From assembly GCA_031972855.1 (NCBI GenBank), contig DALYDY010000005.1, positions 1-52,315 on the forward strand: DNA of 52,315 nucleotides, given 5' to 3'. Below are positions 1-52,315 of this stretch, piece by piece. The stretch comes from Minisyncoccota bacterium. GTDB lineage: Bacteria; Patescibacteriota; Minisyncoccia; Phycocordibacterales; UBA9973. How positions within the stretch are numbered: the first letter of the stretch is position 1; each line of letters begins with the position of its first letter. The notes under the pieces are model-generated. The model saw nothing but the letters and a program-made list of their open reading frames with translations, was not told the DNA's origin and ran no database searches. The position numbers and the translations under genes were made by a program.

Positions 1-2
1 TG

Positions 3-2069
3 GGAAATACTTCATCTACATACACAGCTCAATTTCACAATTCAACAGGTACAAATAATGCTTTAGTGATTCGTGATGATGGAAGTATTGGTGTTGGAAC
101 AAGTACTCCGTCATTTCAATTTCATATGGTTGGGAGTGCTCCAAATATGACAATTCAAAGATATAGTGATTCTACAACACCTCCTGTTTTTCGTGGATGG
201 AAATCAAGAGGTACAACATCTGTTCCTAGTGCTGTTTTGTCTGGAGATGGTTTAGCGTCTTTTATTGCTGGCGGTTATGATGGATCTGGATCTTTTGATA
301 CTGCAAGTATTCAAATGATTGCTGAAGAAAATTTTACAGGCTCTTCTAATAGAGGTACTTATATTTCTTTTAATACAAATGCTGTTGGATCAGCAGCAGC
401 TTCTGGTGGCTATGAGCGTATGAGAATATCTTCTGCTGGAAATATTGGTATTGGCACAACATCACCCGCAACAACTCTTGATATATCTGGTGGTGTTCAA
501 ATCAAAAAAGTTGATACAAATACTTCTCTATCTATGTATGGTCTTAACAGTGGTTCATTTGGTTTTCAACAAGCTTTTTATAAATCACGACAAACTTCAG
601 GAGTTGATGCGATAGTTCAAAACAGTGACAGAACAATGGAAATACGCACTTATGGATATGATGGGTCAGTGTATCAAACTTCAACAAAAATTATGGCAGA
701 AGTTGATGGTGTAGCTACTCTAAACAGTGTCCCTGGAAGACTTACTTTTTATACTACAAAATTAGGAGAAACTACATATGCTGAACGTATGCGTGTAGAT
801 AATGCTGGTAATGTTGGAGTGGGAACAACAAATATTTTTGACAGACTTAGTGTTTCTGGATTAAATCAAACACTTGATGCTGGTAGGGGTCAGATAGGTG
901 TATATAGTAATGATGAAATGGCTATAGATAAAGGAGGTCAGATAGTATTAGGAGGTTCAGATACTACAGGAGGAATACCTGTTCGTAGTTTTGCTTCTAT
1001 TGCTGGAAGAAAATTAAATAGCACTTCTGGTGATCGTTCTGGGTATTTGCAATTATCAGTTCGTTCTGATTCTAGTGGAGATTTGACTGAATATATGCGT
1101 ATTGTAAGTGGTGGAAATGTAGGTATTGGCACAGTTACACCATCATCTCAGCTTCATGTTAAATCAGCTTCTGGTGTAGATAGTGCTATAATAATAGACA
1201 CAACTACAGCCGATATTGCTGGTTCTGATGCTTCTATATCTATTCGTGAAGCAGGTGTAGAAAAGTGGAAAATAAGAAATGTTGGTGATGATGATGATAG
1301 TCTTAAAATAGGAACATCTTCTAATAATTGGGTTAAATTAAAAAAAGATACTGGTAATTTTGGTATTGGAAATAGTATAAATCCAGCTTACAAACTTCAA
1401 GTAGGTGATGGCTCTGTAGTCGGCATCGTCTCCCGTTTCCAAAACTCCACCGGAACATGTGACATCAACCCAACAACAACATCACTATCCTGTAGTTCAG
1501 ACAGAACACTCAAAACAAACATAACAAACCTAAACAACACAATACTCAACCAAATCACTACACTCCAACCTGTAACATACACATGGATAAACGATAACAC
1601 TAACCAACAACAAACAGGATTCATAGCACAAGACGTAGAAGCTATCTTCCCATCTCTTGTATCTACTGACCCTACAACAAACCTCAAGTCACTAAACTAC
1701 ATAGGTCTCATCCCTTATGCTATAGAGGGGATTAGAGAACTAGATATTAAACTCAACCAACAAGCATCACTAGACACTACACTTCAAGGATCATTTGGAT
1801 ACCTAGCAAAAGAATTCCTGGCTAATGTTAATTCTTATATAAAAGATTTAACTGTTGGAAAATTAAAAGTAGACGGAGATGTCTGTGTTGACGATGTGTG
1901 TATTTCAAAAGAACAATTTAAACAAATGTTGATTGATCAACAAAACAGATCTGGACAAGTAAATAATGTTGTTCAAGAAAATAATCCTGAAATTATTCCA
2001 GATAATCAAAATAACGAAGAAGAACCACTTCCAGACAATCAAGAAATTTCTATACCTCCAATAGAATAA
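3..2069 (+). CDS. 5'-truncated large tail-fibre-like/surface protein with GNVGIGT repeats and a C-terminal peptidase S74 (intramolecular chaperone) domain
   Basis: Frame is open from the window edge (GNTSSTY...). Repeated GNxGIGTxxP motifs; S74 motifs SSDRTLKTNI, LQPVTYTW and GFIAQDVEAIFPSLV followed by a coiled-coil. Confidence 0.85.
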   Translation, partial: GNTSSTYTAQFHNSTGTNNALVIRDDGSIGVGTSTPSFQFHMVGSAPNMTIQRYSDSTTPPVFRGWKSRGTTSVPSAVLSGDGLASFIAGGYDGSGSFDTASIQMIAEENFTGSSNRGTYISFNTNAVGSAAASGGYERMRISSAGNIGIGTTSPATTLDISGGVQIKKVDTNTSLSMYGLNSGSFGFQQAFYKSRQTSGVDAIVQNSDRTMEIRTYGYDGSVYQTSTKIMAEVDGVATLNSVPGRLTFYTTKLGETTYAERMRVDNAGNVGVGTTNIFDRLSVSGLNQTLDAGRGQIGVYSNDEMAIDKGGQIVLGGSDTTGGIPVRSFASIAGRKLNSTSGDRSGYLQLSVRSDSSGDLTEYMRIVSGGNVGIGTVTPSSQLHVKSASGVDSAIIIDTTTADIAGSDASISIREAGVEKWKIRNVGDDDDSLKIGTSSNNWVKLKKDTGNFGIGNSINPAYKLQVGDGSVVGIVSRFQNSTGTCDINPTTTSLSCSSDRTLKTNITNLNNTILNQITTLQPVTYTWINDNTNQQQTGFIAQDVEAIFPSLVSTDPTTNLKSLNYIGLIPYAIEGIRELDIKLNQQASLDTTLQGSFGYLAKEFLANVNSYIKDLTVGKLKVDGDVCVDDVCISKEQFKQMLIDQQNRSGQVNNVVQENNPEIIPDNQNNEEEPLPDNQEISIPPIE

Positions 2070-2086
2070 TAAATTGATTTTAATTT

Positions 2087-2114
2087 AAAAACTGCTATAG
2101 TTATAGCGGTTTTT
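2087..2114 (+). terminator. Intrinsic terminator after the S74 protein
   Basis: Hairpin aaaaactgctatag/ttatagcggttttt followed by T-rich sequence. Confidence 0.65.
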
Positions 2115-2144
2115 AATTTTTCACAACTAAATAAAATAATAAAC

Positions 2145-2447
2145 ATGGAAAGCGTTGCGCAAGAATCACCCAAGTTAACTTCTGAAAATTTTTCTTTTGA
2201 AAACTTAATGAAGTGTTTTGATGAAAGAAAAATAAAATATACACATAATGGAAATGTTTTTATTTCTCATCAAGAAGGAATTAGTTTCAAAGGTAAAAAA
2301 TATTCACTAAAGTTAACTGTTAGAATTATTGATAAAAAATTCACAGGAACAGTTGATGGTTGTGGTTCCAGAATACCTCAAGCGCGTGCTATTGAAACTG
2401 TAGAAGCCTTTTTCAAAAGGTTAGAGTCTACAAAAAAGAGTGAGTAA
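2145..2447 (+). CDS. Hypothetical protein (100 aa)
   Basis: Stand-alone ORF with ATG start, followed by the hairpin aaccttatat/atataaggtt; no recognised motif. Confidence 0.6.
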   Translation: MESVAQESPKLTSENFSFENLMKCFDERKIKYTHNGNVFISHQEGISFKGKKYSLKLTVRIIDKKFTGTVDGCGSRIPQARAIETVEAFFKRLESTKKSE

Positions 2448-2505
2448 CCTTATATTTATATAAGGTTTTTATTTTATCCGAACATTTTAAAAATGTTTTA
2501 AGGTT

Positions 2506-2534
2506 TTGCAAAAAATAGATTGATAGGGTAGTAT
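2506..2534 (+). promoter_or_regulatory. Sigma70-type promoter of the ileS T-box leader
   Basis: TTGCAA (2506-2511), 17-nt spacer, TAGTAT (2529-2534), ~10 nt before the T-box start. Confidence 0.55.
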
Positions 2535-2544
2535 AGATATACAA

Positions 2545-2789
2545 GCAATGAAGGAGATATCACTCCGGAGCTTTGGGAAGAACCATTAGACTACGTTCAT
2601 GGCGAGCCTTATGCAGTAGAACCCTCGACCGACTGAAAAGTTTAGGTCAAAAAATGAGACCCTAAAACAATTTTTATTAAAAACTGTTCGGGTAAAACTA
2701 AGGTGGTACCGCGAATTATTTATATACAAAAAATAAATCGCCCTTGGAATAATAATCAGAAATGATTGTTATTCGAGGGCGGTTTTTTT
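2545..2789 (+). promoter_or_regulatory. Ile T-box riboswitch, ultrashort Stem I type, with antiterminator and terminator
   Basis: GGAG-auAUCa-CUCC hairpin with Ile specifier AUC (2559-2561); GGGAAGAACC...CAGUAGAACC Stem II motif; T-box AAGGTGGTACCGCG (2700-2713); terminator 2739-2781 plus T7; located upstream of ileS. Confidence 0.9.
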
Positions 2790-2795
2790 GGTTGA

Positions 2796-2987
2796 CTATG
2801 TTTTATCTTTAAATATAAATATAAAATATATAAGGTAAAGTGGCCAAAGTAGGAATGCAATAATTTTTGTCACACTACCTAAAGGTTCTTTTGATGGAGT
2901 TTCTATTTCTCCAACAATATTTATTGTTAAACCAAATCCTGTATAACAAATTCCTATTAAGATTAATAATAAAGTTTTTATTTCCAT
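2796..2987 (-). CDS. Small two-TM membrane protein lying antisense inside the ileS leader
   Basis: 63 aa with two hydrophobic segments and an LLWP motif; preceded by a perfect minus-strand promoter. Confidence 0.65.
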   Translation of the reverse strand: MEIKTLLLILIGICYTGFGLTINIVGEIETPSKEPLGSVTKIIAFLLWPLYLIYFIFIFKDKT

Positions 2988-3012
2988 GTCTATTTAATTT
3001 TTTATTAACTAT

Positions 3013-3041
3013 ATTATATACCAATTAACATAATCTGTCAA
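3013..3041 (-). promoter_or_regulatory. Consensus sigma70 promoter, antisense to ileS
   Basis: Minus strand TTGACA (3041-3036), 17-nt spacer, TATAAT (3018-3013). Confidence 0.75.
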
Positions 3042-3042
3042 T

Positions 3043-6000
3043 ATGTCTCAAAATCAAGAAAATAAAAGTAAATCTGCAAACGCACTTCCGCAAGTTAGAG
3101 AAGGCTCTAACGCGGCACAGCGCGAAGAAGAAGTTTTAAAATTCTGGAAAGAAAATCAGATTTTTGAAAAGTCTGTAGAGAACCCTGCTGGTAGTAAGCC
3201 TCGCGCTGACTACGTATTTTATGACGGACCACCATTTGGTACAGGACTTCCACACTACGGACACTTGCTTGCAGGTACTATCAAAGATGCTTTTCCACGC
3301 TATCACACAATGAGAGGTGAGTCTGTTCGTCGTACTTGGGGATGGGATTGTCATGGTCTTCCTGTGGAGAATCTTATTGAAAAGAAACTCGGACTTAATA
3401 CTAAGAAAGATATTGAAGAATACGGTGTAGATAAATTCAACACAGAAGCTTGTAATAGTGTTCTTGAATTTAGTGATGATTGGAAAAAGATTATTCCGAT
3501 GACTGGACGCTTTGTGGATATGGAGCAGGACTACAAAACAATGGACGCTACATATACAGAGAGTATTTGGTGGATATTTTCTGAACTCGACAAGAAAGGA
3601 TTGATCTATCAAGGATATAAACCAATGCATCTATGTCCACGCTGTGAGACAACACTTTCAAACTTTGAAGTGACTCAAGGATACAAAGACATTACAGATA
3701 TTTCTGTATATGTAAAAATGCAAATTAAGAATGAAAATACATACTTCTTGGCTTGGACTACAACACCTTGGACTCTTCCTGGGAATGTTGCACTCGCTGT
3801 TGGGAAAGATATTACATATGTATATATAAAAATAAAAGATACAGACGTAGGTGACGCTCAATTTATTCTTGCAAAAGATAGAATTGAAAATGTTCTAAAA
3901 GGAAAAGAGTACGAAATTATAAAAGAAGTGAAAGGTTCTGATCTTGTTGGTATAGCTTACGATGCGCCTTTTGATTATTACCAAAAAGATAACAATCTAG
4001 AAAATCATGAAAGAGGTTGGAAGGTGTGCGCGGGAGAATTTGTAACTTTGGATGCTGGTACTGGTATTGTGCATATTGCACCAGCTTTTGGTGAAGACGA
4101 TATGAAGCTTGGTCAATTAGAAAAGCTTCCGTTCGTTCAACACGTGAAGACTGACGGACACTTCAAAGAAGAGGTAACTCATTTTGCTGGGATGCAAGTG
4201 AAGCCAAAAGATAATCACCAAGCGACAGATATTGAAGTTATAAAATATCTCGCACACAATCATCATCTTTTTGAAAAGGAAAAAATAATTCACTCATATC
4301 CACACTGCTGGCGTTGTGATACTCCACTTCTAAACTACGCTTCAACATCGTGGTTTGTTGAGACAACAAAATTGAAAGATAAGCTTATAGCTGCAAACCA
4401 AGAAGTGACTTGGATTCCAGGACACGTGAAGGATGGACGTTTTGGAAATTGGCTTGAGAATGTTCGTGATTGGGCTATATCTCGTAGTCGTTATTGGGGA
4501 GCTCCACTACCTGTATGGTTTGGTGAAGAATCAAATAAAAAGTACGTTATAGAGAGTGTTGAAGAACTAAAGAAGTACACAAAGAAGTCAGGGAATAAAT
4601 ATTTCGTTATGAGGCATGGAGAGGGCGAGCATAATGTCCTTGATATGTGTAGTTCAAATAAAGACAACCCTCATCATCTTACAGACTTGGGAATTGAACA
4701 TGTTAAAACAAGTTCAGAATTTCTAAAAGATAAAAACATTGATATTATTATTCGTTCTCCATTTGTTCGCACAAAAGAGACAACTAAAATAATTTGTGAC
4801 GAGCTTAGTTTCAATGAAGATAATGTTATAGAAGATGAGCGTATAGCAGAATTTAATTTTGGTGATTTCAATCTGCGCCCATTTGAAGAATATTTGAGTT
4901 ATAGACAAGGTCATGAATATGACATGGATTATGTTATCCTGGGAGGAGAAAGTCTTCAGCAAGCGAAGAATCGCTTTGCAGAATTCTTGTATGATATAGA
5001 AAAAAGATTTGAAGGAAAAAATATTCTTGTAGTAACTCATGGTATTGGTTTTCAAGTAATACCTTCTATAATTTCTGGTGCAACAAAAGAAGTTTCAGGA
5101 CATATTTTAAGAAATAAATTTAAGAAAATTCCAGATGCTTGTATTGAAGAATTTGAATTCGTTCCTCTCTCTCATAATTCTGATTACGAACTCGATCTAC
5201 ATCTACCATACATAGATAGAATAGAACTTGTAGATAATGGAGAGAAGCTTATTCGTACAAAAGAAGTGTTTGACTGCTGGTTTGAATCAGGAGCAATGCC
5301 TTATGCTTCAATCCACTATCCATTTGAGAATAAAGAATTATTTGAAACACAATTCCCAGCAGACTTTATTGCAGAGGGAATGGATCAAACTCGTGGATGG
5401 TTCTACAGTCTTCTAATTCTAGGTGTAGCACTCTTCGATAAGAGTCCTTATAAGAGAGTGGTAGTAAATGGAATTATACTTGCAGAGGATGGACAGAAAA
5501 TGTCTAAGAAGCTTAAGAATTATCCAGACGTTACTGAGGTCTTGGAGAAATATGGAGCAGACGCGCTTCGTTACTATATTCTTTCATCACCTGCTGTGAA
5601 GGGGGAAGAGCTTCGTTTTTCTGAAAAAGATTTAGCACAAATATCAAGTCGTGTTGTAGGTAGACTTCTCAATGTATTTTCTTTCTATGAACTTTATAAG
5701 AAAGATGATATTGATTTAGAAATACAAAGTACTAATGTGCTTGATCAATGGATACTGGCGCGTTCATATCAGCTTCTTTCTGAAATAGAAAGTGGAATGG
5801 AAATATATGAATTAGATAAAGCTGTGCGTCCGATAGATTTGTTTGTAGATGATCTATCTACATGGTATCTTCGTCGTTCACGTGACAGACTAAAAGATGG
5901 AGATGGTGAAGCTGTTGCTACTCTCTATACAGTTCTCAAAACTCTCTCTCAAATGATTGCACCGTTCGTGCCATTTATCTCTGAGTATATTTGGTTGAGA

Positions 6001-6537
6001 TTGAAATCTGAAAATTCAGCAGAATCAGTACATCTGTCAGCGTGGCCAATAAAAGGCACTGTTGATGAAAAATTAATTGAAGAAATGGTAAGTGTTCGCG
6101 AAATAGTAACTGTAGGTCTAAAAGAAAGACAAAAGGTGAATATTCCTGTAAGACAGCCACTCTCTAAAATAAAAATTAAAACTGAAAATCTAAAGAATGA
6201 ATATCAAGAAATCATAAAAGATGAGCTTAATATAAAAGAAATTTGTATTGAAAAAGATATTGAAAATGATATAGAGTTAGATATAGAAATTACTCCCGAA
6301 CTCAAAAAAGAGGGAATGTATCGTGAACTCGTTCGCTCTATTCAAGATCTAAGAAAAGAAAAAGGCTTAAATCCTTCAGATAAAATAAATCTCTTATTGA
6401 GTGAGAATTCTAAAGTAATTGTAAATGAGTATCTGGAAGATTTACAAAAAACAGTTGGAGCAGAAAGTGTAGAATTCAATGCAATAGAAGGTAAAGAAAT
6501 TAAGATTGACGAAGAAATATATTTTATAAATTTATAA
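3043..6537 (+). CDS. ileS: Isoleucine--tRNA ligase (IleRS2 type) with an inserted histidine-phosphatase domain
   Basis: FYDGPPF...PHYGH, GWDCHGLP, WTTTPWTLP, RDWAISRSRYWG, DQTRGWFY and KMSKK motifs; insert carries RHG, SPFVRT and VTHG. Confidence 0.97.
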   Translation: MSQNQENKSKSANALPQVREGSNAAQREEEVLKFWKENQIFEKSVENPAGSKPRADYVFYDGPPFGTGLPHYGHLLAGTIKDAFPRYHTMRGESVRRTWGWDCHGLPVENLIEKKLGLNTKKDIEEYGVDKFNTEACNSVLEFSDDWKKIIPMTGRFVDMEQDYKTMDATYTESIWWIFSELDKKGLIYQGYKPMHLCPRCETTLSNFEVTQGYKDITDISVYVKMQIKNENTYFLAWTTTPWTLPGNVALAVGKDITYVYIKIKDTDVGDAQFILAKDRIENVLKGKEYEIIKEVKGSDLVGIAYDAPFDYYQKDNNLENHERGWKVCAGEFVTLDAGTGIVHIAPAFGEDDMKLGQLEKLPFVQHVKTDGHFKEEVTHFAGMQVKPKDNHQATDIEVIKYLAHNHHLFEKEKIIHSYPHCWRCDTPLLNYASTSWFVETTKLKDKLIAANQEVTWIPGHVKDGRFGNWLENVRDWAISRSRYWGAPLPVWFGEESNKKYVIESVEELKKYTKKSGNKYFVMRHGEGEHNVLDMCSSNKDNPHHLTDLGIEHVKTSSEFLKDKNIDIIIRSPFVRTKETTKIICDELSFNEDNVIEDERIAEFNFGDFNLRPFEEYLSYRQGHEYDMDYVILGGESLQQAKNRFAEFLYDIEKRFEGKNILVVTHGIGFQVIPSIISGATKEVSGHILRNKFKKIPDACIEEFEFVPLSHNSDYELDLHLPYIDRIELVDNGEKLIRTKEVFDCWFESGAMPYASIHYPFENKELFETQFPADFIAEGMDQTRGWFYSLLILGVALFDKSPYKRVVVNGIILAEDGQKMSKKLKNYPDVTEVLEKYGADALRYYILSSPAVKGEELRFSEKDLAQISSRVVGRLLNVFSFYELYKKDDIDLEIQSTNVLDQWILARSYQLLSEIESGMEIYELDKAVRPIDLFVDDLSTWYLRRSRDRLKDGDGEAVATLYTVLKTLSQMIAPFVPFISEYIWLRLKSENSAESVHLSAWPIKGTVDEKLIEEMVSVREIVTVGLKERQKVNIPVRQPLSKIKIKTENLKNEYQEIIKDELNIKEICIEKDIENDIELDIEITPELKKEGMYRELVRSIQDLRKEKGLNPSDKINLLLSENSKVIVNEYLEDLQKTVGAESVEFNAIEGKEIKIDEEIYFINL

Positions 6538-6544
6538 AATAATA

Positions 6545-6569
6545 AAAATCACCCTTTGGGTGATTTTTT
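6545..6569. terminator. Bidirectional terminator between ileS and the convergent ORF
   Basis: aaaatcaccc-ttt-gggtgatttttt. Confidence 0.7.
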
Positions 6570-6941
6570 GTTATTTGCATAACCTCTCTTTGATAAATTA
6601 AAAGGTAAACAAAAAACTTCAATTAATGTTTTTTTCATGTCTTTTTCAGAAAACTCTTTTAGGTAATGACTTGTTATTACTTCAACCAATTCTTTTGCAA
6701 CAGTATCCATAACCTTCTTTGTTCTTTTTGGTTTCAAATCATGAATAACTTCCACAATAATATTGTTATCATATGGTTCTTGTGTTTGAACAAAAACTAA
6801 TGATATTTGTTTTTCTGATTTTAATTCCAAAGATTTATTATCTAAGAAAATTTTTTTAATACAATCTTTTAGATCTAAATCTCCTCGAACACCACAAGTG
6901 TTCTCAAATTTCTTGTGTTTGTAGATTTTTATTAGTGGCAT
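6549..6941 (-). CDS. Hypothetical protein, possible tautomerase-superfamily member (start MPLIKIY)
   Basis: An ATG at 6941 gives an N-terminal Pro; two beta-alpha-beta-like repeats; KPKRTKKVMDTVAKEL resembles the second tautomerase helix. Confidence 0.45.
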   Translation of the reverse strand: MPLIKIYKHKKFENTCGVRGDLDLKDCIKKIFLDNKSLELKSEKQISLVFVQTQEPYDNNIIVEVIHDLKPKRTKKVMDTVAKELVEVITSHYLKEFSEKDMKKTLIEVFCLPFNLSKRGYANNKKSPKG

Positions 6942-7015
6942 ATTTGTACTTATTTGTATGAACAATAGAGAATTTAAGATGTTTTGTCAAATAAATTATC
7001 TGCTATACTAATGAA

Positions 7016-8275
7016 ATGATCGATCGCTTAAAACACCAAACAATTCAATTAGAAAACAATATTATAGTCCATTATCTTGCTGACACTGACGCAGGATATG
7101 GTGAAGCGCGGATAATTGTACCTTTTGGACACGCTTACAATAGAGGAGATATTCCACAGGGCTCATTTCACTTCTTAGAACACATGGTTCTGAATCGTTC
7201 AAAACGTTATCCAGAAAAAGATGCTTTTGAGAAATTTGTTGCTGACAATGGTGGATATAGAAATGGTGGTACTGGTCTCGATCTGACATCGTATGAAATA
7301 TCTATTCCAACAGAAACTTTTGATGAAGCATTCAAAGGTCTTGTAAGTCACGTATTTGAACCTATTTTTACAGAAGAAGATTTGGAAAGTCATAAGCAAA
7401 TAGTTCGAAATGAACGTATTCGCTCAACACCGTTTTATCCAGGGAATACAGAACTTGGAGAATATATTAAAAAATATTGGCTTGATGTTGAAGAAGTTTC
7501 ACTTAATCAAAAATTTGGAAGTGATGAAGATTTAAAAAATTTTTCAATTCCATTTTTAGAAAAAATACATAAATACTATTTTACAAAACCAATTACTGTA
7601 ATTGTGGGAGGAACTATTAATATTGATGAAGTTTTGAATACTTTAAAAAATATTTCTATAAATATAGAAGAAGAAAAACTCCCTATTTCTGTAAAACCTA
7701 TCTCTATAGCAAATAAAGAATTTCATGAAAAAGGTTTTAAAGAAGTTGAGAGATATGAATATAGATGTGCTTATTTGATAGATGAGTATTCTCATGACTT
7801 TAATTTTGGTTTAATGTTTTTGAAAGGGTATTTATTAAATGTTGTGGGGCCTATTTATAAATGGCTTCGTGATGAGAAATCTTGGGTATATGAAGTTAAT
7901 GCTATTTCTTTTTCTTCTAATAATTCAAATAAAACATTTTTTGGAATAAAAGCCCCTTTATCTGAAAGATACCAAGTTGATATTGTCCGCACGGAATTAG
8001 ATAAAAGAATTATTGAGGGATTGAGTGATAATGAACGAATCGGAAGATATTTTGAAACACTTATAAAAAAAGAAATTTTTATAAATGAAACAGTAAGTGA
8101 TAGAGTGGAAACTTTGGAAAGTCGTTATTGGGATTACAAAAAAACTTACACCGGAGAAGATTGGCTAAAAGTCGTTGAAAAATACAGACAAGAAAAAGCA
8201 CTTCTTGATCTATATAATTACATAAAAGAAAAAGGGGAGTTCACAGAGTTCTTGGCAAAACCTTTGGAAAAATAA
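7016..8275 (+). CDS. M16 (insulinase/pitrilysin) family zinc peptidase
   Basis: HFLEH (HxxEH) motif, downstream NGGT and E-R pattern, ~420 aa two-domain size. Confidence 0.9.
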   Translation: MIDRLKHQTIQLENNIIVHYLADTDAGYGEARIIVPFGHAYNRGDIPQGSFHFLEHMVLNRSKRYPEKDAFEKFVADNGGYRNGGTGLDLTSYEISIPTETFDEAFKGLVSHVFEPIFTEEDLESHKQIVRNERIRSTPFYPGNTELGEYIKKYWLDVEEVSLNQKFGSDEDLKNFSIPFLEKIHKYYFTKPITVIVGGTINIDEVLNTLKNISINIEEEKLPISVKPISIANKEFHEKGFKEVERYEYRCAYLIDEYSHDFNFGLMFLKGYLLNVVGPIYKWLRDEKSWVYEVNAISFSSNNSNKTFFGIKAPLSERYQVDIVRTELDKRIIEGLSDNERIGRYFETLIKKEIFINETVSDRVETLESRYWDYKKTYTGEDWLKVVEKYRQEKALLDLYNYIKEKGEFTEFLAKPLEK

Positions 8276-8281
8276 TTATAT

Positions 8282-8671
8282 ATGAAAAAATTCCTTATTA
8301 ATATTATGGTACGTCTAAAGAAAATATTTCACGTTAAGACATATATTATCGAATATGTGTTTGTCGGAATAATTCTCTCTACTATCGCACTCATATCTGG
8401 AAAGGGAATAGTTGAATGGGTTGGCGTACTTGCTGTGCTTATTAATTTTGGTCACACACAAATTGCAGATAGATTGAAAGAAAAAGAAGAAAAGAGATTC
8501 CATAATAATGAAGTTGTAAGTGTGGACTGTTATTGGAAACTTAATTATTACTTTTATGCAAAAGAACTTTGTTGGTTTCTATACTTTTTCTTGATAGGAG
8601 CATGGTCAGCACTTGCAGGTGTCTTCATTTTCCTACTATATCCGCTATGGAGAAAAACTTGGAGAAAATAA
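8282..8671 (+). CDS. Hypothetical membrane protein (3-4 TM)
   Basis: Hydrophobic segments; follows the M16 gene by 6 nt; downstream hairpin cacccc/ggggtg. Confidence 0.7.
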   Translation: MKKFLINIMVRLKKIFHVKTYIIEYVFVGIILSTIALISGKGIVEWVGVLAVLINFGHTQIADRLKEKEEKRFHNNEVVSVDCYWKLNYYFYAKELCWFLYFFLIGAWSALAGVFIFLLYPLWRKTWRK

Positions 8672-8715
8672 AAAAACACCCCTGTGGTTAAGGGGTGTGT
8701 GAGAATGTTGAAAAG

Positions 8716-9240
8716 TTATTCTTTTCTAAAATCTCCAATTGCGTTTGACGGCTGATTTGATGGAAAAAAGTCGTGCTTTACTTTTACCTCGGCAGCTTGC
8801 TTTTGAACTTCGATAGCACTTTGAATTATCCTCTCGTGCTTGCTTTGGCCACGGCTCAAAACCTTCTCTTTTTTCTCGATTTGCACAATCGATTGTTTTT
8901 TTCTTGGCAACTCCAGAATCCTTTGTTTTTTGAGTTCATAGAAAACGTGATAGTTCACATATTCCGGTGTCTCAAATTCATTCAGATCTGTGATTGTTTC
9001 GTAAAGATCTTTTACGTGTTCGAAAAGGTCTTTAGGAATAAAATCAAGAGAAGTTCTCTTCATTCTTCTTGCAATATCATCTACGATGATTGTTCCGGCG
9101 GGGTTAAGTGGAATAAATACTCCACAAAACATGGTGGCAAAGAAAGATACTCCATTATATTGGAATAAAAAACTTTGGAATGCTGGGTTTTTTAACCTCA
9201 AGCAGCCATTCTTCCTTAAAGGGTTGTTGTTCGCGCTCAT
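8716..9240 (-). CDS. Hypothetical protein (start reassigned to MSANNN at 9240)
   Basis: Fills the gap between convergent and divergent genes; the longer upstream start overlaps the next gene and promoter. Confidence 0.55.
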   Translation of the reverse strand: MSANNNPLRKNGCLRLKNPAFQSFLFQYNGVSFFATMFCGVFIPLNPAGTIIVDDIARRMKRTSLDFIPKDLFEHVKDLYETITDLNEFETPEYVNYHVFYELKKQRILELPRKKQSIVQIEKKEKVLSRGQSKHERIIQSAIEVQKQAAEVKVKHDFFPSNQPSNAIGDFRKE

Positions 9241-9338
9241 TTTTATTCGGTTTTTATTGTTTATACTATTATATACCATATTAAATATTTTGTCAATACT
9301 ATAAAAACCCTTATATTTTATGATATAATCTATCTCTA

Positions 9339-9911
9339 ATGTCTTCTGAAATAATAAAAAAAGCAAAAAAGGTATTTTCTGGTGTAATCTGGGATATTTA
9401 TCAATGGGAACAAGAAATGTTTGATGGAAGTTTCAAGACTTTTGAAATGGCTTATAGACATAATGCTGTTGCAATCATTCCTATAGTTGGAGATAAGATA
9501 TTGATGCAAAAAGAAAGACATCCTCATTGGACTGAAGCAAAGCTCGCAATACCGGCAGGTGAGTCAGATCATCCTGGTATTCCTCCAATTGAAGACGCAA
9601 AGAGAGAACTCCTCGAAGAGACAGGATATGTTTCTGATAATTGGATATTATGGAAAGAGACTACAGAAAGTCAAAAATTACATTGGCCAATACGTGTATT
9701 CATTGCGCGTGATTGTGTTGACACAGGCAAGACGAATCCAGACGCGGGTGGTGAACAAATAGAGACAATGCTTGTTGATTTTGATGAGTTTCTTAAACTC
9801 GTTGTTTTTGATAAAAGTTTTAGAAACAAAGAAATTGTTCCTGACTGTATTCATGCTTTTTATAATAAAGAAAAATATCAAGAACTAAAAGAAATATTTT
9901 TTGGAAAATAA
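9339..9911 (+). CDS. NUDIX hydrolase, ADP-ribose pyrophosphatase-like
   Basis: Nudix box AGESDHPGIPPIEDAKRELLEETG; C-terminal E-Q-I-E. Confidence 0.9.
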   Translation: MSSEIIKKAKKVFSGVIWDIYQWEQEMFDGSFKTFEMAYRHNAVAIIPIVGDKILMQKERHPHWTEAKLAIPAGESDHPGIPPIEDAKRELLEETGYVSDNWILWKETTESQKLHWPIRVFIARDCVDTGKTNPDAGGEQIETMLVDFDEFLKLVVFDKSFRNKEIVPDCIHAFYNKEKYQELKEIFFGK

Positions 9912-10483
9912 TGCATCATATTCATCATACACATGCATTTGTTATTTCTCACAAAGATTTGGGTGAAGCAAATCGTCTCTACACTATTTTTACAAAAGAA
10001 CTCGGAATGGTTATTGCTACCGCTCAAGGCGTAAGAAAAATGTCTTCAAAATTACGTTTCACTCTTCAGAGTGGTTCCTATGTAAAAATAGATTTTGTTA
10101 GAGGAAAAGAAATGTGGAGAATAACAAGTGCTCAACCAATAGAATCTTTAGACACAAAAGATACTTCTAGAATTATTGTCTGGAATAGAATTCTAGGACT
10201 TCTCTCACGTCTTACTCAAGGTGAAGAATCACATCCACAAGTTTTTTCTCATATATTTAATTTTTTTGAAAATATAAAAAATATAAATGAAGAAGATTTA
10301 GCAAATTTTGAAATTATTTGTTTTATAAAACTTCTTTTCTCTTTTGGATATTGGGAAATAATAGAAGGGGATGAGCTTATTGTGACTAGTTCTTATAATA
10401 AAGAAATTTTTGATTTAATAAATAAAAAAAGAGTGGTTCTTGTCTCTCGAATTAATAATTCACTAAATGCTTCACAATTGTAA
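9911..10483 (+). CDS. recO: DNA repair protein RecO
   Basis: N-terminal OB fold DLGEANRLYTIFTKELGMV.A.AQGVRK..SKLR. Confidence 0.9.
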   Translation: MHHIHHTHAFVISHKDLGEANRLYTIFTKELGMVIATAQGVRKMSSKLRFTLQSGSYVKIDFVRGKEMWRITSAQPIESLDTKDTSRIIVWNRILGLLSRLTQGEESHPQVFSHIFNFFENIKNINEEDLANFEIICFIKLLFSFGYWEIIEGDELIVTSSYNKEIFDLINKKRVVLVSRINNSLNASQL

Positions 10484-10513
10484 TTGTCTTGTCGTGCTAT
10501 AATTCATAGTATT

Positions 10514-12382
10514 ATGGCAGACAATTTAGATCATATTGAAGAATTAAAAAAGAGGCTTTTTATGGCGAAAGACGAAAAGTCTATCCCTGAACTTCGCGAA
10601 CATACTCTTCATAATCCACGTTATCAAGTTGCCAAAAAATGGACCAAAGAAACTATTAACACAACAACCAAAATTATGTCACATGGCTCAATGTTCAAAA
10701 AGTTTTTTGTAGTATCACTACTCTTGTTTTTGGGTGCAGCTTCATTTTTTGCCTTCACCTTTCTAAAAGGAAATAATACTGTTTCAAATGATAATATAGA
10801 AGTTTCTATTTTAGGAAATGCTTTCACAAAAGGAGGTGACCAGCTGCCTATAAATGTATCTATTACAAATAAAAATAAAAGCCAAATTTCTGGAGTTGAT
10901 TTGGTTGTTTCTTATCCAAAAGGAAGTGGAACAAATGACACTTCTGAATATGTCAGACTTAGAAAGACAATAGGAACAATAGAATCAGGAGAAACAAAAA
11001 GTGAGCCATACACACTAGTGTTGTATGGTGAGCAAGGTACTGTAAAAAATATAACAGCATCTATAGAATATCGTGTTTCTGGGTCTAATGCTCTTTTTAT
11101 AAAAGATGCATCATTCACTGTTACACTTTCTGAAGCACCTCTCTCACTTTTAGTTGACGCTCCAGAAATGATTGGCTCAAATCAAGAATACAATCTATCA
11201 ATAACAACAACTCTAAATGCAGATACTTTAAGTAAAGATATGGTTTTGGTTGTGGCTTATCCACCAGGATTTTCTTATACAAATGCAAGTCAAAGTCCAA
11301 TGGTTGGGAATAATGTTTTTGATTTGGGAGATTTGAAACAAGGAGTTCCAAAAACAATAACAATAAAAGGCAATCTTGTGGGTCTTGATAAAGAAGAAAG
11401 ATCTTTCCAGATATATGCAGGTGAACAAAATAAAGACAATCAGTCTGCAATAGGTGTTATATATAATTCATTGCTTCAAAACGTGATGATAACTAGACCT
11501 TTTCTAGATGCGCATCTTACTATAAATGGAGAAGATAAGCCTGTTTATTCTGTGAGTGGTTCTACTCCAATAAATGCTCAAATAGTTTGGTCAAACAATG
11601 CAATAACTCGTATTACCGGTGCTCAAGTCAGTCTTCAATTTAATGGACAAGCTTTAGATAAGGATTCTGTTATAGTTCCAAATGGTAGATATGACGCTCG
11701 AAACAATCTTATAGTTTGGGATGCAGATACAGTACCAGAATTTGTTGCCCTTGAACCAGGAGCAACAGGAACTCTTCCTTTTACAATTAGTGCAAAAAAT
11801 ATTTCAGGAACATCACTAAATTCAGAAATACAAATGACTGTCGGTATAAGAGGTGAGCAATCAGGTGATGGTATTGGACAACAAACAATTTCAAGTGTAG
11901 ACAAAAAGACTCTTCGTTTTGGTGTTGATTTTCAAATTGCACAAAGTGTTAGTTTCTTACAAGGTCCATTCAAAAATTCAGGTACAAATCCTCCAAAGAA
12001 AGGAGCTGAAACAACCTATACTGTTAATTGGACACTCTCTCCTGTAGAAAATGTTGTGACAGGTGCCATAGCTAAAGCAGTACTTCCTATTGGTGTGAGA
12101 TGGGTTGCTAAGACTTCTCCAGCTTTGGAAAAAATATCATTTAATCCAAGTACTCGAGAAGTTATTTGGGATATTGGAACTGTTAAAAAATCTACAAGCA
12201 ATCTCGTTCGTCAGGTTTCTTTCCAGGTTGGGGTAACACCTTCAGCTTTTGATACAGAAACAACCACTCTTTTGATGGGTGAATTAAATGTTACAGGCAC
12301 AGATACATATACAGGATCATCTGTTAAAAATACAAAAAGAGAATTAAATACTAGAATTGTCGATGGGAAAACTTCTAATTAA
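10514..12382 (+). CDS. Membrane-anchored extracellular protein with tandem Ig-like (DUF11-like) domains
   Basis: One TM (FFVVSLLLFLGAASFFAF) followed by beta-rich repeats; start placed at MADNL. Confidence 0.75.
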   Translation: MADNLDHIEELKKRLFMAKDEKSIPELREHTLHNPRYQVAKKWTKETINTTTKIMSHGSMFKKFFVVSLLLFLGAASFFAFTFLKGNNTVSNDNIEVSILGNAFTKGGDQLPINVSITNKNKSQISGVDLVVSYPKGSGTNDTSEYVRLRKTIGTIESGETKSEPYTLVLYGEQGTVKNITASIEYRVSGSNALFIKDASFTVTLSEAPLSLLVDAPEMIGSNQEYNLSITTTLNADTLSKDMVLVVAYPPGFSYTNASQSPMVGNNVFDLGDLKQGVPKTITIKGNLVGLDKEERSFQIYAGEQNKDNQSAIGVIYNSLLQNVMITRPFLDAHLTINGEDKPVYSVSGSTPINAQIVWSNNAITRITGAQVSLQFNGQALDKDSVIVPNGRYDARNNLIVWDADTVPEFVALEPGATGTLPFTISAKNISGTSLNSEIQMTVGIRGEQSGDGIGQQTISSVDKKTLRFGVDFQIAQSVSFLQGPFKNSGTNPPKKGAETTYTVNWTLSPVENVVTGAIAKAVLPIGVRWVAKTSPALEKISFNPSTREVIWDIGTVKKSTSNLVRQVSFQVGVTPSAFDTETTTLLMGELNVTGTDTYTGSSVKNTKRELNTRIVDGKTSN

Positions 12383-12401
12383 TATGGTATAAAAGAAAGA
12401 T

Positions 12402-14015
12402 ATGGAAAAAGATAGTGTTTTAATGGAAAAGATTATATCTCTCGCAAAGCGCCGAGGCTTTATTTATCAAGGTTCCGATATATATGGAGGTCTTGCTGGT
12501 ACTTGGGACTATGGCCATCTTGGGGTTGCTTTGAAGAATAATATAAAAGGCCTTTGGTGGAAAAAGTTCGTAGATGACCGTCGTGATATGTATGGCGTTG
12601 ATGCTGCAATTCTTATGCATCCAGGTGTATGGAAGGCTAGTGGCCACGTGGATACATTTACTGATCCTCTTGTTGAATGTACAAAATGTAAAAAGAGATT
12701 TCGTGCAGATACTTTAATTGAAAACATGAATGATTTTATTGAATTAAAATTTTCAATAAATAATTTTATTATAAAATTTCTTAATTCAATGGATCCTGAT
12801 TTTGAGGAACTTTTTTCTGATATAAATTCAATAAAAAAACTAGAAGAAAAAAAGTTAACAGATGAAGAAAAACAAAATTTAGAGATTGCTCTAACTCCAA
12901 TAAGAAACGATGTCGATAACAGAATTAAATCTATAAGAGAAAAATTAGATAAAGTTAAATATATAAATGAAGAATTAGATAAATCTAAAAAATATACTGG
13001 AAATGTTGTTAAGATATATTTAGATAAATTTGTTCTTTGTCCTGAAAAGACTTGTAAGGCTCATGAATCTTGGACTGTTCCTAGGGATTTCAATATGATG
13101 TTTCAAACACAAATTGGAGCAGTAGAAGATTCTTCTGCGACAGTGTACCTTCGTCCAGAAACAGCTCAAGGGATGTTTGTAAACTTCAAAAATGTTGTAG
13201 ATTCATTCCATCCAAAACTTCCTTTTGGTACAGCTCAAATAGGTAAGGCTTTCCGCAATGAAATCACTCCTCGTGACTTCATCTTTCGTGTACGTGAATT
13301 CGAACAAATGGAAATCGAATATTTTATCCGTGAAAATGATTGGGAAAAACAATTTGAATATTGGAAAGATGAAATGATTGAATGGATGGATATTGTAGGT
13401 ATTGATCAATCAAAAGTTCACGAGCTCGAAGTAGAAAAGGAAGACCTTGCTCACTATTCACGTAGAACAGTAGACTTCGAATTTGATTTTCCTTTTGGAA
13501 GAAAAGAATTGTACGGTCTTGCATATCGCACAAACTTTGATTTGAATATTCACAAGCTTGAATATGTTGATGAAGAAAATGCTCAGAAGATGACACCTCA
13601 TGTAATCGAACCATCGTTTGGTCTTGATAGAACAGTCCTCGCAGTATTACTCAGCGCTTATAATGAAGAAGAAAAGGAAGAAGATACTCGTGTATTTTTG
13701 AAACTCAAACCAAGTGTAGCACCTGTGATTTGTGCTGTGTCTCCACTTTTGAAAAATAAACCAGAACTCGTAGGAAAAGCTGAAGAAGTTTTTGGAACAC
13801 TCAAAAAAGAATTCGGACGTGTAATGTGGGACGATAATGGAAACATAGGGAAGCGCTATCGTAGACAAGATGAGATAGGTACACCGTGGTGTATTGTTAT
13901 CGACTTCGATTCTCTCACAGATAATACAGTTACAATCCGCGACCGCGATACTGGATCTCAAATCCGCCTCCCAGGTTCTGAATTGGTAGGGTATATAAAA
14001 GATAAATTAAGTTAA
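12402..14015 (+). CDS. glyQS: Glycine--tRNA ligase, homodimeric class II type, with an expanded insertion domain
   Basis: LAKRRGF, YLRPETAQG, FRNEITP, REFEQME, IEPSFG and IGKRYRRQDEIGTP motifs. Confidence 0.97.
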   Translation: MEKDSVLMEKIISLAKRRGFIYQGSDIYGGLAGTWDYGHLGVALKNNIKGLWWKKFVDDRRDMYGVDAAILMHPGVWKASGHVDTFTDPLVECTKCKKRFRADTLIENMNDFIELKFSINNFIIKFLNSMDPDFEELFSDINSIKKLEEKKLTDEEKQNLEIALTPIRNDVDNRIKSIREKLDKVKYINEELDKSKKYTGNVVKIYLDKFVLCPEKTCKAHESWTVPRDFNMMFQTQIGAVEDSSATVYLRPETAQGMFVNFKNVVDSFHPKLPFGTAQIGKAFRNEITPRDFIFRVREFEQMEIEYFIRENDWEKQFEYWKDEMIEWMDIVGIDQSKVHELEVEKEDLAHYSRRTVDFEFDFPFGRKELYGLAYRTNFDLNIHKLEYVDEENAQKMTPHVIEPSFGLDRTVLAVLLSAYNEEEKEEDTRVFLKLKPSVAPVICAVSPLLKNKPELVGKAEEVFGTLKKEFGRVMWDDNGNIGKRYRRQDEIGTPWCIVIDFDSLTDNTVTIRDRDTGSQIRLPGSELVGYIKDKLS

Positions 14016-14045
14016 ACAAAAAACTCCCTTTTGGGAGTTTTTTGT
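14016..14045 (+). terminator. Intrinsic terminator after glyQS
   Basis: acaaaaaactccc-tttt-gggagttttttgt. Confidence 0.75.
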
Positions 14046-14074
14046 TTAATAAATATAATGGTATTATAGATATT

Positions 14075-15139
14075 ATGACAGATCGCCCAATAAATATATC
14101 TATTACAACAGGAACAGTCGTAAAAACGATTCTTATTATAGGTCTTTTTGCAGCTGCTTTTTTATTAAAAAATGTTTTACTTGTTGTTTTGACTGCTATT
14201 GTCATAGCTTCTTTTGTAGAAGTTATTTCAAACAAACTAAAGAAAAAATATAAGATTCCAAGACAAGTTGTTGTTTCTGTGGTTTTCTCTTTAATGCTTT
14301 TGATAATAGGTACTCTTGCATACTTTATCGTACCTCTTTTCTTGGACCAAGTTTCAACATTACTAAGCCAAATCTCAAAAGCTCTACCAAATGTAGAATT
14401 TCTAAAACCATTTCAAAGTAAATCTTTTATTCTTGGGGCTCAAAAATTTGTTGATGGTATAGGAAATGATGCTCCTATAACAGATGTTATATCTGGTTCA
14501 AGAACTTTTATTACATATATATCTACAACTTTATTTGATTCAGTTTCTAGTATTTTTGGAGGTCTTGTAAACTTAGTAATTCTTCTTGTAATATCATTCT
14601 ACTTATCTATGCAAGAAAGAGGAGTGGAGAGTTTTTTGAGACTTGTAACGCCTTTGAAATATGAACCATACGTTCTCGATCTTTGGGAGAGAACAGAAAT
14701 AAAAATTGCTGGTTGGGTGCAAGGTCAACTTGTCCTTGGGCTTATTATCGGAGTTTTGACTTTTGTAGGACTTTCTATTATTGGTGTTCCTTATTCACTT
14801 CTACTTGCACTTATTGCCGCTGTAATGGAACTTGTACCTTTTGGACTTATATTTGCTGTTATTTCTGCTGTAGCTGTCGCTCTCATTGAAGGTGGTTTCT
14901 CTACAGGATTTATAGTCTTGTTGTTTTATATTATTATTCAACAATTAGAAAATTATTTGATCGCTCCAATTCTAACAAAAAAGACAACAGGAGTCTCTCC
15001 TCTTATTGTTATTATATCTCTTCTTGTTGGAGCTCAGCTCGCTGGATTTTGGGGAATAATACTTGCTGTACCAGGTGCCGTACTTGTTCTTGAAATATTA
15101 GACGATTACGAAAAGAAAAAGCTTCCTAATAGAACTTAA
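14075..15139 (+). CDS. AI-2E family (PerM-like) transporter
   Basis: Multi-TM; ELVPFG, IQQLENYLIAP and GFWGIILAVP motifs; start at MTDRP. Confidence 0.9.
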   Translation: MTDRPINISITTGTVVKTILIIGLFAAAFLLKNVLLVVLTAIVIASFVEVISNKLKKKYKIPRQVVVSVVFSLMLLIIGTLAYFIVPLFLDQVSTLLSQISKALPNVEFLKPFQSKSFILGAQKFVDGIGNDAPITDVISGSRTFITYISTTLFDSVSSIFGGLVNLVILLVISFYLSMQERGVESFLRLVTPLKYEPYVLDLWERTEIKIAGWVQGQLVLGLIIGVLTFVGLSIIGVPYSLLLALIAAVMELVPFGLIFAVISAVAVALIEGGFSTGFIVLLFYIIIQQLENYLIAPILTKKTTGVSPLIVIISLLVGAQLAGFWGIILAVPGAVLVLEILDDYEKKKLPNRT

Positions 15140-15143
15140 TAAT

Positions 15144-16595
15144 ATGAGTGAAAAAAATAAAAATTTTTATATAACTACGACTTTGCCGTACGTGAATGCT
15201 GATCCGCACGTTGGTTTTGCTATGGAATTTATTCGTGCTGATGTTATTGCGAGATGGAAAAAATCACAAGGATATAATGTATTTTTTAATACAGGTACAG
15301 ACGAACATGGTCAAAAGCTTTTTGAAGCAGCAAAAAAAGAAGGTGTAGATGTAAAAGACTATGTTGATAGTTATGCAGAAAAATTTAGAGGACTTAAAGA
15401 TTTACTTGGAATAACACAAGATGTTAATTTTATAAGAACAACAGACCAGAAGCATATACAAGCGGCACAAATATTTTGGAGATTGTGTAATCAAAATGGT
15501 TATATCTACAAGAAAACATATCAAGCAAAATATTGTGTAGGATGTGAACTTGAAAAGACAGATAGTGAGCTCGATGATGATGGGGAATGTCCTCTTCATA
15601 AGGGACGTAAGTTAGAGTTGATAGATGAAGAAAATTACTTTTTCAAGTGGAGTTCTTTCCAAAAACCCCTACTTGAATTCTATGAATCAAATCCAGATTT
15701 TGTTATCCCAGATTTTCGTTTTAATGAAATAAAATCATTCGTAGAAAGAGGCCTTGAAGATTTTTCTATTTCTCGTTTGAAATCAAAAATGTCTTGGGGT
15801 ATTCCTGTTCCAGATGATGAGAATCATGTTATGTATGTATGGTTTGATGCTCTTGTAAATTACATATCAACTCTTGGTTGGCCAACTGAGTCAGAATTCA
15901 AAGATTTTTGGATATACGGTACGCCTGTTCAATATTGTGGTAAAGATAATCTACGTCAGCAGTCAGCTATGTGGCAATCAATGCTAATGGCTGCTGGAAT
16001 TCCAAACTCTCACAGGATTATTGTGGATGGATTTATAACGGGGGATGGAGGTATTAAGATGTCTAAGTCAATTGGAAACGTTATCAATCCTTATGATGTT
16101 GTGGAAGAATATGGTACAGATGCCCTCCGATTTTTCTTGCTAAAAGAAATATCATCATTTGAAGACTCACCATTTACAATGGATAGATTTAAAGCTTCTT
16201 ATAATGCAAATCTTGCAAATGGTATAGGTAATCTAACATCACGTCTTTTGAATATGGTTTCTTCTTATGGAGTTTCTATTGATCATATAAAGTTTGAATC
16301 ACTTGCAAATGATGAAATAGAAAAAGCTTATAATGAATTTGATATTGCAAAGGTGATGAATATTGTATGGGCTGAAATAAATGCGCTTGATAAATTTATA
16401 CAAGAGACAGAACCCTTTAAGACTATTAAGACAGACGAAGATAAAGCACGTAGTGATCTAAAATACGCAATACTTCGCTTATCTCATATTGCAGTAACAC
16501 TCGCTCCACTTCTTCCAGAAACATCAGAAAAAATAATAAATTTAATTAAAGAAAACAAAAAACCAGAACAACCTCTATTTTTGAGGAAAGAGTAA
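15144..16595 (+). CDS. metG: Methionine--tRNA ligase, short form
   Basis: YVNADPHVG, GTDEHGQK, YCVGCE..CPLH knuckle, YVWFDAL and KMSKS. Confidence 0.97.
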   Translation: MSEKNKNFYITTTLPYVNADPHVGFAMEFIRADVIARWKKSQGYNVFFNTGTDEHGQKLFEAAKKEGVDVKDYVDSYAEKFRGLKDLLGITQDVNFIRTTDQKHIQAAQIFWRLCNQNGYIYKKTYQAKYCVGCELEKTDSELDDDGECPLHKGRKLELIDEENYFFKWSSFQKPLLEFYESNPDFVIPDFRFNEIKSFVERGLEDFSISRLKSKMSWGIPVPDDENHVMYVWFDALVNYISTLGWPTESEFKDFWIYGTPVQYCGKDNLRQQSAMWQSMLMAAGIPNSHRIIVDGFITGDGGIKMSKSIGNVINPYDVVEEYGTDALRFFLLKEISSFEDSPFTMDRFKASYNANLANGIGNLTSRLLNMVSSYGVSIDHIKFESLANDEIEKAYNEFDIAKVMNIVWAEINALDKFIQETEPFKTIKTDEDKARSDLKYAILRLSHIAVTLAPLLPETSEKIINLIKENKKPEQPLFLRKE

Positions 16596-16621
16596 AAAGT
16601 AGATAGTATACTAGAAAATAC

Positions 16622-16687
16622 AACAAAAAAGTGGGACCCGAAGGGTCCCACTTTTTTGTTGACACAAATTTTATTTATTGGTATAAA
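16622..16687 (+). terminator. Terminator whose U-tract overlaps the next promoter
   Basis: 18-bp arms aacaaaaaagtgggaccc/gggtcccacttttttgtt; TTGACA 16659-16664, 17-nt spacer, TATAAA 16682-16687. Confidence 0.75.
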
Positions 16688-16712
16688 TAGACAAATCAAA
16701 ATTAATTGAAAA

Positions 16713-17579
16713 ATGAAAAAAATACTACTAATTCTTGCAATTTTCATAGTGATTATTGCGAACGCAAAAGAAGCTCCACTTTTGGTAAAAACAAAAGTGC
16801 TTAAGGTTATTCCTAGAATTGAAAAAGGACAACTTTGGATTTTCCACAATATCCAAAGAGATATTGTTTCAGGAGACTCAATTCTTCATGAACAGCCTTT
16901 TACTAAATTGGTAAAAGTTGTTTATTGTGATAAAGATATTTTGTCGCGAGGCCCAATCATCCTTGCAAAAACTTATCGTAAGGGTGAGTGTGCTATTGGT
17001 GAAGAAGAAAATATTCATGTTGTTTTTAATCAAGAAGATAATTTCAGGAGTATAACCAAAACCTGGAATGAGACACATCTTGTTTATAATAAAAAACAAA
17101 ACAAGATACACTCACAAGTTGTTGATGCTTCAAAGATAACAAAAGATGATTTTATGGATTTTTTATATATTTTGTTAATTATTATTACAATAAATTCTTT
17201 TTTTCCAAAAAAAGAATTTCCATTTGTAATAAACGCAACTATAAGTGGGATCAGTGCTCTTTTTGCTCTTAGTGAGTACTTTATGAATGATTTTTCATTT
17301 ATATATGTTATATTTATCTTTTTAATATTTGCGTCAAACATTTCTATAATTAATTCTTTACAGAAAAAAGAATTTGAATTGTATAAAGTATTACCAGCAA
17401 ATCTTGTACCATTTGTTTTGGGTATACTGTGTTGTGCATTTAGTTTATTTCTACATACAGAATCAATGTTTATCACAGCAAGTATACTACAACCATTTGT
17501 ACTATTATTTCTTGGAACCTTCTTTGGTTTAGAGATTTATAAGTATATGAAGAAGAAAAATTTGATTTTTTCATTCTAA
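16713..17579 (+). CDS. Hypothetical membrane protein (signal peptide, soluble domain, ~4 C-terminal TM)
   Basis: MKK plus hydrophobic N-terminus ending ANA; hydrophobic C-terminal half; own promoter and terminator. Confidence 0.7.
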   Translation: MKKILLILAIFIVIIANAKEAPLLVKTKVLKVIPRIEKGQLWIFHNIQRDIVSGDSILHEQPFTKLVKVVYCDKDILSRGPIILAKTYRKGECAIGEEENIHVVFNQEDNFRSITKTWNETHLVYNKKQNKIHSQVVDASKITKDDFMDFLYILLIIITINSFFPKKEFPFVINATISGISALFALSEYFMNDFSFIYVIFIFLIFASNISIINSLQKKEFELYKVLPANLVPFVLGILCCAFSLFLHTESMFITASILQPFVLLFLGTFFGLEIYKYMKKKNLIFSF

Positions 17580-17621
17580 CCGCCTCGTGCGGTTTTTATT
17601 TTGTTTGTATATAATACATAT

Positions 17622-18458
17622 ATGAATTTTAACTATATAGACATTCACTCACATCTAAACTTTAAAGATTTTGATGAGGATAGAGAAAATGTAATACAAC
17701 AAATGAAAGATGAGGAAATCGCTACAATATCTGTGGGTACAGATCTTGCTTCATCTATAGAGGTAGTAAGGCTTTCAGAAATGCACGAGAATCTTTTTAC
17801 TTGTGTTGGTGTGCACCCCGCAGATTTACTATCGAAGATCCCGAGTATTGTCGAGGGGCAGACAGATGTATTGGAATCATCTTTTGATTATGAAAAATTT
17901 TTGGAATTAGCAAAACATCCGAAAGTTGTTGCAATAGGTGAATGTGGTTTTGATTATTTCCGTGACCAAAGCGAAGAGCTCAAGGTAAAGCAAAAAGAAA
18001 TTTTTGAAGCTCACATAAAACTAGCAATAGAAGTAGGGAAACCTCTTATGATCCACGCTCGCGCGAGTAAGGGTACGCAGGATGCATACCATGACACGCT
18101 CGATATTCTAGAATATTATCAAAAAGAGCATCCAGAACTCTGTGCAAATTTTCACTTTTTTGCAGGTGACGCTAGTGTGCTTGAGAGAATACTTAATATT
18201 GGCTGTACAGTCTCTTTTGATGGTCCTATTACATTTGCGAGGGATTATGATGAAGTTATACAAAAATGCTCTTATATGAGTATTATGGCTGAAACTGACA
18301 GCCCTTTTGCAGCACCCAATCCGTATAGAGGAAAAAGAAATAATCCTCTTTATGTAAAAGAGATATATAATAAAATAGCTGAAATTAGAGGTGAAAATGA
18401 GGAGCAGGTGAGAAATCAAATCAATCAAAATGCTCAAAAATTCTTTAATTTGCCATAG
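17622..18458 (+). CDS. tatD: TatD family deoxyribonuclease
   Basis: DIHSH, VGVHP, AIGECGFD, IHAR, FHFF and ETDSPF motifs; start at MNFNY. Confidence 0.93.
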   Translation: MNFNYIDIHSHLNFKDFDEDRENVIQQMKDEEIATISVGTDLASSIEVVRLSEMHENLFTCVGVHPADLLSKIPSIVEGQTDVLESSFDYEKFLELAKHPKVVAIGECGFDYFRDQSEELKVKQKEIFEAHIKLAIEVGKPLMIHARASKGTQDAYHDTLDILEYYQKEHPELCANFHFFAGDASVLERILNIGCTVSFDGPITFARDYDEVIQKCSYMSIMAETDSPFAAPNPYRGKRNNPLYVKEIYNKIAEIRGENEEQVRNQINQNAQKFFNLP

Positions 18459-18466
18459 TATTGTCT

Positions 18467-18508
18467 AACTGAAAAATCCTTTACAAAAAAGGATTTTTCA
18501 GTTATTAT
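18467..18508 (+). promoter_or_regulatory. Terminator hairpin overlapping the promoter of rpsF-ssb-rpsR
   Basis: 16-bp arms 18467-18482 and 18488-18503; TTTACA 18480-18485, 17-nt spacer, TATTAT 18503-18508. Confidence 0.6.
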
Positions 18509-18513
18509 ACATC

Positions 18514-18580
18514 CGTAGCCCCGTTCGATGTACCTCCCACAAATATAGGTATGTTGCATTAGTCCGAAACGTGGGTCTTA
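18514..18580 (+). promoter_or_regulatory. Probable S6:S18 autoregulatory leader RNA
   Basis: GC-richer structured leader (cccgttcg ... ccgaaacgtggg with inner gtacct/aggtat) directly upstream of rpsF. Confidence 0.45.
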
Positions 18581-18595
18581 AAAATTAATATTATT

Positions 18596-19093
18596 ATGTT
18601 AGAAAATGATAAAGCGCTTCGCGTATATGAATTTTCTTACCTACTAGTACCTTCTATTCCTGAGGAAGCTTTGGAAAAAAAGGTAGAAAGTATGAAAGAA
18701 AAAATCTTTGCGCAAGGCGGTGAGCTTATTTTAGAAGAAGCTCCAAAATTTATTACTCTTGCTTATGAAATGTCTCGTACAATTTCAAACAAGAAAACAC
18801 CTTTTATAAATGCATACTTTGGATGGATAAAGTTTGAAACAACTCCAGAAATAGGTGAGTCTCTAACTGCAATGTTTGAAAGAGATGAAGAAATAATTCG
18901 TTTCCTTTCAACTAAAACAGTTCGTGAAAACACTCTTGCTCCAAAGAAATTCACTGAAAAAGGAAATCCTCGCAAAAAAGAACAAGTATCTACTGATTCA
19001 GTAGAAGTTCCAGTAGAAACAGTAAATGAAGAAGCTCCTGTCGCACAAGAAGAAGTTTCAGTAGAAGAAACATTACCAACAGTAGAAGAATAA
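18596..19093 (+). CDS. rpsF: 30S ribosomal protein S6 with acidic C-terminal tail
   Basis: YEFSYLL, LAYEM and IIRFL motifs; rpsF-ssb-rpsR synteny. Confidence 0.93.
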   Translation: MLENDKALRVYEFSYLLVPSIPEEALEKKVESMKEKIFAQGGELILEEAPKFITLAYEMSRTISNKKTPFINAYFGWIKFETTPEIGESLTAMFERDEEIIRFLSTKTVRENTLAPKKFTEKGNPRKKEQVSTDSVEVPVETVNEEAPVAQEEVSVEETLPTVEE

Positions 19094-19105
19094 TTATTAC
19101 TCTAT

Positions 19106-19567
19106 ATGTACATCAACAAAGCAACAATTCTCGGTAACTTAACTCGTGATCCTGAAGTAAAATCAATTCCAACAGGTACAAAAGTAGCAACATTTTCTTT
19201 GGCAACAAATCGCACATGGAAAGATGCAGGAGGTGCTCGAAAAGATGCCTCTGAATATCACAACATAGTAGCATTTGGACGCCAAGCAGAATTGATCGGT
19301 CAATACGCAAAGAAAGGTAGTTCACTATATGTAGAAGGACGCTTACAAACACGAAGTTGGGATGATCCAAGTGGTCAAAAGAAATATCGTACAGAAATAA
19401 TTTTAGATAGTTTCCAATTTGGACCAAAATCTCAAGGGGGAACAGTCACTGATGCAGGTTCTAAACAATCAGTACAAAAAGAAATTCCTGGAACAGATAC
19501 AGAAGATTCATTTGATGCTATAGAATATCCAAACGAAGATATTAATGTTGATGATATTCCATTTTAA
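19106..19567 (+). CDS. ssb: Single-stranded DNA-binding protein
   Basis: [24 protein letters not shown] and C-terminal DDIPF. Confidence 0.97.
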
Positions 19568-19572
19568 TTTAT

Positions 19573-19773
19573 ATGAAACAAGATTTTTTCTCTTCAAACA
19601 ATATAAAGCACATAGACTATAAGGACACTGAAATTCTAAAGAAATTCATTGGTCCTTCAGCAAAGATACTGTCACGTCGCCGTACAGGTCTTACTGCAAA
19701 AAATCAAAGAGCTCTTACAGCTGCTGTAAAACGCTCAAGATTTATGGGATTACTTCCATATGTTGCTAAATAA
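19573..19773 (+). CDS. rpsR: 30S ribosomal protein S18
   Basis: [19 protein letters not shown] and GLLPY. Confidence 0.97.
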
Positions 19774-19784
19774 TATTGTTTAGA

Positions 19785-19842
19785 AATAAAACACAAATAA
19801 AAACGGAACCCATATGGGTTCCGTTTTTATTTGTGTTTTATT
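19785..19842. terminator. 58-bp perfect palindrome acting as bidirectional terminator between rpsR and efp
   Basis: aataaaacacaaataaaaacggaacccat|atgggttccgtttttatttgtgttttatt, no loop. Confidence 0.8.
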
Positions 19843-20425
19843 ATTTTGCTCTCTCTACGTATTCAGAGTTTTCTGTATTTATAACAATTATTTCTCCCGC
19901 ATTAATGAATAGGGGAACATTGATACTTGTTCCATTTTCAAGAACAACTTGTTTGTTTCCTCCTGTAGCAGAATCTCCTTTGATCGATGGTGGAGCTTCT
20001 TTAACTGTGAAGTTTACTTTTATAGGTAGTTTAACGCCTATAATCTGTTCTTCGTCATCGTATTCAAACATTAGTGCAATCGCTGTACAGTTATCTTTTA
20101 GAAATTTCTTTGTATTTCCATCCATTAGATTATCTTTTACTATAAAGCGATTTTTTGGATCTGTTGGGTCACAGAACCAGTATTCACCTTTGTTTGCATA
20201 TAAAAATTTGATATCTTTTTTTGATACCTCAGCTTCTTCTATTTGGTCTGATGCATGAAATGTTGTTGTAACAGCGCGTCCTGAGATGAGGTTACGCATC
20301 TTTACTTGGTTTTGAGGCTTTCTTTGTTGAGTGCGGGCAACGTGAGAATCTGTTACTTCATAAGGTTCTCCCTCATAAACTACATATTTTCCTATTTTAA
20401 TTTCGTTGTAATCGAGTAGTGACAT
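19841..20425 (-). CDS. efp: Elongation factor P with a non-canonical tip loop
   Basis: IKIGKYVVYEGEPY, FLY, KQVVLENG and VPLFINAGE..INT; start at MSLLDY. Confidence 0.93.
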   Translation of the reverse strand: MSLLDYNEIKIGKYVVYEGEPYEVTDSHVARTQQRKPQNQVKMRNLISGRAVTTTFHASDQIEEAEVSKKDIKFLYANKGEYWFCDPTDPKNRFIVKDNLMDGNTKKFLKDNCTAIALMFEYDDEEQIIGVKLPIKVNFTVKEAPPSIKGDSATGGNKQVVLENGTSINVPLFINAGEIIVINTENSEYVERAK

Positions 20426-20500
20426 AATAATAAAATTTAATGAATACATGAACAGTATATCAAAATTTCCTATTATTTCAAGGGCTTTTATTTTATATAT

Positions 20501-20529
20501 TTGACATTAACATTAATATGTTTTATAAG
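20501..20529 (+). promoter_or_regulatory. Sigma70 promoter upstream of the PP2C-kinase operon
   Basis: TTGACA 20501-20506, 17-nt spacer, TATAAG 20524-20529. A second candidate, TTGCGT-17-AATAAT (20541-20569), overlaps operator box 1. Confidence 0.6.
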
Positions 20530-20557
20530 ATAAAATAATATTGCGTCTTAATTTAAA

Positions 20558-20576
20558 TAGTGTAATAATAACACTA
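20558..20576. promoter_or_regulatory. Operator box 1 (putative NrtR site)
   Basis: TAGTGT-AATAATA-ACACTA, perfect arms, GT-N7-AC core. Confidence 0.8.
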
Positions 20577-20583
20577 AGTAATA

Positions 20584-20602
20584 TAGTGTAGTAAATACAT
20601 TA
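20584..20602. promoter_or_regulatory. Operator box 2 (putative NrtR site)
   Basis: TAGTGT-AGTAAAT-ACATTA, one mismatch, tandem to box 1. Confidence 0.72.
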
Positions 20603-20643
20603 AATAAGTTCGTTGAAAAATCAATAATATAAACTATATAAAA

Positions 20644-21480
20644 ATGAAAAACAAATTTGAAATTAAAGGTGGATCGATTCCTGGAGTTGATCACACATTA
20701 CCCGGTGCGCCGGGTTGGAAAAACAATCAAGATGCATTTTTTGTTTTACAAAATGAAAAAATAACACTTGGTATTGTTGCTGATGGTTGTTCAGAAGGTG
20801 AACATACTGAAGTTGGTTCAAAATTAGCAGTACGACTACTTGGATCTCTAATAATGCGTTTGTATCCTCGTTATGAAGATTCGTTATCTTTGTCACTAGA
20901 ACAAAACACAGAACCATACTTCTTTACTCGCATTAGAGAAGACTTACTTTCTACTCTTCGTCTATTAACAAATCAGATGGGAGATAGTATGACAGAAATT
21001 GTTAAATCATATTTTTCCTTCACTGTTGTTGGTATTCTTGTAACTCCTAAGCGAACATATTTTTTCTCTATTGGTGACGGATTAATTAGTGTAAATGGTA
21101 ACCATAAAAATTTGGGTCCATTTCCAAAAAATGAACCGCCATATCTTGGATTTTCATTACTTGGGGAAAATATTCCTTTTGTAGTAGAACAACATGATAC
21201 TGAAAAAATAGAATGCGCTCTAATTGCTTCTGATGGTATTGATTACTTAATGAAGGCAGAAGGAACCAAAAATCCAAATGGTGTATGGACAATTGAAAAC
21301 ATATCTCTTTTTTGGGAAGATGATTCTTTCTTAAAAAATAGTGACGCAATTCGTCGTAAACTCGCTCTTTATAATACTGAGCATGTTACAAATGAAGGTG
21401 GGTCCCCGTGGATTAAGAAAGGTCAATTAAAAGACGATACAACACTTATTGTTGTTAGAAAAATTTCACAAACAAATTAA
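20644..21480 (+). CDS. PP2C-like protein phosphatase (YegK/PphC-like)
   Basis: G.SIPG..H, NNQDAF, IVADGCSEG, SIGDG, IASDG and DDTTLIVV motifs. Confidence 0.88.
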   Translation: MKNKFEIKGGSIPGVDHTLPGAPGWKNNQDAFFVLQNEKITLGIVADGCSEGEHTEVGSKLAVRLLGSLIMRLYPRYEDSLSLSLEQNTEPYFFTRIREDLLSTLRLLTNQMGDSMTEIVKSYFSFTVVGILVTPKRTYFFSIGDGLISVNGNHKNLGPFPKNEPPYLGFSLLGENIPFVVEQHDTEKIECALIASDGIDYLMKAEGTKNPNGVWTIENISLFWEDDSFLKNSDAIRRKLALYNTEHVTNEGGSPWIKKGQLKDDTTLIVVRKISQTN

Positions 21481-21490
21481 TACGTAGAAA

Positions 21491-22990
21491 ATGAAACTTA
21501 CTATTAATAAAAATACAATCGAGACTAATAGTTTAGGCTTAATTGGAACAGGAGGAGAAGCAGATATTTATCAGTTAAATCAGACACATGTACTAAAAGT
21601 TTTTAAAGATTCTAGGCATCCTGATTATACTGGTAATATTAATGCTCAAGCTGGTGCTCGCGAAAGAATTCGTGTTCACCAAGAAAAGTTACTACAATTT
21701 CCTAAAGGACTTCCATCACAAGTGATAACCCCTTTGGAAATAGCATACGATGTTAGGGGTGCTGTCAGAGGATATATGATGAAACTTATACCTCAAGGGG
21801 TAACGCTTTGGCAATATTCTCAACCAGGCTCATATGTTCGTGGATCTGATGAAGGAAAAATAATATCTTTTCTTCGTTCTATGTATGAAGTTATTATTCA
21901 AATTCACTCAAAAAAAATTGTGATAGGAGACTTCAATGATTTAAACATACTTGTTGATCAAGTATTTCATCCTTGGTTTATTGATTCAGATAGTTATCAA
22001 TTTGGTAAATTCTTGTCAAAAACTTTTGATGAACGTTTTGTTGATCCGCTTTTGTGTATTACCGCAACAGTGGCTACTCATCCTGATATTTGTTCTGATG
22101 GGAAAAGTCATATTGTACTCAGTAAACCACACGGAGAGAAAAGTGACTGGTACGCATTTGCTTCAATGGTCATGCAGACTCTTTGTTCTGTTGGTCCTTA
22201 TGGTGGTGTATATCGTCCAAAATTAAATACGTCGTCTGTGTCACAACACTTACGTCCTATGCACCGCATCTCTATACTTCATCCTGAAGTAATCTATCCT
22301 AAAAAAGCACGCTCTCTTGATTTGTTGCCAGATAATCTTGTTTCGTATTTTGAAGATGTATTTAAAAATGATGTTCGTGGTATTATGCCAAAATCACTTT
22401 TAGATACACTTCGTTTTACAACTTGTACTACTTGTCATACAGTTCACGCTCATGCTGTTTGTCCAAATTGTAACAAACACGTTTTACAACCAATTACTTC
22501 TATTTTTAGAGGTAAGGTTAATGCAGAACGTATTTGGAACACTCGAGGAATTATAGTTACTGCTTCATATGACCATGAATTAGTGTATATCTATCATGAC
22601 GGTATAAGCTATCGCCATAGTAATGGAAATGAAATTCTTCGTGAATCTTATAATCCGTTCATTACATTCTATGTGTCAGGATCTTACACAGTTTATGTTC
22701 GTGGAAATGTACTTTCAGTATTTCACTCTGATAATACTAGAGCAGATTATCCTATTGATGGTAAAACAGGAAATAGGGTAGCTCTCTCTGGTAATAGATT
22801 AGTTTGGATTTCCGATGGGGTTATTACGACAGAAGAAAATATTCTTGGCGTAACAACAACAAAAAAACTTGGAACAGTTCTTGGTGGAAACACCGATATT
22901 TGGACAAGTGACAATGTTGGGTTTGGAAAGTATCGCGCAGGTGAAATAGTTAGATATTTTATTTTTTCTCCAACATACAGTTTTGAATGA
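21491..22990 (+). CDS. YegI-like Ser/Thr protein kinase with CxxC..CxxC Zn ribbon and beta-rich C-terminus (N-terminal part of a frameshifted gene)
   Basis: IGTGGEADIY, VLKVF, IVIGDFNDLNILV, FIDSDS and CTTC...CPNC. Confidence 0.85.
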   Translation: MKLTINKNTIETNSLGLIGTGGEADIYQLNQTHVLKVFKDSRHPDYTGNINAQAGARERIRVHQEKLLQFPKGLPSQVITPLEIAYDVRGAVRGYMMKLIPQGVTLWQYSQPGSYVRGSDEGKIISFLRSMYEVIIQIHSKKIVIGDFNDLNILVDQVFHPWFIDSDSYQFGKFLSKTFDERFVDPLLCITATVATHPDICSDGKSHIVLSKPHGEKSDWYAFASMVMQTLCSVGPYGGVYRPKLNTSSVSQHLRPMHRISILHPEVIYPKKARSLDLLPDNLVSYFEDVFKNDVRGIMPKSLLDTLRFTTCTTCHTVHAHAVCPNCNKHVLQPITSIFRGKVNAERIWNTRGIIVTASYDHELVYIYHDGISYRHSNGNEILRESYNPFITFYVSGSYTVYVRGNVLSVFHSDNTRADYPIDGKTGNRVALSGNRLVWISDGVITTEENILGVTTTKKLGTVLGGNTDIWTSDNVGFGKYRAGEIVRYFIFSPTYSFE

Positions 22991-23396
22991 CAATATTACA
23001 TTACCTCCAATTGCTGGAAAAGTAATTGAAAGTAATGTTTATTTCAGTCAAACATATATTTGGTACTTTATTCTTGTTCAAGAATTAGGTATTCAAAAAG
23101 TACATACATATCTTATTGATTCTAAAACAGGAACACTTATTGCAACAGCTGTAGGCCAAGCAAATGATGGGTCGTGGATAGGGTCAACTAAAGGTAAACT
23201 TGCCTCAGGTAATTTTCTTCTTTCACCATCAGATGATGGTATTGTAAGAATAGAAGCAAATGGAGGAACACTTCATGTTGCTAAAAAATTTCCTGACACG
23301 TATGACATAGTTGATTGTCATACAAATCTATTTCCAGGTAAAACAGGGCTTTCAATTATTTCTTCTCAAGAAATATGGCAAGTCTCAATTAAATAA
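22983..23396 (+). CDS. Probable C-terminal continuation of the kinase in the +1 frame
   Basis: Only a TTG start, no ribosome-binding space, 8-nt overlap at AGTTTTGAATGA. Removing one T fuses the two frames (...YSLNDNITLPP...). Confidence 0.6.
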   Translation: MNDNITLPPIAGKVIESNVYFSQTYIWYFILVQELGIQKVHTYLIDSKTGTLIATAVGQANDGSWIGSTKGKLASGNFLLSPSDDGIVRIEANGGTLHVAKKFPDTYDIVDCHTNLFPGKTGLSIISSQEIWQVSIK

Positions 23397-23430
23397 AACA
23401 ATTCAAAAAACACTTTTAATTTTAAACAAA

Positions 23431-24549
23431 ATGTCAAACAAAGTTTTTCATGGGTATGATCCCAAAAACGCAGAAGACTTCTCTTACAATCCCAATATGG
23501 CATTGGTACAAGAAGCAGCTCTCGCATACGCAAGAGTTAATAATTTACATCCAGGAACAAGCGATAAAATAAAGCTTGCATTGCTGTTGATTGATGCACA
23601 ACGTGACTTCTGTCATAAAGAAGGAACGCTTTACGTAGGTGGCCGAACTGGTGATGGTGCTATAGATGATTCAAAGCGAATTGCTGAGTTCATTTATAAC
23701 AATGTCGGAATCATTTCAAAAACCATTGCAACACTCGATACGCACTTTCCGTGGCAGATTTTTTTCTCTAATTTTTTCGTAAATCGAAAAGGAGAAGAAT
23801 TACAGCCTCATACATTGATCGATGTAGCAGTTGATAATGGCCGTGACATTCTAGTTAATCTTGATTTGGCAGGAAATTTGCTTAACAGTGATATTCTTCC
23901 TAATCCAAAGATTGCTGGTGAATTTAAGGTTAATCCAGCATGGCTACACAGTCAATGTTTGCATTATTGTAAAAGCTTGAAAGATCCAAACAGTGGTCGT
24001 TCGAAGTACACATTGTATCTGTGGCCGTTACATTGCCTTATTGGCAGTATTGGACACACTCTTGTTGGTGTTATTGATGAAGCTCGTCAGTTTCACTCTT
24101 TTGCTCGTTCTTCACAGCCAGAAATTGAAATAAAAGGAGGTAATCCTTTAACTGAAAATTACTCAATCGTCCAACCAGAAGTGTTGACTCTTTTTGATAA
24201 TTTAAACAGTCCTATTGCACAACGCAATGTTTCATTTCTAAAGCAGTTACTCAACTATGATATGGTTGTAATTGCCGGACAAGCTTCAAGTCATTGTGTG
24301 GCTTCATCAATCGATGACATCCTTGCAGAGATTAATGCTAAAGATCCTTCTTTAGCAAAGAAAGTATATATCCTTCGTGATTGTACTTCCGCAGTGGCTG
24401 TCCCTGATGGGAATGGTGGATTTTTTGCAGATTTTACTGATCAAGCAGAAGCAGCTTTCAAACGTTTTGCTGATGCTGGTATGAATGTTGTAAACTCTAC
24501 CGATCCAATTAGTACTTGGCCTGGTGTTGCTAGTACTTTATATTCATAA
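23431..24549 (+). CDS. Cysteine hydrolase (isochorismatase/nicotinamidase superfamily), long form
   Basis: LLLIDAQRDF, TLDTH, WPLHC and AGQASSHCV motifs; start at MSNKV. Confidence 0.9.
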   Translation: MSNKVFHGYDPKNAEDFSYNPNMALVQEAALAYARVNNLHPGTSDKIKLALLLIDAQRDFCHKEGTLYVGGRTGDGAIDDSKRIAEFIYNNVGIISKTIATLDTHFPWQIFFSNFFVNRKGEELQPHTLIDVAVDNGRDILVNLDLAGNLLNSDILPNPKIAGEFKVNPAWLHSQCLHYCKSLKDPNSGRSKYTLYLWPLHCLIGSIGHTLVGVIDEARQFHSFARSSQPEIEIKGGNPLTENYSIVQPEVLTLFDNLNSPIAQRNVSFLKQLLNYDMVVIAGQASSHCVASSIDDILAEINAKDPSLAKKVYILRDCTSAVAVPDGNGGFFADFTDQAEAAFKRFADAGMNVVNSTDPISTWPGVASTLYS

Positions 24550-24558
24550 CACTTGCCC

Positions 24559-24591
24559 AGTGTGACAAAGCTTTAAAAACTTTGTCACACT
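24559..24591. repeat. Intercistronic hairpin between the hydrolase and vWA genes
   Basis: agtgtgacaaag-ctttaaaaa-ctttgtcacact, no strong U-tract. Confidence 0.6.
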
Positions 24592-24636
24592 TAATAAAAT
24601 AGTTTTAAAATCAAACAACAATTAAATAAAAAAAAC

Positions 24637-25422
24637 ATGTCAAACAACACAACACTGCTCAATGATGCAGTAAATAATGGAAATCTTTCACCTGATGCTT
24701 TAGTTGCAATGAATAATATTCCTGATTTAGGATTAGCATTGCAACATGCAATGGGGGTGAATATTGATGACATTAATTCCAGTGAAATTACATTGGTAGC
24801 AATGCTCATCGATGATTCAAGCTCAATCAGAAGTGGTGGAAATGAACGCATTGTTTGTGATGGCCATAATATGGTTATCGAATCTATTAAAGATTCCAAA
24901 CAAAAAAACGGCGTTCTTATACTAACAAAGTATTTGAATGGAAAAGTTTTATGTCCTTGGGCTCCTATAGATCAGGCGGTGATTATGGACTCACAAAATT
25001 ATCACGCAAATGGTAGTACACCACTTTATGATCAGACCGTTGAATTCCTTGCATTAATTGCCGCGAAGACCGAAGAGTTTGAGCAAATGGCCGGTGTTCC
25101 TGTTCGTAGTATAAGCCTTATCATTAGTGATGGTGCTGACTATGGTTCATACACACAAAAGCCTCATAATGTATCTGCTGTAGTTAAGAGTATGTTAAAA
25201 AGTGAAAAGCATATCATTGCAGCTATGGGTATCGATGATGGCTCTACTGATTTCAAAAAAATATTCTCAAGTATGGGATTAGAAGATTCATGGATCCTTA
25301 CACCAGGTAATTCTGAAAAAGAAATTCGTGCATCATTTAGAATGTTTTCTCAGAGTGCTGTCCGTGCAAGCCAAAGCGGTGCAGGATTTAGCAAAACCGC
25401 AATGGGTGGTTTTGGAAATTAA
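24637..25422 (+). CDS. von Willebrand factor A domain protein (YegL/TerY-like)
   Basis: MIDAS motifs LIDDSSSI, NGSTPLYD and IISDG. Confidence 0.85.
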   Translation: MSNNTTLLNDAVNNGNLSPDALVAMNNIPDLGLALQHAMGVNIDDINSSEITLVAMLIDDSSSIRSGGNERIVCDGHNMVIESIKDSKQKNGVLILTKYLNGKVLCPWAPIDQAVIMDSQNYHANGSTPLYDQTVEFLALIAAKTEEFEQMAGVPVRSISLIISDGADYGSYTQKPHNVSAVVKSMLKSEKHIIAAMGIDDGSTDFKKIFSSMGLEDSWILTPGNSEKEIRASFRMFSQSAVRASQSGAGFSKTAMGGFGN

Positions 25423-25455
25423 GTTTTAAAAAATAGTTCTTTCTGTTCTTTTTAC

Positions 25456-25531
25456 AAAGCGATGATATATTCATCGCTTTTTTTATTTTTAATAAATAAA
25501 CAATAAAAAAAGTCCCGCATTAGAGCGGGAC
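25456..25531. terminator. Back-to-back terminators for the vWA operon (+) and pncAB (-)
   Basis: aaagcgatga/tcatcgcttt plus T-run; gtcccgc/gcgggac preceded by an A7 run. Confidence 0.7.
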
Positions 25532-25544
25532 CTGTATGAGGTCC

Positions 25545-27449
25545 TTATACCTCACATTTTTTACTGTAGGTTTCGTGATACTGCAGAGCTTTTTTGTAAG
25601 CCTCTACTGTTTCAGGGTGACCCATGGCTTTGGCGGCATTGTCTGAAATTTTCACACAATATTTGCCGTCAATTGAGTAGGGTTTCGAAACGATTGATAA
25701 CTGCTTCAATCCCAAATTGTTGGTCAACTTTGTGCCCCAACCAAATGATATTTTTGTTTGATCAGCAAATTTATTTGTTATATTGATCATGTCAGGAATA
25801 TCGAGCCCGTCACTTGGGACCGACATTTTTCCTTTAGGATCAATATTAAATGATTTGTACTTTTCAAAAAGACTTGGAATTGCTTCCATTGGATCTTTTG
25901 AATCAATCCTAAAGCCTTTCCAATTATGGAAGACTTCTTTTGGAAGAAACTTGAAAGCAAAATCTGTACCATATGTATCAGGTAGGGAAATTGATAATGC
26001 ATAGCTATATTTTTTCCACCACGATTCATGTAGTTTTATGAATGGTTTTTTTATTGATTCGATTGAACCATCAAATTCCATTGCAACCATTCCCATAGAA
26101 AGTTCGTGGGCACAAGTACCAATCGGCATCAAGTCATACTTGGAAGCCAACGATACTTTTGAAGTACCGACAAACTGCGAACCCAATTCTTCAGCACAGC
26201 GTGATATAACAAAATCGTGCCACATAGTTCCAAAGCTTCGGCGATTACCGAAGTCTGAGAAGAATATTTTTGGATTATCTTTGATAATCTTAATATTTTT
26301 ACTCAAACGTTGAATACCTTCCGCATATACCGCCTCACGTTCCATCCGGGACATTTTTTTGAGTTGTGCTCGGTAATAAAGACCATTCACAATTCTTAAT
26401 GTTGGAATTTCTGCATGTTTTGAGTGTATCCACGGGCCCTTGGTTCTTATATCAAGCTGGCCGTTTTCAATGCCGAACGTAGGTTCGGGAATCCGCAAGT
26501 TTGCCAAATGATCCAAATATGGTTCATCAAACATTCTTGTTTCGTATTCATTTACACCACGTAAGTAATGTAACTCCGTCCTGGTTGCTTGTAATGCTAT
26601 AACATGAGCATATTCAGCCATAAAATCATCTTCAGTGATGAATTGGGCTAAATGTACATCTTTGGTACGGTTTTTGAATCTCCATTCCATTTCAGCATTA
26701 GCTAGGTGTGGGTGATCAAACAGAAAATTTCCCATTGAAAATTTGTAGAAGTCATCTTCCAAAACAGAAGTGACTATTGGCTCCTCGAGCATTGATTGGT
26801 CGAGCAAGTCCAAGTTTAGAGGAGGTAATCGTTTGATTGGTTTTTCTAAATGATTTCTTTTGATTGGTTGCTCACAAACATCAACGGTTGTTGTTTGGAT
26901 TGCGCCACTCATTTTCATCAAATGAATAGCGTCTCTTTCATCGTTCATCTTTACATTCACTGCTGCCATTGCATCAACTAGGAAAAAGGTTTCAAAACCA
27001 TTTTTAATGGAATCTAAAACTGTTGCTTTTACGCAATAGTCTGTAGCGAGGCCTCCAATATAAACTGTTTTAATTCCTTGGCTTTTTAGGAAGTCTTCAA
27101 GGTTCATACCTTGTCCTTCTACTGTACCGTGTTCATCGAATGCAGAATATGCATCCTCGTTACCCATACCTTTTGAGAGTATGTATGCAGTTGAAGGGAA
27201 GATTAGATCTTTGTGAAATTCGGCACCATGCGTATTTTGCACACAATGCTCTTTCCATTTTATGAAATGACTTGTATCTTTTGGATGCCAGTCACGAGTG
27301 AAAATTATGAGCCAGCCACTTTTTTGGGCATACTCAATCATTTTGTTCCAAGTGCCGATTAAAAGATCAGCACCTTCTACTCCCAAGGCTCCGCCAGGGA
27401 AGAAGTCTTTTGCAAGGTCAACCAAGACCAAAGCTTTCTTTGTTTTCAT
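25545..27449 (-). CDS. pncB: Fusion of nicotinamidase (PncA) and nicotinate phosphoribosyltransferase (PncB)
   Basis: N-half VDLAKDF, TRDWH, HCVQ, SKG and GLATDYCV; C-half DDFYKFSM, DFGNRR, GTCAHE, PDTYG, RIDS, SDGL, FGWGT and KISDN. Confidence 0.92.
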   Translation of the reverse strand: MKTKKALVLVDLAKDFFPGGALGVEGADLLIGTWNKMIEYAQKSGWLIIFTRDWHPKDTSHFIKWKEHCVQNTHGAEFHKDLIFPSTAYILSKGMGNEDAYSAFDEHGTVEGQGMNLEDFLKSQGIKTVYIGGLATDYCVKATVLDSIKNGFETFFLVDAMAAVNVKMNDERDAIHLMKMSGAIQTTTVDVCEQPIKRNHLEKPIKRLPPLNLDLLDQSMLEEPIVTSVLEDDFYKFSMGNFLFDHPHLANAEMEWRFKNRTKDVHLAQFITEDDFMAEYAHVIALQATRTELHYLRGVNEYETRMFDEPYLDHLANLRIPEPTFGIENGQLDIRTKGPWIHSKHAEIPTLRIVNGLYYRAQLKKMSRMEREAVYAEGIQRLSKNIKIIKDNPKIFFSDFGNRRSFGTMWHDFVISRCAEELGSQFVGTSKVSLASKYDLMPIGTCAHELSMGMVAMEFDGSIESIKKPFIKLHESWWKKYSYALSISLPDTYGTDFAFKFLPKEVFHNWKGFRIDSKDPMEAIPSLFEKYKSFNIDPKGKMSVPSDGLDIPDMINITNKFADQTKISFGWGTKLTNNLGLKQLSIVSKPYSIDGKYCVKISDNAAKAMGHPETVEAYKKALQYHETYSKKCEV

Positions 27450-27487
27450 AAATTTACTTTATTTAATTGTTTTTCAATGTTCTTTAT

Positions 27488-27506
27488 TAGTGTCTTTATT
27501 ACACTA
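27488..27506. promoter_or_regulatory. Operator box 3 (putative NrtR site) overlapping the pncAB extended -10
   Basis: TAGTGT-CTTTATT-ACACTA; minus-strand TGA-TATAGT at 27511-27503. Confidence 0.8.
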
Positions 27507-27591
27507 TATCATAATGTAGATTTAGTGTATATATTTTTATTTATTATAAACCATATATTTAAATAAGTCAATAGTAGTATAATTATCTATA

Positions 27592-27610
27592 TATTGTATT
27601 TATTACACTA
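27592..27610. promoter_or_regulatory. Operator box 4 (putative NrtR site) at the nadD promoter
   Basis: TATTGT-ATTTATT-ACACTA directly before TGA-TATACT (27613-27621). Confidence 0.72.
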
Positions 27611-27627
27611 TATGATATACTGTATTT

Positions 27628-28209
27628 ATGAAAGATAATCATAAACATATAGGACTCTTGTTTGGATCATTCAATCCTATTCATGAGGGGCACATCGCTC
27701 TGGCAGAAGAGGCTCTTTTAGAAAAAACTGTTGACGAAGTGTGGTTTGTTGTTTCTCCTCAAAATCCTCAAAAAGACAAAAAAACACTCGCTTCATTTGA
27801 AGATAGGGTCAATATGGTAGAGATTGCAATTGAAGGGCTTTCAAATATATCTGTTTCCAAAATTGAAGAATATTTATCTGTACCTTCATATACTTATCAC
27901 ACACTTGAGTTATTAAGAGAACAACATCCAGAATATATTTTTTCTATTATTGGTGGTAGTGATATTTTAGAAACACTACACACTTGGAAAAATTCAGTTG
28001 AAATTATTTTACATCACGACTTTATTGTACGTTCTAGAAATAAAGAACCTATAATTATTCCTGAAGGTGTACGAGTCAAAGTTCTTTCTGGAATAAAAGA
28101 ACTTTCAGCAACCCTAATTAGACAAGATATTACAGATCAGATTTTAGAAAAAGAATCTATCAATCCACTAGTTATAAAATATATAAAAGAAAATCAACTA
28201 TATAAATAG
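27628..28209 (+). CDS. nadD: Nicotinate-nucleotide adenylyltransferase
   Basis: GLLFGSFNPIHEGH, PSYTYHTL, IIGGSD, W.N and LSATLIR. Confidence 0.93.
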   Translation: MKDNHKHIGLLFGSFNPIHEGHIALAEEALLEKTVDEVWFVVSPQNPQKDKKTLASFEDRVNMVEIAIEGLSNISVSKIEEYLSVPSYTYHTLELLREQHPEYIFSIIGGSDILETLHTWKNSVEIILHHDFIVRSRNKEPIIIPEGVRVKVLSGIKELSATLIRQDITDQILEKESINPLVIKYIKENQLYK

Positions 28210-28211
28210 CG

Positions 28212-28664
28212 TTATTGTTGTATCCACAAAACAGCTTCTTCTAAAGTTTTTGCTTGGTGTATTTTATATCGTTCGCAAATAATATCTATATTTCCTTTTC
28301 TCCAAAAACCTTCAGGACAGACCACAATCATTTTATTGGGTTTTGTACCAAATAAACCAAGTTCTAAAAGACTGATAGGGGATTTTGTTTTGGGATCAAA
28401 ATATAAAATAACTTTATGTGCTTGTTCAAGTCCATCAAGTTCCCAATTTACTTGATTATAAAATTCATAATTTTCTTTTTCTTGTTTCCAATCGCTGTTC
28501 CAAGAATCTCGTCTAGGATTAAATATTGTCCACTCTGTATCTTTTAGCATATAAGTCACACGATCTTGCCATTTTTCTGCTATATCCATTTCGATACTTC
28601 CAGCAAGGAATACTGAAGGATGTGTTTGGTCTGGAATATTTTCTGGTGGCTTAATCATTCTCAT
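28212..28664 (-). CDS. Nucleoside 2-deoxyribosyltransferase-like protein
   Basis: VFLAGSIE, W.Q, FNPRR, WEL..L..A and SPISLLELG. Confidence 0.8.
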   Translation of the reverse strand: MRMIKPPENIPDQTHPSVFLAGSIEMDIAEKWQDRVTYMLKDTEWTIFNPRRDSWNSDWKQEKENYEFYNQVNWELDGLEQAHKVILYFDPKTKSPISLLELGLFGTKPNKMIVVCPEGFWRKGNIDIICERYKIHQAKTLEEAVLWIQQ

Positions 28665-28681
28665 AATACTAATTTTATTAT

Positions 28682-29347
28682 TTAAAAATTTTTTATTTCT
28701 AGTTCTTTTACTGCACGAGTATAAAGCTTTGCTGGACGTTGTCTCATACCTGTTAGAACGTGTTTTGTTTCTTTTATAAAACCAAGTTGATCTATTTGTT
28801 TTCTAAAATTTCTTTTATCAAGTTTTTTGTTTAGAATAACTTCATATACTTCTTGTAGTTGTGATAGTGTAAAGAGTTTTGGTAATACATTTATACCTAT
28901 TGTTGTGTACTCAAGCTTGCCTCTAAGACGTTTAATACCATAATTAATAATATCTTTATGGTCAAATGCTAGTTGTGGAAGTTTTTTTATATCGTATAGT
29001 GCTGGGGCTTGAGCCTGACTATTTTCTTTTGAATAAGTAAGTGGAGAGGGAATAAGAGCTATATAGGTAATTGAAAAAACTGGTCCACGTGGATCACGGC
29101 CTGGTGTATAAAAAGTATATAACTGTTCAAGATATGAAGGTTTTACACCTGTTTTTTCTTCTAGTATACGAATGGCTGCAATTTCTGCTGTTTCGCCAGC
29201 TAGTAAATAACCTCCAGGAAGTGCATGTATACCTTGGAATGGTTTACCTTCACGCTCAATCAGAAGCACTTTTAAGGCTCCGTCTTCTATTGTTGCTAGT
29301 ATTATATCTACAGTCACGGTTGGATTTAAAAACTGTTTTTCTTTCAT
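28682..29347 (-). CDS. nrtR: NrtR-family regulator (Nudix plus winged HTH)
   Basis: PTVTVD, LPGG...RILEEKTG, LEQLYTF...RDPRG, LAFDH, FTLSQLQ.VYE.IL, DKRNFRK and RPAKLY. Confidence 0.9.
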   Translation of the reverse strand: MKEKQFLNPTVTVDIILATIEDGALKVLLIEREGKPFQGIHALPGGYLLAGETAEIAAIRILEEKTGVKPSYLEQLYTFYTPGRDPRGPVFSITYIALIPSPLTYSKENSQAQAPALYDIKKLPQLAFDHKDIINYGIKRLRGKLEYTTIGINVLPKLFTLSQLQEVYEVILNKKLDKRNFRKQIDQLGFIKETKHVLTGMRQRPAKLYTRAVKELEIKNF

Positions 29348-29355
29348 AATTTATA

Positions 29356-31296
29356 TTATAACTCTTTTAGCCATGTATCAGCTAGAGCGTCTGAAGGCAT
29401 ACGCCAGTCGCCACGAGGAGAAAGTGAAACAGATCCTACTTTTGGTCCGTCAGGCATTACAGAGCGTTTCCATTGATTTTTGAAAAATCTACTAATAAAT
29501 GATTTTAACCATTTTTTTATAACATCTTCACTAAAATCTCCTTCGAAAGCAATCGTCGCAAGTGCTAGTATTTTTTGTGGACTACTACCCCAACGCACAA
29601 GGTGATATAGAAAGAAATCATGAAGAATATATGGTCCAACAACATCTTCTGTTTTTTGAGTTACAACATCATCTGTCATTCTTGTTAGTTCTGGAGATAT
29701 AGGTGTTTCAAGAATATCAATAAGAACTTTTTTAAGTTTTTCATCACTCATTTCTGCTACATGACGAACAATATATTGAACAAGAGTTTTTGGAATACTT
29801 CCATTTACATTATAGTGAGCCATTTGATCACCGTTGAAAGTACACCAACCGAGAGCACTTTCAGAAAGATCTCCTGTACCAATAACCATCCCGCCGACTT
29901 GATTTGCTTTGTCCATAAGTATCATTGTTCGGTATCTAGCTTGGCTATTTTCAAAAACAACATCTTCGTTTTTTGGGTCGTGACCTATATCTTTAAAATG
30001 TTGCAATACTCCATCACTGATTGATATTTCTTCTAAGGTTACTCCTGTAGACTCTGCAAGAATAACGGCATTATTCTTTGTTCCTGATGTTGTACCAAAT
30101 CCTGGCATTGTTATGGCTACAATATTTTCTTTTGGAAGATTAAGAGCTTCACAAGTTTTTAAACAAACAAGAAATGCAAGAGTAGAATCAAGACCACCAG
30201 AAAGACCTATAACCATTTTTTTAACTCCAGAACTCTCGAGGCGTTTTGCTAAGCCTGTTACTTGGATATTAAAGATATCGTCAACAACTTCGATTTGCTC
30301 TGCTTTATTGTCAGGAAGGAAAGGAGTTTTGCTTACTGTACGTTTTAAAGGTAGGTCTTTTACACTTTGTATATTAACGGGAATTTTTTGATATTTTTGA
30401 TTTTCTACTGAATATTGATTGTCGGCAAAAGAATTTGTACGATTTCTTTCTGTAACTAAATGGTCTATATCAATATCAGCATAAGTTATTACTGTTTCTC
30501 TTTTAAAACGAGGTGATTCTGAAATCATTATTCCATTTTCCGCAATGATTGAATGTCCACTAAAAACCACATCAGTTGTTGATTCATCAACTCCAGAAGA
30601 AACGTATGCGTACGCACTTATTGTTTTAGCGGATTGCATTATGCTTAGATTTTTTCTATAAGCAGCTTTTCCAACAAGTTCATTTGAAGCTGAAAGATTT
30701 AAAAGTATTGTGGCACCATTTAAAGCATGTAGGGTTGATGGGGGAATAGGCATCCATCCGTCTTCACATATATCAATACCAAAAGTAATTTGTTCATTTG
30801 TTGTATCAGAAAATAATAAAGAACGACCATAAGGTATATCTTCATTATTTATTTTAATTGTATTTTCGTGAGTTTCGAATCCAGAAATAAACCAACGTTT
30901 TTCATAAAATTCTTTATAGTTTGGAAGGTGTAGTTTTGGAACAACTCCAACTATTTTTCCATTTGTATATATAACAGCTGCATTGATAATTCCACGAACT
31001 GTACGTATTGGAGCGCCGACAACAATAGTCGCTTCTATATCTCTAAGTTCTTCACTCAATTTTTCAAGACCTTCTGCAACATCTTTGTGCAATGATTCAT
31101 TAAGAAACAAATCTCCAGCAGTATAGCCAGTCAAAGCAAGTTCTGGAAGAACTATTAGTCTTGCGCCTTCAAAATAAGCATTTTTAATACTTTCTAGACA
31201 GATAATGATATTTTTTTGTACGTCTCCAATCGAAAGACGGGGACTAATGGTTGCAATTCTAACAAATGTGTAAGGAGTCTTGTGTTTTGATGACAT
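29356..31296 (-). CDS. nadE: Glutamine-dependent NAD+ synthetase
   Basis: Nitrilase domain (PELALTGY, KLHLPNYKEFYE, DICED) plus GLSGGLDSTLA, ENSQARYR, GTGDLSE and SPEL. Confidence 0.97.
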   Translation of the reverse strand: MSSKHKTPYTFVRIATISPRLSIGDVQKNIIICLESIKNAYFEGARLIVLPELALTGYTAGDLFLNESLHKDVAEGLEKLSEELRDIEATIVVGAPIRTVRGIINAAVIYTNGKIVGVVPKLHLPNYKEFYEKRWFISGFETHENTIKINNEDIPYGRSLLFSDTTNEQITFGIDICEDGWMPIPPSTLHALNGATILLNLSASNELVGKAAYRKNLSIMQSAKTISAYAYVSSGVDESTTDVVFSGHSIIAENGIMISESPRFKRETVITYADIDIDHLVTERNRTNSFADNQYSVENQKYQKIPVNIQSVKDLPLKRTVSKTPFLPDNKAEQIEVVDDIFNIQVTGLAKRLESSGVKKMVIGLSGGLDSTLAFLVCLKTCEALNLPKENIVAITMPGFGTTSGTKNNAVILAESTGVTLEEISISDGVLQHFKDIGHDPKNEDVVFENSQARYRTMILMDKANQVGGMVIGTGDLSESALGWCTFNGDQMAHYNVNGSIPKTLVQYIVRHVAEMSDEKLKKVLIDILETPISPELTRMTDDVVTQKTEDVVGPYILHDFFLYHLVRWGSSPQKILALATIAFEGDFSEDVIKKWLKSFISRFFKNQWKRSVMPDGPKVGSVSLSPRGDWRMPSDALADTWLKEL

Positions 31297-31304
31297 ATAA
31301 TATA

Positions 31305-31323
31305 TAGTGTTTATAGTACACTA
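31305..31323. promoter_or_regulatory. Operator box 5 (putative NrtR site) upstream of nadE-nrtR
   Basis: TAGTGT-TTATAGT-ACACTA, 9 nt from the nadE start codon. Confidence 0.8.
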
Positions 31324-31395
31324 ATACTTTAGCAAATTCATTTGTCTGAGTCAACTAGTTTTGTTCATTTATAAAATTACATATACAATAATCAT

Positions 31396-32094
31396 ATGAA
31401 TACTTTAATTACACACAACGGGAAGGAAATTCCTGTTCTTGGTGAATTTGCAGAAAAAGCAATTACTTCACCAATTTTTATTTCTTGGATTAATAATATT
31501 AATCAATCTTTTATTCTCCATTCAATAAAAATTCAATCTCTCGATACTACACATTCTGGTTCTAGAGTTATTTTTATTAAAATTATTGCAAGTGTTACAT
31601 ATCCAGGAGGGAGTGAACACAACACCGTAATTTTTCTTCGTGGTAATGCTGTTGTTATTCTTCCTGTACTTATTTGCAATTCAAAACGTTATGCGCTTTT
31701 AGTAAAACAAGCACGTCTACCTGTTGGTCAAGAAATATTTGAACTTCTCGCTGGGATGATGGATGGATTATCAGATCCAAAAGAAGTTATTCTACGCGAA
31801 CTCGAAGAGGAGGCAAATTTTGTTTCTAAAGCAGGAATTGTTAAGGATGATATACGCCAACTTTCATCAAAAGGTATTATGTCATCTCCTGGTATCTTGG
31901 ATGAATGTACATTTCCATTTTTTCTTGAAAAAGAAATTTCTAAAGAATTATTTGATTCTTTAGATGGTAGTATGGGTGGTCTCGAAGAAGAAGGGGAGCA
32001 AATAAGAGTCAAGATTGTACCCTATGAAGATATTGCTAATTATTGTACAGATTCAAAGACTTTAGCCACTTTATACCTTTACGAACATCGTTAA
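31396..32094 (+). CDS. NUDIX hydrolase, NUDT14/ADP-sugar pyrophosphatase-like
   Basis: VIFLRGNAV, KQARLPVG..FELLAGMMD...RELEEEA, SPGILDE and EGEQI; promoter TTGTTC-17-TACAAT. Confidence 0.85.
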   Translation: MNTLITHNGKEIPVLGEFAEKAITSPIFISWINNINQSFILHSIKIQSLDTTHSGSRVIFIKIIASVTYPGGSEHNTVIFLRGNAVVILPVLICNSKRYALLVKQARLPVGQEIFELLAGMMDGLSDPKEVILRELEEEANFVSKAGIVKDDIRQLSSKGIMSSPGILDECTFPFFLEKEISKELFDSLDGSMGGLEEEGEQIRVKIVPYEDIANYCTDSKTLATLYLYEHR

Positions 32095-32110
32095 AGATTT
32101 TTGTCCCAAA

Positions 32111-32168
32111 GCACCTTTTAAGCAAAGGTGTTTTTTTATTTGACATATTAATAAATATATAATACAAT
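32111..32168 (+). promoter_or_regulatory. Terminator followed by the overlapping prs promoter
   Basis: gcaccttt/aaaggtg plus T7; TTGACA 32140-32145, 17-nt spacer, TACAAT 32163-32168. Confidence 0.7.
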
Positions 32169-32191
32169 AATTTCAAACAAATTAACAAAAA

Positions 32192-33178
32192 ATGAACAAT
32201 AAGGACACAATTTATGTGTGTGTTGTTGGAAACAAACATGCATTACAAAAAGAAATCATTGAAGCTCTTAAGAAGATTCACTCACAAGTTGTTGAGATTC
32301 ATAACGACATATTCCGTTTTGAAAGTGGAGAACACAAACCTGTAATTAAAGAGTCTGTTAGAAATAAAGATGTTATTGTTATCTCTACTTTGGAAGAGAA
32401 TATTGATACTGAAGTATTAAAACTTCTATTTACTATAGACGCTCTGAGACGGGCAAGTGCCAACAGAATAGATGTGCTGATGCCATACCTATATTATGAC
32501 AGGCAAGATAAAACCAGTGGTAAAAGAGAATCTATTAGTTGTGCTATTCTCGCAAGATTTTATGAATTGTGTGGTGCTAGTAGTATGACTACTGTCCATC
32601 TACATAATGAAGCAATCGAAGGGTTCTTTCATGGACCTTGTGACTCTATAGGAACTAGGAAGCTTTTTTGGAATCATCTGAAAAATTATTGCATTGCTAA
32701 AGACGAATATTTTGACCCTTCTGAATGGATGATAATTTTTCCTGACGAAGGTGCAAGTAAAATTGTTAGAGACTATGTAAAGAGAGCTGGTGCTGGAGGT
32801 TATGCTGGATTTTCAAAACAGCGAATTGTTGCAAATGATGTTGAGTGGATGGATTTTTTTGGTAAAGTTGAAGGGATGCGTTGTTTTGTATTTGATGACA
32901 AAATAGATACTGGCGGAACTTTGGTAAAAGCCGGCAAATTATTGATAGAACAAGGAGCTAAAGAAACAATAGCTGCTTGTACTTACGGATTACTAAATCG
33001 TACAGCACCTACAGATCTTCAAAATTCAGCATATTCAAAAATTTTCATTACGGATTTAATGAATATTCCAGAATCAAAACTTTTTAACAAGCTTGAGATT
33101 GTTGGAACGGCAGAATATTTAGCTGAAGTCCTTATCAAAAAACACCACGGAGAATCTCTCCGTGAGGAATATTGGTAG
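32192..33178 (+). CDS. prs: Ribose-phosphate pyrophosphokinase family protein (divergent)
   Basis: FESGE, ESVRNKDV, PYLYYDRQDK, PDEG and DDKIDTGGT. Confidence 0.9.
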   Translation: MNNKDTIYVCVVGNKHALQKEIIEALKKIHSQVVEIHNDIFRFESGEHKPVIKESVRNKDVIVISTLEENIDTEVLKLLFTIDALRRASANRIDVLMPYLYYDRQDKTSGKRESISCAILARFYELCGASSMTTVHLHNEAIEGFFHGPCDSIGTRKLFWNHLKNYCIAKDEYFDPSEWMIIFPDEGASKIVRDYVKRAGAGGYAGFSKQRIVANDVEWMDFFGKVEGMRCFVFDDKIDTGGTLVKAGKLLIEQGAKETIAACTYGLLNRTAPTDLQNSAYSKIFITDLMNIPESKLFNKLEIVGTAEYLAEVLIKKHHGESLREEYW

Positions 33179-33263
33179 TTCTTTAAAAGCCCTTTTTTGG
33201 GCTTTTTCTTTTTGGCTTATTTATGTGTTAGGATTTATATATAATAATAAATTAAATTTAATC

Positions 33264-34919
33264 ATGGCCTATCTTCTATTTCCTGGTAGACACCTTCTTA
33301 ATACAAAATTCCAAGAGACCTATTTATGGGACATTCTTCGTTTGCCAGTAGGTAAGCTTGATCTTGTTGGGCAGACATCAATTTCTTCAGAAGAAAGAAT
33401 TACTCACATAATATTTGCGGTTACATCTTCCAATCAATCCAATTCCCGTTACAATCCAATTCCATTTTTTGAAAGAGCAATTACTCTTGACCGCTTTGCC
33501 CATCAATACAAAGAAGCTCTCGATATTAGTTATCAGATAATAGGTATACCTCATTTTAATCCTACAGATAATTTTGCTTCATATATATTAAAAGAATTAC
33601 AAGAACAAGAAGAAGATATAGTTCGTCTCGATCCTTCAAATACTATTGTACTATGTTCAACTCATGCTTTGATTAAACAATATAAAGATTTGGGATTTGC
33701 AATTCTTCCTGCAGAGTATGATCTTGAAAAGAATGAATACACAAAAGAGACTCCAATTAGTACTCTAAAAAAATTCGTAAATATTGGTGAAAATTGGAAA
33801 CAAGATAATACACTGACTGATTTTATGTCCAAAGCAACAAGAGAAGTTTGGACTGATTTCCCAACAATTCCAAGAAATATTTTACGTTTGTGGAATGACC
33901 CACTTCTAACAGAGAGCGGTAGTCTTACTATTGATAGAAATTATAGTACTTATGCAATAGGTATGGGTCATCAAGTATTGCTTGATATGAAGTATAAAGA
34001 TATTAAAGGTGCTGTTAAGTCAGGGAAGATTGTTGATGAAGGTTGTGCTGATGGCGCTCTCATGGTGCGTTTGGCGGAAGATTTTCCTGATTCTGATATT
34101 GTAGGTATTGAACTTACTACAGAATTTACAGCACGTTGTCAGGAGCGTTTGCGAGCTGGAGAATTTGGCGGTACTTATGTACACTTTCATCAACGCAATC
34201 TGCTCGAGCCTATTTTTGATGAAAATAGTATAGATACAACTATTTGTAATTCTACAACGCATGAATTATGGTCATACGGTAACAAAGAAGAAAGTCTTAT
34301 TGGATATCTAAAAAATAAATACACTCAATTGCGTAAAGGGGGACGAATAGTTATTCGTGATGTTGTAGGTCCTGAAAATAAAGATCAAGAAGTTTATGTA
34401 TCTTTAAATAGAGAAGACGGTTCAAATGATGATGTTTTGAAAGATTGTAGTAGTCATCAAGAATTACAAAATCATATTACTAATCTTTCAACATATGGAA
34501 GATTTGTTAGATTCGCACAAGACTATCTTATAGATATGAGAAATGATGGACGTAGAGGAGAAGATACAAAAATCTCTTTTAGAGAAGAAGAAATTGATGG
34601 TAAAAAATACATAGTTACTACATTGAAAAATATAGTTGAATTTATGACCAAAAAAGATTATGTCGATAATTGGCGAAGTGAACTTAATGAAGAGTTCGCA
34701 TATTGGAGTTTTAGTGACTGGAAAAAAGCACTAAGCAATCACGGATTTAAAGTTATAGAAAATCCAAATGAAAAAGAAGGAGTCTCTGTGAGTTATAGAA
34801 ATGATTGGATTGTAAAGAATCGCTGGGAAGGTAAGGTTGAACTTTTTAAAAATAAAAATGGAGAACTTATACTTTTGGAATATCCTCCAACACACATGGT
34901 ATTAGTTGCCGAAAAATAA
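33264..34919 (+). CDS. Fusion of a nucleotidyltransferase-like N-terminal domain and a class I SAM-dependent methyltransferase
   Basis: LLFPGRH...IIFAVTSSN....RYNP N-terminus; IVDEGCADG motif I, GIELT and NSTTHE; start at MAYLL. Confidence 0.65.
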   Translation: MAYLLFPGRHLLNTKFQETYLWDILRLPVGKLDLVGQTSISSEERITHIIFAVTSSNQSNSRYNPIPFFERAITLDRFAHQYKEALDISYQIIGIPHFNPTDNFASYILKELQEQEEDIVRLDPSNTIVLCSTHALIKQYKDLGFAILPAEYDLEKNEYTKETPISTLKKFVNIGENWKQDNTLTDFMSKATREVWTDFPTIPRNILRLWNDPLLTESGSLTIDRNYSTYAIGMGHQVLLDMKYKDIKGAVKSGKIVDEGCADGALMVRLAEDFPDSDIVGIELTTEFTARCQERLRAGEFGGTYVHFHQRNLLEPIFDENSIDTTICNSTTHELWSYGNKEESLIGYLKNKYTQLRKGGRIVIRDVVGPENKDQEVYVSLNREDGSNDDVLKDCSSHQELQNHITNLSTYGRFVRFAQDYLIDMRNDGRRGEDTKISFREEEIDGKKYIVTTLKNIVEFMTKKDYVDNWRSELNEEFAYWSFSDWKKALSNHGFKVIENPNEKEGVSVSYRNDWIVKNRWEGKVELFKNKNGELILLEYPPTHMVLVAEK

Positions 34920-34931
34920 ATTATGTATAAA

Positions 34932-34961
34932 AAAATCCCCTCAGTATGTCGAGGGGATTTT
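34932..34961. terminator. Bidirectional terminator
   Basis: aaaatcccctc/gaggggatttt. Confidence 0.7.
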
Positions 34962-34967
34962 GTCCAC

Positions 34968-36086
34968 CTATTTAAGAACAGGAGACATGGCAAAACTTTT
35001 AGATATACCAGAAATGTATGTTCCAATACGATCAGTCTCTGTTACTAAAGGGTTTTTAAAATATTCTGCTACAGCATAATTGATTGCGTCGCCTTGGTCT
35101 TTATATCCCATATGGTTAAGCATCATTGCTCCAGAAAGGATTAAAGCTATTGGACTGGCAATATTCTTACCAGTAATACTTGGTGCGGTGCCGTGTGTTG
35201 CTTCAAAAATAGAGAATGTATTACCTGAGTTTACACCAGGGCAATATTGAACACCACCAATTAGTCCTGCCGCCAAACTGCTTAAAATATCACCGTACAA
35301 ATTTTCTGTAACGATAATATCGAAGCGCTCAGGGTTGGTGACCATAGTTTGAGCAACATCATCGATATGCATGCTTTCAAGTGTAAGTTTTGAATCCACA
35401 CTTCTCTCATTGTTAAATATTTGCTCACATACTCTTACAAAAAGACCGTCAGTCTCTTTCATAATATTTGCTTTTGCAACTACTGTGATTTTTTTTCGGC
35501 CGTTTTCTTCCGCAAACAAGATTGCTTTACGCATTAGGCGATGAGTATTTTTAAATGAAATTAATTTTAAGCCCACAGCCGTTTTTGTCGGGTCAAAATA
35601 AGTATTTACTCTTTCATTAACAAATTTAATAATATCGTTAGTACGACTATGTTCTGGCCCATATTCGAATCCTGCGTACAAGTCCTCCATGTTTTCCCGG
35701 AAGATTATCATATCAATCTTACTAGGATCTTTGAGATTGCTCGGCATACCCTCCATATATTTTATAGGGCGGATACAAGCAAATTGTTCGAGTAAATTAC
35801 GCAATTGTACATTTACTGAACGGTAGCCTGTACCTTCAGGTGTGTTAGCTGGACCTTTGATTGCAACATTGAAATTTTCTTCATCGTGATGAAGGAGTAC
35901 TTTCATTGTTGCGTCAGGAAGGGGGCTTCCATGTTTGGCAAGCGCTTGCTCACCAATATCAAGATCAATCCATTCAATCACAGCTACTTTTTCCATAGCA
36001 GCTTCGATAACTTTTTTTGTTGCGGCCATAATCTCGTCCGAGATGCCATCACCGTTTAAAACGGGAATCTTTATTTTTTTCTTCAT
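34968..36086 (-). CDS. icd: Isocitrate dehydrogenase-like beta-decarboxylating dehydrogenase
   Basis: GDGI..EI, IKGP..TP, RSVNVQLR, RENMEDLYAG, KANIMK, NLYGD and FEATHGTAP; promoter TTGACT-17-TATAAT at 36140-36112. Confidence 0.85.
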   Translation of the reverse strand: MKKKIKIPVLNGDGISDEIMAATKKVIEAAMEKVAVIEWIDLDIGEQALAKHGSPLPDATMKVLLHHDEENFNVAIKGPANTPEGTGYRSVNVQLRNLLEQFACIRPIKYMEGMPSNLKDPSKIDMIIFRENMEDLYAGFEYGPEHSRTNDIIKFVNERVNTYFDPTKTAVGLKLISFKNTHRLMRKAILFAEENGRKKITVVAKANIMKETDGLFVRVCEQIFNNERSVDSKLTLESMHIDDVAQTMVTNPERFDIIVTENLYGDILSSLAAGLIGGVQYCPGVNSGNTFSIFEATHGTAPSITGKNIASPIALILSGAMMLNHMGYKDQGDAINYAVAEYFKNPLVTETDRIGTYISGISKSFAMSPVLK

Positions 36087-36195
36087 CTTTATTGGGTTTT
36101 TAGTTTGTTATATTATAGCACTTATATATTATATAGTCAATAACTAAAAAACCTCATAAAATATGGGTTTTTTAGTTATCACTTTCTTAATTTTT

Positions 36196-36870
36196 TTAAG
36201 CAGTTTGGTCTTCGTTTGATATTTCTTTTTTTAACTCCTCTTTTGTCATTACACCTTTTGTAATTTCTTTAGTGATTTTTTCATCTGCTTCTTGTTCGAG
36301 TTCTGTATCTGAAGGTATATCTTGACCCATTAAATAAGAATAATTATATTCACTACGCTCTGGTTCTGTTTTGAATAATCTTCTAAGTAAACCTCTAAAA
36401 CCGCGCTGTTTTTTATTTTCAGGAATTGTTTTCAAATTATCTTTTCCAGCAACTCCACCATATACTGTTTGGTCTATATCTCTTGTTTGAAAAGGAATAT
36501 CTGACCAAGTTCTATCTTTATAGTGCTGATTCATTGATTCGTGTTTTCTAAATTCTTCAGCATCGTGTTGTTCATAGGCTTTTCCAATAGCATCACGTAG
36601 TCCTTTTGTATCTGGTTCTATATTATATTCTTGATATCTTTCGGCAATTTCTTCATCAGTTAGTTCTCTGTATGAATCTGCCTCTGGTCCTTTGTATTCG
36701 CTTTCAACATCTTCAGCTATCTCTTTTTTATTATCAATAGTATCTTCAATAGAAGGTGATAGGTCTGCTACTTCTTTTTTATTTTTTCCATCTACAGCGT
36801 CTTCATATCTATCAAAGTTGTCTGGATTGTTTGGGTTAACTCCTTTTATAAAATGTTCTTCTTTTTTCAT
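36196..36870 (-). CDS. Hypothetical acidic, probably disordered protein
   Basis: E/D/K-rich 224-aa ORF downstream of recA. Confidence 0.65.
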   Translation of the reverse strand: MKKEEHFIKGVNPNNPDNFDRYEDAVDGKNKKEVADLSPSIEDTIDNKKEIAEDVESEYKGPEADSYRELTDEEIAERYQEYNIEPDTKGLRDAIGKAYEQHDAEEFRKHESMNQHYKDRTWSDIPFQTRDIDQTVYGGVAGKDNLKTIPENKKQRGFRGLLRRLFKTEPERSEYNYSYLMGQDIPSDTELEQEADEKITKEITKGVMTKEELKKEISNEDQTA

Positions 36871-36893
36871 AAAAATTTAAATTAAGTAAATAA

Positions 36894-38042
36894 TTACTCA
36901 CCACTTGATTCCATTACAACCTCTTTCATACGTGTGCGAACATTTTTCAAAATTTCATCACGAAGTTTTGGATTTTCTTTCATAAATGTGCGAGTTGCAT
37001 CATATCCACGTCCAAGCTTCACTTCTTTTTGTGTCTCAAATGATTCTTCTGTAGATTCTGTTTTTTCAGTCTTAGATTTCTTTCCAGATTCTTTTGGAAT
37101 AACTTTTATATCTTCATCTGGACGAGTGTATGTATAGCTCACACCTCCAGCTTTTGAAATAATTCCAAGCTTTTCTCCAAGAGCAATAAGTTCACCTTCA
37201 AGTGATATTCCTTCGCCATAAATAATATCAAATTCTGTTTGTTTGAATGGGGCAGCGACTTTATTCTTTACAACTTTTACACGAGTACGGCTTCCTACAA
37301 CCTCTTCACCTTTTTTGATCTGTGCAATACGACGGATATCTAGACGGATAGAAGTATAGAATTTAAGAGCTTTTCCTCCTGGAGTTGTTTCTGGATTACC
37401 AAACATAACACCGATTTGCATACGGATTTGGTTGATGAAGATAACAACAGTGTTCGAACGAGCAACAATAGCTGTCAATTTGCGTAGAGCTTGTGACATA
37501 AGACGAGCTTGTTTACCCACATGTTGAGCACCCATATCTCCTTCAATTTCATCTTTTGGAGTAAGAGCTGCAACAGAGTCTATAACTACAACATCAATTT
37601 TTCCAGAACGAACAAGACTTTCTGTGATTTCAAGTCCTTGTTCTCCTGTGTCTGGTTGTGAAATAAGGAGGTCATTAATCTTTACTCCAAGATTCTTTGC
37701 GTATTCAGGATCCATTGCATGTTCAGCATCTATATAAGCACACACTCCACCTTTCTTTTGTGCTTCTGCAACAATATGTAGAGCAAGAGTACTCTTACCA
37801 GAAGATTCTGGTCCATATATCTCAATCATTCTTCCACGTGGCATTCCTCCCACTCCAAGAGCAATATCAAGACCAATTGATCCTGTAGGAATAACGTCAA
37901 CATTAACTTTTGGTGTTTGACCAAGTTTCATGATTGCTCCTTCACCAAATTTTGTTTGTATCGAACGAATAGTATCTTCAATTCCAGCAGTTCCTACTGC
38001 TTCTTTCATTACTTTTACTTTTGTAGATTTTTTTAGTGCCAT
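36894..38042 (-). CDS. recA: Recombinase RecA with a C-terminal charged insertion
   Basis: [27 protein letters not shown] and GGKALKFY. Confidence 0.98.
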
Positions 38043-38053
38043 ATAGGTATTTA

Positions 38054-38494
38054 TTAATTAATATTTTGTACTTCACTTAAATTTGGAGGACTATCCAGTG
38101 AGTGAATATTTTTACTGTCGTTTATTCCTATTGGGGGAGATGTAGATTCTTTTTCTACTAGTAGTTGATATATTTTTTTATTTGATTTACCAAATTTATC
38201 GTAAGCTTCCACTGTCACTACTGTATATCCAGGAGGTAGACCTATAGCTGTTTTCCAATTTCCTTTTTGGTCTATAGGAATAGGGTTATTATTTATATAT
38301 AGTTCCTTTGTGTTTTTTGTTGTTCCAGATAGATTAAATGTGTCTGATATTGTTATTCCATTTTGTAAATCATTAGATGAGAATCGAGCACCTTCCATAA
38401 TTGGCAAAAATCTAGATACAGAAAATACAACTATTACAGCAAATAGTGCTGTAAAAGCTCTTTTCTCTATTGTTAGATTTTTCCAAGTTTTCAT
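38054..38494 (-). CDS. Membrane-anchored Ig-like protein
   Basis: N-terminal TM, then LSGTT...LYINN...G.W...[16 protein letters not shown]; start at MKTWK. Confidence 0.7.
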
Positions 38495-38495
38495 A

Positions 38496-40736
38496 TTATA
38501 TTTCAGTATCAGGATGTTCTTCGTTTCCTCGACCACCAATAACTTCACGAGGTTTAGCTCCATTTCCAGGACCTACAATACCTCTTTCTTCTAGAATATC
38601 TATCAATCTAGCCGCACGAGCATATCCAATAGATAGTTTTCTCTGTAGGAATGAAGTAGAAGCTTTTCCGCTTTCAATAACTATTTGTTTAGCTGTTTCG
38701 TACAAATCATCGTCATCGTTATCTCCTTCGATACTACTTTCGAATATTGATTTGTCACTACTTATGTTTGTTCCAGATATATCTATAAGTTCAGGAATTT
38801 CGTCTGCATATGCTTCACTTAGATATTTCACAACCTTCTTAACTTCTTCTTCTGTAATATATGCAGATTGAAGACGATTTGGTTGGCCTTCACCACCAGA
38901 ATAAAGCATATCTCCAGCTCCTAGGAGTTTTTCGGCACCAACAGTATCAAGAATTGTACGAGAGTCGATACCTGTAGGTACACGGAGAGCAATACGAGTT
39001 GGAACGTTTGCTTTAATAAGACCTGTAATAACGTTAACTTCAGGTCTTTGAGTAGAGAGAATAAGGTGAATACCAACAGCTCGAGACATTTGAGCCAGGC
39101 GAACAATTGCAGCCTCTAGTTCTCTTGGGTAAGCTTGCATAATATCAGCCAACTCATCAATAATAATCACAATATAAGGCATCTTATCTGGACCTGTTCC
39201 TTCTATAGCATCTTTTGGAGCTTTGTAATTTTTCAAAATATTGTCGTGATATGATTCGATATCGCGGACACTTTCTGATTGAAGAATGTCATATCTTCTT
39301 TCCATCTCTTTTGCTGCCCATTTGAGAGCAAGAATAGCTTTCTTTGCGTCAATAATAACAGGAGTTAGTAAGTGAGGTATTTTGTTATAAAGTGTAAGTT
39401 CAACACGCTTAGGGTCCACCATTATTAGTTTTAGTGCGTCTGGTCCGTTTCTATACAAAAGTGAAGCAACGATAGAGTGAATAGTTACAGACTTACCAGA
39501 GCCAGTAGTTCCAGCAATTAGAGCGTGAGGAGCTTTTGCTATGTTTACATAGTGAGGTTTACCAGCAACGTCACGTCCAAGAGCAACAGTCAGTGGTTTT
39601 GGAGAAGTTCTGAATCTTTCATCAGAAAGAAGAGCGCCAAGCCCAACCATAGCTTTTGTTTTGTTTGGTATTTCGATACCCACAAGAGACTTCCCAGGGA
39701 TAGGAGCTTCAATACGAACAGGGTGGGCTGCAAGTGCTAGAGCTAGGTCATTTTGGAGACCAACAATACGAGAAAGTTTTACTCCAACAGCAGGTTTGAG
39801 AGCATAACGAGTGAATGTTGGACCAATAGTAATTTCATCCATCTCAACTTCAATACCGAAGTTTAAGAGAGTACGTTTTATTATATTTGCATTTGCTTTG
39901 ATATCACCAACATTTGCTTTTCCTTTGTCAGCCTCAAGAAGTGATAATGATGGGGGAATGTATGTTGTGTGTTTTGTAAATGAATTTTTTGGAATTTTTA
40001 AGTCACTAACATCATCAGTAAAATCAGAAATTTTTGTTTCTGTTTGTTTCTGTCTATTAGAAATTTCTTCAACAAGATTTTCTGATTTTATTTCTGGAGA
40101 CATACCCTCAACAACGCTTGGAATTTTGTTTGGATCAAAAGTTTGACCAGCAACAAATTCTTCAAACTCTTCTTTTTCATCTCTCTTCTTAAATTTATTT
40201 TTAATCCATTCGAGTAGTGGGGTAATGTGTGGGCGTCTATCAAAAAGAACAAATAGAGAACCTGTTAAGATTGCTGATAAGAAAATTACAGAAACATAAA
40301 TATCAAAAAGTTTAACAAATGGCCACAAAATAATTTCACCAACATATCCACCAGAATTTTTATTTACAATATCGAGAAGTCCTAGAGATGTTAAGAAAAA
40401 TATTGTTGCACTTGCTGTGTGAATTCTTGCAAGATTCGGCCTCTCTGGTTTTAAGAAAGAGAACCCAAGAACTGTTCCAAGTATAGGTAGTAGGAAGTAT
40501 CCATACCCAAAAAGAGAGTACAAACCTTTATATGTGTAAGTACCCACAACGCCTGCTTTTTTAAGTGCAGCTAATGTAAAAAACAAAACCAAAACGAAAG
40601 TAATTAATGCGTAAATTCCGTGTCTTGTTTCGTCTTTCAAAAAGCTTTCTTTAGGTTCATTTTGGTTATTTTTTGAACCTCTACTTTTTGTAGTTTCAGT
40701 CTCATCTTTTTTTGATTGCGTGTTCTTTTTGGCCAT
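38496..40736 (-). CDS. ftsK: DNA translocase FtsK/SpoIIIE
   Basis: 4-TM N-domain, PHALIAGTTGSGKS, IIDELAD, LSTQRP and gamma domain LQRKLSIGYARAARLID. Confidence 0.97.
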   Translation of the reverse strand: MAKKNTQSKKDETETTKSRGSKNNQNEPKESFLKDETRHGIYALITFVLVLFFTLAALKKAGVVGTYTYKGLYSLFGYGYFLLPILGTVLGFSFLKPERPNLARIHTASATIFFLTSLGLLDIVNKNSGGYVGEIILWPFVKLFDIYVSVIFLSAILTGSLFVLFDRRPHITPLLEWIKNKFKKRDEKEEFEEFVAGQTFDPNKIPSVVEGMSPEIKSENLVEEISNRQKQTETKISDFTDDVSDLKIPKNSFTKHTTYIPPSLSLLEADKGKANVGDIKANANIIKRTLLNFGIEVEMDEITIGPTFTRYALKPAVGVKLSRIVGLQNDLALALAAHPVRIEAPIPGKSLVGIEIPNKTKAMVGLGALLSDERFRTSPKPLTVALGRDVAGKPHYVNIAKAPHALIAGTTGSGKSVTIHSIVASLLYRNGPDALKLIMVDPKRVELTLYNKIPHLLTPVIIDAKKAILALKWAAKEMERRYDILQSESVRDIESYHDNILKNYKAPKDAIEGTGPDKMPYIVIIIDELADIMQAYPRELEAAIVRLAQMSRAVGIHLILSTQRPEVNVITGLIKANVPTRIALRVPTGIDSRTILDTVGAEKLLGAGDMLYSGGEGQPNRLQSAYITEEEVKKVVKYLSEAYADEIPELIDISGTNISSDKSIFESSIEGDNDDDDLYETAKQIVIESGKASTSFLQRKLSIGYARAARLIDILEERGIVGPGNGAKPREVIGGRGNEEHPDTEI

Positions 40737-40904
40737 AGAAATATACATATATTGTAACATGTATATATATTCAAATCATACAAAAAACCTTATAAAACAA
40801 GAATAAAATATTCGCAAGTTGTGTAATGTCTTTTTGAGTATATAATAAAGACATCAATATTTATTCACTTGTCCGATAAACTTAAAAGACATAATTACAG
40901 ACAT

Positions 40905-41702
40905 ATGGAAACCTTAAAAGACATACAAAAAAAGACTCAAGGAATAGTCGCTGCGGTCTACATGGTTTCTGATTTTATAGATGGTAAAGACCCTATAAAA
41001 ATAGAGATTAGATTATCTAGTGTTGGTTTAATAAAAGACGTATTATCTCTACAAATGTCTGATAGAGGAGAATATTACAAAAATATAATATCTGTCCGTT
41101 ATAAAATTTCTGAAATCCAGACACTCATATCTTTAGCAGAAAATCTGTGTATGGTGTCCTTGATGAATGCAAAAATTATAAATGAAGAACTTGTAAAACT
41201 TTCTAACTCCTTAGAAAATATTTTTCCAGAAGAAAATATAAAATCAAAATCTTTTATAATACCAGAATCAATTTTTAAAGAAGAGTTTGTAAAAGAAACA
41301 GTACTTACAGATCAATCTAGTTTAGGAAGAGATAATACGAGTAATTTGATAAAGAGCCATATAAATTTATCTTCATCACATGTAAGAAATTATTCTTACA
41401 ATAAAAATATTGATAACAAGAAGCAAGACAGTACATCTTATAATAATGACAATTTTGAGAATAACAAAAAGACAGAAAGTCTTCAGTTGGCAAAAGTTGA
41501 TATAAAGGACAGTAGAAAAAAAGACATATCAGACCTAATAAAAACACAAGGACATTTATCGGGAGTTAGTATAAAAGACATATCAAAAATATTCACAAAT
41601 ATAAGTGAAAAAACAATACAGAGAGAAATAACAGAAATGCTTTTAAAAGGACAAATAAAAAAGACAGGAGAAAAACGTTGGAGTAGATACTACCCTATAT
41701 AA
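40905..41702 (+). CDS. Hypothetical protein with four-helix N-domain and C-terminal winged HTH
   Basis: C-terminal SIKDIS...SEKTIQRE...G.IKKTGEKRWSRY. Confidence 0.75.
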   Translation: METLKDIQKKTQGIVAAVYMVSDFIDGKDPIKIEIRLSSVGLIKDVLSLQMSDRGEYYKNIISVRYKISEIQTLISLAENLCMVSLMNAKIINEELVKLSNSLENIFPEENIKSKSFIIPESIFKEEFVKETVLTDQSSLGRDNTSNLIKSHINLSSSHVRNYSYNKNIDNKKQDSTSYNNDNFENNKKTESLQLAKVDIKDSRKKDISDLIKTQGHLSGVSIKDISKIFTNISEKTIQREITEMLLKGQIKKTGEKRWSRYYPI

Positions 41703-41741
41703 AAGTCGAGAGCTTAAGCTCTCGACTTTTATATAGGGTAG
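41690..41741. repeat. 52-bp perfect palindrome overlapping the stop codon
   Basis: ctaccctatataaaagtcgagagctt|aagctctcgacttttatatagggtag. Confidence 0.9.
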
Positions 41742-41781
41742 CAAGGTACTAATTACTGGTTTTTAGTCATTAGTTAGGTGT

Positions 41782-41839
41782 ATTGAGGTGACACAAAAAA
41801 TAGGACTCTTTTGAGTCCTATTTTTTGTGTCACCTCAAT
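41782..41839. repeat. Long inverted repeat (27-bp arms, 4-nt loop)
   Basis: attgaggtgacacaaaaaataggactc-tttt-gagtcctattttttgtgtcacctcaat. Confidence 0.9.
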
Positions 41840-42008
41840 TTGAAAAGTGTTTAACACCTATGTACTAGAACCTAGTCACCAAAAGTGATTGCAGACTACT
41901 TTTACAGGTTTTCCACATTGATTTTTCTTCCTTTTGATAGGTTGTTTCTGTATACTTAGATTTGTATATATTACGTGCATTTTTTTATGTATTGTGGTAT
42001 TATACAAG

Positions 42009-42378
42009 TGTCCCTCCAAGAAGTGAGCTATCGACACAACTTGGCTCTCGATGTTTTACATAGAGTGAAAAAGGGGATATATCGAAGCGGAACGATCATT
42101 GACAAATGAATAGGAAATACAAAGTGATGCCGACTGCGTATTTTCGCTCGTTCGTTTATCAATATCTTCCGTGTATCGGCCATGTCGACACGGCAGATTC
42201 AATCTTTCCAAACCCACACAATGCTTTTACTTTAGTGAACGTATTGTGTGGGTTTGGAGAACCCTAACCGCATACATCTTAGTTTGTCGAAACTAACTAT
42301 CAAGTATGCAGTATTACAAAATTGATAACTCATTAAAAAGTGTTATCAAAATAATACAAAAGTTTTTTAAATTTAATT
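42009..42378 (+). ncRNA. Candidate structured 5' leader RNA of the S-layer-like gene
   Basis: Extended -10 TGG-TATTAT (41995-42003) followed by at least five hairpins before the ATG at 42379. Confidence 0.5.
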
Positions 42379-45300
42379 ATGAATAAAATCTCATCAACAA
42401 CTTTGAAAGTTGTTGCTGCTGGAGTATTCGCTTTCGCTATGGCTTTCGCGTCATCAGCAAGTGCTTATACTTTCACAACAACACTTAAACAAGGTTCAAA
42501 GGGTGCAGCTGTTCAAGAACTACAAAAGTTTTTGAATGCTTACTCTTCTGAAACTGTAGTTGCTACATCTGGAGCAGGATCTCTAGGTAAAGAAACTACA
42601 ACTTTCGGTCCAGCAACTAAAAAAGCAGTTCAAGCTTTCCAAAAGAAAAACGGACTTGCTCAAGTAGGTCAAGTTGGTCCAGCTACTCGTGCTCTTCTTA
42701 ACGGAAGTACAGGTGGTGAAAACCCATTACCAACAACTAACGGTGTTTCAAAAGCTGCAACAAGTCCAGCTTCAGGAACTCTTATTGCTACACAAGCTAA
42801 TGCAAAACTTCTTGATATGACTTTTGCTGGTAACTACACAGTTACTAATGTAAAACTTATGAAAGGAGGTATCTCAACAAACTCAACACTCTCAAACATT
42901 TACTTGTTTGATGGTGCTACACGTTTGACAGATGCTGCAACAGTTAACTCAATGGGAGAAATCTCATTCAACGCTCCATCAGGTCTATTTATGGTAAATG
43001 GTTCAAAAACTATTTCTGTAATGGCAGATGTAGCTTCAGGTACATCAGGACAAACAGTTTCTGTTCGCTTTGCTTCTGCTATGGCAGGAACAACAGCTGT
43101 TACAGGATCTGCAGAAGGTAGTACATTTACTATAGCTGCAAATCCTTCTAACATGTCAACAGTTTCATTTGCATCTTCAACTGTTACTCCTTCAGGAGCA
43201 ACATTGAACACAGGTTCAAATGTAACTCTATGGCAATCATCAGCAACTATTGGAAACAATGATGTTTACTTTGATCGTGTTGCTTTCCGTCAAGTTGGTT
43301 CAGCTCCAGCATCAGCATTCGCTAACTTCAAACTCTATGTAAATGGAACACAAGTTGCAACAGCTGCTGGTCTTGATTCAAATGGCTACGTAACATTTAT
43401 TCCTTCATCTCCTGTTCTTTTGCTTTCAGGAACTCGTATTATGCGTGTTGACGCAGACGTTGTTTCAGGAGCATCACGTACAGTACAGCTTTCTCTTAGA
43501 ACAGCTGCAGATGCAGGATTCCGTGATTCACAACTTGGTGTAAATGTAACTGCTGCAGGTCTTCCTGAAGTAGCTTCATTAGCAAGTACAATCGCAGGAT
43601 CAACAGGTGGTACTATTACTATCGAAAAAGATGTAACATCACCTTCACAAAACGTTGCTCTTTCAAGTAACGATGCAGTACTAGGTATCTTCAAAGCAAC
43701 TGTATACGGTGAACCTATAAAAGTTGAAACTCTTACAGTTGGAGGAACATACTCTACTACTTCTACTATCCGTAACGGACGTCTTTTGATTAACGGTACA
43801 CAATACGGTTCTTCAACAACTATCGTTCCAGCAGGTACATCATTCACTACAAACTACACAATCTACCCAGGTACTCCTGTTATGATTGAAGTTCGTGGAG
43901 ATATCTACGACAATGACGGATCACAAGATTTTGTTGGTGGAAGTACAATCCTTACAACAATCGTTGCAGGTTCAACTAATGGTCAAAAAATGGATTCACT
44001 TGGTTCAGTAGCTGTTCCAGGTTCATCTGTAAGTTCAAACTCATTGACTGTTGGTACAACAGCAATGACATTGTCTAAGAACACAACTTACACAAACCAA
44101 ACAGTAGTTCTTCCACAAACAGCTTACAAAGTTGGTTCATGGAATCTAGTTGGTTCTTCAATCGAAGATATTCTTTTGACAACATTGTCATTTGATATTG
44201 ATAACGTTGCTGTATCAGCAAACGACTTTACAGCAGCTGACATGACAAATGTTTACGCTGTTATTAAGTCAGGCAGTACAACAGCTCTTACAACTTCACC
44301 AGTTGGAACAGCTTCTGCAGCTGATAACAATGTTTCTGTTAACTACACACTAGCAAAAAATGCAAGTGTAACAGTAGAGTTCTATGCAACTCTTGGTTCA
44401 TCAGTAACATCAGCAGAATCAGTTAAAACAGACCTTACTGTAACAGGACAATCACTAACAAGTGGAAGTTCAATTACAGCAACATCTGCTGATACTGATG
44501 GACAAACATTGACAGCAGGTGCAGGAACATTGACTATTACAGCTGATGCTTCAACACCTACAAGTCCAATCGTTTACTCTGACAACCAAACAGTTCGTAC
44601 AGCAGCATTCAAATTTGCTTCTGTAAACGCTGGTTACAAAGTTACAGACATTACTTTGACAATCCCTGCAGCTGGTGCAACTATTGCTAATACAGTAAAT
44701 ATTTCATCATCAACAGGTTCATTCTCAGCTTCAATGACTGCAGGTGCTACAATGACATTCTCTGGTCTTAACTGGAATATTCCAGCTAATACAAATGCAG
44801 TATTGAATGTAGACCTAGTTCTTGGATCTGTTGGTTACTCAGCAGGTACAACAGGATCAAGTCTTGTAACTACTTTGACAGCTTCAACAGCTATCTCAGG
44901 AGCTACAGGTGTGTCTGCAGCAGCGACAGAGTCAAACCCAGCAGGAACAACATTCTACGCTTACGCAGCTGTACCAACAATCACTCAAACAGATCTTTCT
45001 TCTTCAGAAAGTTTGCTTGGAACAGGTACAAAGAACGTTGCTAAATTCGCTGTTTCTTCAAACGGAGGTGAAATCTCTTGGAAGAAATTGACTTTCGCAG
45101 TTACTCGTGCAATTTCAGGTACTGATACTCTTGCAACACCAACACTTTGGGATGCAGATACAAATACAGCTATTGCAGGTGTAGCAGCATTCACAGGATC
45201 TGTGGAAGCTGATGGCGGAACAGCAGGTACAATTACTTTTGTTGCTACTAACGAACAACAAATCAATGGTACAAAGAACTACATATTGAAAGTAGTTGTT

Positions 45301-45525
45301 GCAGGTACAATTACAGATGGGGATAACCTAAACGTAAGTATCGCACAACCAGATTCATATGCAGCGTCTGCAGCATACGCTACAGTTGCAGCAGCAAACT
45401 CTGCTCAAGCTACATTCGTATGGTCTGATATGTCAGCTTCAAGTCACTCAACTACAACGACTGACTGGAGTAATGCATTCGGAATTAAGACTCTTCCAAC
45501 AAATACTTGGACTCTTTCAAAATAA
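42379..45525 (+). CDS. Large secreted S-layer-like protein with an N-terminal peptidoglycan-binding domain
   Basis: Signal peptide ending ASA; LKQGSKGAAVQELQKFLN...FGPATKKAVQAFQ; T/S/A/G-rich; codons typical of high expression. Confidence 0.85.
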   Translation: MNKISSTTLKVVAAGVFAFAMAFASSASAYTFTTTLKQGSKGAAVQELQKFLNAYSSETVVATSGAGSLGKETTTFGPATKKAVQAFQKKNGLAQVGQVGPATRALLNGSTGGENPLPTTNGVSKAATSPASGTLIATQANAKLLDMTFAGNYTVTNVKLMKGGISTNSTLSNIYLFDGATRLTDAATVNSMGEISFNAPSGLFMVNGSKTISVMADVASGTSGQTVSVRFASAMAGTTAVTGSAEGSTFTIAANPSNMSTVSFASSTVTPSGATLNTGSNVTLWQSSATIGNNDVYFDRVAFRQVGSAPASAFANFKLYVNGTQVATAAGLDSNGYVTFIPSSPVLLLSGTRIMRVDADVVSGASRTVQLSLRTAADAGFRDSQLGVNVTAAGLPEVASLASTIAGSTGGTITIEKDVTSPSQNVALSSNDAVLGIFKATVYGEPIKVETLTVGGTYSTTSTIRNGRLLINGTQYGSSTTIVPAGTSFTTNYTIYPGTPVMIEVRGDIYDNDGSQDFVGGSTILTTIVAGSTNGQKMDSLGSVAVPGSSVSSNSLTVGTTAMTLSKNTTYTNQTVVLPQTAYKVGSWNLVGSSIEDILLTTLSFDIDNVAVSANDFTAADMTNVYAVIKSGSTTALTTSPVGTASAADNNVSVNYTLAKNASVTVEFYATLGSSVTSAESVKTDLTVTGQSLTSGSSITATSADTDGQTLTAGAGTLTITADASTPTSPIVYSDNQTVRTAAFKFASVNAGYKVTDITLTIPAAGATIANTVNISSSTGSFSASMTAGATMTFSGLNWNIPANTNAVLNVDLVLGSVGYSAGTTGSSLVTTLTASTAISGATGVSAAATESNPAGTTFYAYAAVPTITQTDLSSSESLLGTGTKNVAKFAVSSNGGEISWKKLTFAVTRAISGTDTLATPTLWDADTNTAIAGVAAFTGSVEADGGTAGTITFVATNEQQINGTKNYILKVVVAGTITDGDNLNVSIAQPDSYAASAAYATVAAANSAQATFVWSDMSASSHSTTTTDWSNAFGIKTLPTNTWTLSK

Positions 45526-45551
45526 GGTCTAAAGTCTTCTTAGGATGATTT

Positions 45552-45586
45552 AAAAAGAAAAACCCCGAAAGGGGTTTTTCTTTTTG
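45552..45586 (+). terminator. Intrinsic terminator after the S-layer-like gene
   Basis: aaaaagaaaaacccc-gaaa-ggggtttttcttttt. Confidence 0.8.
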
Positions 45587-45602
45587 TGATATAATACAAA
45601 AT

Positions 45603-46259
45603 ATGGAAAATAAGAAAAAAATAATCATAATAATCATATCTTTACTAGTAATTGCAGGGTTTGTTTTTTTGTATACAAAAAATAACAAACAAGAAAAAGT
45701 GGTTCAAGAAGATAATTCAAAAAATGAAGAATTAAATTTGGAAAACACAGACAAAAAAGATGTTATTGAAAGTGTTGAAAAGCAAGTAGACACAAAAAAA
45801 TACCAAGAATTTATGGATTTAGGTGATAGTTCTGTTAACAAAAAAGATTATAACAGCGCTATATCTTATTACAATAAAGCTCTTTCTTTTGGTGAAAAAG
45901 ATGTTGTTTATGCAAAGATTTATAACGCTTATCTTGCTAATAAGGATATAAAAAACGCCACAATAGCCTTAAATAAAGCTATTACAATAAATCCAAGCTA
46001 TACTCTGTATCACATATGGTCTCTCGAATCTCAAAGTTCTATTGTTTCTTATGATAAATTGGTTGAAATTTATAAAAATGGATACTCAAAATCAATAAAA
46101 GAATCTAAAATTAACCTAATAACAACATTTGCTAGAATGTCAGAAAATTTGGGTAAAAAACAAGAAGCTATAGAATTGTGGAAAGACGCTCAGATTGTAA
46201 GTCCAGATAAAAAAGATATGTATCAGTTAGAAATTGATCGTCTATCTTCAAAAAATTAG
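45603..46259 (+). CDS. Membrane-anchored TPR-repeat protein
   Basis: N-terminal TM; KKDYNSAISYYNKAL, ALNKAITINP and KKQEAIELWKDA. Confidence 0.75.
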   Translation: MENKKKIIIIIISLLVIAGFVFLYTKNNKQEKVVQEDNSKNEELNLENTDKKDVIESVEKQVDTKKYQEFMDLGDSSVNKKDYNSAISYYNKALSFGEKDVVYAKIYNAYLANKDIKNATIALNKAITINPSYTLYHIWSLESQSSIVSYDKLVEIYKNGYSKSIKESKINLITTFARMSENLGKKQEAIELWKDAQIVSPDKKDMYQLEIDRLSSKN

Positions 46260-46293
46260 ACATAAAAACCGCTTTTAAAAGCGGTTTTTATGT
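46260..46293. terminator. 34-bp perfect palindrome, probable terminator
   Basis: acataaaaaccgctttt|aaaagcggtttttatgt. Confidence 0.75.
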
Positions 46294-46311
46294 GGATAAA
46301 ACTGTGGATAA
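46291..46311 (-). promoter_or_regulatory. Two tandem perfect DnaA boxes
   Basis: TGTGGATAA (reverse complement TTATCCACA) at 46291-46299 and 46303-46311. Confidence 0.65.
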
Positions 46312-46358
46312 CTCTGTTTTTGCAAGACACATAAATACAATGATATAATATATACATT

Positions 46359-46877
46359 ATGAAACAGATATTCGATCAAATTGTTGCATGGGTGAAAAAG
46401 TATAAAGATAATATAATCCCTATCTTGGTACTCATACTCGTATTTATTATTGGAGCTACTCTCGCTCGTTATGATTTTTCAAATAAAGATTCTTATGAGC
46501 CAAGATCGCCAGAAGAAATAACTTTAGAAGATGAATCAGATTCTTTTCTTGAGGCTGAAAAATTAGAACTAGGAGAAGATTTAGAAGATGAATCTATATC
46601 ACAAAATAATTCTGTTGTAGTAAAAAATGTAGAAGAAAACTCTTCTGCTGTAATGAAATTTAATTCATCATGTTTGCCAACAGAAAAAGAACTTAGTGTT
46701 GCTCCTGGTACAAAAGTTAAATTTGAGAATACAGAAGGTGAAACAAAAAGTATTAAAATTGTAGAAAGTATTTATTCTATTCCACAATACAAATACCGTA
46801 CATATACTTTTAAAACATTTGGAAATTTTGAAATTTCTTGCGATGGTACTATTGTTGGTACTATTGTGGTAAAATAA
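46359..46877 (+). CDS. Membrane-anchored protein with a cupredoxin-like C-terminal domain lacking clear Cu ligands
   Basis: One TM, acidic linker, LSVAPGTKVKFENT and YTFKTFGNFEISC. Confidence 0.6.
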   Translation: MKQIFDQIVAWVKKYKDNIIPILVLILVFIIGATLARYDFSNKDSYEPRSPEEITLEDESDSFLEAEKLELGEDLEDESISQNNSVVVKNVEENSSAVMKFNSSCLPTEKELSVAPGTKVKFENTEGETKSIKIVESIYSIPQYKYRTYTFKTFGNFEISCDGTIVGTIVVK

Positions 46878-46881
46878 AAGA

Positions 46882-47010
46882 ATGAATAAGCGCCTATTTA
46901 AAATTCTTGCTGGTTTTCTCGGAATGATTTTGATAGGTCTTACTTCTCTTTATTTTGTTGAATATTTTAGTGAAGATAAGTCACAAAATGTTATTGCAGA
47001 GAATAAATAA
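46882..47010 (+). CDS. 42-aa single-TM small protein (below the ORF-track cutoff)
   Basis: MNKRLFKILAGFLGMILIGLTSLYFVEYFSEDKSQNVIAENK*, starting 4 nt after the upstream stop, followed by a hairpin. Confidence 0.6.
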   Translation: MNKRLFKILAGFLGMILIGLTSLYFVEYFSEDKSQNVIAENK

Positions 47011-47142
47011 AAAATATTAAAAAACACATAAATTTATGTGTTTTTTAATTATAAGCGAACCACGTTAGATATTTTGCGAGAATTATCTCACGTGGCGAGC
47101 ATATTTGCCTAAATACGATTTCTTTGTTACTATACAAGAACT

Positions 47143-47216
47143 TGCCGTAGACAGAGGGTTGTCATAAAAGACATAAAACCTTCCGAGGTATCTCATCCAA
47201 TTTTATTGGAGATACG
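47143..47216 (+). promoter_or_regulatory. Ribosomal protein L10 leader
   Basis: CCGTAGACAG...AAACCTTCCGAGG upstream of rplJ; promoter TTGCCT-17-TACTAT at 47105-47133. Confidence 0.8.
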
Positions 47217-47252
47217 GTAAAAGTAAGGTCGAAGCTAAAAAACAAAAAAAAT

Positions 47253-47738
47253 ATGATCACAAAAGATAAAAAGAGTCTTATTATTAAAGAACTTGAAAAT
47301 TCTTTAAAAGATACAAATTCTATCGTTTTTGTAAATTTCCATAAAATTACTGTTGCTCAAGTAAACAAGCTCCGTCGCACACTAGGTGAAGAAGGAACTG
47401 GTTATAAGGTAGCAAAAAAGACTCTTCTAAAAAGAGTTCTTGATGGAAAATACGAAGGCGAATTACCAGTACTTGATGGCGAAATCGCTATTGCGTATGG
47501 TACTGATTTGATTGCCCCAGCTCGTGGTGTAAATCAATTTGAAAAAGAAAACAAAGGTTCTCTAAAGATAGTTGGTGGTGTTTTTGAAGGGAAGTACATG
47601 AACGCACAAGAAATGCTTGCTATTGCAACTATTCCTTCTCGTGAAGTGCTTCTTTCACAAATCGCATACCTCCTCAAGAGTCCTATGCAAAGACTTGCTA
47701 TTGGCGTAAATGCTGTAGCGCAAAAGAAAGCTCAATAA
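47253..47738 (+). CDS. rplJ: 50S ribosomal protein L10
   Basis: LRRTL...YKVAKKTLL, GGVFEG and IPSREVLLSQ. Confidence 0.96.
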   Translation: MITKDKKSLIIKELENSLKDTNSIVFVNFHKITVAQVNKLRRTLGEEGTGYKVAKKTLLKRVLDGKYEGELPVLDGEIAIAYGTDLIAPARGVNQFEKENKGSLKIVGGVFEGKYMNAQEMLAIATIPSREVLLSQIAYLLKSPMQRLAIGVNAVAQKKAQ

Positions 47739-47795
47739 TAATCTATAATTTAAAAAACTATAAATTATTATATTAAAAATTAATTTTAAAATATT

Positions 47796-48158
47796 ATGTC
47801 AAAATTCGATTCATTTCTTACAGAACTCGAAAATGCTTCAGTTCTAGAACTCAATGACCTTGTAAAGGCTATTGAAGAAAAATTTGGTGTTTCTGCAGCC
47901 GCTGTTTCAGCAGCTCCAGCAGCGTCAAGTGCGTCAGAAGACGTTAAAGATTCATTTACAGTAGTACTTGCAAGTGCAGGTGAACAAAAAATTGCTGTTA
48001 TGAAAGTTATTAAAGAAGCTCTTGGACTAGGTCTTAAAGAAGCTAAAGATTTGGTTGATGGTGCGCCAGCAACAATCAAAGAAGGTGCGAAGAAAGAAGA
48101 AGCTGAAACAATGAAAAAAGCTATTGAAGAGGCAGGAGGAAAAGTAGAGTTAAAATAA
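47796..48158 (+). CDS. rplL: 50S ribosomal protein L7/L12
   Basis: [26 protein letters not shown] and [10 protein letters not shown]. Confidence 0.98.
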
Positions 48159-48435
48159 CTTTATTTTAACTCTACTTTTCCGGAAGTACTCGAATTTCTT
48201 TTCTTAGAGAAATTCAGAGTGCAAGGAGGAAAGTAAATATAAAACTCGCTTATAAGCGAGTTTTATATTTACCAGCCGTGTCCATTTGTCCGCCCACAAA
48301 GCGGACAGGGACCAACGGAGGAAAAATTTAACTTCGTTAAATTCCGGAAGTACTCGAATTTCTTTTCTTAGAGAAATTCAGAGTGCAAGGAGGAAAATAG
48401 CAATAAAAAATCCCCAAAAGGGGATTTTTTATTGC
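48138..48435. repeat. Hairpin-dense intergenic element with two identical 55-bp direct repeats
   Basis: Repeats at 48178-48232 and 48342-48396; inverted repeats at 48138-48181, 48233-48272 and 48400-48435. Confidence 0.85.
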
Positions 48436-48512
48436 TTGCCCCTTTTTCTTTAAAAAGAGTATAATATAGTCATTATTCGGTCCGACTGTTCGGAGTTAAC
48501 TTTTCTTAAACG

Positions 48513-49109
48513 ATGGAAATCCTTTCAAAATTATTTGGTAGTAGTGTTAGAGTAAAAATAATGAGACTTTTTATATTAAATACTGATACGGTATTTGATA
48601 TAAAAACACTTGCATCAAAAGCTCGTGTACCAAAAACATCACTTAGAAAAGATTTAAACGTTCTTGTTTCTATTGGTTTTGTTAAAAGAAAGACTTCAAA
48701 AGGTAAGTTGATTGGTTTTGTTTTTAATCAAGAATTTCCTTTTATTAGTCCAATAAAAGAACTTCTTCTAAATCCTGAATTTATGAAGAAAGATGAAATT
48801 GCTAGTCGTTTCAAACAAGTAGGGAAAGTAAAGCTTCTTGCTGTTTCTGGAATTTTTATTGACAACAAACAAAGCCGCCTCGATATTCTTCTTGTTGCTG
48901 ATAAGATAAAACGTTCTGTTTTTGATCAAATTATAAAAAATTTGGAAGCCGAACTTGGTAAAGAACTAGCCTATGCACTCTTTACTCCAGATGAATTCTT
49001 CTATCGTCTAGATATGTATGACAAACTTTTGTCTGATATGTTTGATTTTCCTCATGAGAAATTAATAGCAACTCCTGAGTTTTCCACATTTACTCTGAAG
49101 AAAACCTAA
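48513..49109 (+). CDS. Hypothetical protein: N-terminal winged HTH plus degenerate nucleotidyltransferase-like domain
   Basis: LSKLFGSSVRVKIMRLF; SGIFI....RLDILLVAD. Confidence 0.65.
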   Translation: MEILSKLFGSSVRVKIMRLFILNTDTVFDIKTLASKARVPKTSLRKDLNVLVSIGFVKRKTSKGKLIGFVFNQEFPFISPIKELLLNPEFMKKDEIASRFKQVGKVKLLAVSGIFIDNKQSRLDILLVADKIKRSVFDQIIKNLEAELGKELAYALFTPDEFFYRLDMYDKLLSDMFDFPHEKLIATPEFSTFTLKKT

Positions 49110-49185
49110 AAAATGGTATAATGTATTTGTCCACAGGTGTCGAACCTGTCTGGTCTTTTAATAAGATTTTTAGATAAATTTCCAT

Positions 49186-49866
49186 ATGTTGATTCAAACA
49201 TGGGGTGAGGTGTTCACTACATCTCTACAAGGGCTCTGGATAGGATTTATTCAATTTGTTCCATTGCTTCTTCTCGCAATTATAATTTTTATTATCGGTT
49301 GGGTTGTTGCTTCTGTAGTAGGTAAAGCTTTCTCTCAAGTTATAGGTGCTTTGAAGTTAGACAAACTTCTTTCATCAGCTGGTGCAGACCATGTGTTTGA
49401 AAGAGCTGGTATCAAACTTGATATTGGAGGCTTTATCGGATGGCTTGTAAAATGGTTCATCATACTCGCTTTCCTTGTTGCATCTCTAAATCTTCTTGGT
49501 TTGAATGTAATAAATGAATTCATCCGTGATGTTGTTCTTGCTTACATTCCACAAGTAATAGTTGCAGCTCTTGTTCTTATGGTTGCAGCTGTAGTCTCAA
49601 ACGGTGCAAGAAAAATAATAGTTGGTAGTGCTCGTGCAGCAAATGTGCCTTCAGCAGGAATGCTTGGAACTATTGCTTACTACGCTATCTGGATATTCGG
49701 ATTTATCATCGCACTTTCACATCTTGGAATTGCAGAAGGATACATGCAATCACTTTTCACAGCAATTGTAGCAATGCTTGCACTTGCAGGAGGACTTGCA
49801 TTTGGACTTGGTGGAAAAGAAGCAGCATCTCGTGCTATCGACCACTTCCGTTCAGATTTGAAATAA
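49186..49866 (+). CDS. CmpX/MscS-associated TM-helix repeat membrane protein
   Basis: Two repeats (FVPLLLLAIIIFIIGW; YIPQVIVAALVL) and LAFGLGGKEAA. Confidence 0.8.
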   Translation: MLIQTWGEVFTTSLQGLWIGFIQFVPLLLLAIIIFIIGWVVASVVGKAFSQVIGALKLDKLLSSAGADHVFERAGIKLDIGGFIGWLVKWFIILAFLVASLNLLGLNVINEFIRDVVLAYIPQVIVAALVLMVAAVVSNGARKIIVGSARAANVPSAGMLGTIAYYAIWIFGFIIALSHLGIAEGYMQSLFTAIVAMLALAGGLAFGLGGKEAASRAIDHFRSDLK

Positions 49867-49878
49867 TATTAGTAATTA

Positions 49879-49920
49879 TTCAAATAAAAAAACTCGTTTA
49901 TACGAGTTTTTTTATTTGAA
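49879..49920 (+). terminator. Intrinsic terminator upstream of the rRNA promoter
   Basis: 19-bp arms ttcaaataaaaaaactcgt/acgagtttttttatttgaa. Confidence 0.75.
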
Positions 49921-50020
49921 TTTTTATAAGTATTTTATGTCCTAATATTATTTTTTTCCTTATAAAATAAGTCTTTTTATGATGTGCTATAAGTCACAAT
50001 AAAAAAGTAGTAATTTCCCC

Positions 50021-50049
50021 TTGACTTTGAATATTGATTGCGATATACT
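50021..50049 (+). promoter_or_regulatory. Dedicated 23S rRNA promoter
   Basis: TTGACT, 17-nt spacer, TATACT. Confidence 0.75.
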
Positions 50050-50187
50050 CCCTCTTGTATTCTTTGATAAAAGTAAATCACTTTCCGGACACCCATTTTG
50101 GGGTCTTTTACGTCCGAGAAAGGAGTGGTTTAATATACGATGGAAGCGGTTCCGGAGTATAACCACGACAGTAGTTTTTAAATTTCC

Positions 50188-52315
<2,128 letters not shown>

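Follow-up and report, generated by a model that had tools for sequence, protein, structure and literature searches.

The window, meaning the whole stretch of 52,315 nucleotides that was analysed, carries on its plus strand an isoleucyl-tRNA synthetase gene (ileS, 3043..6537) preceded by a T-box leader at 2543..2789. ileS is the next plus-strand gene after the leader and is presumed to be the gene that it regulates. The intrinsic terminator of an upstream gene for a 100-amino-acid product, and a promoter for the leader, were read from the sequence. The terminator (2446..2476, +) is a hairpin of AACCUUAUA and UAUAAGGUU followed by UUUUAUUUU, and is 97% identical in L001, the locus of the closest relative (82% identity in IleRS). 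This predicted terminator sets the leader apart as a transcription unit of its own and suggests that the host genome employs terminators of the hairpin and U-tract type. The putative leader promoter (2506..2534, +) comprises TTGCAA (2506-2511), a gap of 17 nt and TAGTAT (2529-2534), and lies under the 9/12 threshold of a simple scan; the predicted transcription start is just 5′ of the basal helix of the leader. Of 47 related leaders, 43 have a −10 hexamer whose end lies 6-9 nt from the basal helix on its 5′ side; a TGn extension is present in 30 of these. Since this hexamer is directly upstream, the RNA would begin at Stem I, making a longer stem impossible.

Architecture of the leader

Stem I is ultrashort, its whole span being 2544..2572 (+). 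A basal helix (AGC 2544-2546 with GCU 2570-2572) and a K-turn-like element (AAUGAA 2547-2552 opposite GGA 2567-2569) lead into a helix of 4 bp (GGAG 2553-2556 with CUCC 2563-2566), which is capped by the apical loop AUAUCA (2557-2562). The specifier AUC (Ile), which a preliminary description of this DNA had placed in the apical loop of a GGAG/CUCC stem, is indeed found there, at 2559-2561, followed on its 3′ side by the purine A2562, and it agrees with the ileS gene downstream.

Stem II with its S-turn (2575..2624, +) was likewise identified by reading the sequence. The lower helix pairs GGG (2575-2577) with CCC (2622-2624) and in the S-turn AAGAA (2578-2582) faces AGUAGAA (2615-2621); the two strands belong to GGGAAGAACC at 2575-2584 and CAGUAGAACC at 2614-2623. 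Towards the apex the stem becomes irregular and contains a lineage-specific insertion. By analogy with the published description of an ‘anticodon pincer’ (PMC7583486), Stem II would hold the anticodon. A plain hairpin comes next (2627..2648, +; GACC..GGUC with an inner GACU-GAAA-AGUU; fold −7.6 kcal/mol), which occupies the place of the Stem IIA/B pseudoknot of relatives and is missing in L001. Neither an F-box (CCGUUA-like) nor a IIA/B pseudoknot was found at 2627-2648 of the window leader, and a pseudoknot of the IIA/B type within 2627-2658 was rejected, just a weak UUU/AAA possibility being present. The plain hairpin fits the report that a hairpin can largely replace the pseudoknot in vitro (PMC7583486). 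The purine-rich string AAAAAAUGAG (2649..2658, +) precedes Stem III; its AAAUGAG is kept family-wide (consensus of alignment A3, AAATGAGA), and a motif 5′-RRRxG-Stem III-AA-3′ has been described (PMC7583486). Stem III itself (2659..2693, +) is formed by ACCC..GGGU and an inner AACA-UUUUU/AAAAA-UGUU, with a fold of −7.4 kcal/mol; L001 has another helix of another sequence at this place.

The antiterminator (2700..2745, +; −11.4 kcal/mol, RNAfold) consists of helix A1 (AAGG 2700-2703 with CCUU 2742-2745, +), a 7-nt T-box bulge (UGGUACC 2704-2710, +), of which UGGU would pair with the 3′-ACCA of the tRNA, and helix A2 (GCGA 2711-2714 with UCGC 2738-2741, +), which is extended by an A/U helix. The intrinsic terminator (2738..2789, +; −29.2 kcal/mol, RNAfold) is a hairpin at 2738-2782 with the loop GAAA (2759-2762), followed by U7 (2783-2789). 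The two structures have UCGCCCUU in common, and their overlap, 2738-2745, is the 5′ arm of the terminator; as both need these nucleotides, they are mutually exclusive. The bulge inside an antiterminator and the terminator sharing one of its strands, both proposed in the preliminary description, are thus borne out. On the minus strand the same hairpin (−20.4 kcal/mol) is followed by UUUAUUUUUU and also reads as a terminator. The simple terminator scan made no call at 2738-2789, probably because the A/U-rich upper hairpin and its one bulge fail an ungapped rule of three G-C pairs.

Elsewhere in the window, a ribosomal protein L10 leader (RF00557) was matched at 47127-47215 (+) with 41.9 bits, just under the gathering score of 44. 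A 23S rRNA gene starts at 50187 and is cut by the window end (50187-52315, +); the 50 kb before it contain neither a 16S rRNA gene nor a tRNA gene, and from the lack of a 16S rRNA gene in this interval the rRNA genes appear to be unlinked. At 66-2069 (+) a 667-amino-acid protein with a Peptidase_S74 (endosialidase chaperone) domain is encoded; this domain is known from the C-termini of phage tail fibres and from some surface proteins.

Detection, relatives and covariation

A search of the whole window, both strands, with all Rfam families matched the T-box model RF00230 at 2539..2748 (42.7 bits, E 3.6e-06), and the E-value was 4.8e-08 when only the leader region was searched. The score is below the RF00230 gathering score of 93, and at gathering level Rfam gave nothing at the leader. 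This shortfall arises because 74 distal Stem I positions of the model are replaced by 4 nt; the basal helix, the K-turn, the T-box and the antiterminator are kept in the alignment. The leader is the sole T-box-like match in the 52-kb window. When 37 related leaders, not including the window, L001 or L103, were used to build a covariance model, that model also gave one match in the 52 kb, at 2543..2746 (67.9 bits, rough E 1.6e-13). The 257-nt leader region folds with z = −3.9 relative to shuffled sequences. The Rfam match, the match to the leave-out model and the fold together make the T-box identity of the leader more than chance, and chance resemblance was rejected on the two matches and on the covariation of Stem I.

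Relatives were gathered from reference genomes and from a metagenome scan that used the Stem II motif as search pattern, so conservation of the Stem II S-turn in the metagenome set is by construction. The scan yielded 84 loci, mostly on low-G+C contigs of the same layout, and 49 distinct low-G+C leaders with an ultrashort Stem I were found upstream of ileS. An IleRS gene follows the T-box in all leaders whose contig reaches far enough. The arrangement of an ultrashort Stem I with a terminator is common, not rare, within these lineages of the candidate phyla radiation (CPR). In the reference-genome collection a T-box lies upstream of ileS in five (L001, L010, L011, L012 and L018) of the 18 closest IleRS loci, and none was found there in the other 13. 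All 18 loci are from Patescibacteria-type or unclassified metagenome-assembled genomes, which supports the assignment to the CPR that had been made in the preliminary description.

Stem I covaries. Among 44 distinct Stem I segments (alignment A2) AUC is invariant and followed by a purine, and the basal helix is 100% paired. All four pairs of the short helix show changes on both sides (30 cells), a level reached in 0 of 500 shuffles and far above that of any slid register of the alignment. In L001 the helix is the compensatory CGAG/CUCG. Identity between the window and L001 is 98% from the T-box to the U-run (2694-2789) and 91% in Stem I, as against 46% in Stem II and Stem III and 40% in the spacer that follows the terminator; the L103 leader is identical to that of the window.

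For the structure in its antiterminator form, 93.6% of cells are paired across the 37 leaders, with double-sided changes at 12 of 23 pairs (0 of 500 shuffles). A1 and A2 are 99-100% paired, with double-sided changes at three pairs, and in Stem II the flanking pair 36-87 and the pair 39-84 of the lower helix change on both sides. A sequence like the F-box pseudoknot is present at the IIA/B place in 20 of the 49 related leaders. The terminator is widespread: a hairpin and U-run were found in 45 of 47 related leaders with enough 3′ sequence (median −27.9 kcal/mol), by eye also in L081 and L102, and in 12 of 12 leaders with an extra hairpin or an intermediate Stem I. In these relatives the terminator hairpin begins within the antiterminator 3′ strand and runs up to the U-run. 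The nucleotide opposite the first A2 base is also a pairing partner in the terminator, and the three positions covary (T-box CC[G/A]CG, partner CG[C/U]CC, terminator GG[G/A]CG); this first pair of A2 is G-C in eight cases including the window and A-U in 48, A-U being the form of most relatives. The anatomy and conservation of the leader, the covariation of Stem I, A1/A2 and the terminator arms, the mutual exclusivity of the two folds and the linkage to ileS were thus computed directly. Of the checks named in the preliminary description, the T-box model search returned the match below gathering score reported above, and the alignment of CPR-type ileS leaders returned covariation at every pair of the short Stem I.

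Some relatives are reduced further. Just 21-25 nt separate Stem II from the T-box in L011 (919-1028), L084 (1057-1162, −), L035 (3960-4068, −), L093, L094, L100, L037, L058 and L055. These leaders are without the IIA/B pseudoknot and Stem III and measure 106-113 nt from the K-turn to the antiterminator; all have strong terminators, and IleRS follows where the contig suffices (that of L093 ends too early). Stem III has been described as indispensable (PMC7583486). In L066, L098, L053, L021, L025 and L091 (alignment A3, columns 40-83) Stem II lacks an upper helix and consists of the S-turn strands joined by 3-5 nt, as in GGGAAGAA-AAUA-AGUAGAACCC. In L034 (oriented 12131-12395) and L071 a same-strand open reading frame (ORF) of 84 amino acids lies between the Ile T-box terminator and ileS. 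Its product shows a weak MtN3/SemiSWEET-like similarity (21.4 bits, the cut-off being 23.7) and may be a T-box-controlled small transporter.

The IleRS and comparison with known T-boxes

The product of ileS matches TIGR00392 with 878.9 bits and the MupA/MupB-like models with about 750 bits, carries DUF5915 (Pfam) at its C-terminus, and gave no IleRS1 zinc-finger domain in profile searches. These matches are indicative of the MupA/MupB-like type 2 kind (IleRS2), in agreement with the typing in the preliminary description. A histidine-phosphatase (phosphoglycerate-mutase-like, PF00300) domain is inserted in the catalytic core at 4597-5082 of the window (residues 519-680), with its RHG and THG motifs intact. 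The same insertion was found at the same site in all eight CPR IleRS relatives tested (E 1e-27 to 1e-34). In tblastn comparisons of the IleRS with the high-G+C locus L057 and with L081, L088 and L102, the alignments end at about residue 511-519. A literature search found no description of a histidine-phosphatase insertion in IleRS. No tRNA-Ile(GAU) came up when the window and 60 loci were scanned for tRNA genes, the one related call being a tRNA-Ile(tat) on the minus strand near the end of L084; the anticodon and the discriminator base of the tRNA are therefore assumed here.

Ultrashort Stem I elements are known as a class of translational ileS T-boxes of the Actinobacteria (bioRxiv 10.1101/2023.02.28.530422; PMC7583486), represented by Mycobacterium smegmatis, M. 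tuberculosis and Nocardia farcinica (Sherwood et al. 2015; PDB 6UFG and 6UFM, as cited in PMC7583486). The window leader resembles them in preceding a type-2 ileS, in the K-turn and the very short Stem I, whose terminal loop presents AUC followed by a purine, in the lack of an elbow platform, and in its identical Stem II S-turn, its Stem III and its UGGUACC bulge. It differs in that an intrinsic terminator with U7 replaces the Shine-Dalgarno (SD) sequestrator, a plain hairpin (absent in L001) replaces the F-box IIA/B pseudoknot, and the base pair of A2 is G-C and not G-U, the G-U wobble having been described as the steric sensor. The host also differs, being a low-G+C member of the CPR, as does the long spacer with an antisense gene before ileS.

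Three high-G+C comparators (L051, L054 and L057; 71-75% G+C), probably contigs of Actinobacteria, share the K-turn, the ultrashort Stem I and the AAGAA/AGUAGAA Stem II and match the same covariance model, which upholds the actinobacterial layout recognised in the preliminary description. They have no U-run. Instead, the 3′ strand of A1, UCCCUGG, is complementary to CCAGGAGA just before the AUG and would act as an SD sequestrator, a pairing that corresponds to the published arrangement.

With the transcriptional T-boxes of the Firmicutes (RF00230; Bacillus subtilis tyrS and glyQS) the window leader shares a promoter-proximal position, the logic of specifier-anticodon and UGGN-NCCA pairing, a weak antiterminator set against a strong terminator with a U-tract, and an aminoacyl-tRNA synthetase gene downstream. 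It departs from them in the absence of the whole distal Stem I (the specifier internal loop, the AG bulge and the distal loop platform), so that 4 bp and a 6-nt loop stand where class I has a long Stem I with a distal double-T-loop platform for the tRNA elbow, and in the position of the specifier in the apical loop. Like the glyQS-type minimal T-box it is a naturally reduced transcriptional T-box, but reduced differently: the glyQS type has lost Stem II and IIA/B but retains the platform of a long Stem I, whereas in the window leader the platform is gone and Stem II is retained.

Judged by its sequence features, the element is a T-box by its logic and most of its defining features, among them the 7-nt bulge between A1 and A2 and a specifier that matches the downstream gene, with a sensor like that of the actinobacterial class and an output like that of the Firmicutes class. 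The preliminary description had called this combination unusual in a CPR genome. That holds with respect to the literature covered, in which it is not expected, and fails within these CPR lineages, where it is common. Many, not all, of the actinobacterial ultrashort T-boxes are said to be translational in the abstract of Sherwood et al. 2015. A later account describes all of them as translational (bioRxiv 10.1101/2023.02.28.530422), and according to a kinetic argument transcriptional T-boxes generally need the elbow platform of a long Stem I for fast tRNA capture, an ultrashort Stem I being tolerable only in translational switches, which are able to equilibrate (PMC7583486). A literature search found no paper linking T-boxes with CPR/Patescibacteria, and as far as checked the terminator-type ultrashort ileS T-box of the CPR is undescribed, an earlier mention of rare terminator-type ultrashort leaders being possible.

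Proposed control of ileS

We consider it likely, with a probability of roughly 0.8, that the T-box at 2543..2789 senses tRNA-Ile and controls ileS through attenuation of transcription, by tRNA-Ile-dependent antitermination. From the sequence features we infer the start site, tRNA binding, termination and read-through as follows. Transcription would start just 5′ of the basal helix, and the nascent RNA would fold the K-turn and the 4-bp Stem I, presenting AUC in the apical loop. The Stem II S-turn would dock on Stem I and clamp the anticodon GAU of tRNA-Ile, as homology with the ileS T-boxes of Actinobacteria suggests. If the tRNA is uncharged, its 3′-ACCA would pair with UGGU of the bulge and, together with Stem III and the purine string, hold the weak antiterminator; 2738-2745 would then be unavailable to the terminator and RNA polymerase would read on to ileS. 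With charged tRNA or none, the much stronger terminator would form and transcription would stop at U7.

The distance between the terminator and the ileS ATG is 253 nt in the window, compared with about 10-80 nt in most relatives, in which the same leader abuts the ileS start codon. An ORF encoding a hydrophobic product of 63 amino acids with a CYTGFG motif lies in this spacer on the minus strand (2796..2987). A minus-strand promoter, TTGACA-17-TATAAT (3013..3041; 12/12 consensus matches), abuts the ileS start codon, faces the spacer and would drive this ORF. This antisense unit ends at the T-box terminator, which seems to be bidirectional. Read-through from the leader must cross the antisense unit head-on, which leaves room for either a decoupled switch or a layer of convergent transcription. 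The spacer and the strong antisense promoter may mean that read-through is impeded or that ileS has its own promoter. The antisense unit could serve convergent-transcription control, or be a gene for a small membrane protein or a toxin-like product.

As an addition to the attenuation model, T-box read-through might silence the antisense gene as one for a small membrane protein, while the promoter of that gene dampens ileS by convergent transcription. This seems rather doubtful. It is favoured by the position of the consensus promoter, next to the ileS start codon and directed at the leader, by the terminator shared between both units, and by conservation of the arrangement in L001, L103 and the distant L065: L103 encodes a homologue of 77% identity at the same position, L065 a weak one (E 1e-5) with the CYTGFG motif and with ORF and promoter in the same positions, and minus-strand promoter counterparts occur at the same place in L001 (TTGACA-18-TAGTAT) and L065 (TTGACA-17-TATTAT). 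This support is, however, purely positional. In L001 the unit recurs by position, but its ORF has no detectable similarity to that of the window; the small ORF is poorly conserved, with one database homologue only; and most leaders of the family are without the unit.

The same spacer could instead signal a T-box that is decoupled or decaying, with the hairpin as a constitutive bidirectional terminator and ileS expressed from its own promoter in the spacer. The consensus antisense promoter and the conserved small ORF, the minus-strand reading of the hairpin as a terminator, and weak plus-strand promoter-like sites at 2943-2970 and 3005-3034 would all be in keeping with this, and the 13 reference CPR ileS loci without a T-box indicate that the element is dispensable in the group. 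Yet the DNA around the leader has diverged, whereas the segment from T-box to U-run is nearly unchanged in L001 and all of the leader is the same in L103; the Stem I difference from L001 is a compensatory pair; and in most relatives the leader directly adjoins ileS. Decay is accordingly an unlikely explanation.

A translational switch by SD sequestration, as in the actinobacterial ultrashort ileS T-boxes whose sensor architecture the leader shares and which the literature treats as translational throughout, is very improbable and was rejected for the window leader on the distance to the start codon and on the U-tract: the alternative helix contains no SD-like sequence and is followed by U7, 253 nt from the start codon, and the relatives have U-runs and no sequestered SD, which the high-G+C comparators do have.

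Beyond the window, an entire clade of T-boxes that attenuate transcription with no elbow platform on Stem I may exist in the CPR, of which some sub-lineages (such as L011, L035, L084 and L093) also lack the IIA/B pseudoknot and Stem III; we advance this tentatively, at a little under even odds. According to structural work, fast tRNA capture or sensing of the aminoacyl group requires the elbow platform, the IIA/B pseudoknot and Stem III. If the minimal leaders are functional, co-transcriptional tRNA sensing would need only the anticodon clamp of Stem I and Stem II and a bare antiterminator, and the leaders of 106-113 nt would be the smallest natural T-boxes. A family of conserved and covarying leaders in which an ultrashort sensor is coupled to an intrinsic terminator challenges the kinetic generalisation of PMC7583486, and its members could serve as natural minimal constructs in kinetic and structural experiments.

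CPR genomes have few known regulatory RNAs. T-box leaders of this kind are probably missing from CPR annotation, given scores far below the Rfam threshold and the scope of TBDB, whose short-stem model was applied solely to Actinobacteria and to those class I model hits that had a truncated Stem I (PMC7778990). High-G+C comparators and CPR contigs alike carry this sensor architecture before an ileS gene of the type-2-like kind, which is relevant to the question of where the cassette came from.

Follow-up and report, generated by a model that had tools for sequence, protein, structure and literature searches.

Putative NrtR operators join NAD salvage genes and a kinase/phosphatase cassette in a Patescibacteria genome

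The stretch of DNA analysed here (the window) is 52,315 nucleotides long, with 33% G+C and AT-rich spacers between the genes. It contains an island of NAD genes next to a cassette of four genes, and the features of both are listed in Table 1. The cassette and the pncAB gene are convergent, and between them lie two facing terminator-like hairpins, one for the plus strand (25456-25480) and one for the minus strand (25533-25510).

Table 1. Genes, predicted NrtR boxes and terminator-like elements of the cassette and the NAD island. Positions are those of the window.
Feature	Position	Strand	Basis or sequence
NrtR box 1, distal of tandem pair	20558..20576		TAGTGTAATAATAACACTA, arms perfect
NrtR box 2, proximal	20584..20602		TAGTGTAGTAAATACATTA, 1 mismatch
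PP2C-type Ser/Thr phosphatase, 278 aa, cassette gene 1	20644..21480	+	Pfam PP2C_2 (PF13672), E 9.4e-14
YegI-type Ser/Thr kinase, Zn ribbon and all-beta C-terminal domain	21491..23396	+	fold, hhalign
NamL, long nicotinamidase-like cysteine hydrolase, 372 aa	23431..24549	+	predicted fold, motifs
MIDAS/vWA-like protein, 261 aa, last cassette gene	24637..25422	+	motifs
Two facing terminator-like hairpins	25456..25533		
PncA-PncB fusion (nicotinamidase and nicotinate phosphoribosyltransferase), 634 aa	25545..27449	-	Pfam Isochorismatase, NAPRTase_N, NAPRTase; NCBIfam
NrtR box 3	27488..27506		0 mismatches, arms perfect
NrtR box 4	27592..27610		TATTGT..., 1 mismatch
nadD (nicotinate-nucleotide adenylyltransferase)	27628..28209	+	TIGR00482, 130 bits vs cut-off 112
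Nucleoside 2-deoxyribosyltransferase-like (NDT), last in nadE-nrtR operon	28212..28664	-	Pfam PF15891, E 1.4e-32
nrtR (Nudix-like sensor domain and NrtR winged-helix DNA-binding domain)	28682..29347	-	Pfam, NCBIfam
nadE (glutamine-dependent NAD synthetase)	29356..31296	-	NF002730, 841 bits vs cut-off 473
NrtR box 5, divergent spacer of nadE-nrtR-NDT and Nudix gene	31305..31323		0 mismatches
Nudix hydrolase, 232 aa, weakly ADP-ribose-diphosphatase-like	31396..32094	+	Pfam NUDIX, E 1.5e-5
prs (PRPP synthetase)	32192..33178	+	TIGR01251, 229 bits

Both parts of NrtR are recognised by Pfam (NUDIX, E 9.3e-13; NrtR_WHD, E 3.2e-23). The NCBIfam model TransRepNtr also matches it (E 7.8e-44), with a score of 150 bits that is under the equivalog cut-off of 400. 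The Nudix box is degenerate, RILEEK replacing REUxEE, and the stretch LDKRNFRK of the winged helix-turn-helix is at least 90% conserved among 45 cassette-linked NrtRs. The NDT-like protein gave no NCBIfam match, and the Nudix hydrolase matches the ADP-ribose diphosphatase model NF008003 at E 8.5e-6, far under its cut-off. The prs gene adjoins the island and suits the pathway. It has a promoter-like site of its own (32140-32168) and a hairpin (32108-32134).

The proteins of the cassette have been analysed individually. In the PP2C phosphatase the metal-binding residues D30, D47, D145, D197 and D264/265 show conservation of 90% or more among 75 homologues. Other assemblies give the kinase 635 residues, whereas in the window its gene is divided into two reading frames (21491-22990 and 22983-23396) by a deletion of 2 nt near 22975, and the cassette may therefore be defective in this organism, unless the deletion is an assembly error. 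AlphaFold2 models the kinase with a pLDDT of 89. Residues 1-305 form a protein kinase fold with intact catalytic residues (G21, G22, E23, K36, D147, N152, D165 and D167 are invariant), and C-terminal to this is a zinc ribbon with the invariant cysteines C312, C315, C324 and C327. Kinase and zinc ribbon together align with E. coli YegI in hhalign (probability 98.3%, E 1.2e-14). The all-beta C-terminal domain of 300 residues is specific to this family and does not align to YegI.

The third protein, NamL, is also modelled with a pLDDT of 89, and its best PDB matches in Foldseek are PncA nicotinamidases (2wta, E 2.4e-9; 1ilw; 3pl1), with TM-scores to the target of 0.70-0.78. Across 36 sequences D55, K235 and C289 do not vary, and they match the Asp-Lys-Cys triad by motif context, without superposition of the structures; also invariant are D103 and H105, which form a DxH motif, H201, H209 and H222, all of them candidates for a metal site of Asp and His residues like that of PncA. 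The curated family model NF008623 is not passed (23.7 bits, cut-off 174), and the NamL of the window has no Pfam Isochorismatase match at E 0.001 or better. Homologues are named 'nicotinamidase' by some sources. In an earlier note on this DNA the protein was simply a hydrolase, and it is this refinement, to a long nicotinamidase-like enzyme, that makes the cassette itself NAD-related. The other gene identities given there agree with Pfam and NCBIfam, apart from the frameshift in the kinase and the vWA protein, which we infer to be MIDAS/vWA-like from motifs alone. In that protein D59-x-S61-x-S63, T128 and D165 vary little or not at all, their spacing is vWA-like, and the C-terminal tail is Ser-rich and invariant. 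It has no Pfam or PDB sequence match, no vWA model matches it, and its similarity to E. coli YegL is weak (hhalign E 0.002, probability 14%).

The window was scanned for the palindrome TAGTGT-N7-ACACTA, allowing at most one mismatch, as were the flanks of related loci. The earlier note had described five such boxes, three perfect and two with one mismatch, all of them intergenic; both the pattern scan and the gene map agree, and there is no sixth box in the 52 kb. Shuffled sequences contain 0.15 boxes on average and never more than one. The motif is not a common one, either in the window or in the related loci described below. Sigma-70-like hexamers adjoin or overlie the boxes, yet in DNA of 33% G+C such hexamers are no commoner than chance (53, against 56.7 expected).

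A box precedes each transcription unit of the island, these being pncA-pncB, nadD, nadE-nrtR-NDT, the Nudix gene and, with a tandem pair, the cassette. The units originally named as members of the regulon are thus retained, and the Nudix gene beyond box 5, which had been missed, is added; prs has no box in the scan of the window. The distance to the start codon of the PP2C gene is 68 nt for box 1 and 42 nt for box 2, the two boxes being 26 nt apart, and the divergent efp gene starts 109 nt from box 1. Box 3 is 39 nt ahead of the pncAB ATG and box 4 is 18 nt ahead of that of nadD. Box 5 is separated by 9 nt from the start of nadE and by 73 nt from that of the Nudix gene, and is the predicted autoregulatory site of nadE-nrtR-NDT.

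The cassette is widespread. Stretches confirmed by tblastn show it to be conserved in at least 520 species genomes (species representatives), in Patescibacteria, Cyanobacteria, Myxococcota, Acidobacteriota and other phyla. Eighty of the 520 stretches were fetched, yielding 75 non-redundant loci with a total of 1.37 Mb, and the order of the four genes is kept in nearly all of the fetched stretches. A box with at most one mismatch occurs in the 300 bp that precede the cassette in 54 of the 75 loci, or in 61 if two mismatches are allowed, leaving between 14 and 21 loci without one; in 23 there is a tandem pair, 22-26 nt apart. Of the 87 boxes found in the 1.37 Mb, 72 are inside the 30.7 kb that lie upstream of a cassette or of nrtR. 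The density in these zones is 2.35 per kb, and 0.011 per kb elsewhere, an enrichment of about 200-fold. The symmetrised logo of the 87 sites, W-TAGTGT-N7-ACACTA-W, is palindromic over 21 bp and has GT-N7-AC as its core. This is the form of the NrtR operator (Rodionov et al., 2008; PMC2330246), as the earlier note had proposed.

The link between box and cassette is kept across phyla, usually with nrtR adjacent. In 45 of the 75 loci an nrtR gene lies no more than 10 kb from the cassette, and the cassette has a box in 38 of these, as against 16 of the 30 loci with no nrtR in the flanks (Fisher p 0.004, uncorrected for phylogeny). Recurrent neighbours are pncB (17 loci), nadD/nadK (11), nadE (6) and prs (6); in the other loci, pncB is mostly without a PncA domain. 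Boxes also occur at NAD genes elsewhere, namely nadE/pncB (locus L012), pncB (L030 and L063) and the divergent pncAB-nadD spacer of L084, the closest other species.

Footprint comparison of orthologous islands shows the boxes as conserved blocks in otherwise diverged intergenic DNA, and the tandem pair before PP2C is kept in related Patescibacteria. Box 4 is part of an island of about 35 nt, in which the window and L084 differ by two bases, both in the spacer of the box, and share the identical arm mismatch. Box 3 is not kept in L084. The cassette is also found, whole or in part, on 16 IMG/VR contigs. A clear nrtR is absent from all of these, although one gives a weak NrtR-like match (32%), and 14 of them lack a box; the cassette therefore does not depend on NrtR. 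On IMG/VR contigs the cassette adjoins nadE and NAPRTase genes.

On the basis of these observations, the boxes, including those of the cassette, are very probably NrtR operators. The best explanation of the whole, and in our judgement a probable one, is that the NrtR encoded in the window uses the five boxes as its operators. The proposal that one regulon would join the kinase/phosphatase cassette to NAD salvage is supported by the comparison of related loci. We found no paper that ties the cassette to NrtR.

By analogy with the NrtR family, NrtR dimers would occupy the boxes and repress transcription as long as NAD+ is intact. Once NAD+ is cleaved, ADP-ribose would bind to the Nudix domain, whose catalytic signature is degenerate, and NrtR would leave the DNA; in vitro, ADP-ribose released both of the NrtRs assayed, those of Synechocystis and Shewanella (PMC2330246). 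The whole Preiss-Handler route (Nam to Na to NaMN to NaAD to NAD+) would then be made, together with the Nudix enzyme. ADP-ribose as the trigger, like the biochemical role of the cassette, is what we infer here. With less confidence, NamL might deamidate nicotinamide or a nicotinamide nucleotide and so feed PncB. A canonical PncA, fused to PncB, is however encoded in the window as well, so that NamL would be superfluous if it were a plain nicotinamidase. Kinase, PP2C and vWA-like protein might form a TerY-P-type phospho-switch that gates the NamL step or reports damage to NAD+, and in such a switch the vWA-like protein might be phosphorylated on its invariant Ser-rich tail. That the cassette acts in nicotinamide/NAD+ recycling is in our view an even chance, and our confidence in the details of the switch is low.

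Three other explanations should be considered. In AT-rich spacers of DNA with 33% G+C, the boxes might be chance palindromes, or might bind some unrelated factor, NiaR for example, and with efp starting so close to box 1 the pair upstream of PP2C might belong to that gene, or to nothing. The spacing of the NiaR motif differs from that of the boxes, and we know of no niaR gene in the NAD island. Five sites are far above the number expected, the enrichment extends across phyla, and the boxes co-occur with nrtR. Moreover, they stay with the PP2C operon when its upstream neighbour is exchanged, being an amidase gene in L084. With the footprints, these results largely refute such an origin, which we regard as very improbable. 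If the boxes are indeed NrtR operators, the effector might still be something other than ADP-ribose, and the regulon might then sense something besides NAD+ cleavage; candidates are ribose 5-phosphate, phospho-ADP-ribose, NaAD and NAD+ itself. The degenerate Nudix signature would fit this, and different effectors were suggested for some NrtR branches in the founding paper, although ADP-ribose freed both proteins assayed there (PMC2330246). The genes themselves (Nudix, pncAB, nadD and nadE, with prs adjacent) are the set expected for recycling of ADP-ribose and nicotinamide, and a different effector seems to us rather improbable.

Slightly less so, although still unlikely, is that the cassette is an antiphage defence of the TerY-P type, merely wired to NrtR. 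A first-line NADase would cleave NAD+, ADP-ribose would rise, and the kinase/phosphatase/vWA genes would be induced as a second line, with NamL clearing nicotinamide rather than serving salvage. The layout of PP2C, kinase with zinc ribbon and vWA-like protein is that of the TerY-P triad, and modules like TerY-P have been described as defence systems in their own right (PMC11090510). There is also the homology of the kinase to YegI, and the sequences are highly conserved over a patchy phyletic range, which suggests horizontal transfer. Against this, apart from one weak and unrelated match, no PADLOC defence model matched at an E-value of 0.001 or below. The cassette has genes of NAD biosynthesis, not of defence, as its neighbours, and the small genomes of Patescibacteria retain it next to housekeeping genes. 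The neighbours of the IMG/VR cassettes likewise suit restoration of NAD+ more than defence of a host.

Compared with published NrtR regulons, the one proposed here shares the regulator (Nudix-like sensor plus winged helix), the 21-bp operator and the targets pncA/pncB, nadD and nadE. As in the cyanobacterial pncB-nadD-nrtR-nadE arrangement, nrtR is part of a putatively autoregulated nadE operon (Rodionov et al., 2008; PMC2330246). The published regulons comprise genes for NAD, pentose and ADP-ribosylation and two unnamed genes, nrtX-nrtY (PMC2330246), with no mention of an operon for a kinase, PP2C, vWA protein or long nicotinamidase such as the cassette has. A tandem double box is specific to the cassette promoter. 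Patescibacteria and Myxococcota are outside their coverage.

NamL shares with PncA, of the isochorismatase superfamily, the fold, the positions of the triad, the DxH motif and the linkage to pncB. It differs in being about twice as long, with an insertion of about 150 residues, in falling under the Pfam and NCBIfam cut-offs, and in always being encoded with the kinase, PP2C and vWA-like trio. The cassette can also be likened to the phage pathways that reconstitute NAD+ (NARP1, NARP2 and NARP3), which are mobile gene sets that turn the cleavage products of NAD+ back into NAD+; its position beside nadE and NAPRTase genes on IMG/VR contigs adds to the likeness. The enzymes of NARP1 and NARP2 differ from those of the cassette, NARP3 consists of PnuC and a NadR-like enzyme (PMC13464706), and no NARP has a kinase/PP2C/vWA switch.

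The closest parallel in layout is the TerY-P triad, which groups genes for PP2C, for a MIDAS/vWA protein and for a Ser/Thr kinase that carries a zinc ribbon at its C-terminus (PMC11090510). Beside it stand the E. coli YegI-PphC-YegL genes, the first two of which encode a kinase and a phosphatase that are active as a pair (bioRxiv 10.1101/819920, 10.1101/303594). In both, the gene order is different from that of the cassette. The vWA-like protein fits no vWA model, the kinase has a C-terminal domain that does not align to YegI, and no cassette protein reached E 0.01 with the TerY-P profiles of PADLOC. TerY-P is found among Ter or restriction genes, whereas the context of the cassette is one of NrtR boxes and NAD genes. 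Its fourth gene, for the nicotinamidase-like protein, is an addition to TerY-P that is highly conserved and always present, and the cassette thus resembles a TerY-P triad plus a nicotinamidase.

The window is a chromosomal contig of a Patescibacteria (Paceibacteria/Nomurabacteria-like) organism, with tRNA synthetases, S6-SSB-S18, EF-P, RecA and 23S rRNA present. Another GenBank contig, DALYFF010000005.1, matches it over 21.9 kb, with three substitutions and one 2-nt deletion. The earlier note described five copies of a palindrome as putative operators of the NrtR encoded here. A pattern scan for TAGTGT-N7-ACACTA with at most one mismatch finds exactly these five in 52,315 nt, all of them intergenic, while dinucleotide-preserving shuffles of the window give a mean of 0.15 and a maximum of 1. 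The features concerned are collected in the table.

Features of the island and adjoining parts of the window (positions of boxes are start positions unless a range is given)
Feature	Window position	Description
Boxes 1 and 2	20558, 20584	26 nt apart; 68 and 42 nt 5' of the PP2C start codon
PP2C_2 phosphatase		cassette gene; domain match
Kinase		cassette gene; 635 aa in three other assemblies, split in two in the window
Kinase frameshift	22970-22985	CA (2-nt) deletion near 22975
NamL (hydrolase)		cassette gene; 372 aa
vWA-like protein	24637-25422	cassette gene; 261 aa
PncA-PncB fusion		island gene
Box 3	27488-27506	divergent pncAB/nadD spacer, pncAB-proximal; 39 nt from start codon
Box 4	27592	same spacer, nadD-proximal; 18 nt from start codon
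NadD		island gene
NDT	28212-28664	nucleoside 2-deoxyribosyltransferase-like (PF15891); last gene in nadE-nrtR operon
NrtR		island gene; Nudix and NrtR_WHD domains
NadE		island gene; glutamine-dependent
Box 5	31305	spacer between divergent nadE and Nudix gene
Nudix protein		island gene; weakly like ADP-ribose diphosphatase
Hairpin and promoter-like site	32108-32168	terminator-like hairpin and TTGACA-17-TACAAT, upstream of prs
Prs		island gene; PRPP synthetase
23S rRNA	50187-52315	runs off contig end; G+C climbs to 46%

It had also been claimed that the boxes lie at promoter elements. Sigma-70-like hexamers do indeed adjoin or overlap several of them, but in DNA of 33% G+C such hexamers occur at chance frequency (53 seen against 56.7 expected), and they are therefore given no weight. 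The spacer between pncAB and nadD can be compared with that of the closest other species (L084, 15946-16136). Box 3 is not conserved there; box 4 lies within an island of about 35 nt in which the two species differ at only two spacer bases and share the same arm mismatch. In an Rfam scan that covered the entire window, the island gave no match to a riboswitch or any other RNA; the only match was the 23S rRNA at the contig end.

In order to compare related loci, a profile of the kinase was run on one-genome-per-species contigs, which gave 520 confirmed relatives; the best 80 were taken with 10-kb flanks, and the counts that follow refer to the 75 non-redundant loci drawn from them (1.37 Mb for the box scan). 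The best 80 come from Patescibacteria, Cyanobacteria, Myxococcota, Acidobacteriota, Gammaproteobacteria, Desulfobacterota and others, and almost all share the gene order PP2C, kinase, NamL, vWA-like. In 54 of the 75 loci a box with at most one mismatch is found in the 300 bp that precede PP2C, or that precede the nrtR-PP2C unit where the two genes are co-directional; the number is 61 if two mismatches are allowed, so that 14 to 21 loci are without one. These upstream zones, 30.7 kb altogether, contain 72 of the 87 boxes, or 2.35 per kb compared to 0.011 per kb elsewhere, and the other boxes are mostly 5' of pncB, nadE or nadD. Within the loci scanned, the motif is concentrated at these sites rather than common. 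In 23/75 loci PP2C is preceded by a tandem pair, its two boxes 22-26 nt apart.

Of the 75 loci, 45 encode an NrtR homologue in their flanks; it is co-directional and directly upstream in Myxococcota and divergent in cyanobacteria. The box is present in 38/45 loci with nrtR in the flanks and in 16/30 without (p 0.004, with loci counted as independent), which agrees with the proposal that PP2C operons linked to nrtR carry it. Footprinting of orthologous islands had been suggested as a check, and in aligned intergenic DNA of related Patescibacteria the boxes stand out as conserved islands. The symmetrised logo, W-TAGTGT-N7-ACACTA-W, is a 21-bp palindrome with a GT-N7-AC core, a palindrome of the same kind as the published NrtR operator type (PMC2330246). 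The stretch LDKRNFRK of the wHTH is at least 90% conserved across the 45 cassette-linked NrtRs and the NrtR of the window. The Nudix signature of the latter is degenerate (RILEEK where REUxEE is expected), as is typical of most non-catalytic NrtRs (PMC2330246). It is clear from the comparison that a conserved and specific family of predicted operators links the cassette with nrtR and with the genes for NAD salvage. The double operator suggests that the cassette is repressed more tightly than the single-box NAD promoters.

Two neighbouring genes were considered as further targets. The divergent gene beside box 1, efp, was rejected, because the boxes stay with the cassette when the upstream neighbour changes. 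prs is, for now, not counted as a regulon member: it lacks a box, and follows a hairpin and its own promoter-like site, the best in the region, and therefore appears to be expressed independently. No NDT gene was found beside the cassette in the other loci. In L084, two further boxes (7666 and 7732) occupy the spacer between an Amidase_3/PG_binding gene and divergent genes of 285 and 303 aa that have no Pfam match, and these flanking genes may also be under NrtR control in that species. Three related Patescibacteria (L084 about 9050, L003 about 805, L004 about 7840) have a perfect DnaA-box-like TTATCCACA some 30-45 nt 5' of their tandem boxes; it is missing from the window.

The cassette proteins have been further analysed. 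In the model of the kinase (pLDDT 89), residues 1-305 adopt a protein kinase fold, and about 300 residues at the C-terminus form an all-β domain. The glycine loop, lysine, catalytic Asp/Asn and DxD are invariant, as are four cysteines that form a predicted zinc ribbon. The alignment between a 37-homologue profile and E. coli YegI takes in both the kinase and the zinc ribbon (probability 98.3%, E 1.2e-14), and the family comprises 869 clusters at 50% identity (E up to 1e-30). Relative to other assemblies of the same organism (L081-L083), the deletion in the window breaks the gene into ORFs of 499 and 137 aa; the assembly may be wrong at this point, the population may vary there, or the gene may be a pseudogene.

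The NamL model (pLDDT 89) finds PncA nicotinamidases as its best matches (2wta, 1ilw, 3pl1). D55, K235, C289 and a D103-x-H105 motif are invariant; the protein has an insertion of about 150 residues and scores below curated model cut-offs. A BFVD fold search returned giant-virus nicotinamidases only. Some homologues (P0135 and P0192; L048 11917-13689) have an added N-terminal domain of about 240 residues with no Pfam match, and in some Myxococcota loci (L031 12588, L056 11923, L075 12664) an added gene, sometimes with an added box, lies between kinase and NamL.

In the 261-residue protein, D59xS61xS63, T128 and D165 are invariant or nearly so and are spaced as in a vWA MIDAS site. A weak hhalign match to YegL is the sole other support for a vWA domain, and the family profile had no match in Pfam or PDB. 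Residues 234-261 form an invariant Ser-rich tail in the family alignment (A3), FSQSAVRASQ..FSQTA.GGFG, which may serve the kinase as a phospho-acceptor or docking peptide. Searched against PDB chains, the sequences of kinase, NamL and vWA-like protein gave a best E of 0.3.

In the NrtR family, the repressor is released from its targets by ADP-ribose (PMC2330246). By analogy, ADP-ribose formed on NAD+ cleavage would free NrtR from the boxes. The island would then supply every step that leads from nicotinamide to NAD+ (PncA/NamL, PncB, NadD and NadE), and the Nudix enzyme and Prs could convert ADP-ribose to PRPP. NamL would deamidate nicotinamide or nicotinamide nucleotide, and the kinase, PP2C and vWA-like protein would gate this step or report the loss of NAD+. 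We tentatively propose, as a possibility that falls somewhat short of probable, that the cassette forms a previously undescribed "NAD+ damage response" module that moves horizontally and is induced through NrtR on NAD+ cleavage. Its TerY-P-type phospho-switch would govern a nicotinamide-deamidating enzyme dedicated to the module, or would report NAD+ loss to other targets. The module would aid Patescibacteria, cyanobacteria and myxobacteria after NAD+-depleting attack, and would serve very large phages as an NrtR-free counter-defence.

NAD+ cleavage is central to bacterial immunity, toxin action and phage counter-defence. The main rival reading, a less likely one, takes the cassette for a defence module of TerY-P type that responds to NAD+ cleavage. 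Against this, the recurrent neighbours beyond the five core genes are NAD genes: PncB in 17 loci, NadD/NAD kinase in 11, NadE in 6, Prs in 6 and Nudix in 4. When every cassette protein, NDT, NrtR and the neighbouring gene products were run against PADLOC profiles, the matches were all marginal and unrelated, and none of the defence profiles fitted the cassette. The whole or partial cassette also occurs on 16 IMG/VR contigs (L087-L102) of 42-545 kb, classed as viral, and here too it adjoins nadE and NAPRTase genes, the flanks also encoding homing endonucleases and phage-type DNA polymerase and primase families. Fourteen of the 16 have no box, and one has an NrtR-like match, a weak one (32%). 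GenBank phages yielded no cassette and only distant NamL homologues (about 30%), in the genomes of three very large uncultured phages (462-595 kb), and a plasmid search likewise gave distant homologues only. A distant NamL homologue on a Vibrio vulnificus megaplasmid (L105, NZ_CP015514.1, 783717-784556; 27% identity) has a TerD family gene 4 kb away, which hints that long nicotinamidase-like proteins may be connected with Ter-type stress loci.

NamL may also provide the nicotinamidase where pncB loci show no canonical pncA nearby: among the 17 loci with PncB, a PncA domain is fused to it only in two close relatives, and a separate PncA-like gene is near only two.

As far as pncAB, nadD and nadE are concerned, NrtR control follows the textbook. 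The 2008 NrtR survey and later regulon papers make no mention of a kinase/PP2C/vWA/nicotinamidase unit, and full-text searches for NrtR with PP2C, vWA, isochorismatase, kinase or phage defence, which did not extend to Anantharaman et al. 2012 and Huang et al. 2009, found no description of the cassette. The 2008 paper names a two-gene unit, nrtX-nrtY, whose identity is not given (PMC2330246), and no follow-up was found in later searchable papers. What appears to be new is a predicted NrtR regulon that takes in a phospho-signalling cassette of TerY-P-like type together with the nicotinamidase-like enzyme dedicated to it, and so extends the published regulon past metabolic enzymes into Ser/Thr phospho-signalling. 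To our knowledge, TerY-P-type kinase/phosphatase/vWA triads are widespread, and neither signal nor targets have been assigned to them. Here one branch is tied by conserved operators to a sensor whose ligand, ADP-ribose, is known, and also to an enzyme class, nicotinamidase, and to the Preiss-Handler salvage pathway, and the protein family therefore has a testable input and output. Its kinase has hundreds of species-level members, including those of genetically tractable Myxococcus and cyanobacteria. The cassette resembles the TerY-P triad in having a vWA-like protein, a PP2C and a kinase with a zinc ribbon (PMC11090510), but differs from it in the added nicotinamidase-like gene and in matching no PADLOC defence profile.

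Follow-up and report, generated by a model that had tools for sequence, protein, structure and literature searches.

A four-gene operon encoding, in this order, a PP2C phosphatase, a soluble YegI-type Ser/Thr kinase, a long nicotinamidase-family hydrolase and a MIDAS vWA protein was found in a 52,315-nucleotide stretch of DNA from a Minisyncoccota bacterium (the window). The kinase, phosphatase, nicotinamidase and vWA protein under NrtR form a conserved cassette which is previously undescribed; no account of a PP2C-kinase-nicotinamidase-vWA cassette was found in the searchable literature. As the cassette is common to hundreds of distant bacteria under NrtR, a sensor of NAD breakdown, the signalling trio appears to be tied to NAD+ recycling.

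Layout of the operon and its four proteins

The four-gene operon is real and extends from two NrtR-type operators at its 5' end (20558-20602) to a hairpin with a trailing T-run (25456-25480, plus strand) that resembles a terminator and starts 34 nt past the vWA stop codon. The four gene types that the first-pass annotation had proposed were all found on the plus strand at 20644-25422. A promoter-like site (TTAACA-18-TAAAAT, 20507-20536, plus strand) was located just 5' of the operators by a consensus scan; the count of such sites in the region did not exceed the shuffled expectation, so this site is weak evidence.

The first gene (20644-21480, plus strand) encodes a PphC/YegK-like PP2C-type Ser/Thr phosphatase of 278 aa with a Pfam PP2C_2 match above the cut-off (E 9.4e-14). 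Alignment with E. coli PphC using hhalign (probability 96.3%, E 2e-9) included the PphC catalytic D46, thereby confirming the earlier description of a YegK-like phosphatase. Its metal-binding Asp residues D30, D47, D145, D197 and D264/265 are invariant.

The kinase gene is present as the first-pass annotation had stated, but it is split by a frameshift which had been missed. The 5' part (21491-22990, plus strand) encodes 499 aa comprising the kinase domain (1-305), the Zn ribbon (309-330) and the start of an all-beta domain, while the 3' part (22983-23396, plus strand) is a 137-aa ORF holding the end of this all-beta, propeller-like domain. DNA alignment with three public assemblies of the same organism revealed a 2-bp deletion, AC after ~22972 within CAACACAT (22970-22975, plus strand), which shifts the kinase frame. 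Both parts are contiguous in the intact 635-aa protein (P0001) of these assemblies, which are otherwise 99.9-100% identical to the window; over 21.9 kb, blastn showed a single gap and 3 mismatches. The switch may therefore be defective here, unless the frameshift is a sequencing error.

Kinase residues 17-320, that is the kinase domain and the following Cys-rich ribbon with its CxxC...CPxC element, align to E. coli YegI (hhalign probability 98.4%, E 1e-14), in accordance with the earlier proposal of a YegI homologue, and the Foldseek matches are eukaryotic-like protein kinases. The CxxC...CPxC element at residues 312-327 is made up of the four invariant Cys of the family (C312/C315/C324/C327); G19/G21/G22, K36, D147, N152 and D165 are also invariant. 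Residues 337-635 are all-beta in the AF2 model, and Kelch and lactonase propellers are among the BFVD matches of this C-terminal domain. No segment of the kinase reached TM-level hydrophobicity, whereas YegI has such a segment; the maximum 19-residue hydropathy was at most 1.52 in seven kinase family members compared to 2.27 in YegI. The Zn ribbon and beta-rich extension in place of a membrane anchor, noticed at first reading, hold.

The third gene (23431-24549, plus strand) encodes a long nicotinamidase-family cysteine hydrolase of 372 aa. A start at TTG 23311 was rejected, the true start being ATG 23431. The best-scoring PDB profile matches were nicotinamidases, matched via the DxQxDF, WPxHC and GxAxxHCV motifs. 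The catalytic triad D55, K235 and C289, invariant in 28-29 sequences, aligns to the motifs of M. tuberculosis PncA, and WPxHC lines up with its counterparts in PncA and in the Leishmania and yeast enzymes. The metal ligands D103, H105 and H201 are likewise invariant; in PncA and Pnc1 the metal site, formed by the Asp and His of DxH and the His of WPxHC, binds the pyridine nitrogen. Pfam Isochorismatase scored 17.9 bits on the window hydrolase, which is under the 27-bit cut-off, and matched 16 of 29 family members (best E 4.9e-6). Comparison with the window's own PncA domain using hhalign gave a probability of 50% (E 1.6e-4), and homologues are labelled 'nicotinamidase' by NCBI and JGI. These motifs suggest nicotinamide as the substrate; it could also be another pyridine or amide compound.

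The last gene (24637-25422, plus strand) encodes a vWA/MIDAS protein of 261 aa, which begins with an extension of three helices and ends in a conserved ...GGFG tail. Pfam (including VWA) and PDB sequence searches returned no match for it, and the hhalign match to YegL was weak (probability 21%). All the top Foldseek matches of its AF2 model (pLDDT 91.9, pTM 0.91) were vWA/I-domains with a probability of 1.0, and the MIDAS DxSxS...T...D pattern (D59/S61/S63, T128, D165) is kept in the family. The MIDAS vWA assignment of the first reading therefore stands, on fold and on conserved residues.

NrtR-type operators and conservation of the cassette

The NAD+ island in which the operon had been placed is real. 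Downstream of the cassette were identified a pncA-pncB fusion of the same regulon (25545-27449, minus strand; canonical nicotinamidase plus nicotinate phosphoribosyltransferase by NCBIfam and Pfam), nadD, NrtR (28682-29347, minus strand), nadE, a Nudix gene and prs. NrtR, a Nudix domain joined to a winged-helix repressor (NCBIfam NtrR E 7.8e-44; Pfam NUDIX and WHD_NrtR), is the presumed regulator of the cassette. With a canonical pncA already supplied by the fusion to pncB, the window shows no evident need for another nicotinamidase. In favour of a nicotinamidase role of the hydrolase, a canonical short PncA was also present in only 2 of the 19 cassette loci with pncB nearby.

Operator 1 ahead of the PP2C gene (TAGTGTAATAATAACACTA, 20558-20576) is a perfect palindrome with a GT-N7-AC core, a motif common to related loci, and operator 2 (TAGTGTAGTAAATACATTA, 20584-20602), placed 26 bp past it, has 1 mismatch. 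Two further NrtR-type operators lie in the divergent region between pncAB and nadD (27488-27610; 27488-27506 perfect, 27592-27610 with 1 mismatch) and a perfect one (31305-31323) separates the nadE-nrtR operon from the Nudix/prs genes. TAGTGT-N7-ACACTA with 0-1 mismatch occurs in the window only in these three regions; with at most 2 mismatches, 10 matches were found compared to 2.55 expected by chance. According to published work (PMC2330246, PMC6800001), NrtR recognises palindromes built on a GT-N7-AC core and ADP-ribose releases it from them, and the operator core found here is the NrtR consensus of PMC2330246. Judged by its operators, the cassette is a member of the NrtR regulon, and its response to ADP-ribose would be expected by analogy with the published NrtR biochemistry.

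Related loci were collected through the kinase, giving 79 loci with matches (445 species matched overall) from CPR bacteria, cyanobacteria, myxobacteria, Acidobacteria and others. PP2C was present in 78, the hydrolase in 77 and the vWA gene in 75, always in the same order and strand. Recurrence of the full set in one order in no fewer than 75 of these 79 loci is far beyond what chance would give. The hydrolase, which the first-pass annotation had regarded as an amidase added locally, turned out to be an invariant core member (77/79). When IMG/VR contigs are included, the cassette genes are essentially never apart in about 95 loci, and such strict co-inheritance is usually a sign of a physical or functional complex. 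The protein lengths are tightly conserved. Compared with Myxococcus or cyanobacteria, the hydrolase and vWA protein of this CPR genome are 45-53% identical, and its NrtR about 42%.

The linkage to NAD genes, for which a neighbourhood survey had been proposed, recurs: at most 8 kb away, about 50 of the 79 loci have NrtR, about 20 have pncB and 13 have nadE. In 49 of 73 related loci a TAGTGT-N7-ACACTA site falls within the 350 nt ahead of PP2C, as one precedes the operon in the window, which upholds the NAD link of the operon. The operator density over the 73 loci was 2.46 per kb upstream of PP2C compared to 0.017 per kb elsewhere. Tandem operator pairs, 20-27 bp apart, were seen in 23 related loci, and of the 31 loci lacking nrtR next to the cassette, 19 still had a site. 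In about a third of the loci, both nrtR and a good operator are missing within reach. On the IMG/VR contigs the cassette gene order is permuted with the set kept, and the copies are located in pncB-nadE clusters. Both nrtR and operator are absent from these copies, indicating that NrtR control is not obligatory. No cassette homologue was found among 50,697 GenBank phages.

Comparison with known systems

All three protein types of the YegI/PphC/YegL and TerY-P systems are present and co-transcribed in the cassette. TerY-P triads have a kinase-plus-Zn-ribbon architecture (PMC11090510), and both a Ser/Thr kinase with a C-terminal zinc ribbon and a PP2C-like phosphatase in the operon, traits by which these triads are recognised, were found here. 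The triads were hypothesised to act as a metal-sensing phospho-switch (Anantharaman, Iyer & Aravind 2012, as summarised in PMC11090510). The vWA protein resembles YegL and TerY in its MIDAS DxSxS...T...D pattern, with marginal sequence homology to YegL only. The cassette differs from YegIKL in having the nicotinamidase as a fixed fourth member, in lying under NrtR operators and in its gene order, which is PP2C-kinase-hydrolase-vWA compared to yegL-pphC-(yegJ)-yegI in E. coli. The kinase is soluble and has a beta-propeller-like C-terminal domain of ~300 aa where YegI has a two-pass membrane region, and it keeps the catalytic-loop Asn that is missing from YegI. The Deinococcus radiodurans operon DRA0331-0334 (bioRxiv 10.64898/2026.01.23.701218), compared by gene content, is also a stress-signalling operon with vWA, Ser/Thr kinase and PP2C genes; it differs in its FHA protein and DNA-damage link, and has neither a nicotinamidase nor a link to NrtR.

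The hydrolase shares with PncA/Pnc1 enzymes (M. tuberculosis PncA 3pl1, yeast Pnc1 2h0r, Leishmania 3r2j) the Asp-Lys-Cys triad, the Asp/His/His metal site (DxH, WPxHC) and the GxAxxHCV cysteine motif, and like PncA it is genomically associated with pncB. Unlike these enzymes of about 185-230 aa, the family spans about 350-372 aa, with some 45 aa added at the N-terminus and a long stretch inserted between DxH and WPxHC, and it is always encoded with kinase, phosphatase and vWA protein. The roughly 150 residues that the hydrolase has beyond the canonical enzymes, like its sub-threshold Pfam score, count against the nicotinamidase assignment.

The NrtR regulon of NAD metabolism comprises metabolic genes, the nrtX-nrtY unknowns and a draG operon (Rodionov et al. 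2008, PMC2330246). The Nudix plus winged-helix repressor, the GT-N7-AC palindrome 5' of pncB, nadD, nadE and prs, and ADP-ribose as the published anti-repressor are in accordance with this regulon. The published lists hold no kinase, phosphatase or vWA genes, whereas the signalling cassette is a regular member here in CPR bacteria, cyanobacteria and myxobacteria.

Proposed role and rival explanations

The preferred reading, for which the chances appear evenly balanced, is an ADP-ribose-induced operon in which the nicotinamidase would channel nicotinamide towards PncB salvage, controlled by a phospho-switch of the TerY-P type. With its twin TAGTGT-N7-ACACTA operators occupied by NrtR, the operon would be repressed. 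Cleavage of NAD+ would let ADP-ribose build up and take NrtR off, and the cassette would be transcribed with pncB, nadD, nadE and prs. The hydrolase would then convert free nicotinamide to nicotinate, the entry to PncB (Preiss-Handler) salvage, which would also remove nicotinamide. The kinase, phosphatase and vWA protein would form a TerY-P-type reversible phosphorylation switch that may gate nicotinamide deamidation, or its complex, after translation. The catalytic residues of kinase and phosphatase and the MIDAS residues are all conserved across the family. YegI autophosphorylates and is dephosphorylated by PphC (bioRxiv 10.1101/819920, 10.1101/303594); here the kinase targets may lie in the cassette.

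A rather unlikely alternative is a TerY-P-like immune or stress system, in which the beta-propeller of the kinase would sense an invader or toxin and the phospho-switch would fire a response, with the nicotinamidase as effector (it might, for instance, drain nicotinamide and keep an invader from rebuilding NAD+) or as self-protection against NADase-based immunity. TerY-P-like triads are described both as antiphage systems in their own right and as companions of restriction systems (Gao 2020 and Anantharaman 2012, as relayed in PMC11090510), induction by ADP-ribose would follow NADase activity, and an ADP-ribosylglycohydrolase is inserted into cyanobacterial operons. However, PADLOC defence models gave no match for any of the four proteins at E < 0.001, which bears on the antiphage subtype and not on the triad architecture, and no ter genes or DNA restriction/processing systems were found among the scanned window ORFs or the recognised genes of related loci. 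The flanking genes are housekeeping or NAD biosynthesis genes and not defence islands, small CPR genomes keep the cassette, and 45-53% cross-phylum identity with fixed protein lengths is unlike fast-evolving defence genes. A role of the cassette against NADase attack is possible; de-repression by ADP-ribose fits NADase or ADP-ribosylating attack and ordinary NAD+ turnover alike.

The cassette might control NAD+ consumers and not supply, a reading given little weight, with kinase-controlled removal of nicotinamide, a product inhibitor of sirtuins and ADP-ribosyltransferases, tuning de-acylation and ADP-ribosylation cycles. In yeast the nicotinamidase Pnc1 relieves sirtuin inhibition. The intact catalytic residues of the nicotinamidase, the canonical PncA already in the window for salvage and the NrtR-controlled Streptomyces draG operon (PMC2330246) all favour control of NAD+ consumers. 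The ADP-ribosylglycohydrolase lies within the operon in six fetched loci, but all are cyanobacterial, which limits it to one lineage, and the commonest neighbours are pncB, nadE, nadD and prs, not sirtuins or transferases.

It is similarly improbable that kinase, phosphatase and vWA protein act together as a general signalling unit on targets outside the operon, serving a global NAD+-stress response with the nicotinamidase merely a co-transcribed NrtR-regulon enzyme. E. coli YegI/PphC have no operon-encoded effector, and some loci carry an extra operator directly 5' of the hydrolase, suggesting a separable hydrolase-vWA unit; the near inseparability of the four genes in about 95 loci argues against it. 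That the module is a relic, a decaying pseudogene cluster in this genome, is very hard to credit: the kinase gene is split in the window, but the deletion falls in a short run of AC repeats, where a mistake of assembly or a rare variant could account for it, the three public assemblies are independent and carry the intact gene, and the remaining operon genes are all intact.

The preferred reading of phospho-regulated salvage can tentatively be extended to a self-contained module rebuilding NAD+ from nicotinamide, induced by ADP-ribose through NrtR in cells; in very large phages without NrtR, beside pncB, nadE and nadD, it may serve as a Preiss-Handler-type counter to NAD+-depleting immunity. 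Like the phage NAD+ reconstitution pathways NARP1, NARP2 and NARP3, the putatively viral IMG/VR copies would provide genes to rebuild NAD+ from a breakdown product, here nicotinamide, and these copies adjoin pncB, nadE and nadD. The NARP chemistry is different (Adps and Namat in NARP1, Nampt and Nmnat in NARP2, PnuC and NadR in NARP3), using neither a nicotinamidase nor a kinase switch. If true, this NAD+-rebuilding module would for the first time give a TerY-P/YegIKL-type triad an identified metabolic output.

The locus and its kinase gene

In the window, a row of plus-strand genes lies between efp (19841-20449, minus strand) and a convergent pncA-pncB gene, bounded by a promoter-like site (20507-20536) on the 5' side and a terminator-like hairpin (25456-25480) on the 3' side. 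This cassette (20644-25422) encodes a PP2C_2 phosphatase (20644-21480, plus strand; Pfam E 9.4e-14), a kinase-like protein (from 21491, plus strand), a cysteine hydrolase of 372 aa (plus strand, from ATG 23431; a start at TTG 23311 was rejected) and a vWA protein of 261 aa with a DDSSS motif (24637-25422, plus strand). Further 3' lie pncA-pncB, nadD, a Nuc_deoxyri_tr2 gene, the gene for NrtR, nadE, a Nudix gene and prs. The contig is of CPR/Patescibacteria type with about 33% GC; its genes are also present on NCBI assembly GCA_031972175.1, and their nearest named relatives belong to Candidatus Nomurabacteria and Paceibacterota.

The kinase gene appears in the window as two overlapping ORFs in different frames, 21491-22990 (499 aa) and 22983-23396 (137 aa). 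Both parts are identical to P0001, the intact 635-aa kinase from public assemblies, and every kinase homologue is about 620-640 aa long. Against three independent public assemblies of this organism as reference, the window lacks AC (2 bp) from CAACACAT at about 22972; the only other differences are 3 mismatches in 21.9 kb. The kinase is therefore one gene split by a frameshift in the window, and the frameshift is a rare variant or else arose in assembly. Read-through of UGA under an alternative genetic code was rejected for the 499/137-aa split, as the frames differ and the 2-bp deletion suffices.

Several other features of the contig were recorded. The Nuc_deoxyri_tr2 gene (PF15891, E 1.4e-32; 150 aa, 28212-28664, minus strand), between nadD and nrtR in the island presumed to be under NrtR control, encodes a candidate nucleotide N-glycosidase that could free nicotinamide from NMN. 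A large SAM-dependent methyltransferase gene (about 550-585 aa; 33162-34919, plus strand) follows prs in the NAD island, and the unrelated high-GC locus L087 has a similar Methyltransf_11 gene (1-1597, minus strand) beside its cassette. An IleRS-like class I aminoacyl-tRNA synthetase of 1164 aa (3043-6537, plus strand) carries an internal histidine-phosphatase domain (His_Phos_1, residues 521-673, E 4e-25) which splits the catalytic domain in two halves. A 667-aa protein (66-2069, plus strand) has a Peptidase_S74 (endosialidase chaperone) domain, which tail fibres and spikes of phages usually carry at their C-terminus. The 23S rRNA gene (50187-52315, plus strand) has protein-coding ORFs and no 16S gene on its 5' side, which looks like an unlinked rRNA arrangement; no tRNA genes were found across the whole window.

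The four proteins of the cassette

The alignment of the kinase family showed an invariant Gly-rich loop, K36, the GDFNDLN catalytic loop (D147, N152) and IDxDS (D165), together with four invariant cysteines, CxxC...CPxC, at residues 312-327. Profile comparison with E. coli YegI gave 98.4% probability (E 1e-14) over residues 17-320, including the ribbon. The AlphaFold2 model (pLDDT 88.3) comprised a kinase domain (1-305), the small ribbon and an all-beta domain (337-635) of about 30 strands. The kinase with a beta-rich extension described in the first-pass annotation is encoded by a single gene, which that annotation had not recognised as frameshifted in the window. The model matched eukaryotic-like protein kinases in Foldseek, and kinases dominated the search against PDB; Kelch and lactonase propellers were among the matches only in the viral library (BFVD), and these suggest that the modelled C-terminal domain is a propeller. 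No hydrophobic segment of transmembrane strength was found in the kinase, whereas YegI has one. One BFVD entry, A0A8S5RYX0 (Myoviridae sp. ctNQV2, 550 aa), matched the whole kinase model (E 1.3e-24, 15% identity), so the architecture of kinase plus beta domain also occurs in a phage.

The phosphatase matched PphC (YegK) with 96.3% probability in hhalign, with the catalytic Asp D46 of PphC aligned to D47 of the cassette protein. Autophosphorylation of YegI is reversed by PphC (bioRxiv 10.1101/819920, 10.1101/303594). For the vWA family, a PDB sequence-profile search and a Pfam scan gave nothing, and the fold was assigned solely through AlphaFold2 and Foldseek; the model (pLDDT 91.9, pTM 0.91) retrieved vWA/integrin I-domains only (probability 1.0, E about 1e-6). 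The MIDAS residues are kept in the family.

The top-scoring PDB profile matches of the hydrolase were nicotinamidases, namely M. tuberculosis PncA and those of Leishmania and yeast (Pnc1), and the matches run through the DxQxDF, WPxHC and GxAxxHCV motifs. D55, K235 and C289, the catalytic triad, and D103, H105 and H201, the metal ligands, are invariant. Homologues are labelled 'nicotinamidase' in public sources; the protein is about twice the usual nicotinamidase length and scores under the Pfam threshold. Judged by its sequence, it fits the residue-level definition of a nicotinamidase. Known nicotinamidases hold the free pyridine nitrogen at their metal site, which argues for free nicotinamide, rather than NMN or NAD+, as the predicted substrate here.

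Among loci with pncB nearby, a canonical short PncA was also found in only 2 of 19, so in most NAD islands the hydrolase is the sole nicotinamidase candidate adjoining pncB. The window is an exception, its canonical PncA being fused to PncB, a nicotinate phosphoribosyltransferase, in one 634-aa protein (25545-27449, minus strand) convergent with the cassette; two nicotinamidase-type genes are therefore adjacent in this genome. A few loci encode a conserved extra N-terminal hydrolase domain of about 245 aa (L087 7001-7735, L027 9869-10543, L058 9926-10600), which belonged to no Pfam family and was matched by none of the compared cassette or NAD proteins. As the extra 245 aa are N-terminal and gave none of these matches, the interpretation of the 589-615-aa homologues as hydrolase-vWA fusions was rejected. 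A second, somewhat shorter long-nicotinamidase paralogue directly follows the vWA gene in L020 (7814-8881), L039 (11961-13004), L044 (12062-13111) and L087 (9896-10861).

Conservation and probable NrtR control of the cassette

Kinase relatives were detected in 445 species in a scan with one genome per species, and the best 80 loci were analysed. Among the 79 with matches, PP2C was present in 78, the hydrolase in 77 and the vWA protein in 75, always in the order PP2C-kinase-hydrolase-vWA on one strand and with protein lengths that vary little. The cassette occurs in many CPR lineages, in cyanobacteria (Nodosilinea, Leptolyngbya), in myxobacteria (Myxococcus xanthus, Minicystis rosea), and in Acidobacteria and Planctomycetes, among others. 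Compared with M. xanthus or Nodosilinea, the window's hydrolase and vWA protein are 45-53% identical, its kinase and phosphatase about 35%. The amidase had been regarded as added to a YegIKL module; its constancy across related loci shows that it is no local addition; it belongs to the core of a separate family of four genes. A cyanobacterial variant, seen in six fetched loci, carries an ADP-ribosylglycohydrolase gene (PF03747) between the PP2C and kinase genes (L043 7209-7976; also in L052, L082 and L085).

A survey of the neighbourhood for NAD genes, proposed in the first-pass annotation, bore out the expected linkage. In about 50 of the 79 loci the gene for NrtR, a repressor with Nudix and winged-helix domains, lay no more than 8 kb from the cassette and mostly directly upstream of it; in myxobacteria and many CPR bacteria both point the same way, in cyanobacteria they diverge. 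Of the other NAD genes, pncB was nearby in about 20 loci, nadE in 13, prs in 7 and nadD in 6. Palindromes of the form TAGTGT-N7-ACACTA with 0-1 mismatch were confined in the window to positions 20558 and 20584 upstream of PP2C, 27488 and 27592 between the divergent pncAB and nadD, and 31305 between nadE-nrtR and the divergent Nudix gene; with up to 2 mismatches allowed there were 10 sites, where chance alone would give 2.55. Their GT-N7-AC core agrees with the NrtR consensus published by Rodionov et al. 2008 (PMC2330246). A palindrome lay within 350 nt upstream of PP2C in 49 of 73 related loci, tandem pairs occurred in 23 loci, and the density was 2.46 per kb there versus 0.017 per kb elsewhere. 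It was kept in 19 of 31 loci without adjacent nrtR.

Because of the shared operators and the adjacency of NrtR, the cassette appears as a regular NrtR-regulon member, and on these sequence grounds it is very probably a conserved part of that regulon. It is absent from published NrtR regulon tables, and no description of it turned up in the literature searched for NrtR or nicotinamidase together with PP2C, vWA or TerY. An extra NrtR-type site directly upstream of the hydrolase (L037 10588-10628, L067 9923-9941, L094 2572-2590, L095 8333-8351) suggests that hydrolase and vWA protein may form a separately regulated unit.

The kinase was also encoded on fifteen IMG/VR contigs of 42-545 kb (L089-L103, classified as viral), with all four genes in at least 12 fetched loci. 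These copies mostly lack NrtR and operator, their order is sometimes rotated (vWA-PP2C-kinase-hydrolase), and several lie within pncB-nadE(-nadD) clusters (L098, L101, L102). Most flanking genes are ORFans; an HNH endonuclease, a Fic protein and a small number of PHROG matches also occur there. A tblastn search of 50,697 GenBank phages with the vWA protein and kinase gave no match. On the 436-kb contig L090, and there alone, a major-vault-protein-like gene (MVP shoulder and repeat domains, 868 aa; 1432-4038, plus strand) lies just upstream of the cassette.

Proposed mechanism and its meaning

In its architecture the cassette resembles a triad of the TerY-P/YegIKL type: the PP2C and the kinase with its ribbon agree with that type, and the vWA protein agrees in fold, though its hhalign match to YegL was weak (21% probability only) and its place in the TerY clade is no more than possible. 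Unlike those systems, the cassette has an obligatory nicotinamidase, a soluble kinase with a predicted propeller, predicted NrtR control and no tie to ter or restriction genes among the window ORFs scanned and the genes recognised in related loci. The phage NAD+ reconstitution pathway NARP3, which consists of PnuC and NadR, was rejected as unrelated.

In the working model, NrtR would repress the operon from the twin operators, as operator conservation indicates. ADP-ribose, a product of NAD+ cleavage, releases NrtR from DNA (PMC2330246, PMC6800001), and from this literature on other NrtR proteins NAD+ cleavage would raise ADP-ribose and free the cassette from repression. The hydrolase would then convert nicotinamide to nicotinate for PncB, a step suggested by the gene context and by conservation of the catalytic and metal-binding residues. 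The kinase, PP2C and vWA protein would form a reversible phosphorylation switch gating the nicotinamide step or its complex, as proposed from YegI/PphC homology and strict co-inheritance. The model as a whole, from NrtR control and ADP-ribose release to nicotinamidase and phospho-switch, is given about an even chance of being correct; the specific target of the switch is put forward more tentatively.

Two other functions of the cassette were considered, both improbable beside the working model: it may control NAD+-consuming enzymes by removing nicotinamide, or the kinase, PP2C and vWA protein may together signal to targets that the operon does not encode. A role in defence or stress, of the TerY-P type, is likewise unlikely; a PADLOC scan of the four cassette proteins and three neighbours returned sub-threshold matches only.

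The vWA-kinase-PP2C triads such as E. coli yegIKL and TerY-P are widespread and their output is enigmatic. Here one clade is tied to a defined enzyme (the predicted nicotinamidase), probable regulator (NrtR) and presumed signal (ADP-ribose), which gives the triad a concrete output testable in amenable hosts, among them Myxococcus xanthus and cyanobacteria. The NrtR regulon gains a signalling operon, and if the model is true, bacterial NAD+ salvage would also be controlled through Ser/Thr phosphorylation. Should the IMG/VR copies prove to be viral, the cassette would be relevant to the arms race of NAD+ depletion and reconstitution between phages and bacteria. It may also explain nicotinamide handling in the genome-reduced, salvage-dependent CPR bacteria.

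Follow-up and report, generated by a model that had tools for sequence, protein, structure and literature searches.

Positions 25545 to 33178 of the window (the whole stretch of 52,315 nt analysed here) represent, with a probability that we put at about 0.78, the core of an accessory island carrying a complete, NrtR-governed Preiss-Handler pathway for NAD+ salvage and recycling in a Paceibacteria/Nomurabacteria-like host. The cluster is a classic NrtR regulon of the kind described in 2008 (Rodionov et al., 2008; PMC2330246), and the functional and evolutionary unit exceeds these limits, extending over about 20481–36188 (Table 1). The NAD pathway itself is ordinary; the new lead is an uncharacterised kinase/phosphatase operon with a second, predicted nicotinamidase, located outside 25545–33178. 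The best named matches of RecA were Minisyncoccia, Paceibacterota, Nomurabacteria, and Patescibacteria, which independently bears out the CPR origin that an earlier note had read from this DNA.

Table 1. Features of the island, in order of position in the window.
Feature	Coordinates	Strand	Basis
Genomic island, 15.7 kb, insertion relative to relatives	about 20481-36188		blastn vs L083
Two predicted NrtR operators	20558-20576, 20584-20602		TAGTGT-N7-ACACTA, 0 and 1 mismatch
PP2C-type Ser/Thr phosphatase, PphC/YegK-like	20644-21480	+	PF13672 E 9e-14
YegI-like Ser/Thr kinase, zinc ribbon and C-terminal domain	21491-23396	+	hhalign vs YegI
Long nicotinamidase-fold cysteine hydrolase, 372 aa	23431-24549	+	AF2 and Foldseek
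vWA-fold protein with MIDAS motif	24637-25422	+	AF2 and Foldseek; no Pfam family
PncA-PncB fusion, nicotinamidase and nicotinate phosphoribosyltransferase	25545-27449	-	634 aa, single protein
Two predicted NrtR operators	27488-27506, 27592-27610		Divergent pncAB/nadD intergenic region
NadD, nicotinate-nucleotide adenylyltransferase	27628-28209	+	TIGR00482 130 bits, cut-off 112
PF15891 nucleoside 2-deoxyribosyltransferase-like protein	28212-28664	-	PF15891 E 1e-32
NrtR, Nudix-related repressor	28682-29347	-	PF21906 (NrtR_WHD) E 3e-23 and PF00293
NadE, glutamine-dependent NAD+ synthetase	29356-31296	-	NF002730 841 bits, cut-off 473
Predicted NrtR operator	31305-31323		Perfect match; between nadE-nrtR-PF15891 and Nudix gene
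Nudix hydrolase, probable ADP-ribose pyrophosphatase	31396-32094	+	PF00293 E 1.5e-5
Prs, ribose-phosphate diphosphokinase	32192-33178	+	TIGR01251 229 bits, cut-off 113
551-aa protein: N-terminal domain, class I SAM methyltransferase, C-terminal domain	33264-34919	+	Methyltransf_31 E 5e-12
Isocitrate/isopropylmalate-dehydrogenase-family enzyme, last gene of island	34968-36086	-	PF00180 E 4e-82

All the clustered NAD+ genes that the earlier note had named are present, and the limits it gave coincide with gene ends. PncA and PncB, listed there as separate genes, are one fused protein (Isochorismatase, E 2e-27; NAPRTase_N, E 3e-15; NAPRTase, E 1e-33), neither part of which reaches its NCBIfam equivalog cut-off; across CPR, pncAB orthologues occur in both fused and unfused forms. 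Two Nudix genes lie in the cluster. The one on the reverse strand is the regulator NrtR and is not expected to hydrolyse anything: its Nudix box (read from the sequence) is degenerate, with RILEEK in place of REUXEE, and it carries the NrtR_WHD domain (NF050029, E 8e-44, under its cut-off). The proposed gene set leading from nicotinamide plus ADP-ribose to NAD+ is complete on paper, with the central "NUDIX" being a repressor instead of an enzyme. The other Nudix protein keeps its REUXEE residues intact and its best PDB sequence matches, weak at E about 1e-5, are ADP-ribose pyrophosphatases, making this its probable function; its gene is kept beside prs in three related loci (L003, L007, and L086). 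Prs has canonical PRPS enzymes as best PDB matches (E 1e-41), and its gene, flanked by terminator-like hairpins at 32108 and 33185, has its own promoter-like site (TTGACA-17-TACAAT at 32140) and no recognisable NrtR box in this genome. The cluster also contains a PF15891 gene missing from the earlier list, whose product matches an uncharacterised protein (PDB 4mcj, E 2e-21) and phrog_30579 (E 3e-51) and whose L086 homologue has a perfect NrtR box directly upstream.

The published NrtR operators have a GT-N7-AC core and are placed promoter-proximally (PMC2330246). The pattern TAGTGT-N7-ACACTA, which has this core, matched the window 10 times against 2.55 expected, a count reached by none of 100 shuffles, and the five best matches all fall in intergenic regions of the island. 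These five predicted operators would serve four transcription units, lying between promoter-like sites and start codons, although the promoter-like sites themselves show no enrichment over shuffles. The pair that precedes the PP2C operon falls between the ATG at 20644 and a promoter-like site (20507–20536), and the whole of 20644–25422 is predicted to be NrtR-controlled; 27488–27506 is downstream of a reverse-strand TTGACT-17-TATAAT site (27571–27543), and 31305–31323, common to the divergent nadE-nrtR-PF15891 and Nudix genes, overlaps or directly follows the promoter-like sites of both. In 80 related loci (1.33 Mb) we found 78 operator matches with at most one mismatch, compared to two in a reversed-sequence control, almost all of them upstream of pncB, nadE, nrtR, PP2C, or long nicotinamidase genes, with tTAGTGTa-N5-tACACTAa as symmetrised consensus. 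The clustering is not a product of chance: many related loci show this operator again, along with similar gene orders.

From these identities a working cycle can be proposed, in which nicotinamide would be converted to nicotinate by the PncA domain and the long nicotinamidase, nicotinate plus PRPP to NaMN by PncB, NaMN to NaAD by NadD, and NaAD to NAD+ by the glutamine-dependent NadE, while the Nudix hydrolase, if ADP-ribose is its substrate, would yield AMP and ribose-5-P, the latter being returned to PRPP by Prs. Owing to its degenerate Nudix box, NrtR would be expected to bind its ligand without hydrolysing it, and it is predicted to sit on the five operators of the four transcription units. 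ADP-ribose is the published anti-repressor of NrtR (PMC2330246), and by analogy with characterised NrtRs its accumulation would release the protein from DNA; NAD+ consumption would thereby turn on NAD+ resynthesis. As its role we propose the scavenging of niacin and nicotinamide together with homeostasis of NAD, for a cell that lacks a de novo route.

The operon that precedes the NAD genes is conserved across many phyla. Its phosphatase and kinase are detectably homologous to E. coli PphC (hhalign probability 94.4%, E 9e-8) and YegI (98.3%, E 1.6e-14 over 286 columns), respectively, the four cysteines of the kinase zinc ribbon (CxxC...CxxC) being nearly invariant. In the window, a 2-bp deletion near 22972 breaks the kinase gene into two parts (499 and 137 aa); in a second assembly, GCA_031972175.1, the gene is intact (635 aa). 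The long hydrolase, modelled with AF2 at a pLDDT of 95.4, had nicotinamidases/pyrazinamidases as all of its top 19 PDB matches in Foldseek, conserves D55/K235/C289 and the DTH/WPxH motifs, and takes the place of pncA in nrtR-X-pncB-nadE loci labelled Acidobacteria; it is predicted to be a second nicotinamidase of the island. The last protein (pLDDT 94.2) had vWA or integrin-I domains as best matches and as most of its top 50 (E down to 1e-6). Within its MIDAS motif (DxSxS...T...D) the SxS, T, and D are invariant and the first D (D59) nearly so, and its 1154 homologues are about 50–57% identical across phyla.

The earlier note had also inferred an island, and this is borne out by the 15.7-kb insertion. 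Compared by blastn with the relative L083, the flanks align at 81–87% nucleotide identity and 20434–36188 is replaced by about 54 bp; alignment inspection places the left junction near 20480, and at both junctions, which fall in intergenic DNA, the alignment runs right up to the breakpoints. The site lies between efp and the gene adjoining recA. The earlier note had proposed to look for the cluster between efp and recA in relatives, and this check came out in favour of an island: all six RecA relatives (80–96% RecA identity) have an uninterrupted order FtsK-x-RecA-(x)-EFP-S18-SSB-S6-TatD and no NAD genes there, this being a comparison of contigs and not of whole genomes, such that more distant relatives may have copies elsewhere. 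Beyond prs, the island includes the 551-aa protein, whose N-terminal domain has a conserved PGRH..T.FQ and no Pfam or PDB match, and which is conserved in the NAD clusters L007 (69%), L045 (64%), and L020 (30%), and finally the dehydrogenase-family enzyme, which reaches no NCBIfam equivalog cut-off. The closest homologues of the island are in other Paceibacteria, and PncB groups with L086, L003, L004, and L005 (Nomurabacteria), which have the gene order in common with it; the likely source is another Patescibacterium.

It could be argued that the cluster was inherited vertically at an ancestral recA-efp site and then deleted in the relatives or moved within the genome, with no horizontal transfer. 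The closest homologues do belong to the same class-level lineage, GC content and tetranucleotide usage of the island are indistinguishable from those of the host, and no integrase, mobility gene, tRNA, or flanking or terminal repeat was found for it, so that mechanism and direction of transfer follow from parsimony only; besides, the NAD cluster does rearrange, since its position differs among CPR genomes. This explanation is nevertheless unlikely, given that the site is empty, with conserved flanking synteny, in every one of the six relatives, making absence the ancestral state by parsimony. Vertical inheritance would also predict a PncAB roughly 80–90% identical in the nearest relative, while none above 67% exists in a database of 5.8 billion proteins, unlike RecA, for which near-identical sequences (96–97%) are found in other assemblies. 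That the island of another organism was misjoined to this contig during assembly or binning seems extremely improbable. MAG contigs can be chimeric, and two genes of the island show small indels between the window and GCA_031972175.1. Against this, that assembly contains the whole island with both junctions and is 99.98–100% identical over 15547–35217 and 35248–37469, the interior is found again on a Logan contig from SRR4000971, the composition matches the flanks, and the intergenic junctions align with the relative up to the breakpoints.

Phage NARP1 comprises Adps and Namat, NARP2 Nampt and Nmnat, and NARP3 PnuC and NadR. None of these marker enzymes was found, and the proposed parallel with NARP logic does not hold: recycling from ADP-ribose through Rib-P to PRPP, induced by ADP-ribose, is how the logic of NrtR regulons had already been explained in print (PMC2330246). 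The associated speculation, by which the island would be a cellular NARP analogue rebuilding NAD+ after TIR/SIR2-type NADases of the cell itself, its host cell, or a competitor, is very unlikely. Induction by ADP-ribose, a direct NADase product, would fit it (PMC2330246), as would the accessory and recently gained nature of the island, the strong PHROG match of the PF15891 protein, the presence of PncB in jumbo phages (in Atu_ph07 adjoining an annotated ADP-ribose pyrophosphatase), and a TerY-P-like triad, a type of module often tied to conflict systems (PMC11090510). But ordinary NAD consumers also yield ADP-ribose, no NADase, TIR, SIR2, or defence domain (Pfam) was seen in the window proteins scanned, and a PADLOC scan over ten proteins of the island, which included those of the TerY-P-like operon but not NadD, NadE, or the dehydrogenase-like enzyme, gave no convincing match to a defence family. 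Moreover, related clusters are common and housekeeping-like in content in many CPR lineages, contrary to the idea that the cluster is an exception among CPR. Dozens of named lineages of Patescibacteria have a PncB of this type, in most cases adjoined by NrtR and/or NadE, and so do MAGs labelled DPANN or Acidobacteria. A scavenging module, the other half of the same suggestion, is the better description.

Among known systems, the NrtR regulons (PMC2330246) are alike in the repressor, which joins a winged helix to a Nudix domain whose box is degenerate, in the palindromic operator between promoter and start codon, in the targets pncA, pncB, nadD, and nadE (published forms include nrtR-pncA-pncB-nadD-nadE and prs-nadV), in the neighbourhood with prs and an ADP-ribose-pyrophosphatase-type Nudix, and in the stated logic, from NAD through ADP-ribose, Rib-P, and PRPP back to NAD. 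The present case differs in its CPR host, the fused PncA and PncB, a prs without a recognisable box, the PF15891 protein and the kinase/PP2C/vWA/long-nicotinamidase operon (neither named there), and in the whole set being a strain-specific insertion; the undefined nrtX-nrtY genes of that work might be the nicotinamidase-vWA pair. With phage NARPs the island has in common the net outcome, NAD+ rebuilt from cleavage products or precursors with ATP spent, and with NARP1 Prs-family and type II phosphoribosyltransferase-family enzymes. It differs in its cellular genome, the canonical amidated-to-deamidated route via PRPP, NaMN, and NaAD and not ADPR-PP, a PncB-type (NAPRTase_N) and not Nampt/Namat phosphoribosyltransferase, a Prs scoring as canonical PRPS, the lack of PnuC and NadR, and transcriptional regulation by NrtR. 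The TerY-P triad, as outlined in PMC11090510 (after Anantharaman et al., 2012), joins vWA, PP2C, and a Ser/Thr kinase with a zinc ribbon, and all three component types are encoded in 20644–25422, including the kinase ribbon and a vWA protein with a complete MIDAS motif, the latter without recognisable similarity to E. coli YegL (hhalign probability 13.5%). Compared with that outline, a nicotinamidase-fold enzyme stands here between the kinase and vWA genes, and the linkage is to NrtR boxes and NAD genes instead of tellurite-resistance or restriction genes. The long hydrolase has the same fold as Pnc1/PncA (A. baumannii 2wta, yeast 2h0r, and M. tuberculosis 3pl1; TM 0.72–0.81 on target), with the Asp-Lys-Cys triad and metal-binding D-x-H and WPxH motifs in common; unlike them, it has about 150–180 additional residues, a beta-rich insertion, and terminal helices, scores under the Pfam isochorismatase cut-off (18 bits vs 27), and is encoded almost always immediately 5' of a vWA gene.

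The genes that the earlier note had placed in a compact NAD+ salvage cluster (25545-33178) were all recovered by ORF listing and by Pfam and NCBIfam scans, and the ends given for the cluster are gene ends. The same scans found PncA, PncB, NadD and NadE, making the Preiss-Handler set complete; for NadD and NadE the curated NCBIfam cut-offs are exceeded, for PncA and PncB only those of Pfam, and PncA's catalytic motifs (D, K, ATDYC) are readable in the translated sequence. One gene had to be reassigned, namely the central one, read previously as a Nudix enzyme, which encodes instead the regulator NrtR, with an N-terminal Nudix domain (PF00293, E 9e-13) followed by the C-terminal winged helix typical of this family (PF21906, NrtR_WHD, E 3e-23). 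The protein matches NF050029 at E 8e-44, yet remains under the equivalog cut-off, and its Nudix signature is degenerate (GYLLAGETAEIAAIRILEEKTGV), with I and K at the Glu positions of REUXEE, the box reading RILEEK. A PF15891 gene sits between nrtR and nadD. The system is thus an NrtR regulon of Preiss-Handler salvage, with a pathway and a regulator known since 2008 and no new mechanism.

Features of the NAD+ salvage island and of the remaining window, with the matches that identify them
Feature	Coordinates	Strand	Evidence
Peptidase_S74 protein, 667 aa	66-2069	+	'chaperone of endosialidase' domain, E 4e-17
Class I aminoacyl-tRNA synthetase, 1164 aa	3043-6537	+	tRNA-synt_1 and Anticodon_1
PP2C phosphatase	20644-21480		E. 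coli PphC homologue (hhalign 94.4%, E 9e-8); PF13672
Ser/Thr kinase with zinc ribbon	21491-23396		E. coli YegI homologue (hhalign 98.3%, E 1.6e-14, zinc-ribbon region included)
Long nicotinamidase, 372 aa	23431-24549		AF2 pLDDT 95; top 19 PDB fold matches all nicotinamidases
Predicted vWA protein, 261 aa, no Pfam family	24637-25422		AF2 pLDDT 94; Foldseek vWA matches
PncA-PncB, single 634-aa fusion	25545-27449	-	Isochorismatase E 2e-27; NAPRTase_N and NAPRTase
NadD	27628-28209	+	exceeds TIGR00482 cut-off
PF15891 protein	28212-28664	-	'nucleoside 2-deoxyribosyltransferase-like'
NrtR	28682-29347	-	Nudix domain and NrtR winged helix
Glutamine-dependent NadE	29356-31296	-	NF002730, 841 bits
Nudix, probable ADP-ribose pyrophosphatase	31396-32094	+	REUXEE residues retained; closest PDB matches, at a weak E 1e-5, are ADP-ribose pyrophosphatases
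Prs	32192-33178	+	TIGR01251 above cut-off (229 bits vs 113); best PDB matches are canonical PRPS
Methyltransferase protein, N-terminal 260 aa	33264-34043		invariant motifs
23S rRNA gene, 5' two-thirds	50187-52315		sole Rfam match

Reading the intergenic regions revealed a repeated palindrome, TAGTGT-N7-ACACTA, for which a pattern search returned 10 matches in the window where 2.55 would be expected, none of 100 shuffles reaching 10. The five best matches (0-1 mismatch) are all intergenic and within the island (20558, 20584, 27488, 27592, and 31305); they overlap or just follow promoter-like hexamers and precede the start codons of the PP2C operon, pncAB, the co-oriented nadE-nrtR-PF15891 genes and the Nudix gene, with the box at 27592 lying 18 bp upstream of the nadD start. 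Promoter-like sites as such were not enriched over shuffles. No NrtR box was found for prs, which has its own TTGACA-17-TACAAT site and terminator-like hairpins on both sides. Across 80 related loci totalling 1.33 Mb, 78 copies with no more than one mismatch were counted, compared with two in the reversed-sequence control, and nearly all of the 78 stand upstream of pncB/pncAB, nadE, nrtR, the long nicotinamidase gene or the PP2C operon; the symmetrised consensus is tTAGTGTa-N5-tACACTAa. Published NrtR operators are promoter-proximal 21-bp palindromes with a GT-N7-AC core (Rodionov et al., 2008; PMC2330246), and the island boxes share core, palindrome and placement with them.

Release of NrtR from DNA by ADP-ribose has been established for the Synechocystis and Shewanella proteins (PMC2330246). 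From knowledge of these families we infer the ADP-ribose response, the substrate specificities and the operon boundaries of the island system, in which NrtR would repress four transcription units. Consumption of NAD+ would raise ADP-ribose and take NrtR off its predicted operators, and derepression would then yield PncA-PncB and the long nicotinamidase (nicotinamide to nicotinate to NaMN), NadD and NadE (NaMN to NaAD to NAD+), and the Nudix ADP-ribose pyrophosphatase (ADP-ribose to AMP and ribose-5-phosphate), while PRPP would be supplied by a constitutive Prs. The recycling logic perceived in the earlier note is therefore real but already published, given the NrtR match and what was written of NrtR regulons in 2008, when the route from NAD via ADP-ribose, Rib-P and PRPP back to NAD was spelled out and regulons such as nrtR-pncA-pncB-nadD-nadE and nrtR-prs-nadV were described (PMC2330246).

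A CPR (Patescibacteria) origin of the window was checked through a gene outside the cluster, RecA, whose named best matches are Minisyncoccia, Paceibacterota, Nomurabacteria and Patescibacteria; the rest of the window holds ordinary housekeeping genes and part of a 23S rRNA gene. Relatives of the PncB part at 56-67% identity come only from unnamed or Nomurabacteria MAGs, followed by other CPR (40-50%, fusions included) and then by Alphaproteobacteria at about 36%. Scanning a genome collection with PncB gave 80 loci, mostly from named Patescibacteria lineages (Nomura-, Sung-, Portnoy-, Nealson-, Taylor-, Uhr-, Giovannoni-, Harrison-, Falkow-, Yanofsky-, Doudna- and Buchananbacteria, WWE3 and Saccharimonadales), with a few labelled as DPANN archaea or Acidobacteria. 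In most of them tblastn of the window proteins located NrtR and/or NadE adjoining PncB. The nearest gene order is that of locus L003 (PF15891, Prs, Nudix, NadE, NrtR, NadD, PncA-PncB), and L086 is similar. The scan and these neighbourhoods indicate that the cluster is common in CPR and not the exception it had been taken for. Literature searches on NAD salvage in CPR/Patescibacteria returned nothing relevant.

Three DPANN-labelled MAGs carry this type of PncB, labelled Nanoarchaeota (L053), Aenigmatarchaeota (L075) and archaeon (L077). Perfect bacterial-type NrtR boxes lie upstream of PncB in L053 and L077, the latter with an NrtR homologue as well, and L075 contains the kinase/PP2C/nicotinamidase/vWA module discussed below. 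These carriers reflect either regulon sharing across domains or mislabelled bins.

The salvage genes are part of a larger insertion. The comparison proposed in the earlier note, looking for the cluster between efp and recA in relatives, was run on six contigs selected by RecA identity (the closest relative L083, 96%; L084, 82%; L085, 81%; L087, 80%; L249, a named Nomurabacteria, 80%; L250, 80%). The cluster is absent at the site in all six: recA and efp enclose no NAD gene, and the order reads FtsK-x-RecA-(small ORF)-EFP-S18-SSB-S6-TatD-MetRS. In a blastn comparison with L083 the two flanks align at 81-87% nucleotide identity, with window positions 20434-36188 corresponding to some 54 bp in L083, and this alignment sets the left junction near 20480. 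The inserted 15.7 kb comprise 13 genes, the PP2C gene being the first and an isocitrate dehydrogenase (IDH)-family gene the last. In a collection of 5.8 billion proteins there was no PncAB more than 67% identical, despite the presence of 96-97% identical RecA in other assemblies, and the sister lineage therefore appears to be without the cluster altogether.

Assembly chimerism is unlikely because the island with both its junctions is found in a second assembly, GCA_031972175.1, and its interior on a Logan contig. What we observe of a mobile island is its presence or absence at a conserved chromosomal site, without an integrase or transposase, a tRNA target, direct repeats or odd composition. 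A Pfam scan detected no recombinase domain in any of the 13 genes, neither a tRNA nor terminal direct or inverted repeats were found at the island, and composition is not atypical, GC being 0.343 vs 0.333 and 0.347 in the flanks, with tetranucleotide usage likewise matching. In a neighbor-joining tree the island PncB groups with L086, L003, L004, L005 (Nomurabacteria), L006 and L010. The most economical reading is a gain from another Paceibacterium of similar composition. Of the interpretation first proposed, the acquired island and its nature as a scavenging or recycling module hold, while its being unusual for CPR does not.

Over the aligned island the two assemblies are 99.98-100% identical. 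GCA_031972175.1 lacks about 20 bp at window 35218-35247, which truncates its IDH-family gene, and a 2-bp deletion near 22972 splits the kinase gene of the window (499 + 137 aa), intact in the other assembly (635 aa); both indels are either population heterogeneity or assembly error. There is also a second, small insertion relative to L083 (16596-17619, both sides mapping to L083 coordinate 8916), whose ORF at 16713-17579 (288 aa) had no Pfam or family match.

A countermeasure akin to the phage NAD+ reconstitution pathways (NARP) was the other half of the earlier interpretation. NARP1 needs Adps, a Prs homologue that pyrophosphorylates ADP-ribose in place of Rib-5-P, and Namat, a Nampt-family nicotinamide ADP-ribose-transferase beside a Prs-like gene, NARP2 needs Nampt and a bifunctional Nmnat/Nudix, and NARP3 consists of the PnuC transporter and a NadR-like kinase/adenylyltransferase (PMC13464706). 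None of these marker enzymes was found in the island. It has no Nampt-type protein, its sole type II phosphoribosyltransferase being of the PncB type (PF17767 and PF04095, NF003704); unlike in NARP2, the adenylyltransferase is of the NadD type (TIGR00482) and not NadM/Nudix; and no island protein contains a PnuC or NadR domain. An Adps-like role for Prs, feeding a 'nicotinate ADPR-transferase' shortcut, was considered and judged unlikely. Prs looks canonical from its match scores (E 1e-41 to cellular PRPS structures vs 2e-31 to a phage PHROG), and the canonical route is complete because NadD and the Nudix ADP-ribose pyrophosphatase are present as well. A PADLOC scan of ten island proteins (all but NadD, NadE and the IDH-like one) gave no convincing defence match. 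A role of the island as an immune counter-measure is speculative.

Jumbo and huge phages do carry PncB (Agrobacterium phage Atu_ph07, L251, 490 kb; Phosso; LR7565xx), and Preiss-Handler parts are thus used by viruses. In the Atu_ph07 record (186402-191071) a nicotinate phosphoribosyltransferase 35% identical to the PncB domain of the window lies some 3 kb away from an annotated ADP-ribose pyrophosphatase gene. At 28-35% identity, phage PncB says nothing about this island.

Among the less characterised genes, the PF15891 protein had no matches beyond structure 4mcj, itself uncharacterised, and a PHROG without a known function. Its homologue in L086 (15337-15795), 4 kb away from the NAD cluster, nonetheless has its own perfect NrtR box at 15807. 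By tblastn within PncB-anchored loci, PF15891 and PncB co-occur on eight of 78 viral-collection loci (L096, L097, L103, L105, L108, L116, L122, and L123), mostly with PncA and/or NadE too and in four cases on contigs longer than 400 kb; a single-protein scan of viral contigs with PF15891 gave nothing. We draw no conclusion from these IMG/VR loci, since the contigs may include misclassified CPR DNA (e.g., L167). Such a context suggests a so far unrecognised role of PF15891 in pyridine-nucleotide metabolism, and our guess would be an N-glycosidase acting on a pyridine nucleotide, for instance an NMN nucleosidase. Also recurrent is a 551-aa protein, found in three other NAD clusters (L007, L045, and L020), in which a SAM methyltransferase is fused to an N-terminal domain with invariant M-A-Y-x-L-x-P-G-R-H...T-x-F-Q and T-S-x-N...N-P motifs and no Pfam or PDB match. 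From the PGRH..T.FQ motif we considered an NMNAT-like nucleotidyltransferase for this domain but do not assign it as one. The IDH-family gene reached no NCBIfam equivalog cut-off.

Outside the island several features of the window deserve mention. The catalytic domain of the aminoacyl-tRNA synthetase is interrupted midway by a histidine-phosphatase domain (His_Phos_1, residues 521-673, E 4e-25), and weak homologues of the synthetase (24-29% identical, two tblastn segments each) occur near PncAB in the CPR loci L014, L031, L034, L058 and L066. The Peptidase_S74 domain, which typically serves phage tail fibres and spikes as an intramolecular chaperone, is found here in an apparently chromosomal gene. 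The rRNA genes appear to be unlinked, since neither a 16S rRNA nor a tRNA was found in the window and the kilobases preceding the 23S rRNA gene are protein-coding.

The first four genes of the island, outside the salvage cluster proper, form an operon (20644-25422) behind two NrtR boxes. The zinc-ribbon motif of the kinase (CxxC...CxxC) is conserved, as are the Asp-Lys-Cys triad and the metal motifs of the long nicotinamidase, whose structure was predicted with homologues from a representative search. Pfam and PDB sequence or profile searches returned nothing for the fourth protein, which resembles E. coli YegL only weakly (hhalign 13.5%); its vWA fold is settled solely by the AF2 model and Foldseek, and the MIDAS motif (DxSxS...T...D) is nearly invariant at its first D and invariant at all other positions. 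At least 14 PncB-anchored loci hold the module together with NrtR and PncB, most of them with NadE too. A second sample took the vWA protein as its anchor and is hence unbiased for NAD genes (GC 0.27-0.73). Of its 23 loci with sufficient upstream sequence, 22 have the nicotinamidase gene immediately before the vWA gene and 20 have kinase and PP2C; NrtR, a CPR-type box and PncB occur in 11, 12 and only 4, respectively. Both families are large, with 1154 vWA homologues, about 50% identical across phyla, and some 1900 nicotinamidase cluster representatives; no vWA homologue was found on plasmids in PLSDB. The operon spans CPR to high-GC genomes, often behind NrtR boxes (L022, L025-L028, L030, L033, L040, L045, L052, L060, L075, L080, L081, L089, L090, and L171-L247), and in one 6.3-Mb genome nrtR<>PP2C-kinase-nicotinamidase-vWA stands on its own, with two boxes. 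In Acidobacteria-labelled loci the long nicotinamidase alone takes the place of pncA in nrtR-X-pncB-nadE, an argument for its being a working nicotinamidase. A two-gene form (box, nicotinamidase, vWA; L223, L243, and L247) might correspond to the undefined nrtX-nrtY of the 2008 paper (PMC2330246); we did not find these names in later literature, nor any publication on an association of NrtR, a nicotinamidase and a TerY-P-like set.

It is evident how NAD+ autonomy, as niacin and nicotinamide salvage plus ADP-ribose recycling, can be gained by a CPR lineage as one transferable, self-regulated block, and how an NrtR/ADP-ribose feedback circuit with a single conserved operator is shared among Patescibacteria and reaches DPANN-labelled and Acidobacteria MAGs. 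Such knowledge helps to reconstruct which needs episymbionts have to cover from their hosts, and corrects the idea of the cluster as a CPR exception. The more valuable by-product is the highly conserved four-gene operon, with no published function, in which a TerY-P-like switch is coupled to a nicotinamidase under NrtR. Only slim odds can be given to the proposal that it is an undescribed, widespread phospho-switch under ADP-ribose/NrtR control that gates nicotinamide removal, in its boldest form linked to conflict. In that form, NAD+ cleavage would set the device to turn nicotinamide into nicotinate, which the cell could still recycle through its own Preiss-Handler route, and this would starve rebuilders that depend on nicotinamide, phage NARP1 and NARP2 among them. 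The conflict link is put forward because triads of the TerY-P type are elsewhere associated with conflict systems and because NrtR is a sensor of the NADase product; the module as such has good comparative support, and the role in conflict is pure inference.

The TerY-P triad, as outlined in PMC11090510, consists of a vWA protein, a PP2C phosphatase and a kinase with a zinc ribbon, and the island operon brings together a predicted MIDAS vWA protein, a PP2C and a kinase with a C-terminal zinc ribbon. Matches of the operon to PADLOC models were faint (E 0.002-0.006), with none for the vWA protein. It differs from TerY-P in the nicotinamidase embedded among its genes, and also in its surroundings, where no link to tellurite resistance or to restriction/defence was found and the neighbors are NAD genes and NrtR. 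The operon may offer the first metabolic context for assaying a TerY-P-type switch, and is the part worth following.
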